A stretch of 64,000 nucleotides of DNA from Candidatus Falkowbacteria bacterium. GTDB taxonomy: Bacteria; Patescibacteriota; Patescibacteriia; JAACEG01. The stretch is taken from NCBI GenBank assembly GCA_018651725.1, contig JABIDK010000001.1, positions 748 to 64,747 on the forward strand, in the 5' to 3' direction. Of the stretch, positions 1 through 64,000 are shown piece after piece. Below the pieces are notes generated by a model. The model ran no database searches. It saw nothing but the letters and a program-made list of their open reading frames with translations, and had not been told where the DNA came from. Position 1 is the first letter of the stretch. Every line of letters starts with the position of its first letter. A program made the position numbers and the translations under genes.

Positions 1-164
1 TTTCCGTGTTTTTGTTTCCGTGTTTCTCCTACTTTGCGAGGAACAATAACTCTATTTTTATTATTAAGTTGAGGGATAGGCATAAATTTAGCTTATAGCT
101 TTTAGTTTCGCTAGCTTTTAAATTGATTTAAAACTGCTTTAATGATATAGTATTTTGTGATAAT

Positions 165-340
165 TGTCTATTAGACTTATTACATAATAAGCTATTACTG
201 CAATCCCCATATTTTGGTAAATTTCTTTTAAAAATTTTTGGCCTATACGCAGGTATAAGCAAAAAATTTTTAAAAGAAATTTCCTCAAAATCTGGAAATT
301 TCGCTACATAGCTTATTATGCAACAAGTCTATTAAAAAAA
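165..340. repeat. Nested inverted-repeat hairpin element, long form; a short form is at 60943-61018
   Basis: Arms ttattagacttattacataataagctattactgc and gctacatagcttattatgcaacaagtctattaa are reverse complements. The inner sequence carries a second palindrome (aaatttcttttaaaaattttt / aaaaatttttaaaagaaattt). A related copy lies at 60943-61018. Confidence 0.6.
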
Positions 341-367
341 CCTTCTTTTTAGAAGGTGTAAAATTTT

Positions 368-694
368 ATGCCAAAGCATTTTATTAAATTAAAATCAGAG
401 AAAACTATTTGTGGAAACTGTAAAGAAGAGTTTACTGGCGGTGGTTATGTTAACCATTGTCCGCATTGTTTGTGGAGTAAGCATGTTGACGAGGATATTC
501 CGGGAGACCGAAAATCAACCTGTTTAGGCTTAATGAAGCCAATTAAAGTTATCACAGGTAAAAGAGAAAAAATATCGATAAAACACTATTGTCAAAAATG
601 CGGAAAAGAAATGTTAAATAAAATTTCCCCAAACGATAATATGGAGGAAATTATTAAACTGTCTACTAAACACGACAAGCATGGAAATATATAA
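368..694 (+). CDS. Small zinc-ribbon protein (CxxC...CPHC...CQKCG), hypothetical
   Basis: ORF with three Cys pairs typical of zinc-ribbon folds, an A-rich upstream region and a hairpin just 5' of it. No recognisable family. Confidence 0.5.
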   Translation: MPKHFIKLKSEKTICGNCKEEFTGGGYVNHCPHCLWSKHVDEDIPGDRKSTCLGLMKPIKVITGKREKISIKHYCQKCGKEMLNKISPNDNMEEIIKLSTKHDKHGNI

Positions 695-700
695 AAAAAT

Positions 701-1525
701 TTAGTTTTTTGCTTTTGTGATTTTATATCTTAACCCTAACACAACAAAAATAAAAAGCAAGAGGCTGAAAAGTTGAGGAAACCTCATCCCGAAAAGAATA
801 GGAGTTGTGTCTATTTTTATGAATTCTAATACAAAACGAATCAAAGCGTAGTTTGCTAAATAAACAAGAAAGATGTTACCAAGAGCTAGTACTTTAGATT
901 GCTTTTTAAGCAATCTTTTTTTATGTAAAAACAATAGAAATAAAAAATTGCAGAAGTTTAAAATTGATTCGTATAGAAAGGTGGGGTGAAAATAATTTGC
1001 ATTTTGATATAAGTATAAAGGTCTGTGTAAAAAATCTATTGGAATTCCCCAAGGTAAGTTTGTTGGCAAGCCGTAAAGTTCTTGATTAAAATAATTCCCC
1101 CAGCGCCCGATAGCTTGTCCTAAAGCAATAGCCACAGCCACAATATCGGCTGTAAGCCAGAAGTTTAATTTATTTTTTTTAACGAAGTAATACCCAGCTA
1201 ATGCCCCACCGATTAGCCCTCCGTGAATTGCCAGACCGCCCTTCCAAACTTTAAAGATATCCAAAGGATGTTTTAAGTAATATGGAAACTCTAAAAAAAC
1301 ATCATAAATTCTAGCGCCAATAAATCCAAAAACAATTACATAAACAGCCAAATCAAGAATTTGTTGTTTAGGAATTTCATATTTCTTCCCTAATTTCTGC
1401 GCAACAACAATCCCAAGCACTATTGCCAAGCTAACAAAAAAACCATACCAATAAAATTGAAGTGGACCGATAGAAAATATAATTGGATCGGGATGATAGG
1501 AGTGGAGGAAGTTCATATTTTTCAT
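701..1525 (-). CDS. lgt: Prolipoprotein diacylglyceryl transferase
   Basis: Motifs GPLQFYWYG, GGLAIHGGLIGGALAGYYF and GRWGNYFNQELYG are characteristic of the Lgt family. The protein is multi-pass membrane and 274 aa long. Confidence 0.9.
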   Translation of the reverse strand: MKNMNFLHSYHPDPIIFSIGPLQFYWYGFFVSLAIVLGIVVAQKLGKKYEIPKQQILDLAVYVIVFGFIGARIYDVFLEFPYYLKHPLDIFKVWKGGLAIHGGLIGGALAGYYFVKKNKLNFWLTADIVAVAIALGQAIGRWGNYFNQELYGLPTNLPWGIPIDFLHRPLYLYQNANYFHPTFLYESILNFCNFLFLLFLHKKRLLKKQSKVLALGNIFLVYLANYALIRFVLEFIKIDTTPILFGMRFPQLFSLLLFIFVVLGLRYKITKAKN

Positions 1526-2328
1526 TATAACAACTCCTAAAAAGAAAAAAAGCCCTTGAAGTGAATTGTTTATACAAAATTCACTTCAAGAGCCGGAGTT
1601 ATCGCCATCGGTTTCTTCTCCTTTTAAAAAGAGGAAAAAAAATAATCGCAAACAGAGGGATCGTGGCCCACAATGGGACGCGAATTATTTCAATAGGTTC
1701 GTTAGTCCCTGGAAGCATCTCCAAGGAACAGACGAGGGTAGAAATTACTGAAAAAGCTACTAAAAAAAATAAAAATTTTCCGTATTTTTTTTCTTTATTC
1801 ATTTTCTTCTCCTTTTAGAGCCTTTTCAAGACATTTATTGTAGTGGATTGTTGTACTGCTTAATTCAACCCATAAAACTACGTTACAAGACGGACAACAA
1901 AAGCCCTTACCGCTCTGCTTTATTTCAACTTCATTGAAGCTAGTTACAGTTGTATGGCCGCAGTTAGTGCACGTATATCTTATTTCTTTTTTTATTTCTC
2001 TCCCTCTTATATTTTTTAATAAAAAGAGCCTCCTTTTTTAATATAAAAATATACCATAAAATCAATTAAAAGTCAATAGCAGCCAAGAAAAAAACCGCTT
2101 GATTAAGCAGTTTTTTTGTATAAATTGGCAATTTTTATCAGATGTTTTTTCTTTTATACATCTACCTTGTAAATAGTTGACAATAAATTGTCAACTGTCA
2201 ACTAAATATTTTTATTAATATTTATTTTTAAAATCTAAAGTGTAAATAGACTTATTCATATCACTTTAAATTCGGCCAAACTAAAACCCGACCTTGTTTT
2301 ATGGCCGGGTTTTAGTTAAATTTTTAAA

Positions 2329-3393
2329 TTACAGAGCGTCAAGATCGGCTGCCTGACCCTGAATAACTTTTCCTTGTTTTAATTTTGGTATTTTTTGAAC
2401 ATCGATTACATCGGATGTAGCTCCTAATTTTTTCAACGCGGCATTAAACTTTTCTACCCACCCTAAAAACTCTGTTTCTGTTATAGAACCACTAAAATAC
2501 GCGTTAAATTCAGGCTTTATTACGGTCACCATATTATATTTATAGGCTTCCTCTGCTTGTTCGCCGGCTTTTGTTTTCATCGCTTTAATAAATTGCTCTT
2601 TGCCGTCAGAAGTAAAATATTTCGATACAATCAATTCTCCTTTTTCTTGTTCTGCTTTTTTAGAAATACCTTGATTTAAATCAACTTCTTCAGCCGACAT
2701 TTCTTCGTACACTTTACCTTTTTCGTCAGTAAATTGTTTGTATGTTCCTTGTTGCTTAGATTGCTCTCTTGTTTTGTCTTGAAGCAACCGAAAACGAATT
2801 TTTTTCTCAAATAATTCATAGGCTTTATCATATCTTCCTCCATAGACAGACATATTTGCCAGTTCTTTATCTGTAAACACGCCTTCTGCGCTCATTTCTG
2901 CTGCCCACCCTTTAAATAATTTTACATTTTCTTGTTGTTTTTTAGTAAATTTTTTATCTACTTGTTCGATCGCAGATGCTTCATTAACCGTAACGCCAAA
3001 TTCAGGAGTATAATTTCCAACACTTATTATCCCGGCGGCAAGTATAGCCGCTACCACTCTCGTGCATTTATTTTTTGCCATTTCACCAAGTTTTGTCATA
3101 AATTCTTTTGAATCATTTTTAATAGACTCTAGCAGATTAGGGTCAATTTCCTTTATTTCTTCTTGAGCGGTTTCCGGGGTTAAACTCTCATAAATTTTTA
3201 AAACTTCTTCTGGGTCAATTCCTAATTCTTGTTCAAAATAATCAAGTTGCCCCTCTATTCGCGTAGCTTCTTCCAGCTTTGCTTCTTTTTCTTCTACAGA
3301 GAGATCTGAGCTCTCGATTTCTTGATTAAGTTTTTCTAATTTATTGGTGCCTTGTTTTAATTCCTCTCCTGTCGCTAAAGTTTCAAATTTCAT
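2329..3393 (-). CDS. Hypothetical acidic coiled-coil protein
   Basis: Long ORF, Glu/Lys-rich, no recognisable motif. Co-directional with recA. Confidence 0.5.
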   Translation of the reverse strand: MKFETLATGEELKQGTNKLEKLNQEIESSDLSVEEKEAKLEEATRIEGQLDYFEQELGIDPEEVLKIYESLTPETAQEEIKEIDPNLLESIKNDSKEFMTKLGEMAKNKCTRVVAAILAAGIISVGNYTPEFGVTVNEASAIEQVDKKFTKKQQENVKLFKGWAAEMSAEGVFTDKELANMSVYGGRYDKAYELFEKKIRFRLLQDKTREQSKQQGTYKQFTDEKGKVYEEMSAEEVDLNQGISKKAEQEKGELIVSKYFTSDGKEQFIKAMKTKAGEQAEEAYKYNMVTVIKPEFNAYFSGSITETEFLGWVEKFNAALKKLGATSDVIDVQKIPKLKQGKVIQGQAADLDAL

Positions 3394-3445
3394 AAAGTTG
3401 ATATTAATGTTATTTTATTAATTATTTTAAACCTCTGAAGCCAAG

Positions 3446-3886
3446 CTAATCTTTTTTTTCCGGAGTAATACGCCCTTCTTTTTTAGCCTCACTTATTTTT
3501 AATCTATTTTCAATATCTTTCCATTCCGGAAGCTTAACGCCAGCTTTCTCAAGATCTTTCTGTAGTTCTTCGTCTGACTTGCTATTAAATTCAATGCAAA
3601 TATCAGTATCCTTTATTAGGTCTTCTAGTAATTTTTCCGGTGACATTTTGACTAACCTCTCTATTTTTTCAGTATCTTCTGTCATTTTACCTTCTGCTGG
3701 CTCATAAGCTATATACTCCCATAAAGTAATCTCATCTCCTAATTCTAAAACATCTTGTTGTTCTTTTGTTAGCATGCCCTGTTGAACTAACTCTGCAATA
3801 GTAGTACTTCTAGATAAAATAAACTTTTCTCTGTTGTTATCTGACTCTTTTTTGTTTATGTTTATTTGATCAAGTTTTTCTGTCAT
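3446..3886 (-). CDS. Hypothetical protein immediately downstream of recA, at the position where recX usually sits; identity unproven
   Basis: The 146-aa acidic ORF follows the recA stop by 29 bp. No clear RecX repeat signature is visible by eye. Confidence 0.4.
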   Translation of the reverse strand: MTEKLDQININKKESDNNREKFILSRSTTIAELVQQGMLTKEQQDVLELGDEITLWEYIAYEPAEGKMTEDTEKIERLVKMSPEKLLEDLIKDTDICIEFNSKSDEELQKDLEKAGVKLPEWKDIENRLKISEAKKEGRITPEKKD

Positions 3887-3914
3887 ATATTTTATATGTT
3901 AAAAAAATAATAAA

Positions 3915-4946
3915 TTACTTAGCATCCTCTTTCTCTTTCTCTCTTACCGTTTCCCAGACTTTTTTCTTTATTTCTTTGATGAATTTTGGATTTTCTCGCA
4001 GAGTTCTTTTGGCGTTTTCTCTACCGACTCCTAACTTTTCCTCACCGTAGGTATAGGAGTTGCCTGATTTTTTTATTATGTTAAATTCTACTCCTTTATC
4101 TAGGACGTCTCCGGAGATTGAGATTCCTTCGTTGTACATGATTTCAAAAACAGTATTTTTAAACGGAGCAGCTACTTTATTTTTTACTACCTTAGCTTTT
4201 ACTTGGTTGCCGATAATTTGGTCGCCTTTTTTAATTTGGGCGCTTCTTCTAACTTCAATTCTAACCGATGAATAAAACTTTAAAGCCATTCCGCCGGTAG
4301 TTGTTTCCGGGTTGCCGAAGAACACACCAATTTTTAAACGGATTTGATTGATAAAAATTAAAACAGTGTTGCTTTTGTTAATTACGCCGGTTAATTTTCG
4401 AAGCGCTTGGCTCATTAGCCTGGCTTGAGTTCCCATTTGCCTGTCACCCATTTCTCCTTCAATTTCTGACTTTGGTACAAGCGCGGCAACTGAATCAACC
4501 ACGATAACGTCAACGGCGTTAGAGCGAACCAACGTTTCGGTAATCTCAAGGGCTTGTTCACCATTATCTGGTTGAGAAATTAACAACTCTTTTACATTCA
4601 CGCCAATTTTTTTAGCATACTCCGGATCAAGCGCGTGTTCAGCATCCACAAACGCTGCTACGCCCCCTTGTTTTTGCACTTCAGCTACAATATGTTGCGC
4701 TAAAGTTGTTTTTCCGGAAGCCTCCGGGCCGTAAATTTCTATAATTCTCCCGCGCGGCACTCCACCTACGCCAAGAGCAATATCAAGAGAAAGACAACCT
4801 GTTGAAACAGCCGAAACCTTTGCTTTCTTAGCTTCCCCCAGCTTCATAATAGAACCATCCCCAAACCGTTCTTTAATTTGAGCTACAGCCTCTTCCGCTG
4901 CCTTTAATTTTTCCTGCCCCTCATCTTTTTTGTTTTTATCGGTCAT
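3915..4946 (-). CDS. recA: Recombinase RecA
   Basis: Walker [30 protein letters not shown], and L2-loop region [23 protein letters not shown]. Confidence 0.95.
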
Positions 4947-4971
4947 AAAATTTTGTTTAAATGATTAATAA

Positions 4972-5331
4972 TTAAATACTTTCCACTACCAGTACCTTTC
5001 TATAAACAGTATTTGTCTGGCTATATTTTTTACTGGCTTCTATTTTTATAATATTAACTCCCATTTGTAAGCCAATGGTTTCTGTAAAATCTCCGTTACT
5101 TTCTGCTAAAATGCCTTTGTCGTTAATATAAATTTTTGCTTCTTTACAAGAGCTCCCTTTAATAGTTATTGATTTTTCGTTGGTTGTAAAATTATTATTT
5201 GGTTCAAAAATTTCCAAGTTTGGCGGATTAAAAATTTCTTGAGCCTCCACGCCTAAATAAGTAAAACACAACAAAAATATTATAGCAATAAAAAGATTTT
5301 TTAAAATTTTTGGTGTAACGCTAAATTTCAT
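4972..5331 (-). CDS. Hypothetical secreted protein (N-terminal signal peptide)
   Basis: Hydrophobic N-terminus IFLLCFTYLGVEA followed by a polar domain. Confidence 0.5.
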   Translation of the reverse strand: MKFSVTPKILKNLFIAIIFLLCFTYLGVEAQEIFNPPNLEIFEPNNNFTTNEKSITIKGSSCKEAKIYINDKGILAESNGDFTETIGLQMGVNIIKIEASKKYSQTNTVYRKVLVVESI

Positions 5332-5345
5332 AGTATATGGTAAAA

Positions 5346-7547
5346 TTAATTTTCTTCTTCGTTATTATTCTCTTTTTCTTCGTCCAAACTTTCCTGCGAA
5401 ACCAAAACCTCTCTTGATTTGGCTCCGTCGGCCGGACCGATTATCCCGAGTTCTTCCAAGGCCTCAATAAGTCTGGCAGCTTTATTATAGCCGATTCTCA
5501 TCCTTCTTTGTAGTAGTGATGCTGAGGCTTTTCTGCCCCTAACAACAATTTCTTTGGCCATTTCAATTAACTCTTCATCTTCGCCAAAATCATCGTTTTT
5601 CCCTGAAATACTAACCCCTCCTTGGCGTTCAACAACTGTTTCATCGTACTCAACTGAATCGTAATTAAGTTTTATATAGCTGGTAATTTTTTTAATTTCA
5701 CTTTCAGAGACAAACGCTCCTTGTAATCTTTTTGGTTTTGAGGTCTCAGCAGAAACAAAAAGCATGTCTCCGCGACCTAACAATTTTTCCGCTCCACTAC
5801 TGTCTAAAATTGTTCGTGAATCTACCAGAGAAGCAACACTAAAAGCAATTCGTGAAGTAATATTAGCTTTAATAAGCCCGGTAATAACATTAACCGATGG
5901 ACGCTGAGTAGCCAAAATTAAATATATTCCAACCGCTCGTGACATTTGTGCCAAGCGAATAATCAAAGCTTCAATTTCCGGACCGGCTGAGGCCATTAAA
6001 TCCGCCAACTCATCGATAATTATGATAACACTTGGCATTGTATTGCCGGCGGCTCGGTAAGAAAAAATATCGCGATTTTTTGCATCAGATAAAACTTCAA
6101 ACCGACGTTCCATCTCAGAGACTGCCCACTTTAGCGCATTAACCGTTTCTTTAACTTTTGTAATGACTGGTGTTAAAAGATAAGGAGTTTTGCCATAAAT
6201 CGGAAGCTCAACTCTTTTCGGGTCGATCATTATAAACTTCAAATCATCAGGAGAATTTTGATACATTAAACTTAAAATAATAGTGTTAATACAAATTGTT
6301 TTTCCTGAACCAGTCGAACCGGCAATTAAAAGATGCGGATTTCTTGTAAGATCGGTCATCCAAGTTTTTCCGGAGACGTCTTTGCCTAAGGTAATCATTA
6401 AATCAGACGGTCTGTTTTTGAATTCGTCGGAGGTAATAATATCTTTCAAGCGAACCTTTGCGGCTTGTTTATTCGGCACTTCTACTCCTACTAAAGACTT
6501 GCCCGGGATAGGTGCTTCAATTCTTATCGGGTGAGCTGCCAAGGCAAGAGCTAGATCGTTACTTAGTGTAATTATCTGAGACAGCTTAACTCCTTCAGCT
6601 GGTCGTAGAGTGTGCTGGGTAACAGTTGGCCCAACGCTTACTTTCCCCATCTCTACTTCTATGTTAAAATTCTCCAAAGTTTTTCTGATAGTCTCCATAT
6701 TCGCGTTAATGTCTCCGCTAGTTGGCTTGTCTCCGCCGTTATGGAGAAGATCAAGCGGTAGGTCTATTTTCTTTTTCTTAGGTTTATGATTAAATTTAAT
6801 TTCCTCTTGCTCCCCCTCTAAATCTTCTTCGTTGCCGGATATCTCTGTTTTTACAAAATCAACCTCTTTATCGTTATCGTCCTCTTCAATAAATTCCTCT
6901 TCCTCTTCATTTTCGTGCTCTTTACCAAACTTTTTTTGCTGTCTATAGTTGTGGAATTTGTCTTTAGATTGAATTGCAACTTTTAACCCTTTAGAAAAAA
7001 TTATCTTTAAAATATTAAGCCCGCTCAACAGGTTATCTAGAGAAACGTTAAAAATAAGAAGAATTGATCCAATAAAAGCAGAAACAAATATCACCAAGCT
7101 TCCCCAAAACCCTAAAAAGTATCCAGCTGGGTAACCTAAAATAAGACCAATATAACCTCCGCCTTCACCAAAGGACACCTGCTTTAAACTGCCCGTGAAA
7201 CTTTGATTTAAATCTTGAGTTAAATGAAAAATTCCATAAAAACTTAAAACAAAAAAAACAAGTCCGACATAATGTAAACTTGTTAAAACTTTTTTTCGAG
7301 CACTTACAATAAAGTAGGTAACAGCTGAAAGTAAAAAAGGAAAAATAATATAACCAATTCCGAAAAACTGTTTCAAAACCTCTTCCAACCACAAACCAAA
7401 TCTTCCAGCCAAATGAAATAAACTTAAAAAAGAAAGAACAATAAAAGCAATTAAAACCACAATTATAATCCCTTTTTTCGCCTCACTACTGATTGAAAAT
7501 TTATCTTTTTTATTATAACTATACTTTTTTCGTTTTCTCATAAACAT
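5346..7547 (-). CDS. ftsK: DNA translocase FtsK/SpoIIIE
   Basis: N-terminal TM segments, an acidic linker, Walker A GSTGSGKT, and a C-terminal winged-helix gamma domain (LLQRRMRIGYNKAARLIEALEELGII). Confidence 0.9.
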   Translation of the reverse strand: MFMRKRKKYSYNKKDKFSISSEAKKGIIIVVLIAFIVLSFLSLFHLAGRFGLWLEEVLKQFFGIGYIIFPFLLSAVTYFIVSARKKVLTSLHYVGLVFFVLSFYGIFHLTQDLNQSFTGSLKQVSFGEGGGYIGLILGYPAGYFLGFWGSLVIFVSAFIGSILLIFNVSLDNLLSGLNILKIIFSKGLKVAIQSKDKFHNYRQQKKFGKEHENEEEEEFIEEDDNDKEVDFVKTEISGNEEDLEGEQEEIKFNHKPKKKKIDLPLDLLHNGGDKPTSGDINANMETIRKTLENFNIEVEMGKVSVGPTVTQHTLRPAEGVKLSQIITLSNDLALALAAHPIRIEAPIPGKSLVGVEVPNKQAAKVRLKDIITSDEFKNRPSDLMITLGKDVSGKTWMTDLTRNPHLLIAGSTGSGKTICINTIILSLMYQNSPDDLKFIMIDPKRVELPIYGKTPYLLTPVITKVKETVNALKWAVSEMERRFEVLSDAKNRDIFSYRAAGNTMPSVIIIIDELADLMASAGPEIEALIIRLAQMSRAVGIYLILATQRPSVNVITGLIKANITSRIAFSVASLVDSRTILDSSGAEKLLGRGDMLFVSAETSKPKRLQGAFVSESEIKKITSYIKLNYDSVEYDETVVERQGGVSISGKNDDFGEDEELIEMAKEIVVRGRKASASLLQRRMRIGYNKAARLIEALEELGIIGPADGAKSREVLVSQESLDEEKENNNEEEN

Positions 7548-7635
7548 AAAAACTTAACAATTTTAAAGTTGTCTATAACATTATTATACCAAACCAACAA
7601 ATAAAGACAAGAGTTTATTTTAAGCAACAAAAAAA

Positions 7636-7660
7636 CCCGGCAATTAAGCCGGGTTTTTTT
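7636..7660. terminator. Bidirectional rho-independent terminator after rpoC
   Basis: aaaaacccggcaattaagccgggttttttt: a GC stem flanked by an A-run and a T-run. Confidence 0.7.
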
Positions 7661-7679
7661 ATATATTTTTTGCTAAACT

Positions 7680-10600
7680 CTATTTCTTTTTAAACCCTGT
7701 TCCTGCGGGGATTAATCTACCGATGATTACGTTTTCTTTTAATCCATCGAGCGGGTCGATTTTTCCGCTGAGTGAAGCTTCGATTAGGATCTTTGAGGTT
7801 TCTTGGAAGGAGGCGGCTGATAAAAAGCTTTTTGTGGAAAGAGAGTTTTTTGTTATTCCCAACAATAGCTCCTCTCCTTTAGCTTTTGTTTTGCCTGCTT
7901 TTTCCATTTTTTTATTTTCATCTTCAAAATCTCGTCTATCGATAACAGTGCCTGGCAAAAAATTAGTGTCTCCATCGGACGTGATATTCACCTTAGAAAA
8001 CATTTGTCTGGCGATTACCTCAACATGCTTATCGTTTAATGGCTGACCCTGAGAAGAATAAAGGTATTGAATCTCATTGATAATATATCTTTGAGTTTTA
8101 GTTCGGCCTGCTAACGTATGAAGTTGTTGTAAGTTAAGACTTCCTTCTGTTAGTTGCTGACCTTTTTGAACTTTTTCTCCGTTTTTAACCCAGATGTCAA
8201 AGCCCTTAGCAACTGAAAACTCTTTTATTTTATTTACTGTTCTAAAAACAGCCACTTTGGTTGAAAGCACTCTGGCTTCACCAAACTCTTTTGCTTTAAC
8301 TTTAGTGCCGTTGCTTCTTATGAATAAAAGATCTCCTTTTTCAACCTTGTCCCCTTCTTTTACTTTTATTTCAAGTTCACCTTCTTTCTTTGAGTCGTCA
8401 ATTTTCTTTTTAGTAGCAGTTCTAAAATCATATTTGTCTTCATCTTCGCCGATATATTCCAACTTTAAAACTTTTTGCCCGGGAACATTTTCTAGAACAA
8501 TTTTTCCAGTCGCATCTTTAATAGTTCTTTCTAATTGCGCTATTTTAACAACCCCATCTTCTTCAGCTAAAACAGCTCTTCTCTTCGGGTTTCTGGCTTC
8601 AAAAAGTTCTTCAACTCTTGGCAGACCTTGGGTAATGTCGTCTCCAGCTACACCACCGGTATGAAAGGTTCTCATAGTAAGCTGAGTTCCTGGTTCACCG
8701 ATTGATTGAGCGGCCACCACCCCAACGGTTGCTCCTTTTTTAACAAGTTTGTTGTACCCCAAATCCCAACCATAGCATTTTTGGCAAACACCTTTTTGTG
8801 ATTTGCAGGTAAGAACAGAGCGAATTTTTAAATTCTCAAGATCCAGTTCTTTTAACTTATCTCTTTCCGCTTCTGTAATAATCTGACCTTTTTTAAGGAC
8901 AATTTCTTTTGTTTTAGGATCTTTTACTTCTTCAAACGACACTCTTCCTAAAACTCTGTCGGCTAAGTTGCTGCTTAGTCTTTCGCTATTTTCTTTTGTC
9001 AGTTGTATACCTTCCCTTGTTTTACAGTCTTCTTCTTGCACAAACATATCTTGAACAACATCAACTAAACGTCTGGTTAAATAACCGGCATTAGCTGTTC
9101 GTAAAGCTGTATCAGACAAACCTTTTCTGGATCCATGAGTAGAAATGAAAAACTCCAGCACATCAAACCCTTCTTTAAAGTTACCCTTTGCCGGAAGTTC
9201 AATAATATCTCCGGAAGGACTGCTTACCAAACCTTTCATTCCAATCACCTGAGTTAACTGCCCCCAATGTCCTTTAGCCTTAGAATCAATAATAGAGAAA
9301 ACAGAGCCTTTAGTATCTAGTGATTCTTTCGCTAAGGCAACGATTTTTTCTTTAGCAAAGGTCCAAGTTTCAATTATTTTGCTGTGACGTTCCGCATCGG
9401 TTAAAAGACCGGCATCGTATTGTTGTTTAATTTCTTGAACTTGTTTTTCAGTTACTTCCAATATTCCTTGTCGTTCATCAATAAAAGGCAAGTCTCCCAT
9501 TCCCCAAGAAAGTCCGGAGATAGTTAAATATTTAAACCCTGTTCTTTTTAAATCATCTACAAATTGCCCGGCTCGTTCCAGTCCATAGTTGCTTAAAATT
9601 GATTTAACTAAGCCTTTTAATGAACCAGCGTCCATTTTCTCATTAAGGTACTCCATATCTCTTGGTAATATCTTGTTAAACAAAACTCTACCAATAGTTG
9701 TTGTGACTATTTTTTTCCCAATCCTAACTTTAATAAAGTTTTTAAGCTTAATGTTCTTTAAGTCGTAGGCCAAGATTGCCTGATTTTCGTTAGCAAAAAC
9801 TTTTATTTTTTTATCGTCAACTTTTTCTTGAGAAGAGGAGGTTAAATAATAACATCCCCAAACAATATCTTGACTTGGGCTAACCACCGGGTCGCCTGTT
9901 GCCGGTTTTAATAGATTTTTACTTGATTGCATTAACTCTTTGGCTTCTTTTTGGGCTTCCTTTGTTAAAGGAACATGAACAGCCATTTGGTCTCCGTCAA
10001 AGTCAGCGTTAAAAGCGCTACAAACCATTGGATGAATTTGGATAGCTTTTCCTTCTATCAGGATTGGTTTAAACGCTTGAATTCCGAGTCTATGCAAGGT
10101 TGGAGCACGGTTTAAAAGCACATAAGCATCCGCAATAACTTCTTCTAAAATATCCCAAACTTCCACTCGCCCTTCGTTAATAAAACGAATAGCGCTTCTT
10201 ACATTATGGATAACTTCATCGCGAATAAGTTTGCTGATCACAAAAGGCTTAAAAAGTTCCAAAGCCATTTTTTTCGGCAAACCGCACTCATTGATCTTTA
10301 GATGAGGACCAATCACAATCACGCTTCTGCCTGAGTAATCAACTCTTTTTCCCAAAAGATTTTGTCTAAACCGACCTTGTTTCCCTTTCAAAATATCAGA
10401 GATTGATTTTAACATTCTTTTTTGTCCGGTTGAAGATACTACTGTTTTTCCGTGTCTGGCGTTGTTATCGATTAAGGCGTCAACTGCCTCCTGTAACATT
10501 CTTTTTTCATTTCTGGAGATAACTTCAGGAGCATTTAATTTTTTAAGTTGTTTTAACCTGTTGTTTCGATTAATAACTCTGCGATACAAATCATTAAGAT

Positions 10601-11573
10601 CAGAGGTGGCAAATCGTCCACCATCAAGAGCTACCATTGGACGCAAGTCAGGCGGAATTACAGGAATAACAGTCATAACTGTCCATTCAGGTCGTACTTC
10701 GTTGTGTTTTAAATTTCTCAAAAGCTTTAATCTTTTTACAGCTTTTTCTTTTTTAATTCCTTTGTAGTTTTTTATTTCTTTGGAGACTATTTCTATTTCT
10801 TTTTCCGGGTCTATTTTTTCAAGTAATTTTCTGATTGCTTCTGCTCCAATTCCTGCTTCAAAAATATGTCCATACTTTAAAGATAAATCTTGATATTCTG
10901 CCTCAGATATAATTTTCAACTCTTTTAAATCTTTTAAGTCTTTTTCTGAAGCGCTAAAGTTTTCCTCTAACTCGCTCATTTCTTCTTCTTTTTCTTTAGC
11001 TAAAGCAACAAGTTCTTTTTCCACTTTTTTATTATCAGATTCTTTGACTTCTTTGCTTCTTGCTTGGTATTCCTTATTAATCTTTTTCTTTTTATTTTTA
11101 AATTCTTCTTTTAATTCTTCAAGTATGCCTATTTTTAGATCGTGTTGAACACTAATAATAATAAAATTTGCAAAATAAATAACTTTTTCCAAGGACTGAG
11201 GAGCTACCCCAAGTAATGTTCCTATTCTGGAAGGTACACTTCTGAGAAACCAAATATGTGTAACCGGAGAGGCTAAATCAATATGCCCCATTCGTTCTCG
11301 ACGAACAATGGTTCTGGTTACCTCTACTCCACACTTATCACAAACTATGCCTTTATAGCGAATTTTTTTATACTTTCCGCAATAACACTCCCAATCTTTA
11401 GAGGGGCCGAAAATCTTTTCGCAAAAAAGACCATCTTTTTCCGGTTTTTGAGTACGATAGTTAATTGTTTCCGGTCGTAAAATCTCTCCATGAGACCACC
11501 CTTTTATTACCTCCGGAGAAGCAAGCCGTAGTCTAATAGCGTCAAAATCCATTGACCTAATTAAGTTTTGCAT
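7680..11573 (-). CDS. rpoC: DNA-directed RNA polymerase subunit beta'
   Basis: NADFDGDQMAVHVP catalytic motif, zinc-finger CYCGKYKKIRYKGIVCDKCGVEV, 1297 aa. Confidence 0.97.
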   Translation of the reverse strand: MQNLIRSMDFDAIRLRLASPEVIKGWSHGEILRPETINYRTQKPEKDGLFCEKIFGPSKDWECYCGKYKKIRYKGIVCDKCGVEVTRTIVRRERMGHIDLASPVTHIWFLRSVPSRIGTLLGVAPQSLEKVIYFANFIIISVQHDLKIGILEELKEEFKNKKKKINKEYQARSKEVKESDNKKVEKELVALAKEKEEEMSELEENFSASEKDLKDLKELKIISEAEYQDLSLKYGHIFEAGIGAEAIRKLLEKIDPEKEIEIVSKEIKNYKGIKKEKAVKRLKLLRNLKHNEVRPEWTVMTVIPVIPPDLRPMVALDGGRFATSDLNDLYRRVINRNNRLKQLKKLNAPEVISRNEKRMLQEAVDALIDNNARHGKTVVSSTGQKRMLKSISDILKGKQGRFRQNLLGKRVDYSGRSVIVIGPHLKINECGLPKKMALELFKPFVISKLIRDEVIHNVRSAIRFINEGRVEVWDILEEVIADAYVLLNRAPTLHRLGIQAFKPILIEGKAIQIHPMVCSAFNADFDGDQMAVHVPLTKEAQKEAKELMQSSKNLLKPATGDPVVSPSQDIVWGCYYLTSSSQEKVDDKKIKVFANENQAILAYDLKNIKLKNFIKVRIGKKIVTTTIGRVLFNKILPRDMEYLNEKMDAGSLKGLVKSILSNYGLERAGQFVDDLKRTGFKYLTISGLSWGMGDLPFIDERQGILEVTEKQVQEIKQQYDAGLLTDAERHSKIIETWTFAKEKIVALAKESLDTKGSVFSIIDSKAKGHWGQLTQVIGMKGLVSSPSGDIIELPAKGNFKEGFDVLEFFISTHGSRKGLSDTALRTANAGYLTRRLVDVVQDMFVQEEDCKTREGIQLTKENSERLSSNLADRVLGRVSFEEVKDPKTKEIVLKKGQIITEAERDKLKELDLENLKIRSVLTCKSQKGVCQKCYGWDLGYNKLVKKGATVGVVAAQSIGEPGTQLTMRTFHTGGVAGDDITQGLPRVEELFEARNPKRRAVLAEEDGVVKIAQLERTIKDATGKIVLENVPGQKVLKLEYIGEDEDKYDFRTATKKKIDDSKKEGELEIKVKEGDKVEKGDLLFIRSNGTKVKAKEFGEARVLSTKVAVFRTVNKIKEFSVAKGFDIWVKNGEKVQKGQQLTEGSLNLQQLHTLAGRTKTQRYIINEIQYLYSSQGQPLNDKHVEVIARQMFSKVNITSDGDTNFLPGTVIDRRDFEDENKKMEKAGKTKAKGEELLLGITKNSLSTKSFLSAASFQETSKILIEASLSGKIDPLDGLKENVIIGRLIPAGTGFKKK

Positions 11574-11606
11574 AAAATTAGTATATTATTTTATTTTTTA
11601 ACTAAA

Positions 11607-14600
11607 TTATTTATTTTCCTTATCTTTGGAAGAACCTTTAATATCTCTTCCTTCTTTTAAAAGCTCAACATCAAGCCCAAGTCCTTTGAACTCTCTGACT
11701 AAAACATTAAAAGACTCAGGGATATTTACTTTTTGTATTTCTTCACCTTTAATTATTGACTCGTAAGCTTTGCTTCTACCGGGAACATCGTCTGACTTAA
11801 TGGTAAGCATCTCCTGTAAGATATGAGCAGCGCCATAGCCTTCAAGCGCCCAAACTTCCATTTCACCAAATCTTTGTCCACCAAACTGAGCTTTACCACC
11901 AAGAGGTTGTTGAGTAATAAGCGAGTAAGGACCAATTGAACGTTGGTGAATTTTATCCTCAACCATATGGTTAAGCTTTAACATATATTTATAGCCAACA
12001 ACTGTTTTGTCATCAAATCTATCGCCTGTTCGGCCGTCATATAAAGTTAATTTTCCATCTTCCGGGTAACCGTATTTTTTAAGTTCAGCTCTAATAATAT
12101 GTTCCGGGATACCATCAAGCGGAGGAGTAGCTACTTTATAATCACCTGCCTGAGCCGCCAAACCTAAATGAGTTTCAAGTAATTGACCCAAGTTCATACG
12201 AGAGATTACTCCCAAAGGCGATAGAATAACATCGATTGGAGTACCGTCTTCAAGGCAAGGCATATCTGCAACCGGTACAATTTTGGAAACAACTCCTTTG
12301 TTACCATGACGACCGGACATTTTATCTCCCACCTGAATTTTTCTTAGGTTTGCCACTGAAATTTGGATTGTTTTAATAACACCGGGCTGTAATTTATCTC
12401 CGTCTGCGCGAGAGAAAATTTGAATAGCAACAATTTTACCGTGTTCACCGTGTTCTAAAACAAGCGAAGTGTCCCGAACGTCTTTGGCTTTTTCTCCAAA
12501 AATTGCTCTAAGCAGTTTTTCTTCGCTGGATAGCTCGGTTTCTCCTTTTGGTGTAATTTTACCAACTAAAATATCTCCGGACTTAACTTCAGCCCCGATT
12601 CTTACAACTCCTTCATCGTCTAGGTTTTTTAATTTTTCTTCACCAATATTTGGAATGTCTCTGGTAACAATTTCAGGACCAAGTTTTGTGTCGCGAACAT
12701 CGATTGAATAGTTATTAATATGAATTGAGCTGTAGAAATCATCTTTTACCAATCTCTCTGAAATAATAATCGCGTCTTCATAGTTATAGCCTTCCCAAGA
12801 CATAAACGCTACCAAAATATTTCTACCAAGAGCAAGTTCTTTACCTTCAATTGACTGACCGTCTGATAGTGCTTGACCTTTTTTAACGTTTTCTTCAATC
12901 TCAACTATTGGATGCTGATTAATACAAGTGGATTGGTTTGATCGTACAAATTTTGATAGATCGTAAACATCCAAATCTCCTTTGCTGTTTAGTATCTCAA
13001 TTTTATCGGCAGAAACCGCTGACACTTTTCCGCTTTCTTTTGTTCTGACAACATGACCGGAGTCAAGAGCGGCTTTTTCTTCCACACCTGTTCCAACAAA
13101 AGGAGCTTGTGGGCTTACTAACGGAACAGCTTGGCGTTGCATGTTAGTTCCCATTAAAGCTCTAACCGCATCGTCGTGCTCTAAAAAAGGGATTAAAGAT
13201 GTTGCAATAGAAACAATCTGTTTTGGGGAAACATCCATAAAATCAACCTTGGAAACATCGTCAATATCCGGTACCCCGTATTTTCTAACCTCTACTTTGT
13301 CTTCTAAAAAATAACCATCTTTGTCAATTTCAGAGGTCGCGGTTGTAATAATCATTTTTTCTTCTTCAAATGCGTCTAGGAAAAGTATTTCATCTGTTAC
13401 TATTGGTTTTATGGCAATTGTTTTTAAATCTTTTATTTTGCTTAATTCTTTTGCTTTAGCTGAAGTAATTTTTTCATTCTTTTTTAAAACAACTTTAGCT
13501 CCTGATTTTATATCTTCTCTAGCGATTTTATCAACGGTTATCTTCGGATCATTTTTTATATCGTGTAAAACTTTTCTATAAGGAGTCTCTAAAAATCCAT
13601 ATTCATTAATATGAGCATAACTTGCCAAATGACCAACCAATCCAATGTTCGGTCCCTCCGGAGTGGCGATTGGACAAATTTTCCCATAGTGAGTTCTATG
13701 TACGTCACGAACTTCAAAACCGGCTCTTTCTCTGGTTAATCCGCCCGGCCCCATGGCAGACAGTCTTCTTTTATGTTCAAGCTCTGCTAAAGGATTTGTT
13801 TGATCCATAAACTGACAAAGCTGAGAAGACATAAAAAACTCTTTAACAGCAGAGATGAGCGGTCTGGAGTTAATTAAACGAGCCGGAGTCATATTTGTTT
13901 CATCAAGCGTACTCATTCGGTCTCTGATAATTCTTTCCATTCTAACAACTCCGATTCTAAATCTGTTTTGAACCAACTCACCGATAGTCCTGATTCTTCT
14001 GTTTCCAAGATGATCGATGTCGTCGGCTTCTTTTTGAGATATGTTTAAACTGATAATTTCTTCTACAATGTCAACTAAATTTTGGGGATCAAAAATTCTG
14101 TTTTCTTTAGTAATCGGTAGATCTTTATTAAAGCGTCTGTTTAATTTGTATCGTCCTACTTTTCCAAAATCATATCTATCAAAATTAAAAAACATGGCGT
14201 TAATTAACGATCTGACATTATCGATACCCGCTAAATCCCCCGGCCTGATTCTTTTATAGACCTCCATTAGACCTTCATCCTCACTTGTGGTAATATCTTT
14301 TTTCAAAGTGGCTTCAATATAATTAAAGTCCGGATGAGTTTCTACTTTTTGAAAAAGCTCTTTTATTTCTTCGTCGGTGCTATATCCAAAAGCTCGCAGT
14401 AAGGAGGTAACAGCGATTTTTCTTTTCCGGTCAATTTTAACCCAAATAACATTGTTAATATCTGTTTCAATCTCAAGCCAGGCTCCTCTGTTTGGAATAA
14501 TTTTTGCTCCGTAATAGTTTTTTCCTTTTACATTTTCTGAAGAGAAGAATACTCCTGCACTTCTAATAAGTTGAGAAACAATTGCTCTCTCAATACCATT

Positions 14601-15029
14601 TATAATAAAAGTCCCTGTTTCAGTCATTAATGGAATATCTCCCAGATAGATTTCCTGTTGGCTAAGTTTTTTGCCGTCTTTTTTAAGTTCAATGTCAACT
14701 CTCATCGGAGATTCGAAGGTAACATTTTTTTTGCGACTAGTGAGTTCGTCGAACTTTGGTTCATCAAAGTAATACTTTAAAAAAGAAAGCTCCAGTTTTT
14801 GTCCCCCGAAATCTTTAATCGGTGAAATTTCTTCAAAAATTTCTTTTATCCCCTGATCCAAAAACCATTTATATGATTCTTGTTGAACCTCTACCAGATC
14901 CGGCAAAGGAATAGCGTCTTTTTTGTTTTTTAGAGTTGATTCATACTTTCTTTTTTTACCTGGAAGATTTGTTTTTTCATCTTCTTGGTAAGCAAAAAAA
15001 ATACGATCCTTAATTTTTTGTTTAGCCAT
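11607..15029 (-). CDS. rpoB: DNA-directed RNA polymerase subunit beta
   Basis: Conserved RpoB blocks (GPGGLTRERAGFEVRDVHRTHYGKICPIATPEGPNIGLV, NMQRQAVPL, FGEMEVWALEGYGAA). The 1140-aa gene lies directly upstream of rpoC. Confidence 0.97.
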   Translation of the reverse strand: MAKQKIKDRIFFAYQEDEKTNLPGKKRKYESTLKNKKDAIPLPDLVEVQQESYKWFLDQGIKEIFEEISPIKDFGGQKLELSFLKYYFDEPKFDELTSRKKNVTFESPMRVDIELKKDGKKLSQQEIYLGDIPLMTETGTFIINGIERAIVSQLIRSAGVFFSSENVKGKNYYGAKIIPNRGAWLEIETDINNVIWVKIDRKRKIAVTSLLRAFGYSTDEEIKELFQKVETHPDFNYIEATLKKDITTSEDEGLMEVYKRIRPGDLAGIDNVRSLINAMFFNFDRYDFGKVGRYKLNRRFNKDLPITKENRIFDPQNLVDIVEEIISLNISQKEADDIDHLGNRRIRTIGELVQNRFRIGVVRMERIIRDRMSTLDETNMTPARLINSRPLISAVKEFFMSSQLCQFMDQTNPLAELEHKRRLSAMGPGGLTRERAGFEVRDVHRTHYGKICPIATPEGPNIGLVGHLASYAHINEYGFLETPYRKVLHDIKNDPKITVDKIAREDIKSGAKVVLKKNEKITSAKAKELSKIKDLKTIAIKPIVTDEILFLDAFEEEKMIITTATSEIDKDGYFLEDKVEVRKYGVPDIDDVSKVDFMDVSPKQIVSIATSLIPFLEHDDAVRALMGTNMQRQAVPLVSPQAPFVGTGVEEKAALDSGHVVRTKESGKVSAVSADKIEILNSKGDLDVYDLSKFVRSNQSTCINQHPIVEIEENVKKGQALSDGQSIEGKELALGRNILVAFMSWEGYNYEDAIIISERLVKDDFYSSIHINNYSIDVRDTKLGPEIVTRDIPNIGEEKLKNLDDEGVVRIGAEVKSGDILVGKITPKGETELSSEEKLLRAIFGEKAKDVRDTSLVLEHGEHGKIVAIQIFSRADGDKLQPGVIKTIQISVANLRKIQVGDKMSGRHGNKGVVSKIVPVADMPCLEDGTPIDVILSPLGVISRMNLGQLLETHLGLAAQAGDYKVATPPLDGIPEHIIRAELKKYGYPEDGKLTLYDGRTGDRFDDKTVVGYKYMLKLNHMVEDKIHQRSIGPYSLITQQPLGGKAQFGGQRFGEMEVWALEGYGAAHILQEMLTIKSDDVPGRSKAYESIIKGEEIQKVNIPESFNVLVREFKGLGLDVELLKEGRDIKGSSKDKENK

Positions 15030-15247
15030 AAAATTTATAAATTATATTTTAAAAAACACAAAAATGACTCATCTTTCCAAACAGAAAGACGAGTTTTTGA
15101 ATAAAAACAGTAAATTTAAGTTATTTTTTTCATTACGCTTTTTTTTACCTCCTTGTAATTAAGCGCCCTGCTGTCTCTTGTGACTTGTACAACAGGTATC
15201 AAAAAGTTAATTTTATTAAACCACACAATAAAAACCCTGTCAAATTC

Positions 15248-15550
15248 TTAACCTCTTAAAATTCCATTTTCCATATTATATACTTCTTTAAAGTTTAGTT
15301 TTTCCATCATTTCCAACATTATTTTGCTTCGACTCCCTGTTCTGCAGTAAATTAAGTATGTTTTGTCTTTGTTTAGATTTTCCAGTTCAGAAGAAAAATT
15401 TGGTGAATAAAAATCAAGATTAATAGAATTGTTTATATTTCCGGCGTGAAACTCCATTGGTGTCCGACAGTCAATAATCACAAAATTTTGGTTATCTTTA
15501 TTGCTTTCTATTATTTTCTCACTCTCTTCATAGCTGATATTTTTTGTCAT
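15248..15550 (-). CDS. Rhodanese-domain protein (single domain)
   Basis: Active-site loop YCRTGSRS, 100 aa. Confidence 0.75.
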   Translation of the reverse strand: MTKNISYEESEKIIESNKDNQNFVIIDCRTPMEFHAGNINNSINLDFYSPNFSSELENLNKDKTYLIYCRTGSRSKIMLEMMEKLNFKEVYNMENGILRG

Positions 15551-16551
15551 AAAACAATATTTTGTGGTTTGTTTGCTGAAAATTTATTAATATTGCTCGC
15601 GGTTGTTTCTAAAATTCTTTCTAATGCCTCTTGGCTGTAAAAGCCAATATGCGGAGTAAAAACAACATTTTCTTTGTTTAGTAAAATATGATCTCGAGCT
15701 AAATCAGCTAAAATATCGGACTTTTTTGCGTCGTATAATAACTGTTTTTCTTCTTTAATCAGTTCCTCCCCCTCTAAAACATCCAGCCCTGCGCCTGCTA
15801 AAATCTTTTTATCAAGCGCTTCAATTAGCGCTTCGGTCTCTATAACATCTCCTCTGGCGGTGTTAATTAGAACAGCTCCTTTTTTAATCAAATTAATATT
15901 ATTTTTGTTTATAAGGTGATAGGTGTGTTTATTGGATGGCAAATGAAGTGAAATTATATCAGATTTATTTAAAAGTTTTTCTAAAGAAGCATATTTAAAC
16001 CCTAAAACTTCAGATACTAGTCGATTTTGATTAACATCATAAACAATAACGTTCATTCCAAATCCTTTAGCGATTCTAATTACATGAAGCCCAATACTAC
16101 CGGCGCCAACCACGCCTAAAGTTTTTCCTTGCAAGTCAAAACCCTTAAGTCCGTCGATAGAATAGTCATGTTGAACAGTTTTAACATAGGCTTTATGAAT
16201 ATTTCGCGATAAAGCCAAGATTAAACCAAAAGTATGCTCAGCCACAGTGTTCTCGCCATAATAAGGAACATTGGACACAGCGATTTTTTTCTTTTTGCTT
16301 GTCTTGAGGTCAATATGATCAAATCCGGTTGAACGTGTAGCAATAAATTTTAATTTTGGCAATTTAGAGATAATTTTTTTATCAACCTCAGAATAAATAA
16401 AAACAGAAACAACCTCAAAGTTTTTAATTTTATCAACATTTTCCAAACTTAACTCTTCCTTGAAAAACTCAAGTTGATGTCCCTTTAATTTCTTCCTTAA
16501 AAAGGGCTTTTCCCACCCTTTAATTTCAAAAAATGCAATTTTCATATACAC
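15547..16551 (-). CDS. D-isomer-specific 2-hydroxyacid dehydrogenase (D-lactate or phosphoglycerate dehydrogenase-like)
   Basis: NAD-binding GVVGAGSIGLHVIRIAKGFGMNVIVYD and a catalytic His region. Overlaps the rhodanese gene by 4 nt. Confidence 0.8.
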   Translation of the reverse strand: MYMKIAFFEIKGWEKPFLRKKLKGHQLEFFKEELSLENVDKIKNFEVVSVFIYSEVDKKIISKLPKLKFIATRSTGFDHIDLKTSKKKKIAVSNVPYYGENTVAEHTFGLILALSRNIHKAYVKTVQHDYSIDGLKGFDLQGKTLGVVGAGSIGLHVIRIAKGFGMNVIVYDVNQNRLVSEVLGFKYASLEKLLNKSDIISLHLPSNKHTYHLINKNNINLIKKGAVLINTARGDVIETEALIEALDKKILAGAGLDVLEGEELIKEEKQLLYDAKKSDILADLARDHILLNKENVVFTPHIGFYSQEALERILETTASNINKFSANKPQNIVL

Positions 16552-16561
16552 ATACCCACTG

Positions 16562-16678
16562 TCATCCTGAGCGAGCGGAGCGAGTCGAAGGATCTAGAAG
16601 ATTTACTTACTAATTTAAGTTAAACCGTAAGCCAAATAGATTCTTCGACTCCACTTCGTTTCGCTCAGAATGACAAAA
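16562..16678. repeat. Long imperfect inverted repeat (arms about 33 nt, spacer about 45 nt), GC-rich in an AT-rich intergenic region
   Basis: The arm gtcatcctgagcgagcggagcgagtcgaagga pairs with cttcgactccacttcgtttcgctcagaatgac. Confidence 0.5.
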
Positions 16679-16689
16679 AGATTATTTTT

Positions 16690-17133
16690 TTAACTCTTTA
16701 AATTTTTTGTTAAACACTTCATATAATAAAGCCCAATAAGTTGAAATAAAATAGAGAAACCAACAATCCAAACGCTGGCTTCATGAAAAAAATCATGAAC
16801 AATTTTAGGAAAAATTACAGACAAAAATCCAACACTAAGACTGGCGCCGCAAACAGGCGCGCCAATCCCGCAAACCTGAAGAGCCGAAAAACCAAGCACA
16901 GTCGCAAGAAAACTTAAAAATGAGCCTTTATAAGTTCGCGCTGAGACAACTTTTTCTTTTATGCTTCTAACTAAACACGTCAAAGTAAGCGCAAAGGTAG
17001 TCATAAAAGTAATTGCCAATACATAATAAACCCCATTAAAAACAGTATCCGGAATCAAAAAATAACTACCAATAAAGGTAATCAAAAAAACGCTTTTACA
17101 GTAATTACTTTGAAAAACTTTTTTAAAATTCAT
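16690..17133 (-). CDS. Hypothetical integral membrane protein (about 4 TM)
   Basis: Hydrophobic segments throughout. Confidence 0.5.
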   Translation of the reverse strand: MNFKKVFQSNYCKSVFLITFIGSYFLIPDTVFNGVYYVLAITFMTTFALTLTCLVRSIKEKVVSARTYKGSFLSFLATVLGFSALQVCGIGAPVCGASLSVGFLSVIFPKIVHDFFHEASVWIVGFSILFQLIGLYYMKCLTKNLKS

Positions 17134-17201
17134 AAGAAAATACTAAGTTTAAAAAAATTTTATTTAATATCAAATCAAAATCTTTTATTATGATAAGTTT
17201 T

Positions 17202-18908
17202 CTAATTGTCTGTTTTGTCTTGATTGATGAAAAGAACCGTTTTCATCATTTCTTCAAATAACCTATTTTCTGGCCCTTTAACAGCCTCAAACATATAACA
17301 ACCCAAATCATTTTTATGTAGATAAACACTAGGCTCCAGCATTCCTGTAAGATTATATTTTTTAAATTCTAAATCGTTTATTTTAACATCCCCTTTGTAT
17401 ATATTTTGCGGTAATAATTTGTCGCAACTATCCCCCTTAAAAATATTAAACCTTTCTCCGGGGTGATCTTGAGAAATTGCGAAATTTTTTTCTCTTTCTT
17501 CTATTTTATATGTTCCGTCATTTGGATATTTTATACTCACTCCAACCTCCTCATTCCGATAAGTTTTCCAACCAGCTGTTTCGTTTTGATCAATAAATTT
17601 AAGAGTTTCTTGCCAGGTTTTATCTTCGCTACCCATTATAGCGTATTGTCCTATATCAAAAAAGACATATCTATCAGAGTAAGTAGAATTTGCCATAAAA
17701 TATCTTATTCCGTTTGTTTCTGAGTACTGTTTCGGACAATTTTTATTGTTGTTCCACCATGGCAAATCAGAATCAACGACTATTGGAAAAGAAATAATTC
17801 CATATTCAAGGCTATTATTTGGCCTGTTTATTTTTTCAAAAAAACATTTTTCGGATGAATAATCTTTCAAAAAATCTTCCTCAATAGATTCTTTTAATGT
17901 TTTATTTTTATCTTTATTAAAAATTTCTACTGACTGATCACCACAAACTATTACTTTATTGTTTTCTTTTTTTATTTCACATTTTTTTTCGTAGCTAAAT
18001 TTTACCCCTAGCTCTTTGTCTTCGTACACAGCCCATTTATCTTCTTTGATAAAATTAATAGTTTTAATAATTTCCCTGGCGATATCTTCGTCTGTTCTAA
18101 AGTCAAAACTATAGTAATAATCATCTATAATCCAAGCAATAGTAGTCGGAGATAACACTCCACAAATAGAGTACTCTATAGACTCGCTTGAAGCTTTCTT
18201 GAATATAATTTTTTTTCTGTCTCCTCTTTTAACACAGCCCGGATTATTATTCTCTGCCTTACTTAAATAGTTTTCTAGTTCATCTAAAGAAAAATATTTA
18301 TTGTCCTTGGTTAAGGTTATACCGCAAAATTCTCCTTCAGCAGAATTTTTTCCAAGATACTCTGGGTTGCATACTGCTATTTCGTTTATGCTTTTTTTTA
18401 ATGTCCAATTTTGCGGATAATTAAATTCTATACCCAATTTTTCGTTACGATAAGTTTTCCAGTCAGATGTATTAATCTCTGATTTTTTCTTTTGCTCTTT
18501 TTTCGGTTCGCACCAAGATAGACTTGATTCGCACCCCATCCCATTGCATTTAAAGTCTAGTTGGCATTTACCATTAATACATTCTTTATAACTATTCTCT
18601 TTCATAAGTTTCAAAGACGACAAACAACAACTTTGCCCCGCGCATTTTTCCTCCAGTAAGTCATAGTAATCTTTTTCAACCTGATCCTTCGACTCTTGCA
18701 CTGTTTGATAATTATTTTTTTCAGATATTTTACTTAAATAAAAATAACCAGCCACAACTAACCCAATAATAATTATCAAAAACAAAATTACCCCAACAAT
18801 TAAATGCCGCTTTTTATTTTTTGTTCTTGATTTTTCTTTTTTTAAAACTTCTTGAACTCTTTGATTAAAATCATCGTAACCCTGTTGATCGTTTTTGTTA
18901 TTAAACAT
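17202..18908 (-). CDS. Hypothetical protein with an N-terminal TM anchor and a Cys-rich extracytoplasmic region
   Basis: 568 aa. TM helix LIVGVILFLIIIIGLVVAGYFYL, then CAGQSCCLSS...CINGKCQLDFKCNGMGC. Confidence 0.55.
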   Translation of the reverse strand: MFNNKNDQQGYDDFNQRVQEVLKKEKSRTKNKKRHLIVGVILFLIIIIGLVVAGYFYLSKISEKNNYQTVQESKDQVEKDYYDLLEEKCAGQSCCLSSLKLMKENSYKECINGKCQLDFKCNGMGCESSLSWCEPKKEQKKKSEINTSDWKTYRNEKLGIEFNYPQNWTLKKSINEIAVCNPEYLGKNSAEGEFCGITLTKDNKYFSLDELENYLSKAENNNPGCVKRGDRKKIIFKKASSESIEYSICGVLSPTTIAWIIDDYYYSFDFRTDEDIAREIIKTINFIKEDKWAVYEDKELGVKFSYEKKCEIKKENNKVIVCGDQSVEIFNKDKNKTLKESIEEDFLKDYSSEKCFFEKINRPNNSLEYGIISFPIVVDSDLPWWNNNKNCPKQYSETNGIRYFMANSTYSDRYVFFDIGQYAIMGSEDKTWQETLKFIDQNETAGWKTYRNEEVGVSIKYPNDGTYKIEEREKNFAISQDHPGERFNIFKGDSCDKLLPQNIYKGDVKINDLEFKKYNLTGMLEPSVYLHKNDLGCYMFEAVKGPENRLFEEMMKTVLFINQDKTDN

Positions 18909-18980
18909 AAGAAAACTTTTTTAAATATTTTATTTTTTTACATAATATCATAAAAAAACCGTTTAAACAACAAAAAATAA

Positions 18981-19020
18981 AAGTTGTAAAAAAATGCGAC
19001 CGCACATTTTTACAACTTTT
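18981..19020. repeat. 40-bp near-palindromic element, copy 1, at the 3' side of the PaaX-like gene
   Basis: aaagttgtaaaaaaatgcgaccgcacatttttacaacttt. It is the exact reverse complement of the element at 19612-19651. Confidence 0.7.
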
Positions 19021-19067
19021 TTAAAGATAGACCGAATACATAAAATGTCTTTAATTGACTTATAAAC

Positions 19068-19595
19068 TTACAAATCAAATCTTTTCTTAAAAAGTAAGTC
19101 ATTGCTTATTTTGTCAACTACCATCAAAACTACAAATTTGGCAATTTCCAGGCGCTTGATAATATTTTGGATTTCTTCAAAATTGTCATATGGGCTTATC
19201 CAGACGCTGTTTTGGCATTTTTCAAACCCAAGGTCTATTAAAATATTTCGCAAATAATTACGCAACTCTTTTTTCTTTTCTGGAATATCAAAAATAACAA
19301 TTCTCCATTTCTTATCCCATTTTTCATTTTCTTTTTTTATTTTACCTTTGGCTATTAATAATTTTTTCAAGCCTTTTAAAGTAAACCCTTTTTTATTAAT
19401 ATATTTAAACCTTTTCAAGTGATAAATTTGAGCATAAATTCTTTTCTGCTCTTTTTTGTCTTCAATTCTTCTCCTTTTTTCGTTATAATAATCATCATAC
19501 CAAGCCCCACTTCTATTGATATTAACCTTAAGGATTCGTTCTAAATTATCAGCTAAATCCGTAATTAGTTCTTCAAGGTCAATTTTAACAGGCAT
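19068..19595 (-). CDS. PaaX-family / Cas2-like-fold putative transcriptional regulator
   Basis: C-terminal WRIVIFDIPEKKKELRNYLRNILIDLGFEKCQNSVWISPYD resembles the PaaX C-terminal (Cas2-like) domain. 175 aa. Confidence 0.5.
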   Translation of the reverse strand: MPVKIDLEELITDLADNLERILKVNINRSGAWYDDYYNEKRRRIEDKKEQKRIYAQIYHLKRFKYINKKGFTLKGLKKLLIAKGKIKKENEKWDKKWRIVIFDIPEKKKELRNYLRNILIDLGFEKCQNSVWISPYDNFEEIQNIIKRLEIAKFVVLMVVDKISNDLLFKKRFDL

Positions 19596-19611
19596 ATTTG
19601 TGGCTTATTAT

Positions 19612-19651
19612 AAAGTTGTAAAAATGTGCGGTCGCATTTTTTTACAACTTT
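19612..19651. repeat. 40-bp near-palindromic element, copy 2, in the divergent promoter region between the PaaX-like gene and tsaC
   Basis: aaagttgtaaaaatgtgcggtcgcatttttttacaacttt, which equals the reverse complement of 18981-19020. Confidence 0.7.
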
Positions 19652-19745
19652 ACGATTATAATTATGATACAATAAACCGAAATAACGGTCTTAAATATGA
19701 ATAAGTTTATTTACATTGTATTTATTATAGTATAGTTTTATAGAT

Positions 19746-20384
19746 ATGACAAAAACTGAAATTATAAAAATTAATTTGCAGAATCCGGAGAAGGATAAAA
19801 TTAAAAAAATCGCCAAAGTTATTAAAGTTGGTGGGGTTGTTGTTTTTCCGACCGACACTGTTTATGGATTGGGTGGTGATGCTTTGAATAAAAAAACAAT
19901 TAAAAAAATCTTTCAAATTAAAAAAAGAGCGTTAAATAAACCGCTCCTTATTAATATCGCTAGAAAAAAGGATTTAAAAAAATATGTAAAAAAAATTCCA
20001 AGTACTGCCAAGCCTTTAATAAAAAACTTTTGGCCCGGACCACTCACAATAATATTTGAAAAATCAGAAATTATCCCAAACGAACTAACCAATAATTCCC
20101 CCTACATCGGTATCAGAATTCCAAACAATAAAATTACTTTAAAATTAATAAAAGAAATTAATTCCCCTCTTATCTCAACAAGCGCTAATGTCTCCGGCAA
20201 GGCAACTCTAAATAATATAGAAGATATTATAAAAACCTTCAAAGATAGCGTTGATATTATAATAGACGGAGGCAATACAACTACAAATAAAGGCTCCACA
20301 ATAATAGATCTAACAAAAGAAAAACCCCTTATCCTAAGAAAAGGGGCAATAACAGACACAAAACTAATAGATTGTCTTGTTTAA
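19746..20384 (+). CDS. tsaC: L-threonylcarbamoyladenylate synthase (YrdC/Sua5 family)
   Basis: GGVVVFPTDTVYGLGGDALN and the overall YrdC-domain pattern. 212 aa. Confidence 0.85.
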   Translation: MTKTEIIKINLQNPEKDKIKKIAKVIKVGGVVVFPTDTVYGLGGDALNKKTIKKIFQIKKRALNKPLLINIARKKDLKKYVKKIPSTAKPLIKNFWPGPLTIIFEKSEIIPNELTNNSPYIGIRIPNNKITLKLIKEINSPLISTSANVSGKATLNNIEDIIKTFKDSVDIIIDGGNTTTNKGSTIIDLTKEKPLILRKGAITDTKLIDCLV

Positions 20385-20398
20385 ATTAAATAATTAAA

Positions 20399-22162
20399 TT
20401 ATTTTTCAAAGTAATCTTCAATTACTTTTTCAGCTAAAAGTTTAAAGCGATCAAGCCCTGCTATAGCCTGTGGTTCATCCCGGTCAATGCGTCGCTCAGG
20501 AAATCCGATGTCTATATCTCCTGCCTTTTTGTCTATTCCCTGATCCTTTCTCCATTGCAAAAGCGCCCTGGTTGGATCCACTCCTTTATAATAAACAATT
20601 TTTGAAGGTTTTTTTGTTGGATTTTTCGCAAAATGTTCCTCCCAAAATTCTTTAGAATTTATCGTATCCTGCGCTTCTAAAAATAAAATACTTTTATCTT
20701 CCAATGCTTTATCTATACTTAAATCAACTGAATGACCTGGATACTTTATTCCTTTTTCTTCACTCTTTTTCTCTTGAGAAAAATATTGTGAATTATCAAG
20801 AATAGCGGATTGTAGTCGTTGATCAGATATGCCAAATTCTTGTTTTAATAGCTGACGAAACGGTTCCAATTTTTTTAATTTTAATGATGCCATGGCTTGC
20901 GCATCACCACCATATCGAGTAAGTTCCCAAAATACTTTCGAAAGTTGTTTTTCAAAATTATAAAAATCCGGTGAATCTACTACATGTCTAATTGCGTCTT
21001 GATAGTCAGAATTTTCAATCGGGTTGTTATTTTTATCAAGCTTATATCGCGACCCGGTTTTTTTGTCCACTTTTGCTTCTTCGGGAATAAAAATAATTCC
21101 GGCGTTTAAATCCATACCCCTTTCTTCATTTGCCCAAACCCATTGATCATTCCAATAATCACCACGACTCATCTCGTCTCCTAATTGACCGCTAAAATAA
21201 TATTGTGAGGCAACATGGGCAGAAGGATAAGTAATAAAAATCTCATTCCCCTTTTCAGATCCATAATATGTATCAGCGACTTCTTCTGTGGCAAAATGGA
21301 TAGCCGCCCTGTCTACATAAGTTCCAGGCTCTCCCTGTCTTCCAAACCCACCTTCTGTAGTTATGAAAGCAAGAGATTCTAAGGCTTCTTCTTTGTTTTT
21401 AAACATGTTAAGCTCAAGAAATTTTACAAGAGCTTGTTCCTTTTCGTTTTCAATTAGATAAACACCAAGAGGTGAACGCAATCTTCCGTCTTCAACCATT
21501 TTCATAAAACCGCCAAAGTAAGCGCCCTTACCTGCGGTATGATGCATATGTCCAACATGATCACGAATCCCCTGTCTTGTAACGTGGGTAACCATTTCGC
21601 GTGGAAATCTTTTAAGTAAAAGCGTGTAATCTTCAAGCGACAGCGAAGCTAAATTTTCCTCAGAAAAATATTTTATAATATCTTCTTTTGAATACTCGCT
21701 CCTTGCCCACTTTTCTTCTTGTTCTTTATAAAAATTATCCAGCATTGCCCTGACACCCTCTATTCCCGATGGCGTTTCTTGTGATTTCAACTTTTCAGAA
21801 ACTGTCTGTAATTCAGTAATCCCTTTATCTTGCTGTTGTTTTAATTTCTCGTACGTTCGCTGTCCAACGACGGCATCGGCTCGAACCTTTTTTAACTTAA
21901 AATAATTTAACAGCTCCTTAAATCCTGAATTGGAAAGCTCGGTAATTTCGCTTTCCAATTTGCGGATAGCTTCCAGTTTTTTATCCAAAGATTTTTCGCG
22001 TTCACCGGTAGTTTCTTGCAATTCAGAGCGTCTTTCCGTTTGAGCCCTTTTTTCGGTAAAGTGTTCTGCTCGCTTAGCCCTAATTGTCTGAGCAGTCTGT
22101 TGTCGTTCTTCCGGCGATTTTTCTTTAGAAAAGTCTCTTATAAATTTTGGTGTTTTATCCAT
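20399..22162 (-). CDS. Large hypothetical protein (587 aa), no recognisable domain
   Basis: Long uninterrupted ORF with a charged N-terminal coiled-coil-like region. Confidence 0.55.
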   Translation of the reverse strand: MDKTPKFIRDFSKEKSPEERQQTAQTIRAKRAEHFTEKRAQTERRSELQETTGEREKSLDKKLEAIRKLESEITELSNSGFKELLNYFKLKKVRADAVVGQRTYEKLKQQQDKGITELQTVSEKLKSQETPSGIEGVRAMLDNFYKEQEEKWARSEYSKEDIIKYFSEENLASLSLEDYTLLLKRFPREMVTHVTRQGIRDHVGHMHHTAGKGAYFGGFMKMVEDGRLRSPLGVYLIENEKEQALVKFLELNMFKNKEEALESLAFITTEGGFGRQGEPGTYVDRAAIHFATEEVADTYYGSEKGNEIFITYPSAHVASQYYFSGQLGDEMSRGDYWNDQWVWANEERGMDLNAGIIFIPEEAKVDKKTGSRYKLDKNNNPIENSDYQDAIRHVVDSPDFYNFEKQLSKVFWELTRYGGDAQAMASLKLKKLEPFRQLLKQEFGISDQRLQSAILDNSQYFSQEKKSEEKGIKYPGHSVDLSIDKALEDKSILFLEAQDTINSKEFWEEHFAKNPTKKPSKIVYYKGVDPTRALLQWRKDQGIDKKAGDIDIGFPERRIDRDEPQAIAGLDRFKLLAEKVIEDYFEK

Positions 22163-22217
22163 AGGTTTTGCCTAATTAATTCTGTTTATATTATATCTTA
22201 AAAAATTATATTAATAA

Positions 22218-22247
22218 AGTAAAAAGGGAAGAGTATTATTCTTCCCT
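22218..22247 (-). terminator. Rho-independent terminator (minus strand) after ORF 22260-22550
   Basis: Hairpin gggaagagtattattcttccc, followed on the minus strand by a T-run. Confidence 0.6.
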
Positions 22248-22259
22248 TAGGGTTATTTG

Positions 22260-22550
22260 CTATCCATGGGCGGCAATAAGCACTTTATTGTTCCGGCCAT
22301 CATCATAAAATACCTTACGAGTTTTATGAACAACCGAATGAAAAACAACTAAATACGCCCATACGGCCATTGGACCGGTAAGTACAACCTCTTCAATGTT
22401 AATATCCATTGTGGCGATATTTCTGCCTACAATATTAACTGCTTCTTCCACCGGAGTAATTAGATTTAACCGTCCAGCCACTTCGGTAATCTCGCAACCA
22501 TTATATAGGTTAGTGTTTGTGAGACCGAGATTAATAGTCTTAACAACCAT
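22260..22550 (-). CDS. Hypothetical protein (96 aa), islet module A, distal gene
   Basis: ORF with GC and codon usage shifted from the flanking genes. No recognised family. Confidence 0.45.
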   Translation of the reverse strand: MVVKTINLGLTNTNLYNGCEITEVAGRLNLITPVEEAVNIVGRNIATMDINIEEVVLTGPMAVWAYLVVFHSVVHKTRKVFYDDGRNNKVLIAAHG

Positions 22551-22632
22551 TTTGTCACCTCTTTATTATTTATTTTACGCTGACTATTTACCAAGGAGCA
22601 ACGATATCTCCTTTTTCAATACAACGAAAAAA

Positions 22633-23019
22633 CTATCTCCGCCATTTTCTCGCTACATCGTCAAGTTTACTCTGGAAATAGGCATCAGAGTGTTCGTGTC
22701 CGGTCATATCGGACACTTTGTCCTCTCTAATTGAAGCGTAATCCCCAACAGGAAGTTTGGACCCTACATTTTTTCTAGCTATCATGCAACTACCCATCCC
22801 ATTGGTATACCGCATGTACTCAACGGTAAAAGAGGTTTTTATAGTCTCAAAATTAACCCTGACTTTGATACTATTAATTTTGTTTATGTTCGCAAACTCG
22901 AACACAAACATTGCGATAGGCTTGAACTGGTGTAACATGCACCAACTATTATGGGCGTTAAAATTATTCTCTTCCCTCCATGGGAGGGTAGTTAAAAACT
23001 CCCTTAATTCTTTTTCCAT
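22633..23019 (-). CDS. Hypothetical protein (128 aa), islet module A, proximal gene
   Basis: A GGAGAGGAGG RBS precedes the ATG. Repeat R1 lies directly upstream. Confidence 0.45.
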   Translation of the reverse strand: MEKELREFLTTLPWREENNFNAHNSWCMLHQFKPIAMFVFEFANINKINSIKVRVNFETIKTSFTVEYMRYTNGMGSCMIARKNVGSKLPVGDYASIREDKVSDMTGHEHSDAYFQSKLDDVARKWRR

Positions 23020-23070
23020 TTGTTCCTCCTCTCCGATATTTTATTCCCTCGGCAGCGGGGTTTTGGGTTT

Positions 23071-23133
23071 TTAAAGAACTTTTACTTCCTCTAAGTCTAC
23101 TTCACCGATTGAAATAAACTTGGAAAAAGTGGG
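23071..23133. repeat. Direct repeat R1 (about 63 bp), an upstream/leader element
   Basis: ttaaagaacttttacttcctctaagtctacttcaccgattgaaataaacttggaaaaagtggg. Nearly identical to 24747-24805 apart from a 6-bp indel. Confidence 0.7.
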
Positions 23134-23722
23134 AATTTTTGAACTTATGGTATTCCCAAACCATATTGTAAACGCTAACGTGGTTTACTTGTAATAATTT
23201 TGACTTGAAATTATCACACCGTCGCTGTTTTCGCATAAAGCGGATTAGAATCGGTTTACTCATTCCCGATTCAGCGATGCTTGTTTATTTATATAGCGTA
23301 GCTGTACGGATTTCTCCTGCAAGCTCTGCGCTTGACGACAAGAAGTCTAGCCTCTTTTTCTCTTTCGAGAATAAGGATAATCTTCATCCTGAGAATAAAA
23401 ATCATCCCTGTCGTCGTTCTCTATCAGATTGCTATGTCTGCAATCTTTGCAGACATGCTTGTAGTGTATCTTTGTACGATACATGCAATCCCGAAGAGGG
23501 AATTGGCAATGGTCCTTTTTCCAAGTCATAACCACCTCCAAAGAGTTAACGCACTCTAAAATATCTCTTTATTCCCAAAATTTTAACCCGCGTCACCAAG
23601 TTTTATATTTGGTATTCAGAAACATCCTTTCGCGCCGACGTTTCATCAAGGTACAGCCGGAACCCGTTTTTGTTGAAGCGGGTGAAAACAAAAATTGCTT
23701 CCACCCGTAAATAACCTAGCTC

Positions 23723-24373
23723 TTACTTTTTATCAATAAGAGCTTCAAGAATTTTGCCCCAGTCTTTACCGTACTCAGCAAAATCCGTACCAGTCCCATC
23801 GCATCTCCAGCACTTATATTTTTCATCATCGCGTTTTATGCTGCCAGCCCCGCTACAGCCTGAACACTCACGCTCAGTGCCGTTTATGCCAACTGTTGAA
23901 ATACAGTTGGTAAATATAGCTTTTGCTCCATCAATTTGAAATTGATGATAATTCAAATTATCAAGCATGGCTGAGGTTGGATGGTGATGATGATTCATGT
24001 CTGTAGCAACGGCTACAAATTTAGCACCGCTCTTTGCGGCCTCTAACGCGAGCGCCCATCCTACGGGCATTACCTTGCCAACATGCCTCAAGCCTTCACC
24101 ACCTTGCGCCATTTTTCCTGCCGGCATAAGAAGATCGCACAGGACTGCGTCCCAAAAAGGGTCTGTTTCATTTTTGTTTAAGCCTGGCCAATTCGTGCCG
24201 TCAATCTCATGCTCCTCAGCCCTCCTTAGAAGCTCTTTTTCATAACCTCTTTTGCTTAAGAGATTATAAGCTTCGTCATGAGATGAACATGTTGTTAGCG
24301 CATGTTCGCCACCCAAAGTCTGCTCTGCCGCCTTAAGGTGCCTCTCGTTGTCATCAATTACTAAAATATTCAT
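23723..24373 (-). CDS. Receiver-like (CheY-like) domain fused to a DnaJ-type CxxCxGxG zinc-finger C-terminus
   Basis: N-terminus MNILVIDDNERHL...DAVLCDLLMP matches the receiver-domain acidic pocket and phospho-acceptor Asp context. C-terminus carries CSGCSGAG and CWRCDGTG repeats. 216 aa. Confidence 0.55.
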   Translation of the reverse strand: MNILVIDDNERHLKAAEQTLGGEHALTTCSSHDEAYNLLSKRGYEKELLRRAEEHEIDGTNWPGLNKNETDPFWDAVLCDLLMPAGKMAQGGEGLRHVGKVMPVGWALALEAAKSGAKFVAVATDMNHHHHPTSAMLDNLNYHQFQIDGAKAIFTNCISTVGINGTERECSGCSGAGSIKRDDEKYKCWRCDGTGTDFAEYGKDWGKILEALIDKK

Positions 24374-24530
24374 AACATTTCTCCAGCCCCTGAAATACCC
24401 CGAGGCACGGGTTAGCCACGATATGCAGCTTTTTTTGAATTGGCAGTGTCGGCTTGCCAGGCCCCCGGGAGCTGCCCCTGAGTATTACAAGTCCGGTTTA
24501 AAGTCATGGACGTGGACTGATCTGCAAACC

Positions 24531-24725
24531 CTATACCGGCTCAGGATCCGGATGTAACCAAATGTCACATTGATCGCAAATGTCATAACCTTCAGCTACT
24601 TGGTTGTGACATCCTTTGCTGGCGCAGATTACCGGAGTGATTGTTGCCAAAAACTCCGGATGTGCTTGTTGTTTTAGCACCGCCAATCGGCGACGCCTCC
24701 TCATGTTATTATCCTTATCGGACAT
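24531..24725 (-). CDS. Small Cys-containing protein (64 aa), islet module B, first gene
   Basis: CASKGCHNQ...CDQCD. Repeat R2 lies immediately upstream. Confidence 0.4.
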   Translation of the reverse strand: MSDKDNNMRRRRRLAVLKQQAHPEFLATITPVICASKGCHNQVAEGYDICDQCDIWLHPDPEPV

Positions 24726-24746
24726 GGCAACACCTCATTATTTAGT

Positions 24747-24805
24747 TTTAAAGAACTTCCTCTAAGTCTACTTCACCGATTGAAATAAACTTGGAAAAAG
24801 TGGGG
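24747..24805. repeat. Direct repeat R2 (about 59 bp), second copy of the upstream/leader element
   Basis: ttaaagaacttcctctaagtctacttcaccgattgaaataaacttggaaaaagtgggg. Confidence 0.7.
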
Positions 24806-24968
24806 AATGTTTATTGAGCCTCCCCCTTAGTTAAATAGTTTTTGTAATGAACATCTAATCTTTATTATTCTTACAATATCACAAAGCAAATAAACTGTCA
24901 GTAAAAATGTAAAAAATGTAAATTTTTATTAAAATTTATTTTATTACCTCGTTTTTTTAGCTTAAATA

Positions 24969-24996
24969 TTGACAAAATTGATATATATAGTATAAT
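24969..24996 (+). promoter_or_regulatory. Sigma70-like promoter for the TrmB-family regulator gene
   Basis: TTGACA, a 16-nt spacer, then TATAAT. Two TTGACAAAAT-like motifs sit at about 24969 and 25015. Confidence 0.55.
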
Positions 24997-25057
24997 ATAA
25001 AAAATGACCCTTCTGTCGACAAAATTAAAAAATACTAAATAATTAACAAAAAAATTT

Positions 25058-25786
25058 ATGCTATTAAAAACATTACAAAAAATCGGGCTTAATGAAAAAG
25101 AGGCCAAGGTTTATTTGGCCTCCCTGGAATTGGGCGAAACAAACATACAAAGGATCTCCAAAAAATCAGGGGTAAAAAGAACAACTGTTTACGATATATT
25201 GGAATCGTTAAAAAAAAGAGGGCTAATCAGCACCTTTAAAAAAAATAAAAAAATCTTTTACTATGCGGAATCGCCAAAATCCCTAGACAAAGACCTTGAT
25301 GAAAAAAAAGAATTATTAAAACAGGCCATGTCGGAGCTAATGTCAATTTCCAATCTCATAGATAAAAAGCCGAAGATTAGATACTTTGAACATGTCGAGG
25401 GAATAAAAGAAGTTTATTTGGACACATTAAACTATCCGGAACAAGAAATGGTTTCATGGATCGCTGAAGAAGCTTTTTATAATTTTGATGTTGATTTTTT
25501 AAATAGCTATTATCATCCCAAAAGATTAAAGAAAAAAATTTGGACAAGAGAAATCGCCTCTGATGATCCGGAAACTCAAAAATATAAAAGAGATGATGAA
25601 AAAAGCCTAAGAAACACAAAACTATTATCAGCAGAAGACTTCCCTTTGGATGTAAGTATAAACCTGTACGGAAAAAATAAAATCGGCATTATGTCGTTTG
25701 ACGAAGAAATAGGCATAATAATAGAAAGTGAAAAAATTTATGTTACATTGAAAAGTATGTTTGAATTTGCTTGGGGTAAATTATAA
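25058..25786 (+). CDS. TrmB-family transcriptional regulator (N-terminal wHTH), paralog 1
   Basis: GLNEKEAKVYLASLELGETNIQRISKKSGVKRTTVYDILESLKKRGLI is a TrmB-type wHTH. It is a paralog of 30869-31618. Confidence 0.7.
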   Translation: MLLKTLQKIGLNEKEAKVYLASLELGETNIQRISKKSGVKRTTVYDILESLKKRGLISTFKKNKKIFYYAESPKSLDKDLDEKKELLKQAMSELMSISNLIDKKPKIRYFEHVEGIKEVYLDTLNYPEQEMVSWIAEEAFYNFDVDFLNSYYHPKRLKKKIWTREIASDDPETQKYKRDDEKSLRNTKLLSAEDFPLDVSINLYGKNKIGIMSFDEEIGIIIESEKIYVTLKSMFEFAWGKL

Positions 25787-25878
25787 ATTTTCGAAATAAA
25801 AAACAAATAAAAGATTTTTATAAAAGAAAAAGCGGTTAGGAGAGTTCTAACCGCTTATTTTATTTAGGTTAATTTAAA

Positions 25879-26139
25879 TTAATGAGCATACTTTGGTTCC
25901 GGAGGATTTTGTTTTCCGCACTTGGTGCAAATTTCAACTATTAAACCCTCGGTTCTTTTGATTGGTGCTTTGCAACACCGACTTTTTTCAATTATAAGCC
26001 CTCCAACTTGATGATACGGATTTGGCCCTGGACAAATATTTTTAAGTATTTTGCTTAAACATTTTTTACAAATACATGCCCTAATTTCGTCTTCCTCTAA
26101 ATCATTTTTGCATTGGCTACACATCCATCTTATCGACAT
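25879..26139 (-). CDS. Small Cys-rich (multi-CxxC) zinc-finger protein
   Basis: CSQCKN...CICKKC...CCKAP...CTKCG. Confidence 0.45.
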   Translation of the reverse strand: MSIRWMCSQCKNDLEEDEIRACICKKCLSKILKNICPGPNPYHQVGGLIIEKSRCCKAPIKRTEGLIVEICTKCGKQNPPEPKYAH

Positions 26140-26318
26140 TTTACTTCTCCCTAATTTTATTTATTTTTTTTAATTTTACACCCCTGACAAATTTATTTTT
26201 TTAGTTTTTTTATGTTAACATCTTGCAAAATTTTTGTAAAATAAATTAGTGGAATTTTTTATTTTAAGTAAAAAAAAGAGGACGACTAGGTGTCGTCCTT
26301 TGGGTTTGGGGTTATTGT

Positions 26319-26645
26319 TTAACGCAACTTAAAATGTTGCGTTCTTACTTTTTTGATCTCCATTTCCGGGTCGCAATTTATACATGCCCCGAGGAAAATT
26401 AACCGACCCTTTAAATGATTGCCGGAAAGCAAGGATTTGGCCGCCCTATGAATATTAGTGACCTTTTCGTACTCTTGTAAAAAATGCGTTGTCCCGCACT
26501 GGTCACAGATTACCCTACCCTGTTTTTTTACTTTTTTAACACATGAGGCACAAAGCCCCTCCCTTCTGTTGATTTCTAGAAAACATACCATACATTCGTA
26601 CGTTTTCCTTTTTACCGATATCGGTAATTGAAACAACTTTCCCAT
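26319..26645 (-). CDS. Small Cys-rich zinc-finger protein
   Basis: CMVCF...CASCV...CDQCG...CINCD. Confidence 0.45.
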   Translation of the reverse strand: MGKLFQLPISVKRKTYECMVCFLEINRREGLCASCVKKVKKQGRVICDQCGTTHFLQEYEKVTNIHRAAKSLLSGNHLKGRLIFLGACINCDPEMEIKKVRTQHFKLR

Positions 26646-26656
26646 GAAAATACCTC

Positions 26657-27256
26657 CTATTTATTTAACTGTTTAAATTCTAGTGGTACTTTAGTAATTT
26701 CATTTTGCTCTTTTAACATTTTATCTCGTTCTACTTGGTCTCCTTTTATTTTGTCTACAATTTTATCTGCTATTGTTTTTATATATTTTAAATATTCTTC
26801 TTTTTCAAATTTAGAATCAGGTATCTCTCTTATTATGAGATCTGCCGCATAAGTATCCTTATTTTTATTCAAGGTGGCGTCCATTGTAATTATAGTATCA
26901 CCATACTGGATAAAACCGTCTACTTTATGACAATAGTCAAGCGGTGTATGTAAGGATGAGTAAAATTTCACCTCACCATACTCATCATCTTCTAGCATTT
27001 TTTCTTTAGATAAGAAGTCAACTACTGTGGCATGAATATCGTTAGCTATAGCTGACTCCGGATCGGTCGGATCTCCAACCTGTACCTCTTTAGCGAATTT
27101 TAAAGACTCATCGTAAGATAAATAACCATCATTTTCTTCCGCCTTTTTATATAAGTCCCTAAATACTTTGCTTTTAGGATTTTCTCTAGTTAGACCAAAA
27201 ACATACTCCTCGAATTGTCTACCGGTCCAGCCTGACCCTTGGTTTGGATTGTACAT
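26657..27256 (-). CDS. Hypothetical protein (199 aa)
   Basis: ORF only. Confidence 0.5.
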   Translation of the reverse strand: MYNPNQGSGWTGRQFEEYVFGLTRENPKSKVFRDLYKKAEENDGYLSYDESLKFAKEVQVGDPTDPESAIANDIHATVVDFLSKEKMLEDDEYGEVKFYSSLHTPLDYCHKVDGFIQYGDTIITMDATLNKNKDTYAADLIIREIPDSKFEKEEYLKYIKTIADKIVDKIKGDQVERDKMLKEQNEITKVPLEFKQLNK

Positions 27257-27299
27257 ATTTTTTACAGATTAATAATAATAGCTTAGTTTCTAATTTTTG

Positions 27300-28217
27300 T
27301 CAAGGCAGACACTTAGCGCAGAACGATTTAAATAAATGTGTGCTTAAATATCTATCGCCTCGGTCGGGTAATATTGTTATAATATTGCCTGATTTTATTT
27401 TTTTAGCAATTTTTAGAGCGCCAACCACTGCTGCTCCGGAAGACATTCCAACGAACAAGCCTTCTTTTTGGGCGAGTTGCTTTGTTACTCTAAAAGCTTC
27501 TTCGTCTTTGACTGTAATTTTATCGTCCAGCATACCAAGATTGTAAATCCCCGGAACAATTGACTCTTCCATATTCTTTAGTCCTTGAATTGTATGATTT
27601 TTAGTTGGCTCTATCCCGATAATTTTAATTTTCTTATTTTGCTTTTTTAAATATTTCCCTGTTCCCATAATAGTTCCAGTTGTGCCAAGCCCGGCTACAA
27701 AATAATCTATCTTGCCTTTGGTTTGTTTAAAAATTTCCGGCCCGGTTGTTTTGTAGTGAGCTAAAATATTCGCCTGACTTTCAAACTGATTAGGCATATA
27801 ATATTTTTGTGGGTTTTTCTTTAAAATTTCATGCGCTTTTTTAATTGAACCATCGGTTCTAAATTTTCCGGGAGTAAGCACGGCTTCAGCTCCAAACGCC
27901 TCCAGAGTTCTTCGTCTTTCTATACTAACACACTCAGGCATTATCAGCTTTACCTTATAGCCCTTAGCCGCTCCAATCATAGCCAGTGAAATTCCGGTGT
28001 TCCCCGAAGTTGGCTCAAGAATAATTTTTCCTTTTTTAAGTTCACCGGATTTTTCCGCTGCTTCAATCATAAAAAGAGCTGTTCGATCTTTAATCGACCC
28101 GCCCGGGTTAGCGCCCTCAAATTTGGCAAATATTTTAACCTTGGAATTTTTATTTATATTTTTAAGCTCTATCAAAGGTGTATTACCAATTGAGCTTAGC
28201 AAAGTATAGTTTTTCAT
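27300..28217 (-). CDS. cysK: Cysteine synthase (O-acetylserine sulfhydrylase), PLP-dependent
   Basis: PLP-lysine region GGSIKDRTALFMIEAAE, EPTSGNTGISLA, glycine-rich GTTGTIMG. Confidence 0.85.
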   Translation of the reverse strand: MKNYTLLSSIGNTPLIELKNINKNSKVKIFAKFEGANPGGSIKDRTALFMIEAAEKSGELKKGKIILEPTSGNTGISLAMIGAAKGYKVKLIMPECVSIERRRTLEAFGAEAVLTPGKFRTDGSIKKAHEILKKNPQKYYMPNQFESQANILAHYKTTGPEIFKQTKGKIDYFVAGLGTTGTIMGTGKYLKKQNKKIKIIGIEPTKNHTIQGLKNMEESIVPGIYNLGMLDDKITVKDEEAFRVTKQLAQKEGLFVGMSSGAAVVGALKIAKKIKSGNIITILPDRGDRYLSTHLFKSFCAKCLP

Positions 28218-28220
28218 AAT

Positions 28221-28970
28221 TTATTCCATGAACAAAAACAGCATCATCACTCCTATTCCTAAGATAAATGAAACAAGTTGGATAAAGGATTTTTTAACGC
28301 CCATTTCTTTATTTAATTCGGGGATTAAGTCTGAGCCGGCGATATAAATAAATCCACCGGCAGCGAAGGGAACTAGAAATAAAGTAATATTTTCTACAAA
28401 AGAAGCGAGTATCAAAGCAACGATTACTCCAAAAATAGCTGTTAAAGCTGTTAAAAAATTAAAAAGCAAAGCTTTTCCCTTTGAGAATCCCCCGTGTAAA
28501 AGTACTCCGAAGTCACCTATTTCTTGAGGGATTTCGTGCAGAGCAACCGCTATTGTTGTGGCTATCCCCGCTGGGATACTCATCATAAAGCTTGCTCCAA
28601 TAATAAGCCCGTCTATAAAATTATGCACCGCGTCTCCGAATAAATTCATAAAAGCAAACGGATGCGGATGATCATCGCTGGTTGGAATATGACAATGACG
28701 CCAATGAATAAATTTTTCTATAATAAAGAAAAAAATTAATCCAGAGAGAACAGCTAGCGAAATATTCATTCCAAAGCCATGTTCCTCAACAATCTCCGGC
28801 AATAAATGCAAAAAGGCTCCACCGAAAAGAGACCCGGCAGAGAAACTAACCAAATAAAGTAAAATCTTTTTTAAATTTTCTATCCTAAGCGAAAGCGTAA
28901 AAAGTCCAACAAAAGAAATTAAGCTCACAATAAATACGCTCACTAGAGAATAAATCCAAACTTGTAACAT
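28221..28970 (-). CDS. ZIP-family metal (zinc) transporter
   Basis: HEIPQEIGDFGVLLHGGFSK and other His-rich TM motifs. Confidence 0.8.
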   Translation of the reverse strand: MLQVWIYSLVSVFIVSLISFVGLFTLSLRIENLKKILLYLVSFSAGSLFGGAFLHLLPEIVEEHGFGMNISLAVLSGLIFFFIIEKFIHWRHCHIPTSDDHPHPFAFMNLFGDAVHNFIDGLIIGASFMMSIPAGIATTIAVALHEIPQEIGDFGVLLHGGFSKGKALLFNFLTALTAIFGVIVALILASFVENITLFLVPFAAGGFIYIAGSDLIPELNKEMGVKKSFIQLVSFILGIGVMMLFLFME

Positions 28971-29100
28971 ATAACAATATACTTACACAAATAATTTATT
29001 TTGTACAGAATTGATTATGATCTTTTTTGTAAAGTAGGTTTTGGAGATTGTTGTACGCTCCTATTTTTTAATAAACAAAATTTCTTAAAATAAATGACCT

Positions 29101-30864
29101 TTAAAATTTCTGTTTTTCCCATAGTTTGTAAAACTTTCCTTTTCGCGCAATAAGCTCATCAAAAGTACCTACCTCTAAAACTTCGCCCTTATCCATAACT
29201 ACAATCCTATCCATTTCTTTGATGGTTGAAAGGCGATGGGCGACTACAATGACTGTAATATCTTGAAAAAAAGTATGCAGTGTTTCTTGAATTTTTTTCT
29301 CTGATTCAATATCTAAATGTGAAGTTGCTTCGTCAAGCAATAAAATTTCCGGTTCTCTGTAGATTGCCCTAGCAATTCCTACTCGTTGTTTTTCGCCACC
29401 GGAAAGTTTAATTCCCTTCTCGCCAACTAAAGATTTAACACCTTTTGGAAGTTTATAAGAAAAATCTTTTACATGAGCAATATCTAATGCTTTTTGTAAA
29501 AGTTTTTGATTTTTTCCTGTTTGTGAAAGGGTGATATTTTCTTCCAACGAAAGGTTAAAAAGCTCTGTTTCTTGTGGAACAACCGCGACTTTTTCCATAT
29601 AAGATGATCTTTTAATATCATGAAGCGAATTTTTGTCGAACATGATACTTCCTCCATAGTCATCGTACAATTTTAAAATTAATTTAAAAAGTGTTGATTT
29701 GCCGGTACCGGAAATTCCTACAATGCCGATTTTTTCTCCTTTTTTAATTTCTAAAGAAAAATTTTTCAGTACTTTTTGTCCGCGATATGAAAAATTAATA
29801 TTTTTAAGTGTTAATTTTTGCCAGTCTGGATTAAATAGTTTTGTTCCGGATTTTTCAACGGTTGGTTTTGTTCTTAAAATTTCTTTCATGCGAAACATAG
29901 CGATTTTGGCTGTCACAAACTCATTGTAGGTTGCGGCAAATTCGTAGGCTGATGCTTCTATTTTCCCAAAATACAAAATTACCATTGCTAAAATACCAAC
30001 TTCTAGGTTTCCTTGAAAAATTTGCCATAGTGTAAAGACAACAAGAACAATACGAAAAAACTCTTGATAAAGATTTAAAGATCCTTCTCGAATTCGAAAG
30101 TAAAAAATTCGTTTTTTTATTTTTTCTGATAATCGCTGACTTATTTTTACTAAGAATGGATAAATTTTTTCGCCAATTCTAAGAGACTTTACTATGGATA
30201 TGTTATTAATAGACTCAAAAGAGATCCCGCTAAAATTTTCCCATTCTAAATTGCAAATATGCGCCTGATCAACCGCTTTTTTTGTAAGATGATAAGAAAG
30301 AAGATAATAAGTAATAAAAAAGAGAATAAGCAGAACCGCAAAGAAAATGTTAAAAAAAGCAAGAATAATAACAATAGCGATCAAATTTATAGTCGATTTA
30401 ACAGCTGTGTTGATATACATTCTAATAATACGCTTCAAACTTTCTCCGCCTTGTAAAATTTTTTGCATTTTATTACCGGTATTTTCTTTTTCATGCCAAT
30501 CCATGTTGAGACTATAGAGATACCTGGTAGTATTTTTCCGAGCATCTATACCAATGTTTTCAGCTATTTGATAGATGTAATACTTACAAAGTTCATGAGT
30601 TATAAAATAATACAAGGCCACTACGGCAGTAGCACCAAGCAATTGCCAAACATAAAGAGTACTGTCCCCGCTTTGATAATTAGAAACAAAAGTAATAATT
30701 TCAGATAACACCCAGACAGGGAAAAGCCAAACAAGATCACTAGTTATTCTAATTATTGAACCAAGAAAAAACTTAGCTTTATACGGTTTTATAAAGCTCC
30801 AAACATCTTTTATAAGTTCGATGTTGGTATAATTTATGTGTTTTTTTAGATTTTTTTTAATCAT
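29101..30864 (-). CDS. ABC transporter, fused permease and ATPase (MsbA-like exporter)
   Basis: Six-TM N-terminal half, Walker A GISGTGKST, signature LSGGEKQRVGIARAI, Walker B ILLLDEATSHLD. Confidence 0.85.
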   Translation of the reverse strand: MIKKNLKKHINYTNIELIKDVWSFIKPYKAKFFLGSIIRITSDLVWLFPVWVLSEIITFVSNYQSGDSTLYVWQLLGATAVVALYYFITHELCKYYIYQIAENIGIDARKNTTRYLYSLNMDWHEKENTGNKMQKILQGGESLKRIIRMYINTAVKSTINLIAIVIILAFFNIFFAVLLILFFITYYLLSYHLTKKAVDQAHICNLEWENFSGISFESINNISIVKSLRIGEKIYPFLVKISQRLSEKIKKRIFYFRIREGSLNLYQEFFRIVLVVFTLWQIFQGNLEVGILAMVILYFGKIEASAYEFAATYNEFVTAKIAMFRMKEILRTKPTVEKSGTKLFNPDWQKLTLKNINFSYRGQKVLKNFSLEIKKGEKIGIVGISGTGKSTLFKLILKLYDDYGGSIMFDKNSLHDIKRSSYMEKVAVVPQETELFNLSLEENITLSQTGKNQKLLQKALDIAHVKDFSYKLPKGVKSLVGEKGIKLSGGEKQRVGIARAIYREPEILLLDEATSHLDIESEKKIQETLHTFFQDITVIVVAHRLSTIKEMDRIVVMDKGEVLEVGTFDELIARKGKFYKLWEKQKF

Positions 30865-30868
30865 ATTT

Positions 30869-31618
30869 TTATTTTTTTAATAAATCCCAAATTAAATAAA
30901 ACATAGACCTTTGACTTTGGGCAAGCTCCTTGCTTTCAATAACTATTGCCATCATTTCTTTTTTAAAAGAAAACATAGCGATTTTGTCACCCCAAATCAT
31001 TATTAAACTGTGATGATCATAGCTCTTTGGAGAAATCTTTACTTCTCTCAATTCTTGTCGCCCGATTTTCTTTCTTTCTTGCGCTTTTAGCGAATCTTTT
31101 AAAATCGTTTTTACAGGTATTTTTTTCTTAATTCTATTCTTTAAAAAATTCGGCCAGTAATTGCCTAAATTTGCAAAATGGTCTTCAGCCGAGCTAAAGC
31201 CCAAAATTTCTTTGGCTTCATTTAAAACTTGTGCTAAAACAATTTTCATACCATCTGTTCCCTCGTAGAAATAGATTCCGGGCTTAGTTTTGCTGACATT
31301 ATCTATTGATGCTAGCTTAGGCAAAATTTGCTCTAAAAGATTTTCTCTTTGTTTAATAATTATTTTTAACTCTTTCGGATTTACTGCTAAAAATCTTTTC
31401 TTCTTGCCCTCTGAAGCGGTTTTTATAATACCTTCTTTAATCATCTCGTCAATAACGTCATAAATAGTAGTACGCTTAACTTCGGATTTACGCGCTATTT
31501 CTTTAATGGAAGTTTTGCCCAATTCTAAACAGGCTAAATATATTTTAGCCTGTTTTTCATTTAAACCAACTTGTTGTAAAGCAGAAACAAGCATTCTCAC
31601 TGTATTAAAAGTCGACAT
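30869..31618 (-). CDS. TrmB-family transcriptional regulator, paralog 2
   Basis: GLNEKQAKIYLACLELGKTSIKEIARKSEVKRTTIYDVIDEMIKEGII, a TrmB-type wHTH. Confidence 0.7.
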   Translation of the reverse strand: MSTFNTVRMLVSALQQVGLNEKQAKIYLACLELGKTSIKEIARKSEVKRTTIYDVIDEMIKEGIIKTASEGKKKRFLAVNPKELKIIIKQRENLLEQILPKLASIDNVSKTKPGIYFYEGTDGMKIVLAQVLNEAKEILGFSSAEDHFANLGNYWPNFLKNRIKKKIPVKTILKDSLKAQERKKIGRQELREVKISPKSYDHHSLIMIWGDKIAMFSFKKEMMAIVIESKELAQSQRSMFYLIWDLLKK

Positions 31619-31719
31619 TCTCGACTACATTTATATTATAGCATAATATGATATTTTGTCAATGCTTAAGCAATATTTTACAATATTTAACAAAATATCA
31701 TAATTTTATGTCGAAATAC

Positions 31720-31748
31720 TTGACAAAATAATAAAGGTATGTTATACT
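31720..31748 (+). promoter_or_regulatory. Consensus sigma70 promoter (TTGACA, 17-nt spacer, TATACT) embedded in TTGACAAAAT-type palindromic operator motifs
   Basis: The region reads cttgacaaaataataaaggtatgttatactg. Upstream motifs atgatattttgtcaatg and ttaacaaaatatcataatt form inverted repeats. Confidence 0.6.
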
Positions 31749-31780
31749 GATTCATCAAGCTAAAAATAGTTTGAAGTTCA

Positions 31781-32410
31781 TTGACAAACACTCACCTGCG
31801 AAAGGCCGCTCTCCTATTGTTGTCAGGGAGGCAGAAGTCGGAGCTACACTGCGTAAATGAGTTAAATTTTATGACAGTAAACCAAGGAAAGGAAAAAATG
31901 AAAAACAAAGGATTAAAAAGAGATCAAGAAATAAGAGAGACCGGAGTACTATTCAAAATTATTAATGTTATTAATGGTATGTTGCAAACAAAAAACGATC
32001 ATCTCAGTAAATATATTCTGGTTATTATGTATTTTATGTCACATGACAAATATACAACAGCCAGGAGTATTGCAAATTGTTTGGTCGAATTGTCAACATT
32101 GACCAAACTGCCAATGCCAAAAGTAATGATTGAGGCTGAAATTATTTACGAAACCTCAATTAAAAAAGCAGAGAATCGCATCCTGAGAAAAGTTATGAAA
32201 ATACTTGGCGATTACAAGCGAAAAAATCAGCTTACTGAACAAGTGTCATTTATGGGACGTCCTGACGAAATGGAGTCAAAAATTTGTAATGCTTTTGGTG
32301 AGGTGTTGGGTTATGACAACATCCCCATCGGAACCAATGTTGCATGGAGATTGACTGAGAAAGGCAGAAAAAAAGCTGAAAAAATAATCATAAGGTATTA
32401 TTACACTTAA
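31781..32410 (+). CDS. Hypothetical protein; the true start is likely the internal ATG at about 31899, after an AGGAAAGGA RBS
   Basis: The first roughly 40 codons of the ORF are GC-rich and look like structured leader rather than coding sequence. Confidence 0.45.
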   Translation: MTNTHLRKAALLLLSGRQKSELHCVNELNFMTVNQGKEKMKNKGLKRDQEIRETGVLFKIINVINGMLQTKNDHLSKYILVIMYFMSHDKYTTARSIANCLVELSTLTKLPMPKVMIEAEIIYETSIKKAENRILRKVMKILGDYKRKNQLTEQVSFMGRPDEMESKICNAFGEVLGYDNIPIGTNVAWRLTEKGRKKAEKIIIRYYYT

Positions 32411-32428
32411 ACAAAAAAGGAGAAAACA

Positions 32429-33076
32429 ATGAAAATAGAGGAATTTTTCCAAATTGCTGAGAACGAAGGCGTTGTCGATATCGAGGATACAACTATCGTT
32501 GGTGACATCAAGCTGGAAGGCAAGGTATTTAGAAAAGGAATTAAGTTATTAGAGGGCAATGAGCTTGAAGGCGAAATCGTGATGCGCGAATGCAAATTTC
32601 TTGATGATGTTAATTTGGAAGGCGGTATTTTTTATAATAACGTAAAAATTTCGGGTTGCGCTTTTTTCGGCGATCTTTTGATTGGCTTTCTTAGTAAAAA
32701 ACTATTGATTCAAAAAACAGAGCTACAAGGCGGGATATCATTTGTTGGTTCTTCTGACGAACAAAACTCCGGAATTTTTCTTTTCGATAATGGCATTCTT
32801 GGAAATATTGATTTTTCCGGTCACGACATAGGGCTCGCAGTAAGAATTATAAGATGCCAATGTCATGGAAGCCTTATATTGGGTGATGCAAAATTTGAGC
32901 AAGATCTTTCAATCCTTGAGTCTAAAATTAAAAATGTTATAACCTTTCAACATTATGATATTGGGTCGGGTTGCGAAATTATGGGCAATGTTTTCACCGA
33001 CGATCCGGAAATAGCACAACTGTTGGCACTGTCCAAGGTTGGTGTTTATACGAACCTGCAAAAAAAGGAGAAATAA
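32429..33076 (+). CDS. Hypothetical repeat protein with a beta-helix-like periodicity (recurring LEG / G.I motifs)
   Basis: IVGDIKLEGKVFRKGIKLLEGNELEGEIVMRECKFLDDVNLEGGIFYNNVKISG... Confidence 0.5.
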   Translation: MKIEEFFQIAENEGVVDIEDTTIVGDIKLEGKVFRKGIKLLEGNELEGEIVMRECKFLDDVNLEGGIFYNNVKISGCAFFGDLLIGFLSKKLLIQKTELQGGISFVGSSDEQNSGIFLFDNGILGNIDFSGHDIGLAVRIIRCQCHGSLILGDAKFEQDLSILESKIKNVITFQHYDIGSGCEIMGNVFTDDPEIAQLLALSKVGVYTNLQKKEK

Positions 33077-33077
33077 A

Positions 33078-33518
33078 ATGAAAATAACATCGGAAATGAT
33101 ACCGAAAAATGCGGTGGTCATGGGGAAAATGCTGGCTATAGAAGCGTATGACGAAGGAAAAGATCCTTCTGAAATATTGCTGAAAGCTCACCGTTTCGTG
33201 CAACAAAGTGAAGAATGTTGCTGCAATTCGGCAATTTCTATTGCTGAATTCGCGCTCTGCGTAGAGTGCGAAAATGTGGCTGAGCATATAAAAAACTTCA
33301 CGTACTGCAAAAAATCGCCACAGTGGAGTGAGCGCAAGCCTGTGTCAGCGTTCAGAATCGACCCACCGTTTGACAGCTATACGCTCGTAATAAAGCGACC
33401 CTTTAACGAAGAAGGCCGACAACGAGAGTTGGCTTCTGTTCGAGAGGACATAGATGAGCTTAAGGCGAAAGGAGAGATCGCTGCCAACTGGGGTGGCGTT
33501 ATGATTACTGGTGATTAA
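33078..33518 (+). CDS. Hypothetical Cys-rich protein (EECCCNS...CVEC)
   Basis: ATG at 33078 with RBS aaggag. The ORF-track start at 33039 overlaps the previous gene, so I prefer 33078. Confidence 0.45.
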   Translation: MKITSEMIPKNAVVMGKMLAIEAYDEGKDPSEILLKAHRFVQQSEECCCNSAISIAEFALCVECENVAEHIKNFTYCKKSPQWSERKPVSAFRIDPPFDSYTLVIKRPFNEEGRQRELASVREDIDELKAKGEIAANWGGVMITGD

Positions 33519-33536
33519 GGAGGTAAAAAACACCAA

Positions 33537-33575
33537 GCCGTTGTCTGTTATTTAAGACAACGGCTTTTTTCTTTT
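33537..33575 (+). terminator. Rho-independent terminator ending the 31.8-33.5 kb operon
   Basis: gccgttgtctgttatttaagacaacggcttttttctttt. Confidence 0.75.
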
Positions 33576-33610
33576 AGAGAAAATTTTTTACAAGTTTGTT
33601 AGGGAGCTTT

Positions 33611-34327
33611 TTAATTTTTTTGAAAAACTATATTCCACTGCCCTTGTTCTTTTTTATTAGGAGTTAAATCAATAGGTTCTTGGATAATTTTCAGTCCATT
33701 CTTTTTTCCAAGACAAAACAATTCTTTTGCGGTGAAAAAATGCGCCTTATTACCTTCTGGTGTTCTGTAAGTTGCGCCGCGGTCATTCTTAACTAACTTG
33801 TTAACAGCAGGGACTTTGGCTGTAGTTGATTTAACGCGCAAAAAGAACAGCCCTTTCTTTTTCAATACTCTATTTGTCTCAGAAAAACAAAGTTCAGCCC
33901 CTTTCCAATCATTAAATTGAAACACTTGAATACTGACAACAGAGTCAAAATATTGATTAACGAAGGGTAAATCATGGGCATCACCTAAAACTAAATTTGC
34001 GTGCAATTTGCGAGCTTTCAATTTTTTGTTTGCAGTTTCTATGCCTGTTTTTGTCAGCTCTAAGCCGACAACATTAAAACCAGCCTGAGCAAGCTGCAAC
34101 ATATGCCTGCCCTCGCCACTGCCAATATCAAGTATTTTAGGTCCAAGTTTTGTTTTATATTTTTTCAAAAAATCCTCAAATACAAAATCCCTGCCACCGC
34201 CCCAGCTTTTTTGATACCTATTTTCCCAATCTTTTCTAGTAATCGCCACGTCTGATTGTATTTTTTTATTTGTCATACTTTTTAAAATAACTAATCTCCT
34301 ATAAAATAATTCTTTTTTCTTAGTCAT
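33611..34327 (-). CDS. Class I SAM-dependent methyltransferase
   Basis: Motif I ILDIGSGEGRHMLQLAQAGFNVVGLE. Confidence 0.75.
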   Translation of the reverse strand: MTKKKELFYRRLVILKSMTNKKIQSDVAITRKDWENRYQKSWGGGRDFVFEDFLKKYKTKLGPKILDIGSGEGRHMLQLAQAGFNVVGLELTKTGIETANKKLKARKLHANLVLGDAHDLPFVNQYFDSVVSIQVFQFNDWKGAELCFSETNRVLKKKGLFFLRVKSTTAKVPAVNKLVKNDRGATYRTPEGNKAHFFTAKELFCLGKKNGLKIIQEPIDLTPNKKEQGQWNIVFQKN

Positions 34328-34339
34328 GTTGTTTTAATT

Positions 34340-34915
34340 TTATTTTTTACCAAACATATTTCTAAAAAATCTCCATCTTTCTATAATGTGAAAAAGTGTG
34401 ACCCAGAACATCATAACTCCTGATAAGACATGTAGCTTCATCATAGAGAAAGAGAAAGGCAAAGAAAAATAAATTTCTAGAGCCAAAAACATTCCAAGAA
34501 TGCCGGAGAGTAGAAAAGAAAATAACAAAACTGTGTTCCAAATTTTTTTATGTGTTAAAAGGGTAATTTTTTTTAATCTTTGCAAAATAAAAGAAATAGC
34601 ATACAAAATTATAACAACCATGGATAGCTCCCAAACTTTATATTTTTTTGCAATAGTTATTTGTTCTAGAGAATTATTTTTTTCTAAGTTAATACTTTTG
34701 TTCTCTGCAGCGTGAGTACTAGCAGAAAGTTTACCATTATCACAAAAACTGTCTTTATCGCTGTCAACAAACCTGCCACATTGACCGGTACAATCAGTTT
34801 CATTAAAAGGACAATCACTCGCGGAATGCGCTATTGGAATAAAGCTAACGCTAAAAAGCCAGCTACAAATTACCACGCTAAAAATTAAAAATTGTTTTAA
34901 ATTGATATTATGCAT
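34340..34915 (-). CDS. Hypothetical membrane protein with a Cys-rich N-terminal region
   Basis: Signal/TM segment, CPFNETDCTGQCGRF...FCDNG, then TM helices. Confidence 0.5.
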   Translation of the reverse strand: MHNINLKQFLIFSVVICSWLFSVSFIPIAHSASDCPFNETDCTGQCGRFVDSDKDSFCDNGKLSASTHAAENKSINLEKNNSLEQITIAKKYKVWELSMVVIILYAISFILQRLKKITLLTHKKIWNTVLLFSFLLSGILGMFLALEIYFSLPFSFSMMKLHVLSGVMMFWVTLFHIIERWRFFRNMFGKK

Positions 34916-34929
34916 AGTTTATTATTTTT

Positions 34930-35502
34930 TTAATCTATTTTTTGATTCAGGTCATCTTCTTTTATAGGGGGTTCCTTTGCGTCTAGTGGTGATTCATTCT
35001 GTTTAGTTTCGTCTTTCGTCTTGTCTTCTGTTTTATTATGACTACAGCAATGCGCTATTTCTTGATTTAGTTTTTCTCCTTCCCCGGCTATTTTTGTTAT
35101 TACTAGATCAATAATCATCCCTATTATTCCGCCAAAGATTAACACCATCCAAAAGCCTTGTTTGGCAAGTTCTGGGTTCGGACCCATCAAGGCTCCAAGT
35201 GCAAGAGGCAAAGAAATTAAAAGACCAACTTTGGCTCCGCGAATATACGCTGGAATTCTAAGATCAAGCATTGGATGTTTTGTGATAAACCCGGCGATTG
35301 CCACTACAACCCCGATAGTAAATCTATTAGCAATGGTTGACCACATCATCATATTTGACCAAGACCAAACTTGATATTTGACCATTTCAGCCGGCATATT
35401 CGAGTTTGAAGAAAACCCGGCAAAACAAAGCAGACCAAAAATTATCCCCAACGCTGATCCTAAAACAATTCGCCTTGATAAAAAAGTACATTTTTTTGTC
35501 AT
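34930..35502 (-). CDS. Hypothetical integral membrane protein
   Basis: Multiple hydrophobic helices and a charged C-terminal tail. Confidence 0.5.
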   Translation of the reverse strand: MTKKCTFLSRRIVLGSALGIIFGLLCFAGFSSNSNMPAEMVKYQVWSWSNMMMWSTIANRFTIGVVVAIAGFITKHPMLDLRIPAYIRGAKVGLLISLPLALGALMGPNPELAKQGFWMVLIFGGIIGMIIDLVITKIAGEGEKLNQEIAHCCSHNKTEDKTKDETKQNESPLDAKEPPIKEDDLNQKID

Positions 35503-35534
35503 AAATTTTTATGTTAAATGGGACCGTCCCTAAA

Positions 35535-35780
35535 TTAATAAATTAATTTCTCTTTTTCTTTTCGAGAAAGTTGTTTTATGCGAAGTTCTTCTTTTGAAGC
35601 GCTGGAACGGTCATGGAATTTTGTGCTGTAAACTAATTTTACCGGTCTTCTGGCGCGTGTGTATTTTGATCCTAAGTTATCGTCGTTGTTATGTTCGTTA
35701 ACTCGTCGTTTAATGTTGGTTGTAATTCCGGTGTAAAGTGTATTGTCAGAACACTTTAGAATGTATACAAAATATTTCAT
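35535..35780 (-). CDS. GIY-YIG nuclease-domain protein (UPF0213-like)
   Basis: FVYILKCSDNTLYTGITTNIKRRVNEHN, 81 aa. Confidence 0.8.
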   Translation of the reverse strand: MKYFVYILKCSDNTLYTGITTNIKRRVNEHNNDDNLGSKYTRARRPVKLVYSTKFHDRSSASKEELRIKQLSRKEKEKLIY

Positions 35781-35787
35781 GGCTTTT

Positions 35788-36483
35788 TTATTTCTTCATA
35801 TAATGCTTTCTATCTTTCTCGTTTAGTTTTTCAAGAGAATATCTAAGCATTGTTCGCGGCATTTTTTTATAATGTTTATCTAAAAAATTTTTTAATTCTT
35901 TTTCGTTTCTTTTCCCCATTTCGCGAAGCATCCAGCCAACTGCTTTATGAATTAGGTCGTGTTCATCTTTTAATAATATCTTTGAAATTTTTATTGTATC
36001 TTTAAAGTCGTTGTTTCTTATAAAAGTAAAGGTAGAAAGAATAGCAATTCGACGGTCCCATAAATTTTTTGACTTTACTAGCTCGTACAAAATATTTCTT
36101 TTTTTGTTTAATAAGTAGTCACCAACAATTTTTGGCGCGGAAAGATCAACTAAGTCCCAGTTATTTATATTTTTAGTATTTTTTAAGTAAAATTTATAGA
36201 TTTTTTCTTTGTTGCTTTCTATTTTATATTTATGAATAAGAATAAAAAGTGCAATTAATCGTTCCTCGTGAATTTTATTGTTTAACAGTTTCTGAATATC
36301 ATTAATTAATAAAGTTTTATATTTGATAGCAATCTTTCTTTGAATCGGCACTTTAATCCCTAAAAAAATATCCCCCTCCCCATACTGGCCTTTGCCGGTT
36401 TTAAAAAATCCTTGCAAAATTTTGGCTTGCCTAGAGTTAGCAAGACTTTTTAACTCTTTTTTTAATTCCAGTACATTATTCAT
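35788..36483 (-). CDS. DNA alkylation repair enzyme (AlkC/AlkD-like HEAT-repeat glycosylase family)
   Basis: The N-terminal ELKSLANSRQAKILQGFFKTGKGQYGEGDIFLGIKVP pattern and a HEAT-like repeat architecture. Confidence 0.7.
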   Translation of the reverse strand: MNNVLELKKELKSLANSRQAKILQGFFKTGKGQYGEGDIFLGIKVPIQRKIAIKYKTLLINDIQKLLNNKIHEERLIALFILIHKYKIESNKEKIYKFYLKNTKNINNWDLVDLSAPKIVGDYLLNKKRNILYELVKSKNLWDRRIAILSTFTFIRNNDFKDTIKISKILLKDEHDLIHKAVGWMLREMGKRNEKELKNFLDKHYKKMPRTMLRYSLEKLNEKDRKHYMKK

Positions 36484-36570
36484 ATTTAAATTTTAACATT
36501 GACGAAAAAATAAAACTATAGCAAAATTAAGAAAACGAACCCTACAATTTAACAAAAGGAGATACAGTTA

Positions 36571-36810
36571 ATGAACATCACTAGAAATCAAAATAAAATT
36601 GTTATTACTCTAAAACCGGGCGATTGCTTTAATGTTGTAACATCAGCTGGCGGGAGACGACACCTTATTGAGGTCACAGACACTGTCAATGGAATAACAA
36701 TTCGTACGGAAAATGTAAATAGTATCAAAGAGGTTTCCGGCTTTATCTGTAAACCAGAGAGGAGTCTTAAGGACTACCGAACACTCACTTACATGGTAAA
36801 AGACATTTAA
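36571..36810 (+). CDS. Small hypothetical protein (79 aa)
   Basis: RBS aaaaggag; followed by a terminator at 36846-36880. Confidence 0.4.
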   Translation: MNITRNQNKIVITLKPGDCFNVVTSAGGRRHLIEVTDTVNGITIRTENVNSIKEVSGFICKPERSLKDYRTLTYMVKDI

Positions 36811-36845
36811 AGGAATCAATAGTGGTTCCAAATTTTCTAAAACCG

Positions 36846-36880
36846 CCCTTGGGAGAATAACTTCCCAGGGGTTTTTTATT
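36846..36880 (+). terminator. Rho-independent terminator
   Basis: cccttgggagaataacttcccaggggttttttatttt. Confidence 0.7.
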
Positions 36881-37166
36881 TTCTAATTTTTGGCGGATCA
36901 GTGTATCTTTTTGGATTCTTTTTGTATTTTTCTTCCAATCTTTCCAGCTGCAAATCAATGCTAGGTTTAATTTTATATTTAGCCTCAAATATTTCAATTA
37001 AATTTCTCATACTGGCTGCCCATTTTTTAGGGTCATTTTCAAAAATCTCCTTAGCATGTTTAACAATATGTCTTTTTAAAGAAAGATCTGTTTCGTCTTT
37101 AGAAATATCTTTAATCCATTTCGTAAGATATTTTCTTTTATCTTTTTTTAATAATTTTTGTAACAT
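36876..37166 (-). CDS. Small hypothetical basic protein (96 aa)
   Basis: ORF only. Confidence 0.4.
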   Translation of the reverse strand: MLQKLLKKDKRKYLTKWIKDISKDETDLSLKRHIVKHAKEIFENDPKKWAASMRNLIEIFEAKYKIKPSIDLQLERLEEKYKKNPKRYTDPPKIRK

Positions 37167-37281
37167 ATTTTAATGATATCATAGTTATGATAAATTTGTA
37201 AAATTAAAAAAAGAAAGCCATCGAACTTTACATTCAATGGCTTTTTGTTTGTTGTCCGTTAGTTAACGGAGTAGATTTGTT

Positions 37282-37905
37282 TTAGGACGATTTTTCAATT
37301 AGTTTTGCTTTAATTTGCGCCTTTTTCATTTTTTTGAATTGTGTGCGGTAGTTGGACACCATACTAACTCCGAAAATTTTAATATCATAGACCATGTAAC
37401 CGTCATTTACTTGAATCATTTTGTAAACAACAGAGTTATCCTCCTCTGGGTCAAGGTTTTTTCCGGCAAGATAGGTATAAACGCTAAACCTCTTTCTTTT
37501 TTTTGGCTTTACTTTAATTTTCTTTTCTTTTTTACAGATAATTTGAACATCTTTATGATTTTGTTTGATGTTATCGAAATAAAAATTGATTATTAGGCAC
37601 TGGAATAGCTTTGCAAATTCATTAAATTCAGTTTCGCTGAAATGTTTATAGTGTTTTCTGCCGAGGGCCGAGCGAAAGATCAGTTTAAAATTAACTAATG
37701 TACAAAGAATCTTTGCTACTTCTTCTTTTTGTTGCTTTTCTGGCAGGTCTAGAGTTTCTGGATTTTCAAATACCGCTAACACTTGATTGATTTTTACTTC
37801 AACTAGTTTAGTTGGAGTTGACAGAGCAAGATTCTGTCCGTAAACAGGAAAGCTAAACAACAAAAAAATTAACATTGATGCAAATAAAAAAGTTCGCTTA
37901 AACAT
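37282..37905 (-). CDS. Secreted protein, possibly MlaC/Ttg2D-like phospholipid-binding ABC auxiliary component
   Basis: Signal peptide, then ALGRKHYKHFSETEFNEFAKLFQCLIINFY, which resembles the MlaC pattern. Confidence 0.4.
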   Translation of the reverse strand: MFKRTFLFASMLIFLLFSFPVYGQNLALSTPTKLVEVKINQVLAVFENPETLDLPEKQQKEEVAKILCTLVNFKLIFRSALGRKHYKHFSETEFNEFAKLFQCLIINFYFDNIKQNHKDVQIICKKEKKIKVKPKKRKRFSVYTYLAGKNLDPEEDNSVVYKMIQVNDGYMVYDIKIFGVSMVSNYRTQFKKMKKAQIKAKLIEKSS

Positions 37906-37996
37906 AACCCCTCCCTTGTTTTAGGTTGTAATGAGCTTTTTCGTGATTATTAATTTTATAGTGTACATATTATGATTAAAATTGTCAATAAGCTAA

Positions 37997-40405
37997 CTAT
38001 TTTACCTTCTTTTCTTTCTTTAGTATCTCTATAGTTGTTTTAATAACCGTGTCCGGATTAAGGGAAATACTATCAATTCCGCACTCTACTAAAAATGTGG
38101 CAAAGTCAGGGAAGTCACTTGGGGCTTGACCGCAGATACCGATTTTCTTTTTTTGTTTTTTGGCTTTTTCTATGGCTAATTTAACTAAAGTTTTAACAGC
38201 TAGATTTCTTTCGTCGTAAACATGACTTACTAACGCGCTGTCTCGATCAACTCCCAGAGTTAGTTGGGTTAAGTCATTGGAACCGATTGAAAAGCCGTCA
38301 AAAATTTTAGCGAACTCTTCCAGTAAAATTACATTGGATGGAATTTCAGTCATTACATAAATCTCTAAATCATTTTTACCTTGGCGAAGCCCTTGCTTTT
38401 GCATTATTTGAATTACTTTTTGCCCCTCATCTATTGTTCTACAGAACGGAATCATTATTTTAAGATTTTTTAACCCAAGTTTTTGACGAACTTTTTGAAT
38501 CGCTTTACACTCCATCTCAAAAGCCGGACGATACTCTTTGCTGTAATAGCGTGAAGCTCCGCGCCAGCCAATCATTGGGTTGTCTTCGGTTGGTTCGAAT
38601 AAGTGTCCGCCGATTAAGTTGGCATATTCATTGGATTTAAAGTCGGACAATCTAACGATTACATCTTTTGGATAAAAAGCAGCTGTAATTATCGCTACAC
38701 CTTCGGCTAGCTTATCGATAAAAAATTGTTTTTTATCTTTGTAGCCTTTGGTTATCTCTTCTATTTTTTCAATATCGTCTTTTGTTAAGCGTTTTGCTTT
38801 TTTAAGTTTATCAAAATTTATCAAAGCCAAAGGATGAATTTTAATGTAACTGTTTATAATAAACTCTTCTCTTGCTAGACCCACTCCATCGTTTGGAATA
38901 AAGGATTCGGCAAAAGCGTTTTCCGGTGAACCAATGTTCATCATTATTTTTGTCTTTGGGCGTTTTAGATTTTTTATGTTATGACGAATAATTTTATGTT
39001 TTAAAAGTCCTTCATAAACATACCCCTTTTCACCCTCAGCGCAAGATACGGTTATTGGTTTTTTGTTTTTTAACTTTTTTGTAGCATCTCCGGACCCAAC
39101 GATACACGGCACCCCAAGCTCACGCGATACAATTGCAGCGTGACAGGTGCGACCGCCTTTGTCTGTAACGATTGCTCCGGCGATTTTCATTATCGGCACC
39201 CAGTCCGGATCGGTCATGTCGGTTACTAAAATCTGTCCTTTTTTGAATTTTTTAATGTCAGCTATATCTTTGATGACATTAATTTGTCCGGCTCCAATTT
39301 TAGATCCAACTGAAGCACCAACAACCATTGGTTTTTTGCGTTCCAGTAATTTATATTCTTCCAAAACATTTGGATTTTTCTGTGAGTGAACTGTTTCCGG
39401 TCGCGCTTGAACAATATATAGCTTATTGTTTCGCCCGTCTTTTGCCCACTCCATATCCATTGGTTTATTATAGTGTTTTTCAATGGTCATTGCCCAGTTA
39501 GCCAAAGTTAAAATCTCTAAATCGCTAATGCTGAATTTTTCACGATCGCGTTCAGATACTTTAATATCTTTAACCGGGTTTTTAGAGTTGTGAGTATAAA
39601 CCATTTTAACTGATTTAGTACCGATTTTTCTTGATAAAATTGCCGGAAAATTCTTTTTTAAAAGTGGTTTAAAAACATAAAATTCATCCGGTGTTACTTT
39701 TCCCTGAACAATATTTTCACCCAAACCGTAAATAGAGTTAATTAAAACCGTATCTTTAAAGCCTGATTCAGTGTCGATTGAGAACATTACTCCGGACGAA
39801 GCTAAGTCTGAGCGAACCATTTTTTGGACACCAATTGAAAGTCCGATTTCAAAGTGGTCGAATTTCTTAGTTTCCCGATAAACAATTGCTCGATTAGTAA
39901 AAAGTGAAGCAAAGCATTTCTTACAGGCTCTTAGTAAGTCTTTCTCTCCGCGAATATTTAAAAAAGTTTCCTGCTGTCCGGCAAAAGAAGCATCCGGCAA
40001 ATCTTCAGCTGTAGCCGAGGACCTAACTGCCACATCTGTTCCGCGTCCGCTTTCTTTATTTAAAGCGTTTAATTTTTTATAGGCTTTTATAATTTCTTTT
40101 TCTAGCTCTTCTGGCAAGGATGATCCCAAAATAAGTTTCCGAACTTTATTTCCGCGATAGTAAAGATTGTCGATGTTAGTTGCATCAAGTCCGCGTAAAA
40201 TAACTTTAATTTGATCTTTAATTCCGGCTTGCTCTAAAAAATAATGATAAGCTTGCGCAGTAACAGCAAACCCGTTAGGTACATTAACGCCTTTCTTAGT
40301 AAGTTGACTATACATCTCTCCCAAGGAGGCATTCTTCCCGCCTACTTTAGGAACATCTTTAATTCTAAGATCCTTAAACCAAAGTACAAAAGGTTGTTTT
40401 TTCAT
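37997..40405 (-). CDS. ppsA: Phosphoenolpyruvate synthase (pyruvate, water dikinase)
   Basis: Phospho-His domain GGRTCHAAIVSRELGVPCIVG, ATP-grasp N-terminus, C-terminal PEP-utilising TIM barrel; 802 aa. Confidence 0.9.
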   Translation of the reverse strand: MKKQPFVLWFKDLRIKDVPKVGGKNASLGEMYSQLTKKGVNVPNGFAVTAQAYHYFLEQAGIKDQIKVILRGLDATNIDNLYYRGNKVRKLILGSSLPEELEKEIIKAYKKLNALNKESGRGTDVAVRSSATAEDLPDASFAGQQETFLNIRGEKDLLRACKKCFASLFTNRAIVYRETKKFDHFEIGLSIGVQKMVRSDLASSGVMFSIDTESGFKDTVLINSIYGLGENIVQGKVTPDEFYVFKPLLKKNFPAILSRKIGTKSVKMVYTHNSKNPVKDIKVSERDREKFSISDLEILTLANWAMTIEKHYNKPMDMEWAKDGRNNKLYIVQARPETVHSQKNPNVLEEYKLLERKKPMVVGASVGSKIGAGQINVIKDIADIKKFKKGQILVTDMTDPDWVPIMKIAGAIVTDKGGRTCHAAIVSRELGVPCIVGSGDATKKLKNKKPITVSCAEGEKGYVYEGLLKHKIIRHNIKNLKRPKTKIMMNIGSPENAFAESFIPNDGVGLAREEFIINSYIKIHPLALINFDKLKKAKRLTKDDIEKIEEITKGYKDKKQFFIDKLAEGVAIITAAFYPKDVIVRLSDFKSNEYANLIGGHLFEPTEDNPMIGWRGASRYYSKEYRPAFEMECKAIQKVRQKLGLKNLKIMIPFCRTIDEGQKVIQIMQKQGLRQGKNDLEIYVMTEIPSNVILLEEFAKIFDGFSIGSNDLTQLTLGVDRDSALVSHVYDERNLAVKTLVKLAIEKAKKQKKKIGICGQAPSDFPDFATFLVECGIDSISLNPDTVIKTTIEILKKEKKVK

Positions 40406-40438
40406 AAAAATAAAATAATAAGTTAAATTTCTTTTTTA

Positions 40439-41755
40439 TTATTTTACCACAGTATTTATTTTTTGAGAAATTTTGATAAATAACCCTAAAATTAAAAACA
40501 GCAACAGTAAACCAAAGTGACTACTCCAGAGCCAGTGGTCGAAGAACATTATTATAAGAAGAGAACAGGTGGCTATAAAAAAGATATTGTTTTTAAGATT
40601 TCTTTTTCGTAATAACATTATTATAAAGCTTAAAAATAAAATAAGTCCGATTATGCCGAGCTCAGTTAAAATTAAAAGATAAGTATTATGAACCGGCTGG
40701 AAGTACCAGGCCGGCATATCTTTTTTTAGTTTGTTGTAGTTGGCGATTGTGTAGTTTCCGACACCAAACCCTTTTATTTGATTGTCTTTAATTAAATTTT
40801 TGGCTTGAGTTGTATAGTCTATTCGCTCTTCAATAGATTGAATTTCCAAGCGGTTGTTTATTGTAAAGCGTGGTAGAAAAATTTCTTTAAAATTAAAGAT
40901 AAAAAAAGAAGTGATTATTAGGAAAAGAAAAAGAATTTTGGATAAAGCCTGTATATTTTTTCTAAAATTAAATATTATAAAAAATATAAAACCCATTCCA
41001 AAGACTAGCCAGGCACTACGTGAAAAGGTAGTTAGTAAACCGGAAAATAAAATAATTAAAGAGACAAGCAAAAAGAGACGAGTGTACAAGTCTTTTTTGT
41101 TTTGCTCCTCTTTTTTATTAACTTTTAAATACAGGTTGATTGCAAAAAATAAAGCAATCACTAGATAACCACCTAAAATATTTGGATGAGCTTGCCCGCC
41201 GTAAGATCTAAGCCAGCGCCTTTCTTCTGTTTGGATTACAGATACGCCCAGCTCCAGTGGATTATGCGCGCTAATGCCCAGATATTTATTAGCAGGTATA
41301 TCTTGATTAAAAAATTGCCATAGTCCGAAGCCGCTTTGTAAAGTAGCTGATAAAATAAAGACAAGAAGAAGTTTTTTCCAGTTGAACTTTATATTTAAAA
41401 CTACAAAAAATAACGCAACAGCAGAGGTAATTTTAATCACTGAATATAGAGCCAGCTGTTTATCCAGAGACCAGATAATTGAGAGGAGAGACCACGCGAT
41501 TAAGAGTATCGAGATTTTTGTGATGTTTGGGACTTTTGGGATACGATATTTAAAGATACGAATTTTGGTAAGTATAAACAATCCAAAAAGCAAGATTAAA
41601 ATTAAATCACTCAAGTAAAAACAAATCGTGCCGTACTCCCATTTAGCGTTATTAATAAAAAGCTCCCGCGTAATATAGCAAGTTTGTAGCGGAAATAAAA
41701 AAACGAATAAATATAATAAGTATTCAATTATTTTGTTTAAGTTTAACTTAGACAT
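40439..41755 (-). CDS. O-antigen ligase / polymerase-like polytopic membrane protein
   Basis: About 10-12 TM helices with a central periplasmic loop. Confidence 0.55.
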   Translation of the reverse strand: MSKLNLNKIIEYLLYLFVFLFPLQTCYITRELFINNAKWEYGTICFYLSDLILILLFGLFILTKIRIFKYRIPKVPNITKISILLIAWSLLSIIWSLDKQLALYSVIKITSAVALFFVVLNIKFNWKKLLLVFILSATLQSGFGLWQFFNQDIPANKYLGISAHNPLELGVSVIQTEERRWLRSYGGQAHPNILGGYLVIALFFAINLYLKVNKKEEQNKKDLYTRLFLLVSLIILFSGLLTTFSRSAWLVFGMGFIFFIIFNFRKNIQALSKILFLFLIITSFFIFNFKEIFLPRFTINNRLEIQSIEERIDYTTQAKNLIKDNQIKGFGVGNYTIANYNKLKKDMPAWYFQPVHNTYLLILTELGIIGLILFLSFIIMLLRKRNLKNNIFFIATCSLLIIMFFDHWLWSSHFGLLLLFLILGLFIKISQKINTVVK

Positions 41756-41762
41756 AGGCCTA

Positions 41763-42650
41763 TTAATAAACTCGGTTTATTAGCGAAAGAAATTTATTGT
41801 AATAATGTTTCCGTTTGTCTTTGTCGTGGAATTTTAGCATCTTATCGTTTATTATTATATTTGTGTTTTTGTTGGCTTGTTCTTTTAGATGTTTTGGCAT
41901 TTTTTTAAGTTGGATTTTTTTGGCTAGCTTTTCAAATCTAGAAACAAGGCGACATTGTTTTTTTGACGCGGTTTTGGTGTTTGTAAAAGCAATATTTTTA
42001 AAAACATTTGGCAGATATTTTTTAAGCCACTCATTTTCTTTAATAAATTTTTCGTAAGTTTGATTTTTGTTATAAAGCACAACAAGACTTGCTAACCAGT
42101 AGTGAAAATAAATATCGTTTTTATGTAAGGCGATATTTTGAAAGTTTAAATTGTCTTCGCTGGTGTAAAATGTTAAGCAAATTTTGTTTTTTTGATTTTT
42201 AGGAGTTGGGCGCCCGCCAAATAAATATGATAGTAAAATAGTTATAAAACGAGTTAGCCAAATACGATTTTTCTTGGTAACAATAAAAAAATCAAGATCA
42301 CTTTTTGATCTTGTATTTTTTTGAGGCATAAAATTACCTATTGCAACCACTTGCACAAATGGAATTAATCCAAAAACCTTGACAACTCTTTTTGTTTTTT
42401 TATATTTATTTAAACTTTCTTTTTCCCGTTTTTTGCGAGTATTAATAATCTCTTCACGATTGGATAAAAAATAAAAATCTTCTTTGTGATTTATATTTCC
42501 ATGATCTAAAAATTTTTTGACATCATCCAGGGAGTAATCTTGTTGCGGAAAATATAAAAATTTCCAAATTTCTTCTTTGGTTAATGGATAATCAAACATA
42601 TCAAAAAAGACAATGGTAGATAAGATAGATTTTTTTAAGTCGTTTTCCAT
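41763..42650 (-). CDS. Hypothetical protein (295 aa)
   Basis: ORF only. Confidence 0.5.
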   Translation of the reverse strand: MENDLKKSILSTIVFFDMFDYPLTKEEIWKFLYFPQQDYSLDDVKKFLDHGNINHKEDFYFLSNREEIINTRKKREKESLNKYKKTKRVVKVFGLIPFVQVVAIGNFMPQKNTRSKSDLDFFIVTKKNRIWLTRFITILLSYLFGGRPTPKNQKNKICLTFYTSEDNLNFQNIALHKNDIYFHYWLASLVVLYNKNQTYEKFIKENEWLKKYLPNVFKNIAFTNTKTASKKQCRLVSRFEKLAKKIQLKKMPKHLKEQANKNTNIIINDKMLKFHDKDKRKHYYNKFLSLINRVY

Positions 42651-42722
42651 GGTTTTATAATACCAAAAAAATACAATTTAAAAAGGGCAGAGCTGTTTTG
42701 CTCTGCCCCGGAGATGGAAAAA

Positions 42723-42929
42723 TTAATAATGGCACGGAGGAATTCCTCCGTTTAGGTCGGCTTCGGTAAGGAGGCCGTGCTTTAGTTTGAATTCTTCCTC
42801 AGACAATTGCTCGTCTGACTTCTTCTGCAATTTTTTTGCTTCTTTTTCTAACTTCTCATAGTCATGTTTGATTTGTTCGCTCATAATTTTTCTCCTTTTC
42901 GGTTGGTGAAACAAATTCTCCTTTTTCAT
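42723..42929 (-). CDS. Small hypothetical protein
   Basis: Short ORF; it overlaps an alternative small ORF at 42862-43068. Confidence 0.3.
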   Translation of the reverse strand: MKKENLFHQPKRRKIMSEQIKHDYEKLEKEAKKLQKKSDEQLSEEEFKLKHGLLTEADLNGGIPPCHY

Positions 42930-43139
42930 TTTTTATGTAACCATACATAGCGGCTAGCTCCGGGTCTTGCGGTATTTGCCTTGTGCATGGCAACGCCCCT
43001 GTGTCGGTATTAGTATGGCTGAAAGGGCTTTTTTCTTTAAGTTTTTTATTATCAAATCCAAATCCCATTTTATTATCTCCTTTTTTGAGGGTTCGTAAAA
43101 TTATATTATTATATTCTAAACAAATTAAAAAATCAATAG

Positions 43140-44186
43140 TTACTCTGTTTTTGGTCTGTCTACCTCTAAAGGCTCGATACTTGGTGTTTTGCCCGAAATT
43201 TTAACTACATCTTTGTCTACTTTTTTAAGTTCTTTGTAAGCGTGATTATAGTGATTGACTGTTGTCCCGAGGGAGGCGCCTATTTTTTTGAAGTAATCTT
43301 CATAGCTGTTAATGTGTCTGCCGAGCATCTCTACCCTTTTTCTGATTTCTTTGGCTGATTCTTCTATTTGAAGGGCGTTTAATCCTTGGACAACCATTTG
43401 CAAGTAAGCGTAAAATGATGTTGGTGAAGTTATGATAACATGTTTATCTGTGAAAGCGTATTCAATTAAATCTCGAGTATTTACTTTAACCGCGCCAACT
43501 TGGTTAACCAGTAAATCGTAGTAAATTCCCTCGGCTGGAATAAACATAAAAGCAAAGTCCATTGTTCCTTTTTCCGGTTTAATATATTTAGCTGTTTCAT
43601 CGATTCTTTTTTTAAGATCCAGCTTAAATTCCTTTTCAAATTTTTCTCTTTGAATAGGGTCTTTTTCAGAGACAATGCGATTATAGTTTTCCAATGAGAA
43701 TTTAGAGTCTACAGGAATAATTTTGTCTTTTACAAAAACAGCCGCATCCACAATATCGCCATCACCAAAGGCGTACTGCATCTTATAGGTTGATGGTGGT
43801 AGGACATTTTTTAAAATTAGCTCCAGTTGATATTCGCCTAAAATTCCGCGGTGTTTAGGGTTTTTTAAAATGTCTTCCAGGTTTTGCAAAGGAGTCTTTA
43901 AGTCTAAAACTTGTTTAGAGGTGCTGTCCAGTTGAGTTAACTTTTCTGTAATATTAGTAATTATTTTAGTGCTTTCGGAAAATTGATTTTGCATTAAACG
44001 AGAAGATTCTCCCAGTCTAGTGTCTAAAGTTTTAGTAATTTCATTGATTTGATTTTGTAAAAGAATTAAACCTTTGTCGTCCTTTTGTTTGTCGGTTGCT
44101 TCACTGAATTTTTTATTTAAAAAATATAAAATAATACCGAATCCAGCTAAAACTATTAAAATAATAACAATTTGAAATATGTTCAT
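43140..44186 (-). CDS. rmuC: DNA recombination protein RmuC
   Basis: N-terminal TM, long coiled coil, C-terminal DFAFMFIPAEGIYYDLL motif of the RmuC family. Confidence 0.8.
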   Translation of the reverse strand: MNIFQIVIILIVLAGFGIILYFLNKKFSEATDKQKDDKGLILLQNQINEITKTLDTRLGESSRLMQNQFSESTKIITNITEKLTQLDSTSKQVLDLKTPLQNLEDILKNPKHRGILGEYQLELILKNVLPPSTYKMQYAFGDGDIVDAAVFVKDKIIPVDSKFSLENYNRIVSEKDPIQREKFEKEFKLDLKKRIDETAKYIKPEKGTMDFAFMFIPAEGIYYDLLVNQVGAVKVNTRDLIEYAFTDKHVIITSPTSFYAYLQMVVQGLNALQIEESAKEIRKRVEMLGRHINSYEDYFKKIGASLGTTVNHYNHAYKELKKVDKDVVKISGKTPSIEPLEVDRPKTE

Positions 44187-44196
44187 AAAAAGTAAA

Positions 44197-44234
44197 TTAT
44201 CAGCCAGGGGGCTGATCAGCCCCCTGGCTGATAA
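44197..44234. repeat. Perfect 38-bp GC-rich palindrome in the divergent intergenic region
   Basis: ttatcagccagggggctgatcagccccctggctgataa. Confidence 0.7.
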
Positions 44235-44426
44235 GATTAAGTTTAAGTAATTTTAAGGTTATAATAGCACAGAGCTTTGTTTAAAAGCAAATATTGACAT
44301 TTAGACTCTAAAATAGTATTCTTCTAGTATTAGTAAGATTGTTGATAAGACGAAAGATGGATATTTTGCTTTGATTTTTAATTTATTTTTATTAGCATTT
44401 CAATAAAAAAAATAACCATTAAGATA

Positions 44427-45758
44427 TTGTTGTTGTTTATAAAATTTTTCTTAAAGCTTAAAAAAGTTTTAGGAATGGTTTTTGTTTTGGCTTTGTATAA
44501 GCCATTTTTTTATTTATTTAAGTTTTTTTATAAATACGGAGGGAAGTTTTTTATTTTAAAGGCTTATAAGCCATATAGAATAGTAAAGAAATATTTTCAA
44601 GAACATTTTTTTTCTGTTAAGAATAAATTTCTGCATATTTTCGGAAGCCGTTATCTTGTTCACACGATAATTATCTTTATAGCTATCTTCGTGACTACCT
44701 CTAATATTAAAGCATACGAGAAAAAAGGTTCATTAATTAAGTTTGACAATAAAATGTTGGTTGGCCAGCTGATCAAGGCGGGAGAATTTGAAGGTGCTGA
44801 AGAGTTGATAGAAGAAAACATAGATATAGGCACTATTAGCGCTAAAAAAAGAAATTATTTTTACGTTGAAGAAACAAAAAGTAGTCTTGTCTACAGTCCA
44901 CAGCTTGATATTGATGAAAGTGTAGAAGCTCTTGGTATTGTTGTGAGAGGTAACGGAGATACTTTAAGATCCACGATAATAGACACAAGTGAAACTCCTA
45001 AGACAAGGACAGAGGTTGAGTATTATATAGTTCAGAGCGGGGATACAGTCTCCGCTATTGCCAAAAAATATAACGTGACTAGCAACACCATTATTTGGGA
45101 AAATAAACTTAATAAGTATGGTTTTATTAATTTAGGACAAAAATTAACAATCCTGCCTACTACCGGAGTTGTTTATAAGGTTAAAAAGTACGATACAATC
45201 AGTAAAATCGCTAATAACTACAACGTTGAAGAATCAGAGATAATGGAAACAAATAAAATAGCTAGCGCTTCTTCTTTGCAAATTGGACAGAGTTTGATTA
45301 TTCCGGGAGGACGAAAAGCTTATGTCGCGCCTAAAGTAACAACCGCTAAGGTCGCCAGGAGTACTAAAACAACTACCTATAAAGCCAGTATCACAAGCTC
45401 TGATAAATTTTTATGGCCGGCTAGCTGTCGTACGATTACTCAATATTATCATTGGCGTCATCACGGCGTTGATATCGCTTGTAAACATGGTACTCCGATT
45501 TATGCTGTAGAGGACGGTACTGTGAGTGCTTCAGGTTGGTCAACCGGTTATGGAAAACGAATAATAATAAACCACGGAAACGGTACCAAAACTCTATATG
45601 CTCACTTTACCAAGCTTTACGTTCGAGCCGGACAAGCAGTAAATCGCGGAGATGCAATCGGTGCCATGGGTTCAACTGGTTGGTCAACCGGATCACATCT
45701 GCACTTTGAAGTTAGAAAAGCAGGCTCCAAGAAAAATCCGTTGAGTTATATAAGGTAG
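44427..45758 (+). CDS. LysM-domain M23-family peptidoglycan endopeptidase
   Basis: Two LysM repeats (YIVQSGDTVSAIAKKYNVT, YKVKKYDTISKIANNYNVE) and a C-terminal M23 motif HHGVDIA...GYGKRIIINHGNG...HLHFE. Confidence 0.85.
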   Translation: MLLFIKFFLKLKKVLGMVFVLALYKPFFYLFKFFYKYGGKFFILKAYKPYRIVKKYFQEHFFSVKNKFLHIFGSRYLVHTIIIFIAIFVTTSNIKAYEKKGSLIKFDNKMLVGQLIKAGEFEGAEELIEENIDIGTISAKKRNYFYVEETKSSLVYSPQLDIDESVEALGIVVRGNGDTLRSTIIDTSETPKTRTEVEYYIVQSGDTVSAIAKKYNVTSNTIIWENKLNKYGFINLGQKLTILPTTGVVYKVKKYDTISKIANNYNVEESEIMETNKIASASSLQIGQSLIIPGGRKAYVAPKVTTAKVARSTKTTTYKASITSSDKFLWPASCRTITQYYHWRHHGVDIACKHGTPIYAVEDGTVSASGWSTGYGKRIIINHGNGTKTLYAHFTKLYVRAGQAVNRGDAIGAMGSTGWSTGSHLHFEVRKAGSKKNPLSYIR

Positions 45759-45871
45759 TTATTAGATCTGTTACGATAGCGGGTCTAACTCTTGATTTTT
45801 TATAAGAAGTATGTATAATAGACAATAAGTCTAATAAAAACAAAAAAGAAACCAACAAAAGGAGGGGTAAA

Positions 45872-46093
45872 ATGAGGGTTTTAACAGGAGAAAGACCGTG
45901 TAAAAGGTGTGATTTTGACGATGGACTGGGGTTAACTTGCCCTGACTGTGGAGAGGAATTTTGCTCCGCATGTTTTGTCCCTAACTACGAGGATCCTGAG
46001 GGGAGGATATATTGTCCAAGATGCGAGGCATTAATCATCACTACTCCGGCAACCCTATTCAAAACAGTTATTTCAAGGATTCCCGTACTTTAA
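45872..46093 (+). CDS. Small zinc-ribbon protein
   Basis: CKRCD...CPDCG...CSAC...CPRC. Strong RBS aaaggagggg; terminator at 46133-46159. Confidence 0.5.
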   Translation: MRVLTGERPCKRCDFDDGLGLTCPDCGEEFCSACFVPNYEDPEGRIYCPRCEALIITTPATLFKTVISRIPVL

Positions 46094-46132
46094 TTTTTTG
46101 CCCGCATTAGGTGGGTTAAATCTCTCTATCTG

Positions 46133-46159
46133 AGGTCGATAAAACGACCTCTTTTTTTT
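46133..46159 (+). terminator. Rho-independent terminator
   Basis: gaggtcgataaaacgacctctttttttt. Confidence 0.75.
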
Positions 46160-46494
46160 GGAAAATATTATTAGGTACCTAAGTTAAGGGATTTTAAGAG
46201 ATATTTTGGTAAAATTACAGTGAATTTACTGTGGAGAACTATTAAATATCGCAAAAGCAGATAACTTTATTAGTTATATACGAACTTATTAACTTCTTGC
46301 TTTATTATAGCCAGATATAGCCTTTAAAATTCTATTCAAGAAATAGCAAGTCGCATAAACATTGGATTTTAAGGTGGATATACCTGTGGATAACTTGGGG
46401 AAAACATGTGGAATAAATAGATAGCCATATAAACCTTCTAGCATTTTAGCGTGTAAACAAGCTAAAAAACAGTGTTTTTGTAGGATGTTTATAT

Positions 46495-46510
46495 TGTTTC
46501 ACGTGAAACA
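46495..46510. repeat. parS-type palindrome, copy 1
   Basis: tgtttcacgtgaaaca matches the chromosomal parS consensus TGTTNCACGTGAAACA. Confidence 0.75.
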
Positions 46511-46534
46511 TAGTAAGATTAAAAGATTAACAAA

Positions 46535-46550
46535 TGTTTCACGTGAAACA
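46535..46550. repeat. parS-type palindrome, copy 2
   Basis: aatgtttcacgtgaaacatt. Confidence 0.75.
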
Positions 46551-46620
46551 TTGTGGAATTGATAAAAATTTGTTATTATATGCTTAAAAGCTTATTAAAC
46601 ATAGCTTTAAAGGGATTTTT

Positions 46621-47016
46621 ATGAACTTAAAACTTAAAAAAACAATTATTGAACTTATATTTTGGTCTCATTTAGTGATAGTTTTTATTTGGTTTGGGTT
46701 ATTTTTTGTGCCAAATTCTCTATGGAGCAATAAAACAGCTTTTCATTTTTGGTTTATCGTTGATATTACAACTATCCAATTTTTTTGGGGGCTTATATTG
46801 TATAAATATACAAAAAAAGTAAATATAATTTGTCCGATGACTACTTTAATGCAAAAATTAAGAGGTTTTCCCCTAAAAACAAAGGAGAATTTCGCTCATT
46901 CTTTTATAGTGGAGTGCTTAGGAAGGTTAAATGTTAAGGTTAGCTATAAAACTATTAATTTACTTTTATTAATTACTGTTGTTTTGGTATCGATTCAGTA
47001 TTATTTGTTAGACTAA
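46621..47016 (+). CDS. Hypothetical small membrane protein
   Basis: Three hydrophobic helices; the ORF lies between parS copies. Confidence 0.45.
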   Translation: MNLKLKKTIIELIFWSHLVIVFIWFGLFFVPNSLWSNKTAFHFWFIVDITTIQFFWGLILYKYTKKVNIICPMTTLMQKLRGFPLKTKENFAHSFIVECLGRLNVKVSYKTINLLLLITVVLVSIQYYLLD

Positions 47017-47019
47017 CAA

Positions 47020-47035
47020 TGTTTCACGTGAAACA
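47020..47035. repeat. parS-type palindrome, copy 3
   Basis: aatgtttcacgtgaaacatt. Confidence 0.75.
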
Positions 47036-47127
47036 TTAATCAAAAAAATATAACAAGGTGAATTCCGAAGGAAGAGAAAGTGGTCTGGGCCAAAACACGA
47101 CAACATAACGATGTGATGTAATGATAA

Positions 47128-47143
47128 TGTTTCACGTGAAACA
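47128..47143. repeat. parS-type palindrome, copy 4
   Basis: aatgtttcacgtgaaacatt. Confidence 0.75.
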
Positions 47144-47233
47144 TTGTATTAAAAAAACCGCACAAATATGCGGTTTTTTGATTTTGTTTAGGCTAGAGGT
47201 CGTATGTTTTCTTACTTTTTTATTTTTTTGATA

Positions 47234-48733
47234 CTATTTAACCCAGTGTTTTTCTTTTATTTCTTTGTCTTCTTCCTCTTTTTTTTCTTTTATTTTGCCT
47301 TTAGCTTGTTTTCTTAGATCCTTTAAGTCCATTTTATCAAGTTCTTTGGCTCGTTTTTTCAAGTATGTTTTAGTATTATTTTTGGGATTTTCTATTACTT
47401 CGGCTAATAAACAATCTAAAATTGCTCCAAATTTGGGACTAGGAGACATTTTCAGGTCTTTTATCAATGTTTCACCACTCACCTTAAGACTTTTTACGGA
47501 AATTGGATCTTTGCTGACTTTATCGATTAAATACTCTAAATGGCGTAATTTGTAGGGTTTTGCCTTTGGGACACCAGACCCAAGCCTGTCTGAAATGCGT
47601 AAATCCATTAAATCTTTCATATTCTCTTTACCTACTTTTTTTACCAGTCTCCTGATTCCGGCATCTGAAACATCACCAACATTATAGTAAAACATGTGGT
47701 TTTTAATCAAATGAGTTACTTTTTCAACGTCTTGGCTGGAAAAAGCCATTCTTTTCATTATTTTTTTAGCTATTTTAGCGCCAACGATGTCGTGGTTGTA
47801 GAAAGTAGCATCAATTCCTTGTCCGCGTTTGGTTTGCGGTTTGGCAATATCATGAAATAAAGCTGCCAATCTAACGCGGTAGTCCTTGCTTGGACAGTGT
47901 TTTAGTGACATTATTAAATGTTTAAAGATAGTATAGGTATGATGCTTGTTTTGATTCATTCCTACACCAAGCTCTAATTCTGGGATAATATATTGCAAAA
48001 GCTTAGCGTTTCGTAGCAAAAGTATACCTTCTTCAGGAGTTTCTGACTGTAAAATCTTAATAAACTCATCGTGAATTCGTTCGTTGGCTATTTTTTTGAT
48101 TAATTTAGCGTTATTTCTGATAGCTTTTAAGGTTTTCGGCTCTATTTTCCAACCTAAAACAACCGCAAATCTAATCGCACGCATCATTCTAAGCGCATCT
48201 TCATTAAAACGCTCGTTCGGATCACCAACCGCCCTAATTAACTTGTTTTTAAGGTCTTTTTGACCGTTAAACAGATCTGTAACTTGATAGTTGTTATCTG
48301 TTGTTTGGTTTTTTGTGTTTTTTGATTGCGCCCGATGTTTCACGTGAAACATTGCCAGTGCATTTACTGTAAAATCTCGTCTTTCTAGGTCTTCTTTTAG
48401 GGTTTTAGCAAATTTTACGCTATCTGGTCGTCTTTTGTCGCTATATTTTGACTCGATTCTGTAGGTTGTTATCTCTACTATATCTATTGTTTCGTCATTA
48501 TTGTTTTTGATTTTTATGCCTACAGTCCCAAATTTATTCTCATAAACAGTTTCAGGGAATATTTTTTGTATTTCTTTTGGTCTGGCGTTTGTAGTGATAT
48601 CCCAATCCTTTGGTTTATTATTTATCAATAAATCACGAACGCAACCACCAACAAGATAAGCCTCAAAATTGGCCTTTTCTAGTGTTTTTAGTGTATTTTG
48701 TACGTATTTTGGGATTTTCATAGTCATAGTCAT
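47234..48733 (-). CDS. cca: CCA-adding tRNA nucleotidyltransferase with a C-terminal HD domain
   Basis: GGCVRDLLINNKPKDWDITT and RRDFTVNALA head motifs, HD region ALFHDIAKP. Contains an in-frame parS-derived insertion (MFHVKH...). Confidence 0.85.
   Translation of the reverse strand: MTMTMKIPKYVQNTLKTLEKANFEAYLVGGCVRDLLINNKPKDWDITTNARPKEIQKIFPETVYENKFGTVGIKIKNNNDETIDIVEITTYRIESKYSDKRRPDSVKFAKTLKEDLERRDFTVNALAMFHVKHRAQSKNTKNQTTDNNYQVTDLFNGQKDLKNKLIRAVGDPNERFNEDALRMMRAIRFAVVLGWKIEPKTLKAIRNNAKLIKKIANERIHDEFIKILQSETPEEGILLLRNAKLLQYIIPELELGVGMNQNKHHTYTIFKHLIMSLKHCPSKDYRVRLAALFHDIAKPQTKRGQGIDATFYNHDIVGAKIAKKIMKRMAFSSQDVEKVTHLIKNHMFYYNVGDVSDAGIRRLVKKVGKENMKDLMDLRISDRLGSGVPKAKPYKLRHLEYLIDKVSKDPISVKSLKVSGETLIKDLKMSPSPKFGAILDCLLAEVIENPKNNTKTYLKKRAKELDKMDLKDLRKQAKGKIKEKKEEEDKEIKEKHWVK
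48336..48351. repeat. parS-type palindrome, copy 5, in frame inside the cca coding sequence
   Basis: gatgtttcacgtgaaacatt, translated as MFHVKH within Cca. Confidence 0.75.
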
Positions 48734-48777
48734 TTAAGCATATAATCATTTAAACATTTAAGCAAGTTGTTTTGCAA

Positions 48778-48793
48778 TGTTTCACGTGAAACA
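48778..48793. repeat. parS-type palindrome, copy 6
   Basis: aatgtttcacgtgaaacatt. Confidence 0.75.
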
Positions 48794-48860
48794 TTATAAA
48801 ATACTTTTAGGAAGCGGGGAAACTTAGTGTTTCCCCGAGATTGGAAGCATAAAAGTACGA

Positions 48861-49094
48861 TTATGCTGATAAATCAGTTGCACGAATATTTTTTACAACA
48901 CTTTTTGTAAATATTACTGCCTTTTCCGGTGAGTCGAATGCTGGGTTTGTGGAAAGTAACGTTGTATGGAAAAAACCATCATGGTATATATTAACTGCAC
49001 CTGCCCATTTACCGGTTTTTTTATCCTGACCATACGGTTCGCAACGAATATCGTTGTCTTTATTCTGGATAACTAATGCTGTATATCTTGTCAT
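48861..49094 (-). CDS. Small hypothetical protein (77 aa)
   Basis: ORF only. Confidence 0.4.
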   Translation of the reverse strand: MTRYTALVIQNKDNDIRCEPYGQDKKTGKWAGAVNIYHDGFFHTTLLSTNPAFDSPEKAVIFTKSVVKNIRATDLSA

Positions 49095-49185
49095 GACACC
49101 CTCCTTTTGCTGATTTAACTTAGTTTAGCCTCCTAAAAGTATTTTATTTTCTAAAGAACAAGATTTTAGATCGTTTAATTGTTAA

Positions 49186-49201
49186 TGTTTCACGTGAAAC
49201 A
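49186..49201. repeat. parS-type palindrome, copy 7
   Basis: aatgtttcacgtgaaacatt. Confidence 0.75.
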
Positions 49202-49243
49202 TTCTTAGCGTTTTATTCTCATGTTTTTTACTTTTTTGAGGAT

Positions 49244-49259
49244 TGTTTCACGTGAAACA
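49244..49259. repeat. parS-type palindrome, copy 8
   Basis: attgtttcacgtgaaacaat. Confidence 0.75.
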
Positions 49260-49274
49260 ATTTTGTGTTTTGTG

Positions 49275-50240
49275 TTATATTTTGATGTTTTTGGCTAACT
49301 GAATGTATTTTTGAGCTGTTTGAGGTAGTTTGTGACCGAGTATTTGCTGGATTTCGCTTACTTTAGTGCCTTTTTTTGCTAAATTAACTGCGAATGTATG
49401 TCGTAGCGAATGACAAGTAGCTTGTTTTTTGATTTTTGTTTTTTTAAAGACTTGTAGAAAGGCTTTTTGAATGGCTCTTTCGGTTAATTTTTGATTTTTT
49501 TGTCCTTTAAATAAATAATTATCTGATAATGTTTCACCCGCCACCAGAACGGTGTCGGGCAGGCGTGAAACATTATCGTCATATGATTGTTCTTGCCCGC
49601 CTGCAACGCTGTAGCAACTGCGGGCAGGTGTTCCAATATATTTTTTTAGCTTTTCAACAATATTTTTTGGTAAACCTAATGTTCTTTTTTGGTGTTTTCC
49701 GTTATTAGTTATTTTAACTTGATTTTTAAAAAAGTCCAGTGTTTTTACCTTAATATTAACTATTTCTGATATTCTAAGGCCTGTTAAGTACATTAATTCA
49801 AAAATTAGCCGATGTTTTGGGTTTTGGGTTGATTTTAGTATTTTGTTTACCTCTTTATCTGTTAAAATAACTGGTTGTTTTTTATCAAGCTTGGCCCGAC
49901 CGATTTTTCCATGCGGAGCAAAAAATTTACGATGTAAAATGCTCTCAAAATAGAACTTTAAAGCACTATGGGTGGTATTTAAGGTAGAACGTGACTTTTT
50001 TTCTTTAACTAGTTTCTCTAAGTAGCTAATTATATCTTTACTTTGAATATTTTTAGGGCTTTTACTCGCAAAACTAACTATTTCTGAGATATAATAAAGG
50101 TAGCTTTTAATGGTTTTACTATCAAAATTCAACTCAACCATTGTTTTCTTTAGCTTATGAAGTGGATTTTTACTGGGGTATTTGTAGGGAATCATGTTAA
50201 TATTTAAACAAGCGAAACGACGATGTTTCACGTGAAACAT
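49275..50240 (-). CDS. Tyrosine recombinase / integrase (XerC/XerD-like); start codon uncertain
   Basis: C-terminal catalytic region HSLRHTFAVNLAKKGTKVSEIQQILGH...YIQ. The annotated N-terminus MFHVKH is encoded by a parS copy, so the real start is probably an internal Met. The ORF contains in-frame GC-rich palindromic insertions. Confidence 0.75.
   Translation of the reverse strand: MFHVKHRRFACLNINMIPYKYPSKNPLHKLKKTMVELNFDSKTIKSYLYYISEIVSFASKSPKNIQSKDIISYLEKLVKEKKSRSTLNTTHSALKFYFESILHRKFFAPHGKIGRAKLDKKQPVILTDKEVNKILKSTQNPKHRLIFELMYLTGLRISEIVNIKVKTLDFFKNQVKITNNGKHQKRTLGLPKNIVEKLKKYIGTPARSCYSVAGGQEQSYDDNVSRLPDTVLVAGETLSDNYLFKGQKNQKLTERAIQKAFLQVFKKTKIKKQATCHSLRHTFAVNLAKKGTKVSEIQQILGHKLPQTAQKYIQLAKNIKI
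49530..49572. repeat. Split parS: the two half-sites are separated by a 27-bp GC-rich insert, inside the integrase ORF
   Basis: tgtttcac | ccgccaccagaacggtgtcgggcaggc | gtgaaaca. Confidence 0.65.
49596..49630. repeat. GC-rich 35-bp element, copy A, in frame in the integrase ORF
   Basis: cccgcctgcaacgctgtagcaactgcgggcaggtg. A near-identical copy lies at 60860-60893. Confidence 0.65.
50224..50239. repeat. parS-type palindrome, copy 9
   Basis: gatgtttcacgtgaaacatt. Confidence 0.75.
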
Positions 50241-50303
50241 TTGTTATCACGTACATTTTTTGGTTTAGGTTAAGGCCCGTGTGTTTTCTTATCTTTTTAT
50301 TAA

Positions 50304-50319
50304 TGTTTCACGTGAAACA
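50304..50319. repeat. parS-type palindrome, copy 10
   Basis: aatgtttcacgtgaaacatt. Confidence 0.75.
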
Positions 50320-50561
50320 TTAATATGATTGGAAATTTGTTGTTAATTACGTTATAATAATAGCATGAATAAAATAAAAAGTCAAATAGTTCGGATATAA
50401 CGAAGGTTTATTTAATAATCTTGTATTTTTTAAAAAGTTTGATATACTTTAAGTAGGTAGTTTTAACAAGCTGTAAGTTCGCATAACATACAAAATTAAG
50501 CTATTAAAAATCAATAAGTTCGTTAATAACTTCTTATATGAAATAAAATTAAGGTAACTAT

Positions 50562-51110
50562 ATGGGAAATTCTGATGAAATTAACAACATAATAAATCCA
50601 GTCATTAAGGGAGAACGACCAACCTACCATCTAATTACAGAAGAAAAACTAAACGATTTAATACAAAATAGTTTTGCAGGTAGTATTTGTTTTGTATTAT
50701 TTTCTATTTTAGTTGGTGCAGCTATCACTGAAAAAGACTGGATTTATTTTCTGATTGGAGTAGTATTTTTTTCATTTTCGCTATATTTTTATTGGCGCAA
50801 AATAAAGTTTATAAGAAAAACCAAGAAATCTGGTGAAGTTCGTTCATTCGAATATGAAGCAACAGAGAATGACGATAGTAAATTGACGGTAGTAAAAGCA
50901 ATTTATGGAACTCCACCCGACAATACTGTAGATATTACTAACATTTTAAACGACAAGATTAGTGAAAATAAACTTTCATTCGTAGCATCCAATAAATTAG
51001 CAGGTGATCCACGTAAGGGGTTTATAAAAACACTTGAAATTGAATATAAAACGGGCAATAAGATTATCAAGAAAAAATATAGCGAAAATGAAAATGTAAA
51101 TTTGCCATAA
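50562..51110 (+). CDS. Hypothetical membrane protein (2 TM plus a C-terminal soluble domain)
   Basis: ORF with a hydrophobic pair of helices. Confidence 0.5.
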   Translation: MGNSDEINNIINPVIKGERPTYHLITEEKLNDLIQNSFAGSICFVLFSILVGAAITEKDWIYFLIGVVFFSFSLYFYWRKIKFIRKTKKSGEVRSFEYEATENDDSKLTVVKAIYGTPPDNTVDITNILNDKISENKLSFVASNKLAGDPRKGFIKTLEIEYKTGNKIIKKKYSENENVNLP

Positions 51111-51179
51111 AATTTTTTACATCATATAGCACGGGATATATGGTTCGCGAACTAAATTAAATATTTATTTTATAATTTT

Positions 51180-51761
51180 ATGAATACAAAGTGCATTATA
51201 ATCCACGGCTGTCCATCTAACGCCGAAAAAGCCATGGACCCGGAAACTCGAACTTATGACAAACACTGGCTACCATGGACTAAACAACAATTAGAAGAAC
51301 GTGGCATTAAAACGGAAACTCCTCTCATGCCTTCCCCCTGGGAACCTGTTTACGAAGATTTTAAGTCAGAGTTTGAAAAACTTGAAATTGATGAGAACAC
51401 AGTTTTAATAGGTCATAGTTGTGGTAGTGCTTTTTTAGTTCGTTGGCTTGGTGAGTCGAAAAGAAAAATCTCTAAACTTTTTTTAGTTGCACCCTGGAAA
51501 ACTACCGACAGGCATGGAACCAAAAATGAATGCAAAGAAAAATTTTACACCTATGATATTGATGAAAGTATTAAAGACTGTGTAGAAGAGATTGTTATGT
51601 TTACCGCCAACGATGAAGACCCTAAGGGTAAAAAAAGTTTAAAAATTTTTCACGACGTACTAGGTGGCGAAATAATTGAATTACAAAACCACGGACACTA
51701 CACAATGGGTGACATGGGAACCGAAAAGTTTCCTGAGTTGGTTGATAAAATTGTAAAATAA
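51180..51761 (+). CDS. Alpha/beta-fold serine hydrolase (YdeN/RBBP9-like)
   Basis: Nucleophile elbow LIGHSCGSAF; 193 aa. Confidence 0.65.
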   Translation: MNTKCIIIHGCPSNAEKAMDPETRTYDKHWLPWTKQQLEERGIKTETPLMPSPWEPVYEDFKSEFEKLEIDENTVLIGHSCGSAFLVRWLGESKRKISKLFLVAPWKTTDRHGTKNECKEKFYTYDIDESIKDCVEEIVMFTANDEDPKGKKSLKIFHDVLGGEIIELQNHGHYTMGDMGTEKFPELVDKIVK

Positions 51762-51899
51762 ATATTTAATTCTTAACGCTTGTTCCCCCAAATTTTTGAA
51801 ATAATAATTAATTATAATAAAGTATTTCAAAAACTTCGTTTATTCGGATATGTTACGTGAAATAGCCCAAAGAAATCCGTAGTAATGCTAGATTTTGTG

Positions 51900-51931
51900 C
51901 AAAGAAAAAAGGGAATACACGAATGCATTCC
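51900..51931 (-). terminator. Rho-independent terminator on the minus strand
   Basis: Minus-strand reading is gggaatgcattcgtgtattcccttttttc. Confidence 0.65.
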
Positions 51932-52250
51932 CTAAAAGTTTGATGTCCTTTGAAACGTCGCAATTTAAGCGATATTCGCTTTCGGGATGCAAGGTCGGTA
52001 TTTCAAGGACGACTCCATCTTAGCTGGCGCCAAAACTTCACAGTCTCCCGACTATCCTACACACTACACTCCTATCTCCGAACTGGCTATGTGTGGGAAT
52101 CGAACCCACCACACAAGAAATTTTTTTCCGTGCTGTAGCCAAGCAACCGTTTACAAACTTTTCTTAAATTTAGCAGATATAAAAAATAAGTCAAGTACCC
52201 ACGTAAAATAACAAAAAAATTTCTTTCTGGTAGTTTCTTTAAAGTTTGTA
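51932..52250 (-). ncRNA. Candidate structured ncRNA containing a tRNA-like T-arm (GTGGGTTCGATTCCCAC); not a canonical tRNA
   Basis: The minus strand at 52093-52109 reads gtgggttcgattcccac followed by acatagcc. The roughly 350-nt interval has no convincing ORF and is bounded by terminators at 51900-51931 and 52250-52284. I found no matching 5' acceptor strand. Confidence 0.3.
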
Positions 52251-52284
52251 AATAAAAAGCCCTGTGAGATTTTCTTCACAGAGC
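52250..52284 (-). terminator. Rho-independent terminator for ORF 52313-52498
   Basis: Minus-strand reading is ctctgtgaagaaaatctcacagggctttttattt. Confidence 0.6.
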
Positions 52285-52312
52285 TAGGTAATGCTTTTAA
52301 AACGAGATAGGC

Positions 52313-52498
52313 TTATATGTCTTCAAGTGGACACCATTCCGGTAATTTTCGCCAATCAGTTACTAGCTTACGATTAAGCTTTCTTTCGTCTTCATAGGTC
52401 TGAAAACAAAGTGTGTGATAGGGTTTAACCGGGGTTAAGGTGATACTGCTTGAATGTGGACAATTGCCACAATTTTCTACCACATAAATTTTTGCCAT
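52313..52498 (-). CDS. Small Cys-containing protein (61 aa)
   Basis: Strong RBS taggagg; ENCGNCPHS...C...C. Confidence 0.45.
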   Translation of the reverse strand: MAKIYVVENCGNCPHSSSITLTPVKPYHTLCFQTYEDERKLNRKLVTDWRKLPEWCPLEDI

Positions 52499-52694
52499 TA
52501 TTTCCTCCTATTTTAATATTTACACATCTTAATAATTATTTTATATATTTGAACATATAAAGTCAATACATAATTTTGAAAGAAATATTAAACTTTAAAA
52601 TGTTGACAAAATTCGCGACCGCGAATTATATCAACATTTTAGGGGTTGTGATAAGTGGAGTGGTATCGTTTTTTTTAAAAGTATAATTAAAATT

Positions 52695-53171
52695 ATGAGA
52701 AAAAAACGTATTATAGTTTGTGGAATTGTTTATAGTAACAACAAGGTATTACTGGGACGAAAAGCAAAAGGAGTCCCACCATATCCTGATGTTTGGCATA
52801 CTTTGGGTGGTGGCGTAAAAGATACTGATAAGGCGGAGCAGTTGCTATTGAATAATACGTATAATGCTTCATATTTTTTAGAAGAGTTAAGACGTGAATT
52901 AGCAGAAGAAGCTGGAATAAAAATAAATAACTCAACAAATATTTGCCCGAAGTATCGCGATAATCCGCGAGAAGCTATTGCAGCGAATAAAGATGGCGAT
53001 GAAACTAAATATATCTTTTTGGAATACTTATGCGAGTTGGATTTAAGTTCTAGTGATGGTCGTCCAGGAGATGATATTGCAGAACTCCAGTGGGTTGAAA
53101 AAAAAGATCTTAGAAACATAAAACTTACACCACCAAGCCAAGAAATGTATCAAGAATTAGGATGGATGTAA
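52695..53171 (+). CDS. NUDIX hydrolase
   Basis: Nudix box GG..........EELRRELAEEAGI. Confidence 0.75.
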   Translation: MRKKRIIVCGIVYSNNKVLLGRKAKGVPPYPDVWHTLGGGVKDTDKAEQLLLNNTYNASYFLEELRRELAEEAGIKINNSTNICPKYRDNPREAIAANKDGDETKYIFLEYLCELDLSSSDGRPGDDIAELQWVEKKDLRNIKLTPPSQEMYQELGWM

Positions 53172-53254
53172 AAAATTTGATGCATTTGCTTGACTTTTTG
53201 AGTGAATATGTTATAATTATATTATAAATTAGTTAAAAATAACTAAAAATAGAA

Positions 53255-53869
53255 ATGAAGTATATTGATTTTTACCAACATTTTAAAGATTATCCAATTA
53301 TACAATTGGCTGATGTAAAGAATATTGAGAGTGATTTTGACCATAGACGTCTTTATGAATGGCAAAAAAAGGGATATTTGAAAAGAGTGACTAATAATTT
53401 TTATATTTTTGCTGATAAAAAGTTGTCTGATTTTGAAATGAATTTTGTAGCTAATAAATTGTATCAACCATCTTATTTAAGTCTTGAGTATGCTTTAGGG
53501 TTTTATAGTTTAATTCCAGAAATTGTTTTTTTGCATACCTGTATTACCACTAAGAAGACGAAGCAAATAACTTCTAGCATTGGTAATTTTTCTTATCGTA
53601 GCATAAAAAAAGAATTGTTTTTTGGTTATAAGTTAGTCCAAAAGGATAATATGTTTTTAAAAATTGCTGATCCGGAAAAAGCTTTGTTAGATTTTTTATA
53701 TTTGAGGAGTGATATAAAAAATAAAAATGATGTTTATGAGCTACGAATTAATAAGGATGTTTTTAAGGAGATAATTAATCATGAGAAGATAAATAATTAT
53801 TTAAAAAAGTTTAATTCTAAGCAATTAATTAAAAAAATAAAAATAGTAAATAATTATGTTAAGTCTTAA
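53255..53869 (+). CDS. AbiEi-family antitoxin (type IV TA), putative
   Basis: N-terminal wHTH-like region and the PSYLSLEYALGFYSLIPE motif typical of AbiEi. Overlaps the downstream toxin gene by 14 nt. Confidence 0.6.
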   Translation: MKYIDFYQHFKDYPIIQLADVKNIESDFDHRRLYEWQKKGYLKRVTNNFYIFADKKLSDFEMNFVANKLYQPSYLSLEYALGFYSLIPEIVFLHTCITTKKTKQITSSIGNFSYRSIKKELFFGYKLVQKDNMFLKIADPEKALLDFLYLRSDIKNKNDVYELRINKDVFKEIINHEKINNYLKKFNSKQLIKKIKIVNNYVKS

Positions 53870-54626
53870 TGAAATAAAAAAATATTATCCTGATTTGCAG
53901 GGGTTTGAAAGGGGAATTTTGCGAGAACATCTCCAGTATAAAATTTTGGATATCATTTATAGCAGTAAATTTGGTAGAAAGTTGTCATTTTTAGGTGGAA
54001 CAGCTATGAGAATTTGTTATGACGGAAATAGGTTTTCAGAAGATTTGGATTTTGATAATTTTGGGTTAAGTAAAAAGGAATTTGAAGAAATGTCTGAATT
54101 AATTCGAAAGGAGTTAAGTCGTGAGGGTTATAACGTAGAGTATCGAAACGTTTACAAGGGCGCTTATCATACATATCTTAAATTTTCTGATATTTTGTTT
54201 GAAAATAAACTAACAGCAATGAAGAGTGAGAAAATTATGATTCAGATAGATACTGTGCAAGAGAGTGTTGACTATACGCCGAATATTTTAGTGTTGGCAA
54301 AGTTTGATGTTTTTCGAAACATTAAAGTGACTCCGGTTGATATAATTTTATCTAAAAAAATTGGGGCTGTGTTCGGTAGAAAAAGAGTTAAGGGAAGAGA
54401 CTTTTATGATATTGTTTTTTTAAAAGGGTTTACGGATTTTAATTATGACTACTTAAAAGAAAAGTTTGATATTAAAAACAAACAGGATTTAAAAAAGAGG
54501 TTGCTGGAAAAAATTGCTGATCTTGATTTAAAAAAGTTAGCGCGAGATGTGGAGCCGTTTTTGATTAATCAAGACGAAAAAGCAAGAGTTACAGATTTTA
54601 GGGAGTATATTGAACAAAAACTGTGA
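53856..54626 (+). CDS. AbiEii/AbiGii-family nucleotidyltransferase toxin (DUF1814)
   Basis: LSFLGGTAMRICYDGNRFSEDLDFD is the hallmark GGTAL...RFSEDLD motif of AbiEii. Confidence 0.8.
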   Translation: MLSLNEIKKYYPDLQGFERGILREHLQYKILDIIYSSKFGRKLSFLGGTAMRICYDGNRFSEDLDFDNFGLSKKEFEEMSELIRKELSREGYNVEYRNVYKGAYHTYLKFSDILFENKLTAMKSEKIMIQIDTVQESVDYTPNILVLAKFDVFRNIKVTPVDIILSKKIGAVFGRKRVKGRDFYDIVFLKGFTDFNYDYLKEKFDIKNKQDLKKRLLEKIADLDLKKLARDVEPFLINQDEKARVTDFREYIEQKL

Positions 54627-54868
54627 TTACTTTAATAGGCTTGCCTTATAATTTTTTGATAATGTCTTTTTCAGAGATAAAAAAGCAAGCAAAAGCTAAT
54701 AATATTTACTATCACAAATCAACTAATCGTTATCGCGCTAATGTTTATTTGCGCGATGAAAAAGTTTCTTTGGGGGATTTGAAAAATAACGTAACAAAGT
54801 TTTTGAATAAGTGGGAGTTGTTGGGTGCGGAGAAAAAAGTGAGTAGCAGGAAGAAAATGGTGGCGTAA
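54623..54868 (+). CDS. Small hypothetical protein (81 aa)
   Basis: Overlaps the stop of the upstream gene by 4 nt. Confidence 0.35.
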   Translation: MITLIGLPYNFLIMSFSEIKKQAKANNIYYHKSTNRYRANVYLRDEKVSLGDLKNNVTKFLNKWELLGAEKKVSSRKKMVA

Positions 54869-54941
54869 TTAGGGAAAAGTTTTATAAAAGAAAAAAAGAA
54901 GGTGGTTAGACCTTCTTTTTGGGTTTAAGGTTGTCTGAAGT

Positions 54942-55175
54942 TTATTTCAGATCTTTTTTGCAAATTTCGGCGAATTCACGAAAGGCTTTTTCTGTTTCTT
55001 CGTCGACTTTGACGCATCTTACTCCCAGGAAGTGGTTTGTGTCAGTTTTTTCCATTGCTTCCTGAATTTGTTTTGTTAATTCCTGGAGTCTTGGAGTTTC
55101 ATTTTCAAACTCCTTAAAGTTGGGGTGTTGAAGATGTGGTGTCAACAGATCATTTGCCTCTCCTAAAAACATCAT
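54942..55175 (-). CDS. Small hypothetical protein (77 aa)
   Basis: ORF with RBS ggaggaat. Confidence 0.4.
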   Translation of the reverse strand: MMFLGEANDLLTPHLQHPNFKEFENETPRLQELTKQIQEAMEKTDTNHFLGVRCVKVDEETEKAFREFAEICKKDLK

Positions 55176-55347
55176 TGGTTATTCCTCCTTTAAGATAGAA
55201 TTGTACGATACTTGTTTCTTTGTTGATTAAAAATATATTAACATAGCAACGTTGTTTGTCAATAAAATGTTAAATTTTATTTTTAATATAAAAAACAGCG
55301 GAAATATTTCTGCTGTTTTTTTATGATCAATATTTTTATATAATATT

Positions 55348-55905
55348 TTACACTCTTTCTACGTATTCTCCGGTTTCGGTGTTTATTCTGATTGTGTCGT
55401 CGGTGTTTACGAATAAGGGGGCGCTGATGAAGGCGCCTGTTTCTAGTTCGATTTGCTTGGTGGCACCGGAGGCTGTGTCGCCTTTTATGCCGGGAGGGGC
55501 TGAGGTTACTTTTAGTTCTATTTTAATCGGAAGTTTGATTGAAACCGGTTTGTTTTCAAAATTTAAAACATTGACTTCAGTTCCTTCTTTTAGAAAGTTT
55601 ATTTGAGAGCCGATTATTTTTTTTGATAAAGAAAACTGCTCAAAAGAAGTTTGGTCCATAAAGTGGTAGTCGTCTCCTTCGTTGTAAAGATAGTCGGCTT
55701 TGGTTCTTTCGATGTTGGCTTCTTCGGCTTTATCTGATCCCTTAAAGGTGTGCTCTAAAACGCTGCCGCTAAGTAAATTTTTTAACTTGGTTTTAAGCAC
55801 GGCTCCACCACGACCCATTTTTAAGTGTTGAGAAGTAACTACCGTATATGGTTCGTTGTTTATTTTTACAATTGAACCGAGTTTTATTTCGTTGAAGTTG
55901 AGCAT
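55348..55905 (-). CDS. efp: Elongation factor P
   Basis: KMGRGGAVLKTKLKNLLSGSV (conserved loop with the modified Lys), 185 aa. Confidence 0.9.
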   Translation of the reverse strand: MLNFNEIKLGSIVKINNEPYTVVTSQHLKMGRGGAVLKTKLKNLLSGSVLEHTFKGSDKAEEANIERTKADYLYNEGDDYHFMDQTSFEQFSLSKKIIGSQINFLKEGTEVNVLNFENKPVSIKLPIKIELKVTSAPPGIKGDTASGATKQIELETGAFISAPLFVNTDDTIRINTETGEYVERV

Positions 55906-55910
55906 AGAAA

Positions 55911-56135
55911 TTATCTGCTAACAAACGGAACTAGCGCCATAATTCTGGATCTTTTTATTGCAGAACCTAGTTGGCGTTGGTGTTTTGAGCAGACATGACT
56001 TTTTCTTTTTGGTCTGATTTTTGCGTAAGAAGACATAAATCTTCGAAGAGTTACGGCGTCTTTGTAGTCTATTTCTTCCACATTGTTAACACAAAAGTGA
56101 CAATATGGTTTAAAGGGGGTATTTTTTTTAGGCAT
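55911..56135 (-). CDS. rpsR: 30S ribosomal protein S18
   Basis: CHFC...IDYKDAVTLRRFMSSYAKIRPKRKSHVCSKHQRQLGSAIKRSRIMALVPF. Confidence 0.9.
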   Translation of the reverse strand: MPKKNTPFKPYCHFCVNNVEEIDYKDAVTLRRFMSSYAKIRPKRKSHVCSKHQRQLGSAIKRSRIMALVPFVSR

Positions 56136-56156
56136 AATAATATTTGTTTAATTTGT

Positions 56157-56663
56157 TTAAAAAGGTATTTCCTCCACGTTAATTTCGTCGTCAGATGATT
56201 TTTTTTCTGTTGAAGGGCTTGGCTCTTGTGAGTTGATATCTTCATCTACGTTTATAACCGGTTCGGCTGCGGGGGTTACTGGAGCGGCTGTTGCTTGCGG
56301 AGCGTTTTGTCCGAAAGTTTGTCCGCTTCTTGGGGTTCCGCCGTCTAGCATAATCATATTATCGGCGATGATTTCGGTGCGATATCTTTTTACTCCGTCT
56401 TGTCCGACCCAGTCTCTGGTTTGAATTCTTCCTTCCAGATAAATTCTTTTTCCTTTGGTTAGATATTGTCCGCAGATTTCAGCCAGCTTTCTCCAGGTTA
56501 CAACATTGTGGAACTCTGTTTTTTCTTGTTTTTGTCCACTTTGATCTGTCCAGCTAAAGCCGGTTGCTATACTAAAAGAGGTAACGGTTTGGCCGTTTGG
56601 AGTGGTTTTCATCTCCGGGTCACGAGTTAATCGACCGATTACCATTGCTTTGTTTAAATCCAT
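56157..56663 (-). CDS. ssb: Single-stranded DNA-binding protein
   Basis: OB-fold N-terminus MDLNKAMVIGRLTRDPE...TEFHNVVTWRKLAE and an acidic C-terminal tail DDEINVEEIPF. Confidence 0.9.
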   Translation of the reverse strand: MDLNKAMVIGRLTRDPEMKTTPNGQTVTSFSIATGFSWTDQSGQKQEKTEFHNVVTWRKLAEICGQYLTKGKRIYLEGRIQTRDWVGQDGVKRYRTEIIADNMIMLDGGTPRSGQTFGQNAPQATAAPVTPAAEPVINVDEDINSQEPSPSTEKKSSDDEINVEEIPF

Positions 56664-56694
56664 AGAGTTAGAAATTAAAAATTATTATATTTAA

Positions 56695-57282
56695 TTATAT
56701 TGCACTGTCTAAAAGCTCATCTAATTTTTTGTCTAATTCGTCGATGCTGGCTTTTTGGCCCAGGCCACTCTCTCTGGCTTCGCCATTCACCTTGTCTTTA
56801 GGTTCTTTTTTCTTGGTTTCTTCAGGTTTGTCGTCTGTTGTTTCAGCTTTCTCTGGTTTAGTTTCAACTTTTTCTTCTTTATCTTTCTTTGCTGTTTTTT
56901 CAGTTTTAGGTTTCTCTTCCTTCTTCTCTACTGTTTTTTCAATAACTTGTTTTTCAACTTTCACCTTGTCTTGATTGTCCGGTGAAAAAGGTTTAGATCT
57001 TTTTACTTCTTTTACGATTTGAAATCGAATAACATCGGTGTTGATGTTTAGTTTTTGAGTAATTTTCTCCGGTGTATCAGGTTCACCAGCAAAAATCACT
57101 AAGGTGTAATACCCGTAGCGAAAGTGTTTAATTTGGTAGGCTAATTTTTTCTTGCCCCAATCTTGAGTACTTTGGATGTCCCCACCATTTTCTTTAACAG
57201 TAGAAATAACCTTTTGGTTGATTTCCTTTACTTCATCGTCCGAATATTTGTTCGGAACAATGAAAAGCAGTTCATAGTTCAT
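56695..57282 (-). CDS. rpsF: 30S ribosomal protein S6 with a long K/E-rich C-terminal extension
   Basis: MNYELLFIVPNKYSDDEVKEINQKVISTVKENGG...YYTLVIFAG; the core is about 100 aa and the low-complexity tail about 90 aa. Confidence 0.9.
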   Translation of the reverse strand: MNYELLFIVPNKYSDDEVKEINQKVISTVKENGGDIQSTQDWGKKKLAYQIKHFRYGYYTLVIFAGEPDTPEKITQKLNINTDVIRFQIVKEVKRSKPFSPDNQDKVKVEKQVIEKTVEKKEEKPKTEKTAKKDKEEKVETKPEKAETTDDKPEETKKKEPKDKVNGEARESGLGQKASIDELDKKLDELLDSAI

Positions 57283-57412
57283 TTGTTTTTATTGCAAAAT
57301 CTACAACGTCAGATAGTAACAACCATTTGACATCGCAGAACTCTTTTGATAGAGTATGGACTTTACAATTAATTATTTGTATAATAAATTAAATTAATCT
57401 TTAAAAGATTCT

Positions 57413-58627
57413 ATGTTGTATTATTTTATTTTAGGGCAAAACAAAAATTTGTCAATAGTGGAGATATTAAATAGAGAGGAGATAAAAAGGCTTAAGTTAG
57501 ATAAAAAAGCTGTTTTTTTAGTTGAAAATGTTTTATTTTTGGAAACAGATTTGGAAATTGACGCTCAAAACTTAATAAATTGCTTGGGAGGAACAATAAA
57601 AATAGGTAAAATTGAGAGAAAGTACAAGGATTTTAGCGAAATAAAGACCGAAGATATTATTGAGCTTATTAAAGGCAAAGGCGGGAAAGTGCACTTTGGA
57701 TTTAGCGTGGTTGGGATTAAGAGTAAAAAGTTTATAAAAAATCTGGCAATTAATATAAAAAAAGATTTTAGAAGCGAAAAAATAAACTCTCGCTGGGTAG
57801 AAGCAAAGGAGTTGGAACTTTCATCGGTGGTGGTTGAAAAGAATAAGCTTTTGAAAAAAGGAGCAGAGATTTATTTTTTCAGGAGTGAAAACACTGTTTA
57901 TGTTGGTAAAACTTTGGCTGTTCAGGACTTTGAAGGTTACAGTAAAAGAGACTACGGTCGACCAGGAAGAGATGTTTTATCCGGCATGATTCCGCCGAAG
58001 TTGGCGCAGATAATGATTAATTTAACTGGAATTGTAAATTATAATACTTTTTTAGATCCATTTTGTGGGTCAGGGACATTTTTACAAGAAGCGATTTTAA
58101 TGGGACAGAAAAATATTATCGGCTCTGATATTAGTGAAAAAGCAATCAGCAACAGTACTGAGAATTTGGAGTGGCTAAAAAATAATTGGGGAATCAAGAG
58201 TTTGGATTACGAATTATTTTGTTTGGATGTAAAAAAATTATCCAAGAAAATTGAATTTGAATCTGTTGACGGAATTGCCACCGAGCCGTATCTTGGGCCA
58301 ACAAGCTTAATCATGGGGCGAACATCAAAAATTGAAAGTTTAGTACAAGAGCTGTCTGAGTCGTATCTGGATAGTTTTAAAGAGCTTAAAAAGGTGCTTA
58401 GGAAAAAGAAAAAACTTGTAATAATTTTTCCTGTTTTAAAGGGCAAAGATTTAATTCATCTTAATATTTTGCCGCAGATTAAAGCTTTAGGATTTAAAAT
58501 AGACCCATTTGTTCCAAACGAGTTTAGCAATTTAATCCAAACAACTCCACGCGGGTCAATCCTCTATTCTCGACCTACGCCAAACCAAAGAGTTGTTAGA
58601 GAGATATTTGTTTTTGAGAAAAAATAA
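57413..58627 (+). CDS. Putative RNA (guanine-N2 / adenine-N6) methyltransferase, UPF0020/THUMP-type class I MTase
   Basis: Motif I DPFCGSGTFLQEAILMGQ and a downstream motif resembling NPPY context. 404 aa. Confidence 0.6.
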   Translation: MLYYFILGQNKNLSIVEILNREEIKRLKLDKKAVFLVENVLFLETDLEIDAQNLINCLGGTIKIGKIERKYKDFSEIKTEDIIELIKGKGGKVHFGFSVVGIKSKKFIKNLAINIKKDFRSEKINSRWVEAKELELSSVVVEKNKLLKKGAEIYFFRSENTVYVGKTLAVQDFEGYSKRDYGRPGRDVLSGMIPPKLAQIMINLTGIVNYNTFLDPFCGSGTFLQEAILMGQKNIIGSDISEKAISNSTENLEWLKNNWGIKSLDYELFCLDVKKLSKKIEFESVDGIATEPYLGPTSLIMGRTSKIESLVQELSESYLDSFKELKKVLRKKKKLVIIFPVLKGKDLIHLNILPQIKALGFKIDPFVPNEFSNLIQTTPRGSILYSRPTPNQRVVREIFVFEKK

Positions 58628-59698
58628 TTAGTTCGCGAATAAAAAGTGGCAGACATCGCCGTCTTTTATGATATAGTCCTTGCCTTCGGTGCGGATTAGG
58701 CCTTTTTCTTTGGCGATTGTTTCGCTGGTGCATTCGATGAGCTGGTCTATGTTTATTACCTCGACGCGGATGAAGCCTTGTTCAAAGTCGGAGTGGATTA
58801 CGCCGGCGGCTTGGGGGCCGGTGGCTCCTTTTTTTACTGTCCAGGCTTGGTTGATATTTTTTGCAGCCGCGGAGTAAAAAGTTATAAGATCTAAAATTTG
58901 ATATGAAGCTAAAATCAGTTTATTTAAACCACTTTCTTTGATTCCAAGTTCTTGTCTGTATTCTTTTGCATCTTCTTCGCTTAGTTCAGCTAGGTCGGCT
59001 TCCATTTTTATATTCATTTCAATGGCGGCGTAGTCATCTTTGAATTTACTTACGGTCTCTGATTTTTCATCTATGTTTCGCAGATAGATCATTGGCTTTA
59101 AAGTAAGTAGATTTAAATCTTTAACTAAACTTTTTTCTTCGTCATCAAGATTGGCTTTAATCGCCAATTTTTCATTTTTTAGAAGACCCTCGATTTTTTC
59201 TAGGATAGAAATTATTTTTTCAGTTTGCTTGTCTGCTCCGGAACGTAATGTTTTTTTAAGGCGGTCTATTTTGTTTGAGACAATTTCAAGGTCAGCTAAA
59301 ATTAACTCCAGATTAATTGTTCTTAAATCATCTTCGGGATCAATTTTATTGTGGACATGAACAATATCGCTGTTCTCAAAGTCACGCACAACTTGGCAGA
59401 TTGCATCTACCTCTCTGATGTTGGCTAGAAATTTATTGCCCAAACCCTCGCCTTGGCTGGCGCCCTTAACAAGCCCGGCGATATCAACGAACTCTATAAT
59501 AGTGGGAACTTTTTCCGTGGCTTGAAGAACCTCGGCTAGCTTATCCAGCTTTTTATCCGGCACTTTAACGGTACCGACGTTGGGGTCGATAGTGCAAAAA
59601 GGATAATTTTCCGCGTCAACTCGCTTTTTGGTTAAGGTTTTGAATAAGGTGGATTTACCAACGTTGGGCAAGCCCACGATTCCGATTGAGAAAGACAT
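58628..59698 (-). CDS. ychF: Ribosome-binding ATPase YchF (Obg-family GTPase)
   Basis: G1 [14 protein letters not shown], a TGS-like C-terminus, 356 aa. Confidence 0.92.
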
Positions 59699-59705
59699 AG
59701 GGTTA

Positions 59706-59735
59706 GTCTATAAAGTCTATAAAGTCTATAAAGTC
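59706..59735. repeat. Three tandem copies of a 9-mer
   Basis: gtctataaa gtctataaa gtctataaa. Confidence 0.6.
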
Positions 59736-59834
59736 ATTATTGAATATCCTAACACTCTGGAAAATTTTTGCAAATAAAAAACGGCGGACTTGTTAAAAGT
59801 CGCCGTTTGGGTTGGTGAGCTTGATTGCTCTTTG

Positions 59835-60650
59835 TTACATGTATTTTTGGAGTATTTCTCTTAAAGCGTCCGGGAGGTTGTCTTGTTCTATAAGTTCGTC
59901 AAGTGGTAACATTTCACCTCTCCAATGACAACGAACTTGGTTGAGCTCGCCCCTTTTAGACGCATTGGACAAAAGTTGATCTAATGTTTCAATGTCATCG
60001 GCAAAGACATCAGCCCCCCTTGAGCATAGACATGATTCGTTGATATTTGGTTTTTCAACTTTTTCCAATATTTCTCTTAGTTGGGGAGAGGGGTTAAATT
60101 CCTTGAGAAATTTTTTATACTCTTTGTTGTTTAAAGTAGCCATTTCTTCAAGAAAATCATAAGACAGTTTTGATAGTTCAGCTATTAATAAATATTCTTC
60201 TCTATCGTTAAGGGCTAGGCGAGCGGTTTGACAGGTAAGGCACATACAGTCCCTGTTTTCGATGGTTGGTTTGCCTGTAATCTTTACGCCTGATTTTTCT
60301 ATGGCACATGCAAGGGTGTTTACAGCTTCCGGGCCGTAGCGATCTGCAGGACAAATATTTTTTGCCAGAACGATTGCTTCGTTCTCTGAGCTAACACCAT
60401 GTTTTTTAGCCCAGGCGATAATAGCTTTGTTGCAGCCTGTGTTCGTGCCAAACGCCTCAAATAATTTAGAGCCTTCTTTCATTGTAAGCTCATTTATCAG
60501 CATAAATTCCTCGATAACAAAGTCCTCGGCCTTTTGGGTGTAGCTCCCGTTACTCTGTTGATGATCTTTGATATTATTCGCTGCAAAACATAGCAAATTA
60601 ATATCAGTGGGGTTGTCTTTTATGAAAGCAATAACTGCGTCAGGTGTCAT
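59835..60650 (-). CDS. Hypothetical protein (271 aa) with CxC / CxxC pairs
   Basis: CMCLTC ... CLCSRG; no family recognised. Confidence 0.5.
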   Translation of the reverse strand: MTPDAVIAFIKDNPTDINLLCFAANNIKDHQQSNGSYTQKAEDFVIEEFMLINELTMKEGSKLFEAFGTNTGCNKAIIAWAKKHGVSSENEAIVLAKNICPADRYGPEAVNTLACAIEKSGVKITGKPTIENRDCMCLTCQTARLALNDREEYLLIAELSKLSYDFLEEMATLNNKEYKKFLKEFNPSPQLREILEKVEKPNINESCLCSRGADVFADDIETLDQLLSNASKRGELNQVRCHWRGEMLPLDELIEQDNLPDALREILQKYM

Positions 60651-60859
60651 TTTTCCTCTCCTTGGTTTTAGTTTTTTGTTGAAAGAAACACTTAAAATTA
60701 GTTGTACCTCCTTGTGTTGGTGATATTTATGGTTTTGAAAGAGCGGGATAGTTTGATTGATTAAGTTACTTTATAGCAATAAATAGGCTAAATGTCAAGC
60801 CTAACCAAACAAAAAAAGCAGTTTTGGGCTGCCTTTTTTTGTTTTTATTTTTATTTTGT

Positions 60860-60893
60860 CCCGCCTGCAACGTTGTAGCACTGCGGGCAGGTG
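60860..60893. repeat. GC-rich 34-bp element, copy B
   Basis: cccgcctgcaacgttgtagcactgcgggcaggtg, followed by tgaaa. Compare 49596-49630. Confidence 0.65.
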
Positions 60894-60942
60894 TGAAATT
60901 TATCTTATTGTAAAGATAATATGTAATCTCTTGGTAGAGAAG

Positions 60943-61018
60943 TTTGTTATTAGACTTGTTACATAATTAACTATTACTGCAATCCTCACATAGTTAATTG
61001 TACAACAAGTCTAATATA
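60943..61018. repeat. Short form of the hairpin element seen at 165-340, with compensatory arm changes
   Basis: ttattagacttgttacataattaactattactgcaatcctcacatagttaattgtacaacaagtctaata. The arms still pair with each other, but they differ from copy 1 by paired substitutions (aagc/gctt becomes taac/gtta). Confidence 0.6.
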
Positions 61019-61041
61019 TTTATTTAATTGTAATGAACTTT

Positions 61042-61257
61042 TTATAGATAAGCGGCTGCTGAAACAGCTGCTCCGCCAACAATGGCTGAACAAACAGCGG
61101 CTACGGAAAAGGCAACGGTTTTAATACCTTGGTTTTCTATTCTAATAGATTCCATTTCAGTATCTAAAGCATTGTTTTCTCCGCCACAACTACCGCAGCT
61201 TTCTTCGTCGTCAAGATTAATTTTTTGATAACTATTCATAGTTACACCCCCTTTCAA
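61042..61257 (-). CDS. Small protein with a CGSCGG motif and an Ala/Gly-rich hydrophobic C-terminus (membrane peptide or bacteriocin-like)
   Basis: C-terminal GIKTVAFSVAAVCSAIVGGAAVSAAAYL. Confidence 0.4.
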   Translation of the reverse strand: MKGGVTMNSYQKINLDDEESCGSCGGENNALDTEMESIRIENQGIKTVAFSVAAVCSAIVGGAAVSAAAYL

Positions 61258-61315
61258 AATTAACTTATTATGCTATTATTATAGCATAATAAAACGGCTT
61301 TGTCAATGCCAAAAA

Positions 61316-61879
61316 ATGGCTTATTTTATGGAAAAACAAATCATACATAAAGGCGAGAAAATAGATTTTTGTTTTAAGAAGAGGAAGGGGACGAAAAATT
61401 TGAGGATAGCTGTTTATCGGAGTGGCGAGGTTGTGGTTAGTGTTCCTTGGTGGGCAAGCTTGAAAAGAGCAGAGAATTTTGTGGTGGAAAAAGCGGATTG
61501 GATATTAGGGAAAATAAAAAAGAGAAAGGGGAAAGCAGGATTGCTATTTAAAAGAGATAGACAAGAATATTTAAGGCTTAAAAAATCTGCTTTTGAGTTT
61601 ATTGAAGAGAGCTTGGAGAAGTATAATAAAATTTATAACTTAGAGTATAAAAGAATTTCTATTCGAGATCAAAGAACGCGCTGGGGAAGTTGTTCGTCCA
61701 AGAAGAATTTGAACTTTAACTACAAAATTATTTTATTGCCTAAAAGATATGCTGATTATATAATCGTTCACGAGTTGTGTCATTTACAAGAATTTAACCA
61801 CTCCAGAGATTTTTGGTCGTTGGTTAGTGTGGCTATCCCGGAGTATAAAAAAATAGTTAAGGAGCTGAGAGAAATTTAA
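61316..61879 (+). CDS. YgjP/DUF45-family zinc metallohydrolase (M48/SprT-like, HExxH)
   Basis: RWGSCS...YIIVHELCHLQEFNHSRDFW. Confidence 0.75.
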   Translation: MAYFMEKQIIHKGEKIDFCFKKRKGTKNLRIAVYRSGEVVVSVPWWASLKRAENFVVEKADWILGKIKKRKGKAGLLFKRDRQEYLRLKKSAFEFIEESLEKYNKIYNLEYKRISIRDQRTRWGSCSSKKNLNFNYKIILLPKRYADYIIVHELCHLQEFNHSRDFWSLVSVAIPEYKKIVKELREI

Positions 61880-61961
61880 AAGATTAATTTTGATTAGTTA
61901 TTTTTTGTGCTATAATATTGTTAGTTAAAAGTTGTTTGAATAATCTCTCGATCTTGTTTTT

Positions 61962-63215
61962 ATGTATAAAAAATTAAAAGCGTTATCTCTGAAAATAGAC
62001 AATAAAATTAAAGCGATTTTGTTAATGGAAAATAGTTTGATTCAGAAAGACAAGGAGGCTGAAGATGTTAAGGGAACTGATGTTGGAGAAGTTGAAATTA
62101 AAAAGCACTTGAAGCCGGGGAGGATAGTAGTTTCCAGATTAAATTTTAACGGAGCAAGGATTTTTTATTTAAGGTTAAAAGTTTCTTACTTTGGCTTTTT
62201 TTCTTTTGCAGTTGATATCGTTCTGTCGATCACCGAACAAATCATCGCCATCTTCGGCGATCCCGCCATCGCCTTCAACCTCCTCTATAACCAACACCAA
62301 GAAATTTCCTGCCCAATTCCATATTCCCAATTCAAAAAAGCTCAACACCACGCCAAAGTATTTTCTTATGCCGGTCTAGCCACCATGGTATTAATGTTGT
62401 CCTTCAGTACAATGATAACAAATTTCCTAATGGGCCCAACCGAAAAAATGATGGCCGCTAGTTATGGTCTAGTTCAAGAATCCTGGACAGAGTTAAGCTC
62501 TGCAATTGCCCAGCACTCTAACGGAGATGACTCAGGCTGGTTTAAGTATCTTGCCAAGACCGATATGGAGGCTGGAGAAAATTTAACTGTAGCAACAATA
62601 CCAGCTAATTGGAATGAAACTACCGACGCTGATTTTAATTCTTATACTAGCAAGAGTAGCAATTTATCGATAACCTCGAATAGTATTACTTTGTTGAAGC
62701 CAAATGGTGCAGCTTGTTCGGCTGATAGCCAGTGTGTGGACGGTTATGTGTGTTGTGCAGGAAACTGTGAAACAGAGACTACTCTATCATGGCCTGGATC
62801 AACTCACTCAAATTGTGATTGTTTGGATCGAGGAGGAAGTGTTTTTACTATTCCGAGTGGACAGGTTAATGCAGGAACAAAGATCTGTAAAATAACCGGA
62901 ACAAATTTGACCGGCGCTCCTTCGGGATGGGCAAAGGCAAGGAACTGGCAACAATACACCGGAACATACTACGAGGCGGACGCGTGTGGTAAAAACGGCA
63001 TACAGTCTTCGCCTACAAGCTTTAGCGATGCGCAAGGACTACGCTACTATAATAACGGAGGTTGTTCAAGTCAAAGATGGGCTTGCTCACACATGTATTT
63101 CAACCCACCTTATAATAAATGGGCAGGTGCGTCTAACTATGACCAAAAACATTCTTGTAACCGGGGGTCTGAGACTAATCCAAATTTATATAGGAGCGCC
63201 TTAGGGATATACTAA
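61962..63215 (+). CDS. Hypothetical protein with a Cys-rich C-terminal domain; GC-shifted; true start uncertain
   Basis: Hydrophobic segment, then a Ser/Thr/Asn-rich region and many Cys (CSADSQCVDGYVCCAGNCE...). GC content is distinctly higher from about 62200. Confidence 0.45.
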   Translation: MYKKLKALSLKIDNKIKAILLMENSLIQKDKEAEDVKGTDVGEVEIKKHLKPGRIVVSRLNFNGARIFYLRLKVSYFGFFSFAVDIVLSITEQIIAIFGDPAIAFNLLYNQHQEISCPIPYSQFKKAQHHAKVFSYAGLATMVLMLSFSTMITNFLMGPTEKMMAASYGLVQESWTELSSAIAQHSNGDDSGWFKYLAKTDMEAGENLTVATIPANWNETTDADFNSYTSKSSNLSITSNSITLLKPNGAACSADSQCVDGYVCCAGNCETETTLSWPGSTHSNCDCLDRGGSVFTIPSGQVNAGTKICKITGTNLTGAPSGWAKARNWQQYTGTYYEADACGKNGIQSSPTSFSDAQGLRYYNNGGCSSQRWACSHMYFNPPYNKWAGASNYDQKHSCNRGSETNPNLYRSALGIY

Positions 63216-63450
63216 GGTAGGTGTATTTTTTTAGAAATGAAAAAAGGAAAAAGGGGTCAGGTACTTTTTTATTAAAAATATGACATAGTTCAGGCATGCA
63301 ACCTCTCCAATTCTTTACGATGTATGTTTACTTGGTGATAAATTTAGTTGGAAAAATAAAAAGGGTTAAGAAGGATAATAAGAAAAGAAAAAAGGCTCGA
63401 AATTGTTTTTCGAGCCTTTGTGGTTTTTGGGGTAGAGAAATTATTTTTAT

Positions 63451-64000
63451 CTATCCTAAGTTTTGGACTGTTTCTGCTAGTGGAGTGAAGTCAACGCTTT
63501 CTTTGTCTATTTGACAAAGCTCGTCCGGGCTAAGGTACTTTACGTTTTTTTTCTTCGGAACCTCAATACCTTTTTCTTTTAGCAGCTGTCTAAGCTTCTC
63601 GTTTTCTTCTTGTGATTCTACATAGGCGTCAATAACTTTGAGAATTCTTTCTGTCTCGTCCCTTAGGGCAACGATGATATTATTATACTCTGAGAATTTA
63701 TGTCGAGCTTCTTCAAGCATTGGCAGAACATATTTTTTTGTCTCTTCGGACTGTTTTTTTATCCTGGGTATTGGAAACGGACCAATCATTGTTCCCAAAT
63801 TAGAGAGGCGATCGCAACCTTTGCCAATAATTGATTTTACATTTGTGGCTATTCTTGCATAATATTCTTTATTTGTTTCTCCTGGTCGTTTGGTTTGGTT
63901 ATCAACAATATTAGCCACTTCATCATTAAACTCTTGGCGTAGTTCTTCGTCGGTTGTTTTGTTATTTTCTTTTGTATCATGTAGAAGTATCCCAGCTAAG
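63451..64000 (-). CDS. HD-domain (p)ppGpp hydrolase (RelA/SpoT-type HD, small alarmone hydrolase-like); 5' end runs off the window
   Basis: The reading frame continues upstream of the annotated Met into ...LLHDTKE...ELRQEFNDEVANIVD, matching the RelA/SpoT HD hydrolase motif. Confidence 0.6.
   Translation of the reverse strand, partial: LAGILLHDTKENNKTTDEELRQEFNDEVANIVDNQTKRPGETNKEYYARIATNVKSIIGKGCDRLSNLGTMIGPFPIPRIKKQSEETKKYVLPMLEEARHKFSEYNNIIVALRDETERILKVIDAYVESQEENEKLRQLLKEKGIEVPKKKNVKYLSPDELCQIDKESVDFTPLAETVQNLG

Follow-up and report, generated by a model that had tools for sequence, protein, structure and literature searches.

Nezha, a bacterial MITE of Anabaena and Nostoc, has a proposed ISNpu3-like partner (reviewed in PMC3184786 and PMC3049150). 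The 64,000-nucleotide stretch of a Candidatus Falkowbacteria genome analyzed here (the window) carries two hairpin elements that are likely copies of a new MITE family, presumably mobilized by an IS5-like insertion sequence (IS) with a DDE_Tnp_4 transposase. The best-supported reading of the sequence is that this MITE would be a non-autonomous derivative or a hitch-hiker of such an IS. In their general features, the window elements resemble IS-mobilized MITEs such as Nezha: they are short, encode no protein, are rich in A and T, and have terminal inverted repeats that also occur on an IS. As in Nezha-type MITEs, direct repeats flank most members of the wider family, a site can be filled in one species and empty in its relatives, and the hairpins are predicted to be very stable. 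Unlike Nezha, the elements reside in a patescibacterial host at very low copy number, and their arms reach 27 bp, so that the short form is wholly one hairpin. Harbinger and IS5 subgroups duplicate a TWA or TNA target. The full elements related to the window family are similar to the IS5 or PIF-Harbinger type (DDE_Tnp_4; transpos_IS5_4) in that they encode HTH_Tnp_4 and DDE_Tnp_4 domains, measure about 1.07–1.55 kb, and create a 3-bp duplication. However, the duplicated sequence is AWT (AAT or ATT), and the window elements encode nothing; assignment as autonomous IS5-like DDE_Tnp_4 ISs was rejected because they encode no transposase.

Two further groups of bacterial palindromes bear on the comparison. 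REP/BIME repeats consist of a 20–40-nt palindrome with a GTAG-type head, make no target duplication, and have a Y1 transposase as partner. In REP/BIME (RAYT, Y1) and in the end hairpins of IS200/IS605, structure is recognized over sequence, and compensatory changes are expected. The window repeats likewise form hairpins, but their ends are conserved as sequence, bracket DDE rather than Y1 genes, and come with a 3-bp duplication, which neither of those systems has. REP/BIME identity was rejected given ends that begin with AGAC, the absence of a GTAG-type motif, the 3-bp duplication, and the DDE partners. ERIC, Correia and RUP elements are imperfect palindromes of ∼70–180 bp that are intergenic, co-transcribed, and found in long and short versions, and they can change mRNA stability or processing (PMC3184786, PMC3049150). 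The window palindromes are also intergenic and occur in long and short versions. They differ from these elements of enterobacteria, Neisseria and pneumococcus in having no sequence relationship to them, another duplication and another host.

The window is a chromosome segment of ∼33% G+C with core genes such as rpoC, lgt and ychF, and dnaA and dnaN lie ∼9.7 kb upstream of its start. Copy 1 is a nested palindrome of 176 nt (164–339). Its outer arms (164–195 and 308–339, 32 nt each) are 84% complementary and are separated by 112 nt, and the 37-nt arms of an inner palindrome (212–248 and 253–289) are 86% complementary. This is the element singled out in the sequence-only reading, and the arms around an inner palindrome that it described were recovered. 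Measured from AGAC to GTCT, copy 1 is the long form, 158 bp in length (173–330, + strand). Its left outer arm (173–195, + strand) opens with the IS-type terminal inverted repeat AGACTTATTACATAAT over the first 16–17 nt and continues with AAGCTAT, a subfamily-specific inward extension of that repeat. The right outer arm (308–330, + strand) has the reverse complement AGACTTGTTGCATAATAAGCTAT, which equals the IS terminal repeat over its first 16 nt. The 3-bp direct repeats ATT at 170–172 and 331–333 are a putative target-site duplication. A loop-proximal motif, TACTGCAATCC (196–206, + strand), is common to copy 2 and to a relative from another genome, L044, and is diverged in a further relative, L063. 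The inner palindromic module occupies 202–301 (+ strand).

Copy 2 is the short form, which spans 61 bp from AGAC to GTCT (60952–61012, + strand) and has arms at 60948–60974 and 60990–61016. As the earlier reading had noted, this copy (60948–61016) keeps the arms and TACTGCAATCC (60975–60985) and lacks the inner segment. The stretch of 44 nt that the two copies have in common (169–212 versus 60948–60991), which includes the motif, is 89% identical. Possible decayed remnants, TATTAGATCTGTTAC...GGGTCTAAC (45761–45792) and TAATAGACAATAAGTCTAATA (45816–45838), both given on the + strand, are two weak stubs that look like collapsed element ends; the evidence for them is weak, and the locus 45761–45838 folds no better than shuffled sequence (z = −0.9). 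Within ∼76 kb of the source genome, there are two clear copies and two doubtful stubs. In all same-species contigs read, which come from several samples, the arm sequences (24-nt search pattern) are identical at both loci. The contigs with identical proteins include the MAG GCA_018656705.1.

Both copies are predicted to fold far more stably than their shuffled counterparts. Copy 1 has folding energies of −58.9 kcal/mol on the + strand and −77.3 kcal/mol on the − strand (z = −11.3 and −12.1, respectively), and copy 2 has energies of −24.4 and −25.0 kcal/mol (z = −5.9 and −5.2). In copy 1, copy 2 and L044, between 22 and 25 of the 27 arm positions form Watson–Crick pairs. The elements are non-coding and intergenic, and the sole ORFs that overlap the 158-bp and 61-bp units are chance ORFs of at most 49 aa. 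A search of the elements for tRNA and tmRNA found none, and no Rfam family matches them at its gathering score. At E ≤ 1, the only Rfam matches are generic hairpin (miRNA-precursor) models, all of which fall under their own cut-offs.

A sigma-70-like, TG-extended promoter (TTGATT-17-TATAGT; 123–151, + strand), predicted by a consensus scan, stands 5′ of copy 1, and a gene for an RNHCP-domain zinc-ribbon protein (368–694, + strand) stands 3′ of it. Homologues of the RNHCP gene come from Patescibacteria. If this promoter is used, copy 1 would lie within the 5′ leader of the RNHCP gene on the + strand. A small hairpin, ACCTTCTTTTTAGAAGGT (340–357, + strand), contains the likely RNHCP ribosome-binding site; because it is also present at the empty sites described below, it belongs to the host locus and lies outside the element. 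At the other locus, the stop codon of a 65-aa ORF (61042–61239, − strand) is 25 nt upstream of copy 2 on the − strand. Given the predicted promoter of this ORF, a perfect consensus at 61306–61278, and a terminator-like site beyond copy 2 on the same strand (60839–60811), copy 2 would be located in the 3′ untranslated region of the ORF. The predicted transcripts cross the two copies in opposite orientation. A role as an intrinsic terminator was rejected because, by reading, the hairpins of both copies lack a downstream U-tract whichever strand is considered. A promoter role for the arms was rejected as well; by reading, there is no convincing −35/−10 spacing inside the arm.

The history of copy 1 can be read from its orthologous locus. 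At the PBP–RNHCP–lgt locus, in which the PBP is of class A, copy 1 is absent in three related species, whose RNHCP proteins show 64–74% identity. The PBP–RNHCP spacer measures 285 nt in the window versus 98–126 nt in these species. When 173–333 is removed from the window and the remainder is aligned pairwise to L171, the alignment runs unbroken across the junction, which reads ...TTGTCTATT / AAAAAAACC... in the window and ...TTGTAAAAT / AAAAAAACC... in L171. The promoter region and the ribosome-binding-site hairpin are conserved on the two sides of the junction. The absence of copy 1 from the orthologous locus and the continuous junction indicate that copy 1 is an insertion of the whole 158-bp unit together with a 3-bp duplication. 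No empty site was found for copy 2, for which the nearest YgjP homologues are ∼56% identical and non-syntenic.

The sequence flanking related elements was also compared. Among the matches listed, the 3 bp outside AGAC...GTCT are identical, as AAT or ATT, in 21 of 24 elements (3 ISs, 18 other short elements, and the 3 members of the window subfamily); the search pattern left the right flank free in this comparison. Identical 3-bp flanks are the expectation for a target-site duplication. Within the window subfamily, the flanks match in one of three copies: copy 1 has ATT/ATT, copy 2 has ATT (60949–60951) and AAT (61013–61015), and L044 has AAT/ATT. A putative target-site duplication, which the sequence-only reading had set out as something to look for, is seen at copy 1, and the flanks of copy 2 are unequal.

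At their outer ends, the arms carry 16–17 nt (AGACTTGTTGCATAAT) that equal the terminal inverted repeats of ISs encoding an IS5-like transposase with HTH_Tnp_4 and DDE_Tnp_4 domains. A metagenome scan with TAWTAGACTTRTTRYAYAAT returned at least 117 loci, many of them probably chance matches, and ∼25 loci are clearly structured among the matches listed. A complete IS of ∼1.07 kb (L122, 993–2064) has AGACTTGTTGCATAAT at its ends and encodes a 302-aa HTH_Tnp_4 + DDE_Tnp_4 transposase; it sits inside an IS66 transposase gene. A second IS with the same ends (L069, 55–1606) encodes a 305-aa transposase with the same two domains, and a third (L149, 55–2988) has a frameshifted transposase gene and a nested IS1182-like element. 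The same terminal repeat bounds many short non-coding elements with unrelated interiors in other metagenomes. One family of ∼100 bp has at least 11 copies at different loci in metagenome Ga0190359, and further short elements with both ends are present in L070, L096, L110, L115, L142, L143 and L152.

The transposase scores 81 bits against NCBIfam transpos_IS5_4, under the 140-bit cut-off of that model. At E ≤ 1e-30 there are 3,786 homologues of this protein, the majority from contigs of ∼1–1.6 kb, and its nearest annotated relatives (∼49% identity) are encoded in Nostoc punctiforme and Leptolyngbya plasmids. The cyanobacterial ISs, which were found via protein similarity alone, have related ends (AGACTTGTCGGG / AGAGTTGTTGGG) with flanks AAT/AAT. 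The Nostoc and Leptolyngbya ends AGACTTGTCGGGAAATAAG / AGAGTTGTTGGGAAATAG, with AAT at both flanks, were thus found independently of the DNA pattern, and the Leptolyngbya copy displays the 3-bp duplication as A-AAT-AGAG...CTCT-AAT-G. That relatives found through their proteins have related ends argues that the ends of the window arms are terminal inverted repeats of this IS5-like clade. The cyanobacterial elements share with the window family the beginning of the repeat (AGACTTGTCGGG...) and the AAT duplication, whereas the window repeat departs from theirs past about the first 10 nt (...TTGCATAAT). When the L122 and L069 transposases served as tblastn queries, the best match in the window had E = 1.8, and 12 kb of extra flanking DNA from the same genome contained neither a transposase homologue nor further copies. 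The DDE_Tnp_4 ISs with AGACTTGTTGCATAAT ends are known here from metagenome loci, with none seen in a patescibacterial genome. A literature search for the terminal-repeat string returned unrelated primers only.

These observations allow a mechanism to be proposed for the MITE family. The outermost 16–17 bp (AGACTTGTTGCATAAT) would be recognized by an IS5-like DDE transposase (HTH_Tnp_4 + DDE_Tnp_4) acting in trans, and insertion would take place at T-AWT-A sites with duplication of the 3-bp AWT. Copy 1 (158 bp plus ATT/ATT) would have entered an ancestral genome of this Candidatus Falkowbacteria species as one unit, with the RNHCP promoter on one side of the insertion point and the ribosome-binding-site hairpin on the other. 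The shorter versions (82-bp L044, 61-bp copy 2, and smaller stubs) would most simply be internal-deletion derivatives of the long form. The copies appear to be fixed and are probably immobile in the source genome, given that they are identical in the same-species contigs read and that ∼76 kb contain no transposase. The element is a palindrome over its full length, so any transcript of it would fold into a long hairpin, and its arms co-evolve, presumably through selection for fold-back (as DNA or RNA) or through templated correction during replication. Several observations count against the MITE reading: no cognate transposase lies in the window or its 12-kb flanks, clear copies number only two in ∼76 kb, the flanks match in only one of the three subfamily copies, no empty site was found for copy 2, and the inner palindrome, described below, has other outer arms in L093 and a pattern of paired changes. 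MITEs typically form stable hairpins, lie in intergenic positions that are co-transcribed, and vary in length (PMC3184786, PMC3049150), and the presence of these properties here supports the MITE alternative that the sequence-only reading had offered, as do the IS5-like terminal repeats, the ATT/ATT flanks of copy 1, and the empty site in three species.

An arm-pattern scan of species-representative genomes returned mostly chance single matches, and the true relatives there are only L044, L023 and L025, with L028 doubtful. L044, the same locus as L053, is an 82-bp intermediate form in opposite orientation in a Saanich Inlet MAG. L023, from a marine Patescibacteria MAG, consists of a minimal hairpin of 36 nt, and L025 is a solo arm in a Parcubacteria MAG. 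Viral contigs yielded nothing beyond chance matches: single arms inside genes for the arm pattern, one match (L179) for the inner-module pattern, and none for the arm of L093, a locus described below.

The outer stem was compared at 27 positions in three copies (copy 1, copy 2 and L044). Two Watson–Crick types occur at position 11 (G-C / A-T), position 21 (A-T / T-A) and position 23 (G-C / A-T). The change from AAGC/GCTT to TAAC/GTTA between copies 1 and 2, to which the sequence-only reading had drawn attention, is genuine and corresponds to arm positions 21 and 23; position 11 becomes a third paired change once L044 is added. In simulations of independent substitution, at least three compensated positions arise with P < 0.001, even with a strong G/C-site bias. 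The same stem contains six one-sided (uncompensated) cells, at positions 11, 14, 15, 17 and 23, all of which are transitions. Read as RNA, two of these cells would be G-U on the + strand and the other four on the − strand, and on the predicted transcribed strand three of the five one-sided changes of the window copies are A-C mismatches. In the Ga0190359 family, both arm substitutions seen (L073 and L087) are uncompensated. The Ga0190359 elements conserve the asymmetry of a left AGAC and a right AGAG, as do three (L069, the Nostoc element and the Leptolyngbya element) of the five full-length ISs that were compared. The uncompensated changes and the conserved asymmetry indicate that the outermost repeat is kept as a protein-recognition sequence and not as a helix. 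Uncompensated divergence of the arms was found in part: the paired changes exceed chance, yet six cells are one-sided and both substitutions seen in the Ga0190359 arms are uncompensated.

The inner palindrome gives a stronger signal. The ∼100 nt at 202–301 of the window are 86% identical to L093 12475–12573. Across the 37 pairs of the inner stem, five are changed on both sides, none on one side, and none is broken. Sliding the partner by 1–3 columns lowers pairing from 100% to at most 60% and the double-sided changes from five to at most one. By reading, the asymmetries T/G, GT/AGG and GGCC/GCT are identical in the window and L093. Because all five inner differences are double-sided and the three asymmetries are held in common, the comparison indicates that the arms of the element evolve jointly, not independently. 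A symmetric birth, in which each copy is a fresh inverted duplication of a half, is disfavored for the inner module because the same three asymmetries are present in the window and L093. The paired evolution described in the sequence-only reading is therefore real and is more pronounced in the inner palindrome, but that reading made no mention of the six uncompensated cells.

Joint evolution of the arms could be a mutational by-product, in which intra-strand template switching during replication of a quasi-palindrome transfers a new mutation from one arm into the other with no selection. Replication template switching is a published, non-selective route to the origin and upkeep of hairpins with compensatory, often multi-base changes (PMC8794818). 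The five double-sided columns cluster (31, 34, 39–40, 52) and may represent only about three events. That several of them fall in a few adjacent columns (31, 34, 39–40) is consistent with few multi-base switches, and the clusters are equally readable as mirrored indels in A/T runs. The outer stem, with its mixture of corrected and uncorrected sites, is also compatible with this process. However, the old asymmetries (T/G, GT/AGG, GGCC/GCT) persist while the newer differences are all symmetric, in a comparison of only two or three sequences, and unselective correction should remove old asymmetries as well. We regard template switching as a plausible source of the paired changes that stops short of being probable.

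A second alternative concerns how the long form arose. The inner module of L093 lies between an ftsI-like gene and murF, all on one strand, and is enclosed by ATTAA direct repeats and by unrelated arms of 20 bp (GGGACTATTATCAAACACCA) that pair with each other without a mismatch; the similarity of the outer arms of the window and L093 is no greater than that of shuffled sequence. The presence of the module within unrelated arms means that the long form could be a nested insertion, a composite in which an independent palindromic module of ∼100 nt, either mobile itself or a recurrent passenger, entered the loop of an ancestral short hairpin. L063, which belongs to another lineage, lacks the right arm; its IS-type arm adjoins the left half of the inner module in a diverged version. 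The occurrence of the module with other arms in L093 and its join in L063 indicate that the element is modular. The combination of terminal-repeat arm and inner half in L063 implies that the association is old, which argues against a composite. L044 keeps CCCCATATTTTG and GGAAATTTCG, ∼12 nt at each end of the inner module, with the middle gone, as expected for deletion from a long form; copy 2 lacks both segments too. Moreover, comparison with the empty sites shows that copy 1 went in undivided, and by reading no target duplication is visible at the borders of the inner module. A composite origin seems rather doubtful. From long form to short, the size series of 158, 82 and 61 bp and then stubs (L023 and L093 8780–8801) fits internal deletion, as suggested by short direct repeats at the deletion boundaries, seen by reading copy 1, copy 2 and L044.

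Within the MITE reading, the inner palindrome itself might have a function. Its five of five double-sided differences and three common asymmetries are the pattern expected of a constrained structure, and plain selfish-DNA status leaves this pattern unexplained. In this proposal, the ∼100-nt palindrome is a functionally constrained hairpin module that is carried among Patescibacteria by at least two sets of terminal repeats and acts in host transcripts or as a DNA fold-back. If this is true, it would serve, for example, as an mRNA-stabilizing or RNase-processing stem-loop or as a DNA fold-back for mobilization. The outer stem may be constrained too. We consider such a module a tentative idea that is unlikely to be correct; that the fold has a function of its own, at the DNA or the RNA level, is similarly unlikely, although the chance is a real one.

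The sequence-only reading took covariation of this kind as the signature of a selected RNA or cruciform. A selected structured RNA, whether a cis-acting leader or 3′-UTR stem-loop, a small RNA, or a MITE exapted to such a role, would account for the highly stable folds, for compensation far beyond chance (three outer positions and all five inner differences), and for the three bulges or asymmetries that the window and L093 have in common. Every copy also lies in a predicted transcribed region (5′ leader, 3′ UTR, or the ftsI-like–murF spacer of L093), and the inner modules of the window and of L093 face the same way relative to predicted transcription. However, copies 1 and 2 are opposed relative to their predicted transcripts. 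The wobble readings are split, with two cells on the + strand and four on the − strand, and three of five changes give A-C on the predicted strand. The outer stem is conserved across unrelated elements as an IS-repeat sequence and not as a structure, and its changes in L073 and L087 are uncompensated while the AGAC/AGAG asymmetry is conserved. No Rfam family reaches threshold, the generic miRNA-precursor models stay below their cut-offs, and the missing U-tract excludes an intrinsic terminator. We judge an RNA of this type to be quite unlikely. Taking paired changes as proof of a selected RNA or cruciform is unsafe, given the evidence from strand and orientation, the conservation of the repeats for a transposase, and template switching (PMC8794818).

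Recombination or protein-binding sites (attL/attR, dif-like Xer sites, or integron attC) are very improbable: the copies are directly oriented 60.8 kb apart and a tyrosine recombinase gene lies at 49275–50240, but the interval contains core genes (rpoB/rpoC, recA, ftsK, ribosomal proteins) and is therefore not an island, which rejects attL/attR, the copies are just 89% identical over 44 nt, the attC cores RYYYAAC and GTTRRRY are absent by reading, which together with the setting among core genes rejects an integron attC, and the same ends bound DDE transposase genes elsewhere.

Patescibacteria (CPR) have tiny genomes that are generally held to be poor in mobile DNA. The window hairpins are best read as a new MITE family; the type of element is familiar and the host group is unusual. 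The family would provide a mobile-element marker for CPR genomes, tied to a very large and mostly unannotated clade of IS5-like transposases. It also offers a caution for annotators, as a long intergenic hairpin in a CPR genome can be the fossil of a transposon rather than an RNA gene even when covariation supports it. Finally, the symmetric evolution of the inner palindrome constitutes a compact natural test case for distinguishing selection on a fold from template-switch mutation.

The inner module of the long hairpin MITE (window copy 1) is also carried by a 159-bp palindromic element at 12445-12603 of metagenome contig Ga0257124_1000522. The two elements share this module, whereas the outer arms of the metagenomic element are perfect, 20 bp long, and different from those of copy 1. 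Situated between an ftsI-like PBP gene and murF, the element occupies the whole interval from the stop codon of the former to the start of the latter, and it is flanked on both sides by ATTAA direct repeats, the left of which contains the ftsI-like stop codon.

At ~2078-2112 of a Ga metagenome contig (L143), two elements with the terminal repeat of the window MITEs adjoin, with a single TAATA junction common to both (…GCAACAAGTCTAATAGACTTGTTG…). This arrangement suggests tandem or nested insertion at a preferred target made by an element end. In a second contig (L122, 168-2860), an IS66-family transposase gene is cut into two ORFs by an inserted 1.07-kb IS5-like element. The converse nesting is found in L149, in which an IS1182-like element lies within an IS5-like element.

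The window holds further repeats. Two perfectly complementary 40-nt sequences (18980-19019 and 19612-19651) flank a gene (19068-19595, minus strand) whose 175-aa product has a PaaX_M / Cas2-like domain. Each member folds on itself into a hairpin (AAAGTTGTAAAAA..GCGACCGC..TTTTTACAACTTT), and a third copy, at 70%, lies at 52599-52638. These repeats are a second hairpin family, unrelated to the MITE hairpins. A 57-nt direct repeat with 95% identity is present at 23084-23140 and 24755-24811, a spacing of 1,671 bp. Intergenic positions 47053-47095 match, in inverted orientation (43 nt, 86%), positions 56753-56795 inside the coding region of rpsF (ribosomal protein S6; 56695-57282, minus strand); a gene fragment and regulatory mimicry are possible explanations. 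Between 46487 and 50321, the perfect 16-bp palindrome TGTTTCACGTGAAACA occurs in at least eight copies in the intergenic DNA surrounding the minus-strand genes for a CCA-adding enzyme (47234-48733) and a tyrosine recombinase (49275-50240). The pattern resembles that of a recurring operator or regulon motif.

A 204-aa ORF precedes and overlaps the gene for an AbiEii-family toxin (53856-54626), whose Pfam assignment is taken from the precomputed annotation of the same-species contig; the locus (53255-54626) is therefore likely an AbiE-type toxin-antitoxin pair. Near the short hairpin MITE (copy 2), a minus-strand 65-aa ORF (61042-61306 region) has a perfect consensus promoter, TTGACA-17-TGnTATAAT. 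Its product, with a Cys-rich, acidic N-terminal half and a hydrophobic, Ala/Val-rich C-terminus, has no Pfam match. The peptide could be a small membrane peptide or resemble a bacteriocin.

What the first reader, a model, noticed from the sequence alone, without database searches (positions are those of the whole stretch)
18981..19651. A PaaX/Cas2-fold gene bracketed by two perfect 40-bp inverted copies of a near-palindrome
aaagttgtaaaaaaatgcgaccgcacatttttacaacttt (18981-19020) and its exact reverse complement (19612-19651) flank the 175-aa gene 19068-19595. Each copy is itself a hairpin: 13-bp A/T arms around an asymmetric GC core, tgcgaccgcaca. One copy sits where a terminator would be. The other sits in the divergent promoter shared with tsaC, where a terminator makes no sense. 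Forty of forty identical bases implies either recent mobility (a roughly 670-bp MITE/IS-like cassette with terminal inverted repeats) or strong constraint, such as twin operators for autoregulation by the encoded PaaX-like protein.
Basis: seen in the sequence. Interest (0 to 1): 0.55.

Follow-up and report, generated by a model that had tools for sequence, protein, structure and literature searches.

The report
Twin operator-like palindromes bracketing a mini-PaaX gene
Two identical 40-bp palindromes bracket a small PaaX-like DNA-binding gene (mislabelled Cas2) in a Candidate Phyla Radiation bacterium; relatives show the same layout with a shared CGACCG centre, so these are most likely the protein's own binding sites, not the ends of a mobile element.

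Summary
The 40-mer lies at 18980-19019 (reader off by one base) and its exact reverse complement at 19612-19651, around a 175-aa gene with a winged-helix N-terminus and a PaaX_M/Cas2-like domain.

It is not a private feature of this locus. In 12 of 13 homologue lineages (30-82% identity, all Candidate Phyla Radiation (CPR)), near-palindromes of 36-42 bp lie within about 150 bp of the gene. Eleven lineages have them on both sides. Their centre is CGACCG (CGATCG in two), and the arms are lineage-specific.

A third site at 52598-52639 lies 33 kb away between divergent genes. It overlaps a promoter-like element.

In four relatives the gene-proximal arm supplies the -35 box of a canonical promoter. 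Palindrome mismatches are A.A/T.T, not G.U, so the symmetry is read on DNA.

A sister lineage keeps the cassette beside tsaC, but with diverged and non-identical sites. There is no target-site duplication, no second copy and no transposase.

Best reading: operator sites of the encoded mini-PaaX dimer, giving autorepression and possibly a loop around its own gene. The 40/40 identity reflects recent homogenisation. Protein binding is inferred, not shown, and the role of the downstream site is unresolved.

The parts
19612..19651 (.). Upstream site: 40-bp near-palindrome, centre GCGACCGC in gene sense, 16 bp before the ATG of the mini-PaaX gene
   Evidence: Scores E = 3.5e-8 with the family site profile R1. 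Homologous upstream sites occur in the other lineages.
19068..19595 (-). Mini-PaaX gene: 175 aa, predicted winged helix (residues about 30-72) plus a Cas2-like PaaX_M domain (91-161). It lacks the PaaX C-terminal ligand domain.
   Evidence: Pfam. NCBIfam cas2 score 32.1 against a cut-off of 24.5, and PaaX equivalog 40.5 against 264. AlphaFold model pLDDT 82.6. Foldseek top hit is E. coli PaaX 8a39, then VapD and Cas2. Profile against PDB.
18980..19019 (.). Downstream site: exact inverted copy of the upstream site, 48 bp after the stop codon and 71 bp before the start of the 568-aa gene on the same strand
   Evidence: Downstream sites are present in 11 of the 12 lineages where the 3' flank is held, including three where the next gene is convergent.
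52598..52639 (.). Third, solo site of the same family (AAATGTTGACAAAATTCGCGACCGCGAATTATATCAACATTT). It lies between a divergent 61-aa Cys-rich ORF (52313-52498, -) and a NUDIX gene (52695-53171, +).
   Evidence: Shares GTTG-N9-GCGACCGC-N9-CAAC exactly. It is the best hit of profile R1, 32.9 bits, E = 3.4e-9. ORFs and Pfam.
19607..19612 (-). TATAAT hexamer abutting the upstream site, a candidate -10 box that would give a near-leaderless mRNA
   Evidence: Read from the sequence. Inference only; no good -35 box lies 16-18 nt upstream.
19724..19752 (-). Promoter-like TTGTCA-17-TATAAT (11 of 12 matches), 72 bp upstream of the site. If this is the promoter used, the site lies in the transcribed leader.
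   Evidence: Part of this stretch is conserved in sister lineage L184, but it also covers the tsaC start.
19641..19668 (+). Promoter-like TTTACA-16-TATGAT facing tsaC. Its -35 hexamer is inside the outer arm of the upstream site.
   Evidence: Consensus match only.
52625..52654 (-). Promoter-like TTATCA-18-TG-TATAAT (extended -10). Its -10 box lies in the right arm of the solo site and faces the 61-aa ORF.

Best explanation
The two 40-mers are binding sites (operators) for the protein encoded between them. That protein is a truncated PaaX-type regulator with a winged-helix DNA-binding domain and a Cas2-like dimerisation domain. A two-fold symmetric dimer would bind each roughly 40-bp palindrome. 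I infer that the variable winged helices read the lineage-specific outer arms (here AAGTTGTAAAAA), while the centre of the dimer sits over the invariant CGACCG. Binding at the upstream site, which overlaps or abuts the gene's promoter, would repress the gene's own transcription. The downstream site is a second operator. It could cooperate with the first by looping the 630-bp gene, as lambda OL and OR do. It could also block or terminate read-through into the next gene. A third site 33 kb away places at least one more promoter region under the same control. The perfect 40/40 identity is a recent homogenisation of two functional sites, not a sign of transposition. Shown here: the sites, their family-wide conservation and positions, DNA-level symmetry, and the protein fold. 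Inferred: that this protein binds them, that binding represses, and what the downstream site does.
For: 1) The layout is conserved. Near-palindromes with a CGACCG or CGATCG centre lie within about 150 bp of the gene in 12 of 13 homologue lineages (L184, L185, L073, L076, L074, L078, L180, L181, L182, L108, L134, L107; not evident in L183). Protein identity is 30-82%, and gene neighbourhoods differ except in L184, which shares tsaC, and in the related L073/L076 pair. Eleven lineages show sites on both sides; for L107 only the 3' flank is held. Some have clusters: 3 upstream in L078, 3 downstream in L074, 2 upstream in L185.
2) The signal separates cleanly from background. Across 222 kb of CPR sequence, arm pairing around such centres is bimodal: 1-10 of 18 for background and 11-17 for sites.
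3) Promoter overlap. The gene-proximal arm supplies a -35 box, followed by 17 nt and a -10 box: TTCACA-17-TATAAT in L073 and L076, TTGTCA-17-TATATT in L185, GTGTCA-17-TATAAT in L184. The solo site overlaps an extended -10 promoter-like element.
4) The symmetry is read on DNA. 88.9% of cells are paired and 16 of 18 pairs show double changes, with 0 of 500 shuffles reaching this. Only 1 single-sided (G.U-type) change occurs against 79 double changes, and mismatches are mostly A.A and T.T.
5) The protein fits. The predicted fold best matches E. coli PaaX 8a39 over winged helix plus Cas2-like domain. The E. coli PaaX operator is TGATTC-N27-GAATCA, 39 bp, the same size class (PMC9493321).
6) Recognition-helix families track outer-arm families. 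IYxQIYHL goes with yTTGwr, and FYNAFYSL/YYNSFYYL goes with TTGCAAAAA/TTGATAAAA. The centre stays constant alongside the invariant WDxKWRxxIFDIPE motif.
7) Solo sites lie in 5' intergenic regions: window 52.6 kb, L108 upstream of a corA-like gene, L114 upstream of obg.
Against: There is no binding or expression data. Downstream sites occur even between convergent genes (L180, L181, L182), where no promoter needs an operator, so part of the layout is unexplained by simple autorepression. The whole 15-18-bp arm is palindromic in every lineage, not just short half-sites. That is more symmetry than typical operators show and could mean hairpin or cruciform recognition. The centre is asymmetric (AC) yet conserved, which a perfectly symmetric dimer does not require. 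In this window the site sits only 16 bp from the ATG, and no convincing -35/-10 pair places it as clearly as in relatives. The solo site is not conserved at the NUDIX orthologue of a 72%-identical relative. The recognition helix is nearly constant in the close clade while the inner arms differ.
Confidence: 0.58

Rival explanations
1. RNA-level element. The palindromes act as hairpins in the transcript: a 3' terminator or stabiliser after the gene and a 5'-leader hairpin. They might be bound or cut by the Cas2/VapD-like domain, which in other proteins is an endoribonuclease.
For: Stable hairpins. In the window the downstream copy is followed by TTTTATTTTTTG. If the 19752-19724 promoter is used, the upstream copy is transcribed. 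The Cas2/VapD fold and the FDIPE aspartate are conserved. Weak Rfam hits fall on the terminator parts of sRNA models.
Against: G.U pairs are almost absent where RNA helices normally accumulate them: 3 of 324 cells and 1 single-sided change. The centre's orientation relative to the gene is mixed both upstream and downstream. In L073, L076, L184 and L185 the upstream site overlaps the -35 box, so it lies outside the transcript. T-runs are missing after most downstream sites (L073, L076, L078, L108). GC pairs sit at the loop end rather than next to the U-tract, and the terminator scan calls none. The solo site lies between divergent genes.
Confidence: 0.12
2. Mobile cassette. The 672-bp unit is a MITE/IS-like element whose terminal inverted repeats are the 40-mers, and it inserted recently.
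For: Perfect 40-bp inverted repeats. The site-gene-site unit appears in different gene neighbourhoods in most lineages.
Against: No target-site duplication. One cassette in 64 kb and one PaaX_M gene per locus. The protein has no transposase or integrase domain. No relatives in 2.9 M viral contigs. Sister lineage L184 (82% identity) has the cassette at the same position beside tsaC, with diverged and mutually different sites, so the insertion is old. In L076, L182, L108 and L134 the two sites are direct rather than inverted. Several loci carry 3-4 sites. Solo sites overlap promoter-like elements.
Confidence: 0.06
3. Site-specific recombination sites of lox/FRT or hix type. Inverted binding arms surround an asymmetric crossover centre, letting a trans-acting recombinase flip (or excise) the gene as a switch.
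For: The arm, asymmetric centre, arm anatomy and the exact inverted orientation in the window mimic loxP, FRT and hix sites. The asymmetric AC centre is conserved. A tyrosine recombinase gene lies at 49275-50240.
Against: All 23 metagenome contigs read (10 shown) have the same arrangement, with no flipped variant among those shown. The paired sites are in direct orientation in four lineages, which would delete the gene. No recombinase gene was called within 4-10 kb of the 8 homologue loci for which gene calls were returned. Site number varies from 2 to 4, and solo sites exist.
Confidence: 0.06
4. REP/RAYT-like selfish pair. The Cas2-like protein is a structure-specific nuclease that maintains and spreads its own flanking hairpins, which then also occur as dispersed solo copies.
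For: A single-copy gene flanked by inverted palindromes. Lineage-specific palindrome sequences co-vary with the protein. Solo copies occur in intergenic regions. The Cas2 catalytic-position aspartate (D103) is invariant in this family but lost in E. coli PaaX. The whole arm is symmetric. The window copies were recently homogenised.
Against: Copy number is low: one solo in 64 kb and about two in roughly 170 kb of unselected flanks. There is no HUH/Y1 domain. Promoter overlap is consistent across lineages. A catalytic role for Cas2-like domains in such a process has no precedent.
Confidence: 0.08

Closest known systems
PaaX repressor of phenylacetate catabolism (E. coli, Pseudomonas; PDB 8a39, 3L09) and its operator TGATTC-N27-GAATCA
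   Same: Winged helix followed by a Cas2-like middle domain. It is the best structural and profile match. PaaX is autoregulated. Its operator is a roughly 39-bp inverted repeat, the same size class as the 40-bp sites here (PMC9493321).
   Different: This protein is half the size and lacks the C-terminal phenylacetyl-CoA-binding domain. It scores 40.5 against the equivalog cut-off of 264. It keeps the Cas2-type FDIPE motif that E. coli PaaX has lost. There are no paa genes nearby. The site sequence is unrelated, it is palindromic over its whole length, it has a conserved CGACCG centre, and it occurs on both sides of the gene.
Lambda cI with the OL and OR operator clusters
   Same: A repressor gene is bracketed by clusters of its own palindromic operators. 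Long-range looping between the two clusters tightens autoregulation. This is the closest known logic for twin sites around a regulator gene (established knowledge, not tested here).
   Different: The protein fold is unrelated. The lambda loop is 2.4 kb with 17-bp operators. Here the distance is about 630 bp with 40-bp sites, and looping is purely inferred.
CRISPR Cas2
   Same: The domain scores above NCBIfam's cas2 cut-off (32.1 against 24.5) and shares the beta1-Asp and QxSV motifs. This is why public records name the protein Cas2.
   Different: It has an N-terminal DNA-binding domain. No cas1 or other cas-family hit appears among the genes called within 5 kb. There is no CRISPR array in 64 kb. 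The Cas2 label is an annotation artefact.
REP elements with RAYT genes
   Same: A single-copy gene is flanked by inverted palindromic repeats whose sequence is specific to the gene's lineage, and further copies occur in intergenic DNA.
   Different: There is no HUH/Y1 transposase. Copy number is very low. The sites overlap promoters.

Membership tests
PaaX-family transcriptional regulator | Central Cas2-like PaaX_M domain (PF20803) | tested here: met
   E = 4.9e-23, 81.5 bits against a cut-off of 24. All 113 homologues carry it.
PaaX-family transcriptional regulator | N-terminal winged-helix DNA-binding domain | tested here: inconclusive
   No Pfam hit on residues 1-90. The model shows three helices plus a beta wing (H32-43, H47-62, strands 66-71). 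Foldseek and the profile both align this part to PaaX 8a39, at modest significance (3.8e-3 and 3.7e-4).
PaaX-family transcriptional regulator | C-terminal PaaX_C domain (phenylacetyl-CoA sensing) and equivalog-level score | tested here: not met
   The protein ends at residue 175. There is no PF08223 hit. TIGR02277 gives 40.5 bits against a cut-off of 264.55.
PaaX-family transcriptional regulator | Operator TGATTC-N27-GAATCA and a paa gene neighbourhood | tested here: not met
   The sites read yTTG-N10-CGACCG-N10-CAAr. Neighbours are tsaC, a PsbP_2-like membrane protein and rpoB.
CRISPR-Cas adaptation protein Cas2 | Score above the cas2 model cut-off | tested here: met
   TIGR01573 gives 32.1 bits against 24.5. 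PADLOC Cas2 models hit at 1e-8.
CRISPR-Cas adaptation protein Cas2 | Adjacent cas1 and a CRISPR array | tested here: not met
   No tandem or CRISPR-like array in 64 kb. No cas-family Pfam hit among called genes within 5 kb, or within 4-10 kb of the homologue loci with gene calls.
MITE / IS element with terminal inverted repeats | Terminal inverted repeats | tested here: met
   40 of 40 bases, inverted. This is formally met, but in four homologue lineages the two sites are direct.
MITE / IS element with terminal inverted repeats | Target-site duplication | tested here: not met
   Outside flanks AAAAAATA and ACGATTAT share nothing.
MITE / IS element with terminal inverted repeats | Multiple copies, or presence/absence polymorphism | tested here: not met
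   One cassette in 64 kb. The arrangement is identical in all contigs shown. The sister lineage has it at the same tsaC-adjacent position. The rest of the genome could not be scanned.
MITE / IS element with terminal inverted repeats | Encoded or trans-acting transposase | tested here: not met
   No transposase domain in the protein.
Intrinsic (rho-independent) terminator | GC-rich stem directly followed by a U-tract, located at a 3' end | tested here: inconclusive
   The left copy is 3' of the gene and followed by a T-run. However, its GC pairs sit at the loop end and the scan does not call it. The right copy and the solo site lie between divergent genes. Most homologues lack the T-run.
REP / RAYT system | HUH-Y1 transposase gene flanked by REPs, with tens to hundreds of dispersed REP copies | tested here: not met
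   There is no HUH domain. Three sites occur in 64 kb, with a clear score gap to the next hit. Genome-wide copy number could not be tested.
Recombinase inversion system (lox, FRT, hix type) | Both orientations of the segment present in the population | tested here: not met
   The contigs shown all have one orientation. The population is nearly clonal, so rare flipped variants are not excluded.

The most novel reading that the evidence does not exclude
The site-gene-site unit is a self-contained module in which the invariant Cas2-like domain, with its catalytic-position Asp103 retained, reads or nicks the invariant asymmetric CGACCG centre of hairpin- or cruciform-forming palindromes. That would make this large CPR family (about 5,000 clusters at 50% identity) a Cas2-fold, sequence-specific DNA-acting protein that maintains its own flanking repeats. 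It would be a REP/RAYT-like or proto-CRISPR-repeat-like system rather than a plain repressor.
Probability: 0.1. Interest if true: 0.85.

Novelty: new variant of a known kind. Interest (0 to 1): 0.45.

Why it matters
Almost nothing is known about gene regulation in Candidate Phyla Radiation bacteria, which cannot be grown alone.

This analysis turns a routine misannotation ("Cas2") into a defined, testable regulator-plus-site pair:
- a large family of roughly 180-aa wHTH-Cas2-like proteins (4,997 clusters at E <= 1e-10);
- a recognisable site, yTTG-N10-CGACCG-N10-CAAr, conserved across deep divergence;
- sites on both sides of the gene and at a few other promoters.

That gives a direct handle for EMSA or DAP-seq and for regulon prediction in CPR genomes from sequence alone.

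It also shows a Cas2-fold domain in a sequence-specific DNA-binding context with palindromic repeats. This bears on how PaaX, VapD and Cas2 are related.

For annotation pipelines, these proteins should not count as evidence of CRISPR-Cas.

Tried and rejected
- **Genome-contig scan** (AGTTGTAAAAA-N8-20-TTTTTACAACT): 62 hits, all unrelated organisms and all chance hairpins. None of the hits was from a Falkowbacteria record, so the source species seems not to be represented and genome-wide copy number stayed untested.
- **Metagenome-contig scan** (degenerate family pattern): 99 hits. Most were non-palindromic chance matches in GC-rich DNA. Seven were real sites, four of them next to PaaX_M genes. 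The source population was not among the listed hits.
- **Viral contigs**: the DNA pattern gave one chance hit. The protein family gave no relatives.
- **Population variation** across 10 contigs: 0-1 SNP per 4.7 kb, so it says nothing about constraint.
- **Conservation of the solo site** at the NUDIX orthologue of a 72%-identical relative: no site. The gene there sits inside a dNTP-metabolism operon.
- **Rfam**: nothing at gathering threshold. Only weak terminator-like partial hits.
- **PHROGs**: no hit. **PADLOC**: only Cas2 models.
- **Integron attC reading**: rejected, because the core and inverse-core motifs do not fit.
- **The 40-mer as itself a -35/-10 promoter**: rejected for the window copies, where the spacing and hexamers are poor.
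- **The fourth GCGACCGC** at 39149: lies inside an ORF, is not palindromic, and is a chance match.

Full report
**The observation**

Its exact reverse complement is at 19612-19651. No other copy with up to three mismatches exists in the 64-kb window, and none appeared in 100 shuffles.

Each copy is a near-palindrome: 13 perfect pairs, a 2-nt mismatch, and a GCG/CGC stem around an asymmetric centre. Each folds far better than shuffled sequence.

Between the copies lies a 175-aa ORF (19068-19595, minus strand) with a PaaX_M (Cas2-like) domain. On that strand the order is: upstream site, 16 bp, gene, 48 bp, downstream site, 71 bp, then a 568-aa membrane-anchored PsbP_2-like gene. tsaC (Sua5/YrdC) diverges from the upstream side.

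The window comes from a Candidatus Falkowbacteria (CPR) population, GCA_018656705.1. Ten metagenome contigs carry the identical arrangement. That population is nearly clonal, so this says nothing about constraint.

**The protein**

Public records call it Cas2 because it passes NCBIfam's cas2 cut-off (32.1 against 24.5 bits). It is not a CRISPR protein. There is no array in the window, and no cas-family hit among the called neighbours.

An AlphaFold model (pLDDT 82.6) shows three N-terminal helices with a beta wing, a long linker helix, and a ferredoxin-like domain. Its best PDB match is E. coli PaaX (8a39), over both the winged helix and the Cas2-like domain. VapD and Cas2 follow.

It lacks the PaaX C-terminal ligand domain and scores far below the PaaX equivalog cut-off. 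Unlike E. coli PaaX, it keeps the Cas2-type WRxVIFDIPE and QxSVW motifs, which are invariant in the family.

A profile search of 1.84 billion representatives finds 4,997 clusters at E <= 1e-10. The best 150 are all 124-241 aa. This is a large family of mini-PaaX proteins.

**A third site in the window**

The rare octamer GCGACCGC occurs four times in the window (0.34 expected). One occurrence, at 52598-52639, is a 42-bp near-palindrome that shares GTTG-N9-GCGACCGC-N9-CAAC exactly with the 40-mer.

It lies between a divergent 61-aa Cys-rich ORF and a NUDIX gene. It overlaps an extended -10 promoter-like element.

A sequence profile built from 18 sites of many lineages finds exactly these three sites in the window (E <= 4e-8). 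The next hit is at E = 0.55, and the solo site scores best.

**Relatives**

I read the loci of homologues at 82% to about 30% identity:

| Locus | Homologue |
|---|---|
| L184 | P0002 |
| L185 | P0004 |
| L073 | P0005 |
| L074 | P0006 |
| L076 | P0009 |
| L078 | P0011 |
| L180 | P0017 |
| L181 | P0040 |
| L182 | P0053 |
| L183 | P0081 |
| L107, L108, L134 | found through the DNA-pattern scan |

- In 12 of 13 lineages, near-palindromes of 36-42 bp lie within about 150 bp of the gene. In 11 they lie on both sides; for L107 only the 3' flank is held.
- The centre is CGACCG in all lineages with such sites except L074 and L184, where it is CGATCG. L183 has only a non-palindromic CGATCG stretch upstream.
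- In most lineages TTG and CAA sit 11-13 bp from the centre. The rest of the arms differs between lineages but stays palindromic.
- Several loci have site clusters: three upstream in L078, three downstream in L074, two upstream in L185.
- Around such centres, arm complementarity is cleanly bimodal across 222 kb of CPR sequence.
- Gene neighbourhoods differ in most lineages.
- Of the 80 listed metagenome hits to a degenerate pattern, seven were real sites and four of those sat next to a PaaX_M gene.

**DNA or RNA?**

Across 18 sites, 88.9% of arm cells are complementary and 16 of 18 pairs show changes on both sides. No shuffle out of 500 reached this, and slid controls gave 36-42%. Only one single-sided (G.U-type) change occurs against 79 double changes. 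Non-paired cells are mostly A.A and T.T.

The orientation of the asymmetric centre relative to the gene is mixed, both upstream and downstream.

In L073, L076, L184 and L185 the gene-proximal arm provides a -35 hexamer, followed by 17 nt and a -10 box. The site there therefore lies on the promoter, not in the transcript.

No Rfam family matches. This points to two-fold symmetric recognition of duplex DNA, not an RNA helix.

**Mobility**

- There is no target-site duplication and no second cassette or second PaaX_M gene.
- The protein has no transposase domain, and the family has no relatives in viral contigs.
- The sister lineage L184 (82% identity) has the cassette at the same place. The first 123 nt of that contig match the tsaC start region of the window.
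- Its two sites have a CGATCG centre, differ from the window's sites at about 10 of 40 positions, and differ from each other at about 20% of positions.
- The cassette is therefore old at this position. Paired sites in relatives are about 80-95% identical, against 100% here. The 40/40 identity is best read as recent gene conversion between two functional sites.
- In four lineages the paired sites are direct rather than inverted, which also argues against terminal inverted repeats or inversion sites.

**Mechanism proposed**

A dimer forms through the Cas2-like domain, as in PaaX and Cas2, and binds each palindrome. The E. coli PaaX operator, TGATTC-N27-GAATCA, is 39 bp, the same size class (PMC9493321).

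Recognition-helix families track outer-arm families, while the centre and the Cas2-like motifs stay constant. I therefore infer that the winged helices read the outer arms and the dimer core faces CGACCG.

Upstream binding would occlude the promoter, giving autorepression. The downstream site is present even between convergent genes (L180, L181, L182), so it is not simply the operator of the next gene. The options are cooperative looping around the 630-bp gene, as with lambda OL and OR, or a roadblock or terminator aid. I cannot separate these.

Solo sites suggest a small regulon. They occur at window 52.6 kb, at L108 upstream of a corA-like gene, and at L114 upstream of obg. The NUDIX-linked site is not conserved in a 72%-identical relative.

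**What remains odd**

- Whole-arm symmetry in every lineage.
- The conserved asymmetric AC centre. Its symmetric one-step variants, CGATCG and CGGCCG, are rare or absent.
- Retention of the Cas2 catalytic-position aspartate.
- Recent homogenisation of the window's two copies.

Together these keep open a structure-specific or nuclease-linked reading, to which I give about 10%.

**Verdict**

This is a new variant of a known kind: an autoregulated winged-helix repressor with palindromic operators. Its interest lies in the family-wide conserved site and the Cas2-fold context. Confidence in the operator model is about 0.58.

Noticed in passing
window 48770-48801 and 50298-50325: Two copies of the palindrome AATGTTTCACGTGAAACATT contain the full parS consensus TGTTTCACGTGAAACA. 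They bracket a tyrosine recombinase gene (49275-50240, minus; Phage_integrase 1.2e-33). This is a second case in the window of a gene flanked by protein-binding-type palindromes. It may also mark the origin-proximal region.
   Followed up: partly
window 19068-19595 (public annotation): NCBI and JGI name this protein 'CRISPR-associated endonuclease Cas2' because it passes the TIGR01573 cut-off. The whole mini-PaaX family (thousands of clusters) is likely to inflate CRISPR-Cas counts in CPR genomes.
   Followed up: yes
L184 150-330 (sister lineage, Logan SRR8146440): An extra stretch of about 200 bp, richer in GC, lies between tsaC and the upstream site and is absent from the window. It carries inverted repeats (CCCCACAGCAAGCTGG ... 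CAGCAAGTTGCGGGG). It could be a small insertion element or a structured RNA.
   Followed up: no
window 44197-44234: A 38-bp perfect compound palindrome, TTATCAGCCAGGGGGCTGATCAGCCCCCTGGCTGATAA, lies in the gap between genes ending or starting at 44186 and 44427. It is unusually GC-rich for this 34% GC genome.
   Followed up: no
L006 about 944 bp downstream of the upstream site (568-aa gene orthologue): One metagenome contig (ERZ4200980) differs from the window from this point on in an ungapped comparison, consistent with an indel. Its gene calls split the 568-aa PsbP_2-like gene into 112-aa and 467-aa ORFs. All other contigs are near-identical.
   Followed up: no
L186 8882-14734 (relative of the window's NUDIX gene 52695-53171): In a 72%-identical relative the NUDIX gene sits in a dNTP-metabolism cluster: dCMP deaminase, dCTP deaminase/dUTPase, NDK, ThyA, DHFR and dNK/thymidylate kinase. 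This suggests the window's NUDIX protein acts on nucleotides. In the window it stands alone behind the solo site.
   Followed up: partly
window 20399-22162 and 22260-23019: A 587-aa ORF and several small ORFs next to tsaC have no Pfam hit. They are conserved in all population contigs.
   Followed up: no
window 59705-59735: A perfect 9-bp tandem repeat, AGTCTATAA x 3.4, lies in an intergenic gap.
   Followed up: no

Follow-up and report, generated by a model that had tools for sequence, protein, structure and literature searches.

RNase III processing hairpins lie between the early genes of phage T7, and 5' stem-loops, for example that of the ompA leader, can act as stabilisers. RiboJ, a synthetic ribozyme insulator, consists of a hammerhead followed by a hairpin within the 5' UTR. 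In bacterial prophage regions, clustered hammerheads flank variable genes; they cleave in vitro, and their suggested role is to divide polycistronic RNA into mRNAs the length of a gene (Perreault et al. 2011, PMC3088659). The mobile PeSL (promoter-early stem-loop) regulatory cassettes of T4-type phage genomes are composite terminator/promoter DNA signals (PMC2839356, PMC4122927).

The locus considered here lies in a window of 64 kb (the whole stretch of DNA analysed, 64,000 nucleotides) from a Candidatus Falkowbacteria bacterium. An array of small genes on its minus strand harbours two copies of a short element, R1 and R2 (Table 1). These are best understood, with a probability of roughly 0.6, as two copies of a modular, reusable mRNA leader that is neither a promoter nor an insertion scar. 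The locus itself is one case of a recurrent, TrmB-headed array of the Patescibacteria, whose genomes are tiny, with a genome-specific leader for each expression unit. A preliminary description of this DNA had spoken of a 'shared promoter or leader'. The leader half of this phrase is supported, as the element is found on the sense strand ahead of ribosome-binding sites; the promoter half is not, since a promoter scan detects no sigma-70-like hexamer pair inside R1 or R2 and the candidate promoter lies upstream of R2. The module order given there is confirmed: on the minus strand, R2 is followed by the 64-aa Zn-ribbon ORF and the 216-aa receiver/zinc-finger gene, and R1 by the 128-aa and 96-aa genes and a terminator-like hairpin. 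The 60-aa gene between the two modules had been overlooked.

Table 1. Features of the array and its divergent neighbour; positions are those of the window.
Feature	Positions	Strand	Basis
Terminator-like hairpin closing the array	22224..22248	-	Terminator scan
96-aa Csx3/Crn3-like protein of a highly conserved Patescibacteria family	22260..22550	-	PADLOC, homologues, AF2/Foldseek
128-aa ORFan, first gene after R1	22633..23019	-	Homology searches
GC-rich 5' UTR of the 128-aa gene, ACCCCGCUGCCGAGGG...GGAGAGGAGG, with a loose likeness to module B by eye	23020..23067	-	Read from sequence
6-nt insert AAAAGU, then R1 box GUUCUUU and A-run	23068..23083	-	Sequence
R1 leader hairpin, identical to the R2 hairpin	23084..23130	-	Fold and covariance model
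R1 helper hairpin GGGAAU / AUUCCC, upstream	23131..23157	-	Fold of 23020-23165
Probable 60-aa Cys-rich gene, ATG at 23529 after GGAGG	23347..23529	-	ORF list, sequence; called in NCBI and ENA copies
Weak terminator-like hairpin over the receiver gene stop codon	23718..23744	-	Terminator scan
216-aa receiver-domain protein with C-terminal CxxCxGxG zinc finger, conserved cargo	23723..24373	-	Homologues, alignment, AF2, Foldseek
Module B, second conserved leader: small variable hairpin, then ACCCGnnCCUCGGGG-N5-CAGGGG-nn-GGAG, into the receiver gene ribosome-binding site	24374..24432	-	Motif in related loci
64-aa Cys-rich (Zn-ribbon-like) ORF, first after R2	24531..24725	-	ORF list; weak DZR_2 match, E=0.038
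R2 box GUUCUUU and A-run, 21 nt 5' of the 64-aa gene ATG	24746..24756	-	Sequence; same box in 37 leaders from other genomes
R2 leader hairpin: 20 bp (8+12), one mismatch, loop AUCGG, four G·U pairs	24755..24801	-	Fold and covariance model
R2 helper hairpin GGGGAG / UUCCCC, upstream; repeat holds the 3' arm only	24802..24825	-	Fold of 24726-24866
Best candidate array promoter, CTGACA-17-TATTGT with upstream TG, about 60 nt 5' of the R2 hairpin	24873..24901	-	Promoter scan, consensus match
Canonical sigma-70 promoter TTGACA-16-TATAAT of the TrmB-like gene	24969..24996	+	Promoter scan, 12/12 match
TrmB-like winged-helix regulator, divergent from the array, conserved 'head'	25058..25786	+	Pfam TrmB, E=1.3e-18

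The duplication of about 60 bp is real, and the preliminary description had placed it correctly at 23071-23133 and 24747-24805. An exact 48-mer, TTCCTCTAAGTCTACTTCACCGATTGAAATAAACTTGGAAAAAGTGGG, occurs at 23086-23133 (R1) and 24757-24804 (R2); in a repeat search, the match lengthens to 57 nt with 95% identity (23084-23140 versus 24755-24811), and the overall shared element measures about 57-66 nt. The left sides of both copies have TTTAAAGAAC in common, set apart in R1 by a 6-nt insert, so that the copies indeed differ only by a 6-bp indel, as had been claimed. A scan of the 64-kb window for further copies returns just these two; there is no third 48-mer at up to three mismatches (chance expectation 0). 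The segment between R1 and R2 spans 1.67 kb. R2 lies 21 nt and R1 51 nt from the start codon that follows it, roughly as described before, with R2 slightly closer than claimed.

On the gene strand, both copies fold into the same stable hairpin, with a free energy of -19.3 kcal/mol for R2 (z -4.5; fold of 24726-24866) and -19.5 kcal/mol for R1 (z -4.6; fold of 23020-23165). The antisense fold of R2 is weaker (-12.0, z -0.8); the four G·U pairs make the structure strand-asymmetric. Both hairpins are followed on their 3' side by GUUCUUUAAA. The helper hairpin has its 5' arm outside the repeat; its sequence differs between R1 and R2, and the pairing is kept in both.

For comparison, 62 related Patescibacteria loci were found via the receiver/zinc-finger gene, with gene calls from a simple ORF heuristic. 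In most of them, a TrmB-like homologue lies immediately upstream of this gene, which is embedded in arrays whose genes are small, run in one direction and are mostly unrelated. Many of these loci contain direct repeats of their own in the array spacers, and the repeat sequence is genome-specific. The common plan of the leaders consists of either a hairpin of 18-22 bp or a type III hammerhead, with G(U/A)UCUUU and a ribosome-binding site following in that order. In 37 aligned leaders, the hairpin is followed after 0-15 nt by G(T/A)TCTTT-N-A-rich and the ribosome-binding site; the box keeps its G and C throughout, and the linker sometimes holds another hairpin. Box and architecture are common to the family and hairpin sequence is not; R1 and R2 would belong to it by virtue of the 7-mer and its context. 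In loci L007, L008, L012 and L013, the box is located 3' of perfect TTGACA-N17-TATACT promoters and is therefore transcribed; R1 and R2 are probably transcribed through as well. No description of a GUUCUUU box was found in the searchable literature.

The hairpins of this family covary. Across 19 leaders from nine other genomes, 86% of cells are paired, a level attained by none of 500 shuffles (71% paired), and in 16 of 18 pairs both sides have changed. The leaders score 0.57 for covariation, and slid controls 0.33 at most. A covariance model ('R1') built without the window sequences matches both copies over its full length, the R1 copy at E=0.009 and the R2 copy at E=0.15; these scores are modest, and R1 ranks third in the window, behind two AT-rich palindromes. 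In the related loci, all full-length matches (about 31) are on the gene strand.

In sister arrays, the slot of the hairpin is occupied by type III hammerheads (Rfam matches), followed by the same box. Most of these matches score below the Rfam gathering threshold (33-45 bits versus 48.5), with complete cores. Among the loci ascertained by the receiver gene, 10 of 13 hammerheads have the box, and an independent scan for hammerhead plus box retrieved at least 120 further loci. In these independent loci, hairpin-plus-box matches share the strand of the hammerhead in 24 of 24 cases, and a TrmB-like gene is upstream of the hammerhead and box in 33 of 34 gene-ribozyme pairs. Array cargo is hypervariable, with 63 clusters among 83 downstream ORFs (median length 97 aa).

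The arrangement resembles the prophage hammerheads (PMC3088659) in that several copies of an RNA device occupy the spacers of a co-directional block whose gene identities are inconstant, and the sister loci carry genuine type III hammerheads in the same arrangement. The window, however, contains no hammerhead core; a plain 20-bp hairpin takes that slot. The prophage examples have integrase neighbourhoods, whereas the present setting is chromosomal Patescibacteria DNA with a TrmB-like head and receiver/zinc-finger cargo, and the invariant downstream GUUCUUU box is an additional difference. Like the T7 and ompA structures, R1 and R2 are imperfect hairpins of about 20 bp with one internal mismatch, located in a polycistronic spacer immediately 5' of the translation start region, with similar sequence repeated at several junctions. 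Cleavage of R1 and R2 is putative, in contrast to these systems, and we know of no counterpart there of a conserved single-stranded GUUCUUU box after the hairpin. With RiboJ, the leaders share a ribozyme or structured module placed 5' of the ribosome-binding site, after the promoter or other preceding sequence, and they would likewise give each gene a standard 5' end whatever lies upstream; RiboJ is engineered, whereas the Patescibacteria arrays would be its natural analogue, with insulation as their presumed function.

R1 and R2 probably serve to process the RNA or to insulate the individual cistrons. In the proposed mechanism, each copy would be transcribed in the order short helper hairpin, 20-bp hairpin, GUUCUUU box and A-run. 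R2 stands before the 64-aa ORF that opens the array, with the receiver/zinc-finger gene next, and R1 before the 128-aa/96-aa pair. The hairpin may be an enzymatic or structural counterpart of ribozyme self-cleavage, giving every cistron a structured 5' end of its own, whether by double-strand-specific cleavage of the RNase III type or as a direct 5' stabiliser; the translation start would thereby be shielded from whatever precedes it. The GUUCUUU box and A-run, single-stranded and 4-60 nt 5' of the ribosome-binding site, could be where the ribosome docks, or a protein that binds pyrimidines, such as one with a cold-shock domain. Cassette copying, by duplication or gene conversion as the array gains genes, may explain why R1 and R2 are identical, and TrmB may regulate the array.

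Several other explanations can be envisaged. In a transcription attenuator, the hairpin and the U-rich GUUCUUU would form a leader terminator in each unit, with read-through set by an antitermination factor (e.g. the receiver/zinc-finger protein) or, in sister loci, by ribozyme cleavage. A hairpin followed by a pyrimidine/U-rich tract has the outline of an intrinsic terminator, which also fits locus L009, where the hairpin precedes the U-rich run UUUGUUCUUUC. Mutually exclusive hairpins can be read from the sequence between the receiver and 60-aa genes; moreover, the array encodes the conserved receiver protein, and its zinc finger weakly resembles phage Q-like antiterminator PHROGs (E 0.04, a non-significant match limited to the zinc finger). 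Yet R1 and R2 fail the terminator scan: R2 has four U in the 8 nt past the stem, and in R1 the spacer AAAAGU separates stem and box. A U-tract would not need the invariant G and C, and the linker is variable in length and may hold another hairpin, which makes attenuation unlikely. A DNA operator is a still less likely reading; here, the TrmB-like regulator or another transcription factor would bind R1 and R2 and co-regulate the two units, the hairpin being the inverted repeat of a dimer operator. The TrmB-like gene is almost always at the array head, the element contains inverted repeats (ACTT-N5-AAGT, twice), and genome-specific repeats would be expected if operator and regulator co-evolve. 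Against this stand the strand asymmetry conferred by the G·U pairs, the conservation of complementarity and not of sequence across genomes, the restriction of full-length model matches to the gene strand, and the substitution of the hairpin by a ribozyme, an RNA device; in addition, the elements recur deep in arrays, abutting ribosome-binding sites and far from any promoter.

Two further readings involve recombination or duplication. A PeSL-type cassette would end the upstream unit and restart transcription, serving mainly as a recombination point for gene shuffling. The similarity is evident: short, near-identical intergenic stem-loops precede small ORFan-like genes in a plastic region, cargo is wholly different between genomes, and the copies are plausible points of homologous exchange at which genes are gained with a ready-made expression signal. 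However, promoter-like hexamers are absent in or just past the element, minimal leaders with the ATG 17-25 nt past the box are too short to accommodate a promoter, upstream of R2 there is no gene in the same direction that could be terminated, and the host is a cellular chromosome, not a phage. The G·U pairs, strand specificity and hammerhead substitution favour a leader acting at the RNA level, and a PeSL-type function is improbable. Least probable is a functionless scar, either a by-product of local duplication or direct repeats left by a 1.67-kb insertion. It would account for 100% identity over 48 nt between unrelated flanks, and for the GC3 shift and partial ORFan character of adjacent genes. 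Yet the receiver gene lies between the copies, and its conserved partner, the TrmB gene, beyond them, so that the intervening segment is not an insert. Family searches reveal no integrase or transposase in the islet. The repeat boundaries coincide with those of the functional unit in other genomes, which runs from the hairpin through the box to the A-run; in both copies, the helper hairpin forms across the boundary; and the arrangement recurs independently, with different sequences, in dozens of genomes.

The reported shift in composition exists, and is modest and not uniform: GC3 is 0.40-0.47 in the 128-aa, 60-aa (0.44), 216-aa and 64-aa genes, compared with 0.304 +/- 0.052 in 47 other genes (z 1.8-3.1), and is unshifted in the 96-aa (0.34) and 587-aa (0.28) genes, with TrmB at 0.31. 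The idea of a horizontally acquired cassette pair is not upheld, given that the TrmB-like and receiver/zinc-finger genes are a conserved syntenic pair across Patescibacteria and that the 96-aa family has more than 690 close homologues. Nor is a phage origin, as there are no relatives in IMG/VR and the PHROG matches are not meaningful. No close relative with other cassette content was found; all 23 contigs of the species are 99.98-100% identical. The genes that look specific to the lineage are limited to those of 128, 64 and 60 aa. The 64-aa protein has no homologue in the 62 related loci. The 128-aa protein has no match in family searches and finds only itself among 5.8 billion clustered proteins, and again among 1.84 billion representatives (phmmer).

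The remark that no protein of the islet belongs to a recognisable family was too pessimistic, as HMM and structure searches place both the 96-aa and the 216-aa protein. The C-terminal half alone of the 96-aa protein matches PADLOC Csx3 models (E=8.8e-7 to 2.5e-3), and the protein's AF2 model (pLDDT 92) has AfCsx3/Crn3 structures as all of its top 11 Foldseek PDB matches (prob 0.91-0.99, E 0.009-0.084, TM about 0.5). It is similar in size to the cyclic-tetra-adenylate ring nuclease Csx3/Crn3, and its C-terminal G-P-x-x-W...H...H...D-D-G-R region fits the Csx3 models. In contrast to Csx3/Crn3, it scores under the Pfam and NCBIfam cut-offs and has no cas gene among the ten neighbours scanned. The identity of 65-78% across the phylum suggests a housekeeping role for this family and not one in defence.

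The 216-aa protein has 94 homologues, nearly all in Patescibacteria MAGs. D7/D8, D80 and T124 are kept in the alignment, and H131-P132 takes the place of the receiver K-P; the top Foldseek matches of its AF2 model (pLDDT 90) are receiver domains (prob 1.0). Its own leader, module B, recurs before receiver or neighbouring genes in L002, L007, L008, L009, L012 and L014, on the sense strand only. In the consensus fold, CCUCGG is paired to CUGGGG, and CC to the ribosome-binding-site GG; only one of the pairs covaries.

The most economical reading of R1 and R2, the two near-identical elements of about 60 bp in the gene array headed by a TrmB-like regulator gene, is that each is a copy of a modular mRNA leader which opens each expression unit of the TrmB array. 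In the window sequence, both contain the exact 48-mer TTCCTCTAAGTCTACTTCACCGATTGAAATAAACTTGGAAAAAGTGGG (23086-23133 and 24757-24804), and the extended pair measures 57 nt with 95% identity. The 6-bp indel reported in the preliminary description is borne out; the copies share TTTAAAGAAC on the left, split by six extra bases in R1. The two leader copies lie 1671 nt apart. A search of the 64-kb window with up to three mismatches gave no third copy of the 48-mer, the chance expectation being none. All genes of the islet are on the minus strand, and the TrmB-like gene (25058-25786) diverges from the array at a distance of 247 nt from R2.

Order and positions of the features in the islet
Feature	Position	Strand	Remark
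R2	before 64-aa ORF	-	first element in array order
64-aa Cys-rich ORF	24531-24725	-	after R2
216-aa receiver/zinc-finger protein	23723-24373	-	
Probable 60-aa Cys-rich gene	23347-23529	-	absent from the preliminary description
R1	between 60-aa gene and 128-aa ORF	-	
128-aa ORF	22633-23019	-	after R1
96-aa ORF	22260-22550	-	after 128-aa ORF
Terminator-like hairpin	array end, past 96-aa ORF	-	from terminator scan

The shift in base composition that had set the islet apart is present, moderate and patchy: GC3 is 0.40-0.47 in four islet genes only, against 0.304 ± 0.052 in 47 other genes, and the 96-aa gene, the 587-aa gene and the TrmB gene are unshifted. Beyond the TrmB gene, at 25879-26645, there are two small Cys-rich ORFs (86 and 108 aa; double zinc-ribbon-like), the 108-aa one with a shifted GC3 of 0.44. 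The window carries chromosome-type genes, including tandem ORFs of 1297 and 1140 aa. The source annotation gives a Candidatus Falkowbacteria bacterium (GCA_018656705.1). The species' locus is found at 99.98-100% identity on 23 contigs from several samples, and the next relative beyond the species shows 56% identity at the protein level. Compensatory changes were sought in population variation, and the 23 contigs are essentially identical.

Read on the minus strand, each copy consists of CCCACUUUUUCCAAGUUUAUUUCAAUCGGUGAAGUAGACUUAGAGGAAGU, an optional AAAAGU, and then UCUUUAAA. The sense-strand fold contains a hairpin of 20 bp (8+12, with one mismatch) closed by the loop AUCGG, with energies of -19.3 and -19.5 kcal/mol in the two copies (z -4.5 and -4.6); 0 of 200 shuffles fold as well. 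G·U accounts for four of the pairs, and folding on the opposite strand is therefore poorer (R2 antisense, -12.0 kcal/mol, z -0.8). A short helper hairpin lies 5' of the main one; its 3' arm (AUUCCC) belongs to the repeat, and its 5' arm, outside the repeat, reads GGGGAG in one copy and GGGAAU in the other, with pairing in both. The hairpin unit is followed by the box GUUCUUU and an A-run, and then by the ribosome-binding site and ATG. In R2, the box (GUUCUUUAAAA) abuts the stem and the ATG is 21 nt further; in R1, the same box follows a 6-nt linker and the ATG is 51 nt further.

The receiver protein has 94 homologues with 29-57% identity, nearly all in Patescibacteria metagenome-assembled genomes. 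In the first two contexts inspected (L002 and L005), a 45-65-nt element stands before the receiver homologue and is repeated before the next gene, with a different sequence in each genome. Using the receiver family alignment (A1), 62 related loci were retrieved from species-representative genomes; all comparative loci are metagenome assemblies, and gene calls are heuristic. In many of these loci, self-comparison places the receiver gene within an array of small genes that all run in one direction, with direct repeats of 40-180 nt in the spacers (for example, four in L007, about ten in L009, and five each in L012, L014 and L044). Across the 62 loci, the TrmB-like gene is a conserved neighbour of the receiver gene, usually divergent and immediately upstream. 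The 64-, 60-, 128-, 96- and 587-aa proteins of the window have no homologue in any of the 62; TrmB and receiver thus make up the conserved core, and everything else in the array is variable cargo.

A common leader plan emerged when the repeats were read and the stretch ahead of each GTTCTTT was folded; it consists of a plain 18-22-bp hairpin, a linker of 0-15 nt, G(T/A)TCTTT-N-A-rich, 4-60 nt, a ribosome-binding site and ATG. The seven box positions are essentially invariant in 37 aligned leaders, and the hairpin sequences vary by genome. Four loci (L007, L008, L012 and L013) have a perfect TTGACA-N17-TATACT promoter ahead of a short hairpin with the box, so that the box is transcribed there. 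Some related loci carry type III hammerhead ribozymes. Two in L009 score 49.9 and 44.7 bits with Rfam, and others were found in L048, L053, L054, L062, L065, L066 and L123 by core pattern and Rfam. Most matches score 33-45 bits, below the gathering score of 48.5, with complete cores and full-length alignment. The hammerheads always share the strand of the genes and occupy either spacers or the stretch just before the receiver gene, and the box follows within a few bases in 10 of 13 (chance, about one in a thousand). Hammerhead and plain long hairpin interchange in front of the same box. Two further structures were seen in hammerhead-bearing arrays. A repeated element of about 95 nt (…GGAGCCCAAGGGAAGCAGAGCCCUCCGGUUGACACACCGAGACAAAAU…), a candidate structured RNA that matches nothing in Rfam, occurs in L009 at 3356-3451, 4470-4566 and 5695-5749, just upstream of hammerheads or genes. 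In L066, in an array with three hammerheads, 4145-4209 matches the tmRNA model at 66 bits over 65 nt of its 374 positions; a tRNA-like fragment and the remains of an integration event are both conceivable.

The reading of the hairpin as RNA was put to the test with 19 hairpin-plus-box leaders of nine other genomes (alignment A3, a small set whose statistics ignore kinship). With the specified hairpin, 86% of cells pair, compared with 71% in shuffles, and 0 of 500 shuffles reach 86%. Changes on both sides occur in 16 of 18 pairs; the covariation score is 0.57 versus no more than 0.33 in controls with the partner shifted by 1-3 columns, and RNAalifold agrees for the stem core. A covariance model built from A3, with the window sequences excluded, finds R1 (rank 3) and R2 at full length in the window at rough E-values of 0.009 and 0.15, two AT-rich palindromes (212-290) scoring slightly higher; this lends support to the RNA reading and does not decide it. 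In the related loci, all full-length matches are on the gene strand; the opposite strand gives weaker, hairpin-only ones.

An independent sample was obtained by scanning the JGI metagenome collection for CTGATGAG-N8-18-CGAAAC-N2-9-GTTCTTT, which yielded at least 120 stretches chosen without reference to any protein. Among the matches listed (mean locus length 5.7 kb), TrmB-like genes are present in 29 and the receiver family in 5. The TrmB-like gene is upstream of the ribozyme in 33 of the 34 gene-ribozyme pairs among these matches, thirteen being divergent (0.55-2.5 kb) and twenty co-directional (0.9-3.9 kb). In the first 100 scan loci (L077-L176), the hairpin-plus-box model adds 24 elements at 15 loci, seven of them in L105, and every one is on the same strand as the hammerhead of its locus. 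The 83 ORFs that directly follow hammerhead and box among the matches listed fall into 63 clusters; they are short (median 97 aa) and highly diverse, and many are Cys-rich or hydrophobic.

We put at about three in four the probability that the element belongs to this family of hairpin and GUUCUUU-box leaders and acts as RNA. Smaller shares go to attenuation, a DNA operator, a promoter cassette and neutral duplication. A promoter shared by the two units had been suggested earlier; a consensus scan of the minus strand in 23068-23157 and 24746-24825 found no sigma-70 site (-35 and -10 hexamers spaced by 16-18 nt) with 9 or more of 12 matches. The best gene-strand candidate by consensus, CTGACA-17-TATTGT (24901->24873), lies about 60 nt upstream of R2, and the same kind of scan gave none between the 60-aa gene and R1. 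Nor does the box itself serve as a -35 element, since the ATG can follow within 17 nt. The box as one half of a palindromic operator was likewise rejected, as AAC is not conserved at positions +11 to +14. The scan for intrinsic terminators (a G+C-rich stem and, starting 0-2 nt after it, five or more U in eight) reported neither R1 nor R2, the tails of which are AAAAGUUC and UCUUUAAA, respectively.

Several known classes of repeat were also considered. The hammerhead is absent from the islet itself: a pattern search found no CUGAUGA...GAAA core, which together with three stems and a cleavage triplet defines type III (RF00008), and RF00008 matched neither at the gathering score in the window nor at E<=10 in 22100-25100. 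More generally, no Rfam family reaches its gathering score in the window, and none of note appears at E<=10 in 22100-25100. A CRISPR repeat is contradicted by the number and spacing of the copies (two, 1.67 kb apart with genes between), a match to CRISPR-DR21 at E=4.5 being noise, and a dispersed REP- or MITE-type repeat by the fact that 64 kb holds two copies, both at this locus. An exact 24-mer of the element, used to look for further copies, has 0 matches in the JGI metagenome collection. An integron attC site would be an imperfect palindrome bounded by the inverse core RYYYAAC and the core GTTRRRY, with the gene of an integron integrase close by; GTTCTTT does not match GTTRRRY, AAAGAAC does not match RYYYAAC, and there is no integrase among ten neighbours. 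Direct repeats of att type flanking an inserted element are rejected too: the receiver gene between the copies has its conserved partner, the TrmB gene, outside them. The window has no tRNA or tmRNA gene, which makes a tRNA-linked att site unlikely. The suggestion of a phage origin has found no backing, as the receiver family is without relatives in IMG/VR and PHROG matches are not significant. The evolutionary behaviour of the R1/R2 leader resembles that of the PeSL cassettes of T4-type phages (PMC2839356, PMC4122927). It is probably not such a cassette: the consensus scan gave no promoter inside the repeat, the window is of chromosome type, and the receiver family is absent from IMG/VR.

How a leader at the RNA level might work is suggested by the exchange of hammerhead and hairpin before the same box, which points to a common role, namely a structured 5' end for each cistron. 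The hammerhead would create this end by self-cleavage; the hairpin might do so through cleavage by a double-strand-specific RNase, or might protect the 5' end directly. The box would then offer a docking site, single-stranded and close to the ribosome-binding site. This specific mechanism of processing and insulation is proposed tentatively, at somewhat less than even odds. It fits a processing proposal made for clustered prophage hammerheads (PMC3088659). The preferred site of Bacillus subtilis CspB is GTCTTTG/T (PMC1904285); the likeness of the box may hint at a cold-shock protein and is only a lead, the window having no csp-like gene. A bolder version, which we consider improbable, is that hairpin plus GUUCUUU is an unrecognised RNA-processing signal functionally interchangeable with the hammerhead. 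It could be a minimal motif that cleaves itself, or else a substrate for a dedicated endonuclease or for a protein that binds the box. If it held, the TrmB arrays of Patescibacteria would be plug-and-play expression systems that make hypervariable small proteins from individually excised mRNAs, and a segment with a leader at either end, for example the 1.67 kb from R2 to R1, might even be freed as a discrete or circularised RNA.

Hammerhead ribozymes are abundant in bacteria, and to our knowledge their biological role there is still open; Patescibacteria have very small genomes and almost no experimental genetics. The occurrence of a hammerhead and a 20-bp hairpin in the same slot, with the same box and in the same arrays, turns this into a testable question: what do both share at the 5' end of an mRNA? 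It also defines a conserved regulatory layout for Patescibacteria, in which hypervariable small proteins, putatively under the control of TrmB-like regulators, are candidates for interaction with hosts or phages. The ribozyme insulators of synthetic biology may have a natural counterpart in the leader. The searchable literature, outside which most subscription journals lie, gave no prior account of hammerheads in the candidate phyla radiation, of the box, or of TrmB together with a ribozyme.

Receiver domains have a (beta-alpha)5 fold with an acidic pocket, a phospho-acceptor Asp, a conserved Thr/Ser and a Lys. The 216-aa protein has no match to Pfam PF00072. Its structural model (pLDDT 90) has receiver domains as best PDB matches (Foldseek probability 1.0, E 3e-3), and in the family alignment the acidic pocket D7/D8, the phospho-acceptor D80 and T124 are kept, with an invariant His131-Pro132 in place of the Lys-Pro of receivers. 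The C-terminus carries a CxxCxGxG-type zinc finger. The 96-aa protein belongs to a Patescibacteria-wide family of more than 690 members (65-78% identity) with invariant G-P-M-A-V-W, H71, H75 and D84-G-R; a further member is encoded at L075 4001-4282. PADLOC Csx3 models match its C-terminal half only (E=8.8e-7), and scores are below the curated cut-offs (14 bits versus 21 in Pfam, 15.7 versus 55.4 in NCBIfam). Its model (pLDDT 92) retrieves AfCsx3/Crn3 as all of the top 11 PDB matches (probability 0.91-0.99, E 0.009-0.084, TM about 0.5). No CRISPR context was found: ten neighbours match Cas proteins only through shared HTH or zinc-ribbon parts, and L075 is without cas genes by Pfam. This suggests a housekeeping nucleotide or RNA function for the Csx3-like protein. 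For both protein families, profile searches against PDB sequences returned nothing significant. The 128-aa protein is a true ORFan, matching itself alone in both large protein searches, and the 587-aa protein downstream of the array (20399-22162) has native composition (GC3 0.28) and no Pfam, NCBIfam, PHROG or PADLOC family.

Other structured elements lie in or near the array. Directly upstream of the receiver gene (24374-24432, minus strand) there is a second conserved leader, module B, in which a small hairpin is followed by ACCCGnnCCUCGGGG-N5-CWGGGG-nn-GGAG. Seven or more genomes have it, and in L002, L008, L012 and L014 further copies stand ahead of other genes of the array. It has no Rfam match; a predicted helix, in which one pair only covaries, would partly sequester the ribosome-binding site. 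Between the receiver stop codon and the 60-aa gene (23640-23715, minus strand), two mutually exclusive hairpins share CACCCG (CGGGUG...CACCCG or ACCCG...CGGGU), an arrangement that by eye looks attenuator-like. Elsewhere in the window, an 18-bp perfect palindrome, ATGTTTCACGTGAAACAT, occurs in ten copies within 4 kb (46494-50320; 0 expected). A 499-aa ORF contains one copy, and another marks the start of a tyrosine-recombinase-like 321-aa ORF (49275-50240); in several frames the palindrome encodes the recurrent peptide MFHVKH. At 49100-49205, on the minus strand, a third sense-strand intergenic GTTCTTT is preceded by one 18-bp palindrome, with an ORF of 77 aa (48861-49094) starting about 60 nt downstream; it could be another such leader, or chance.
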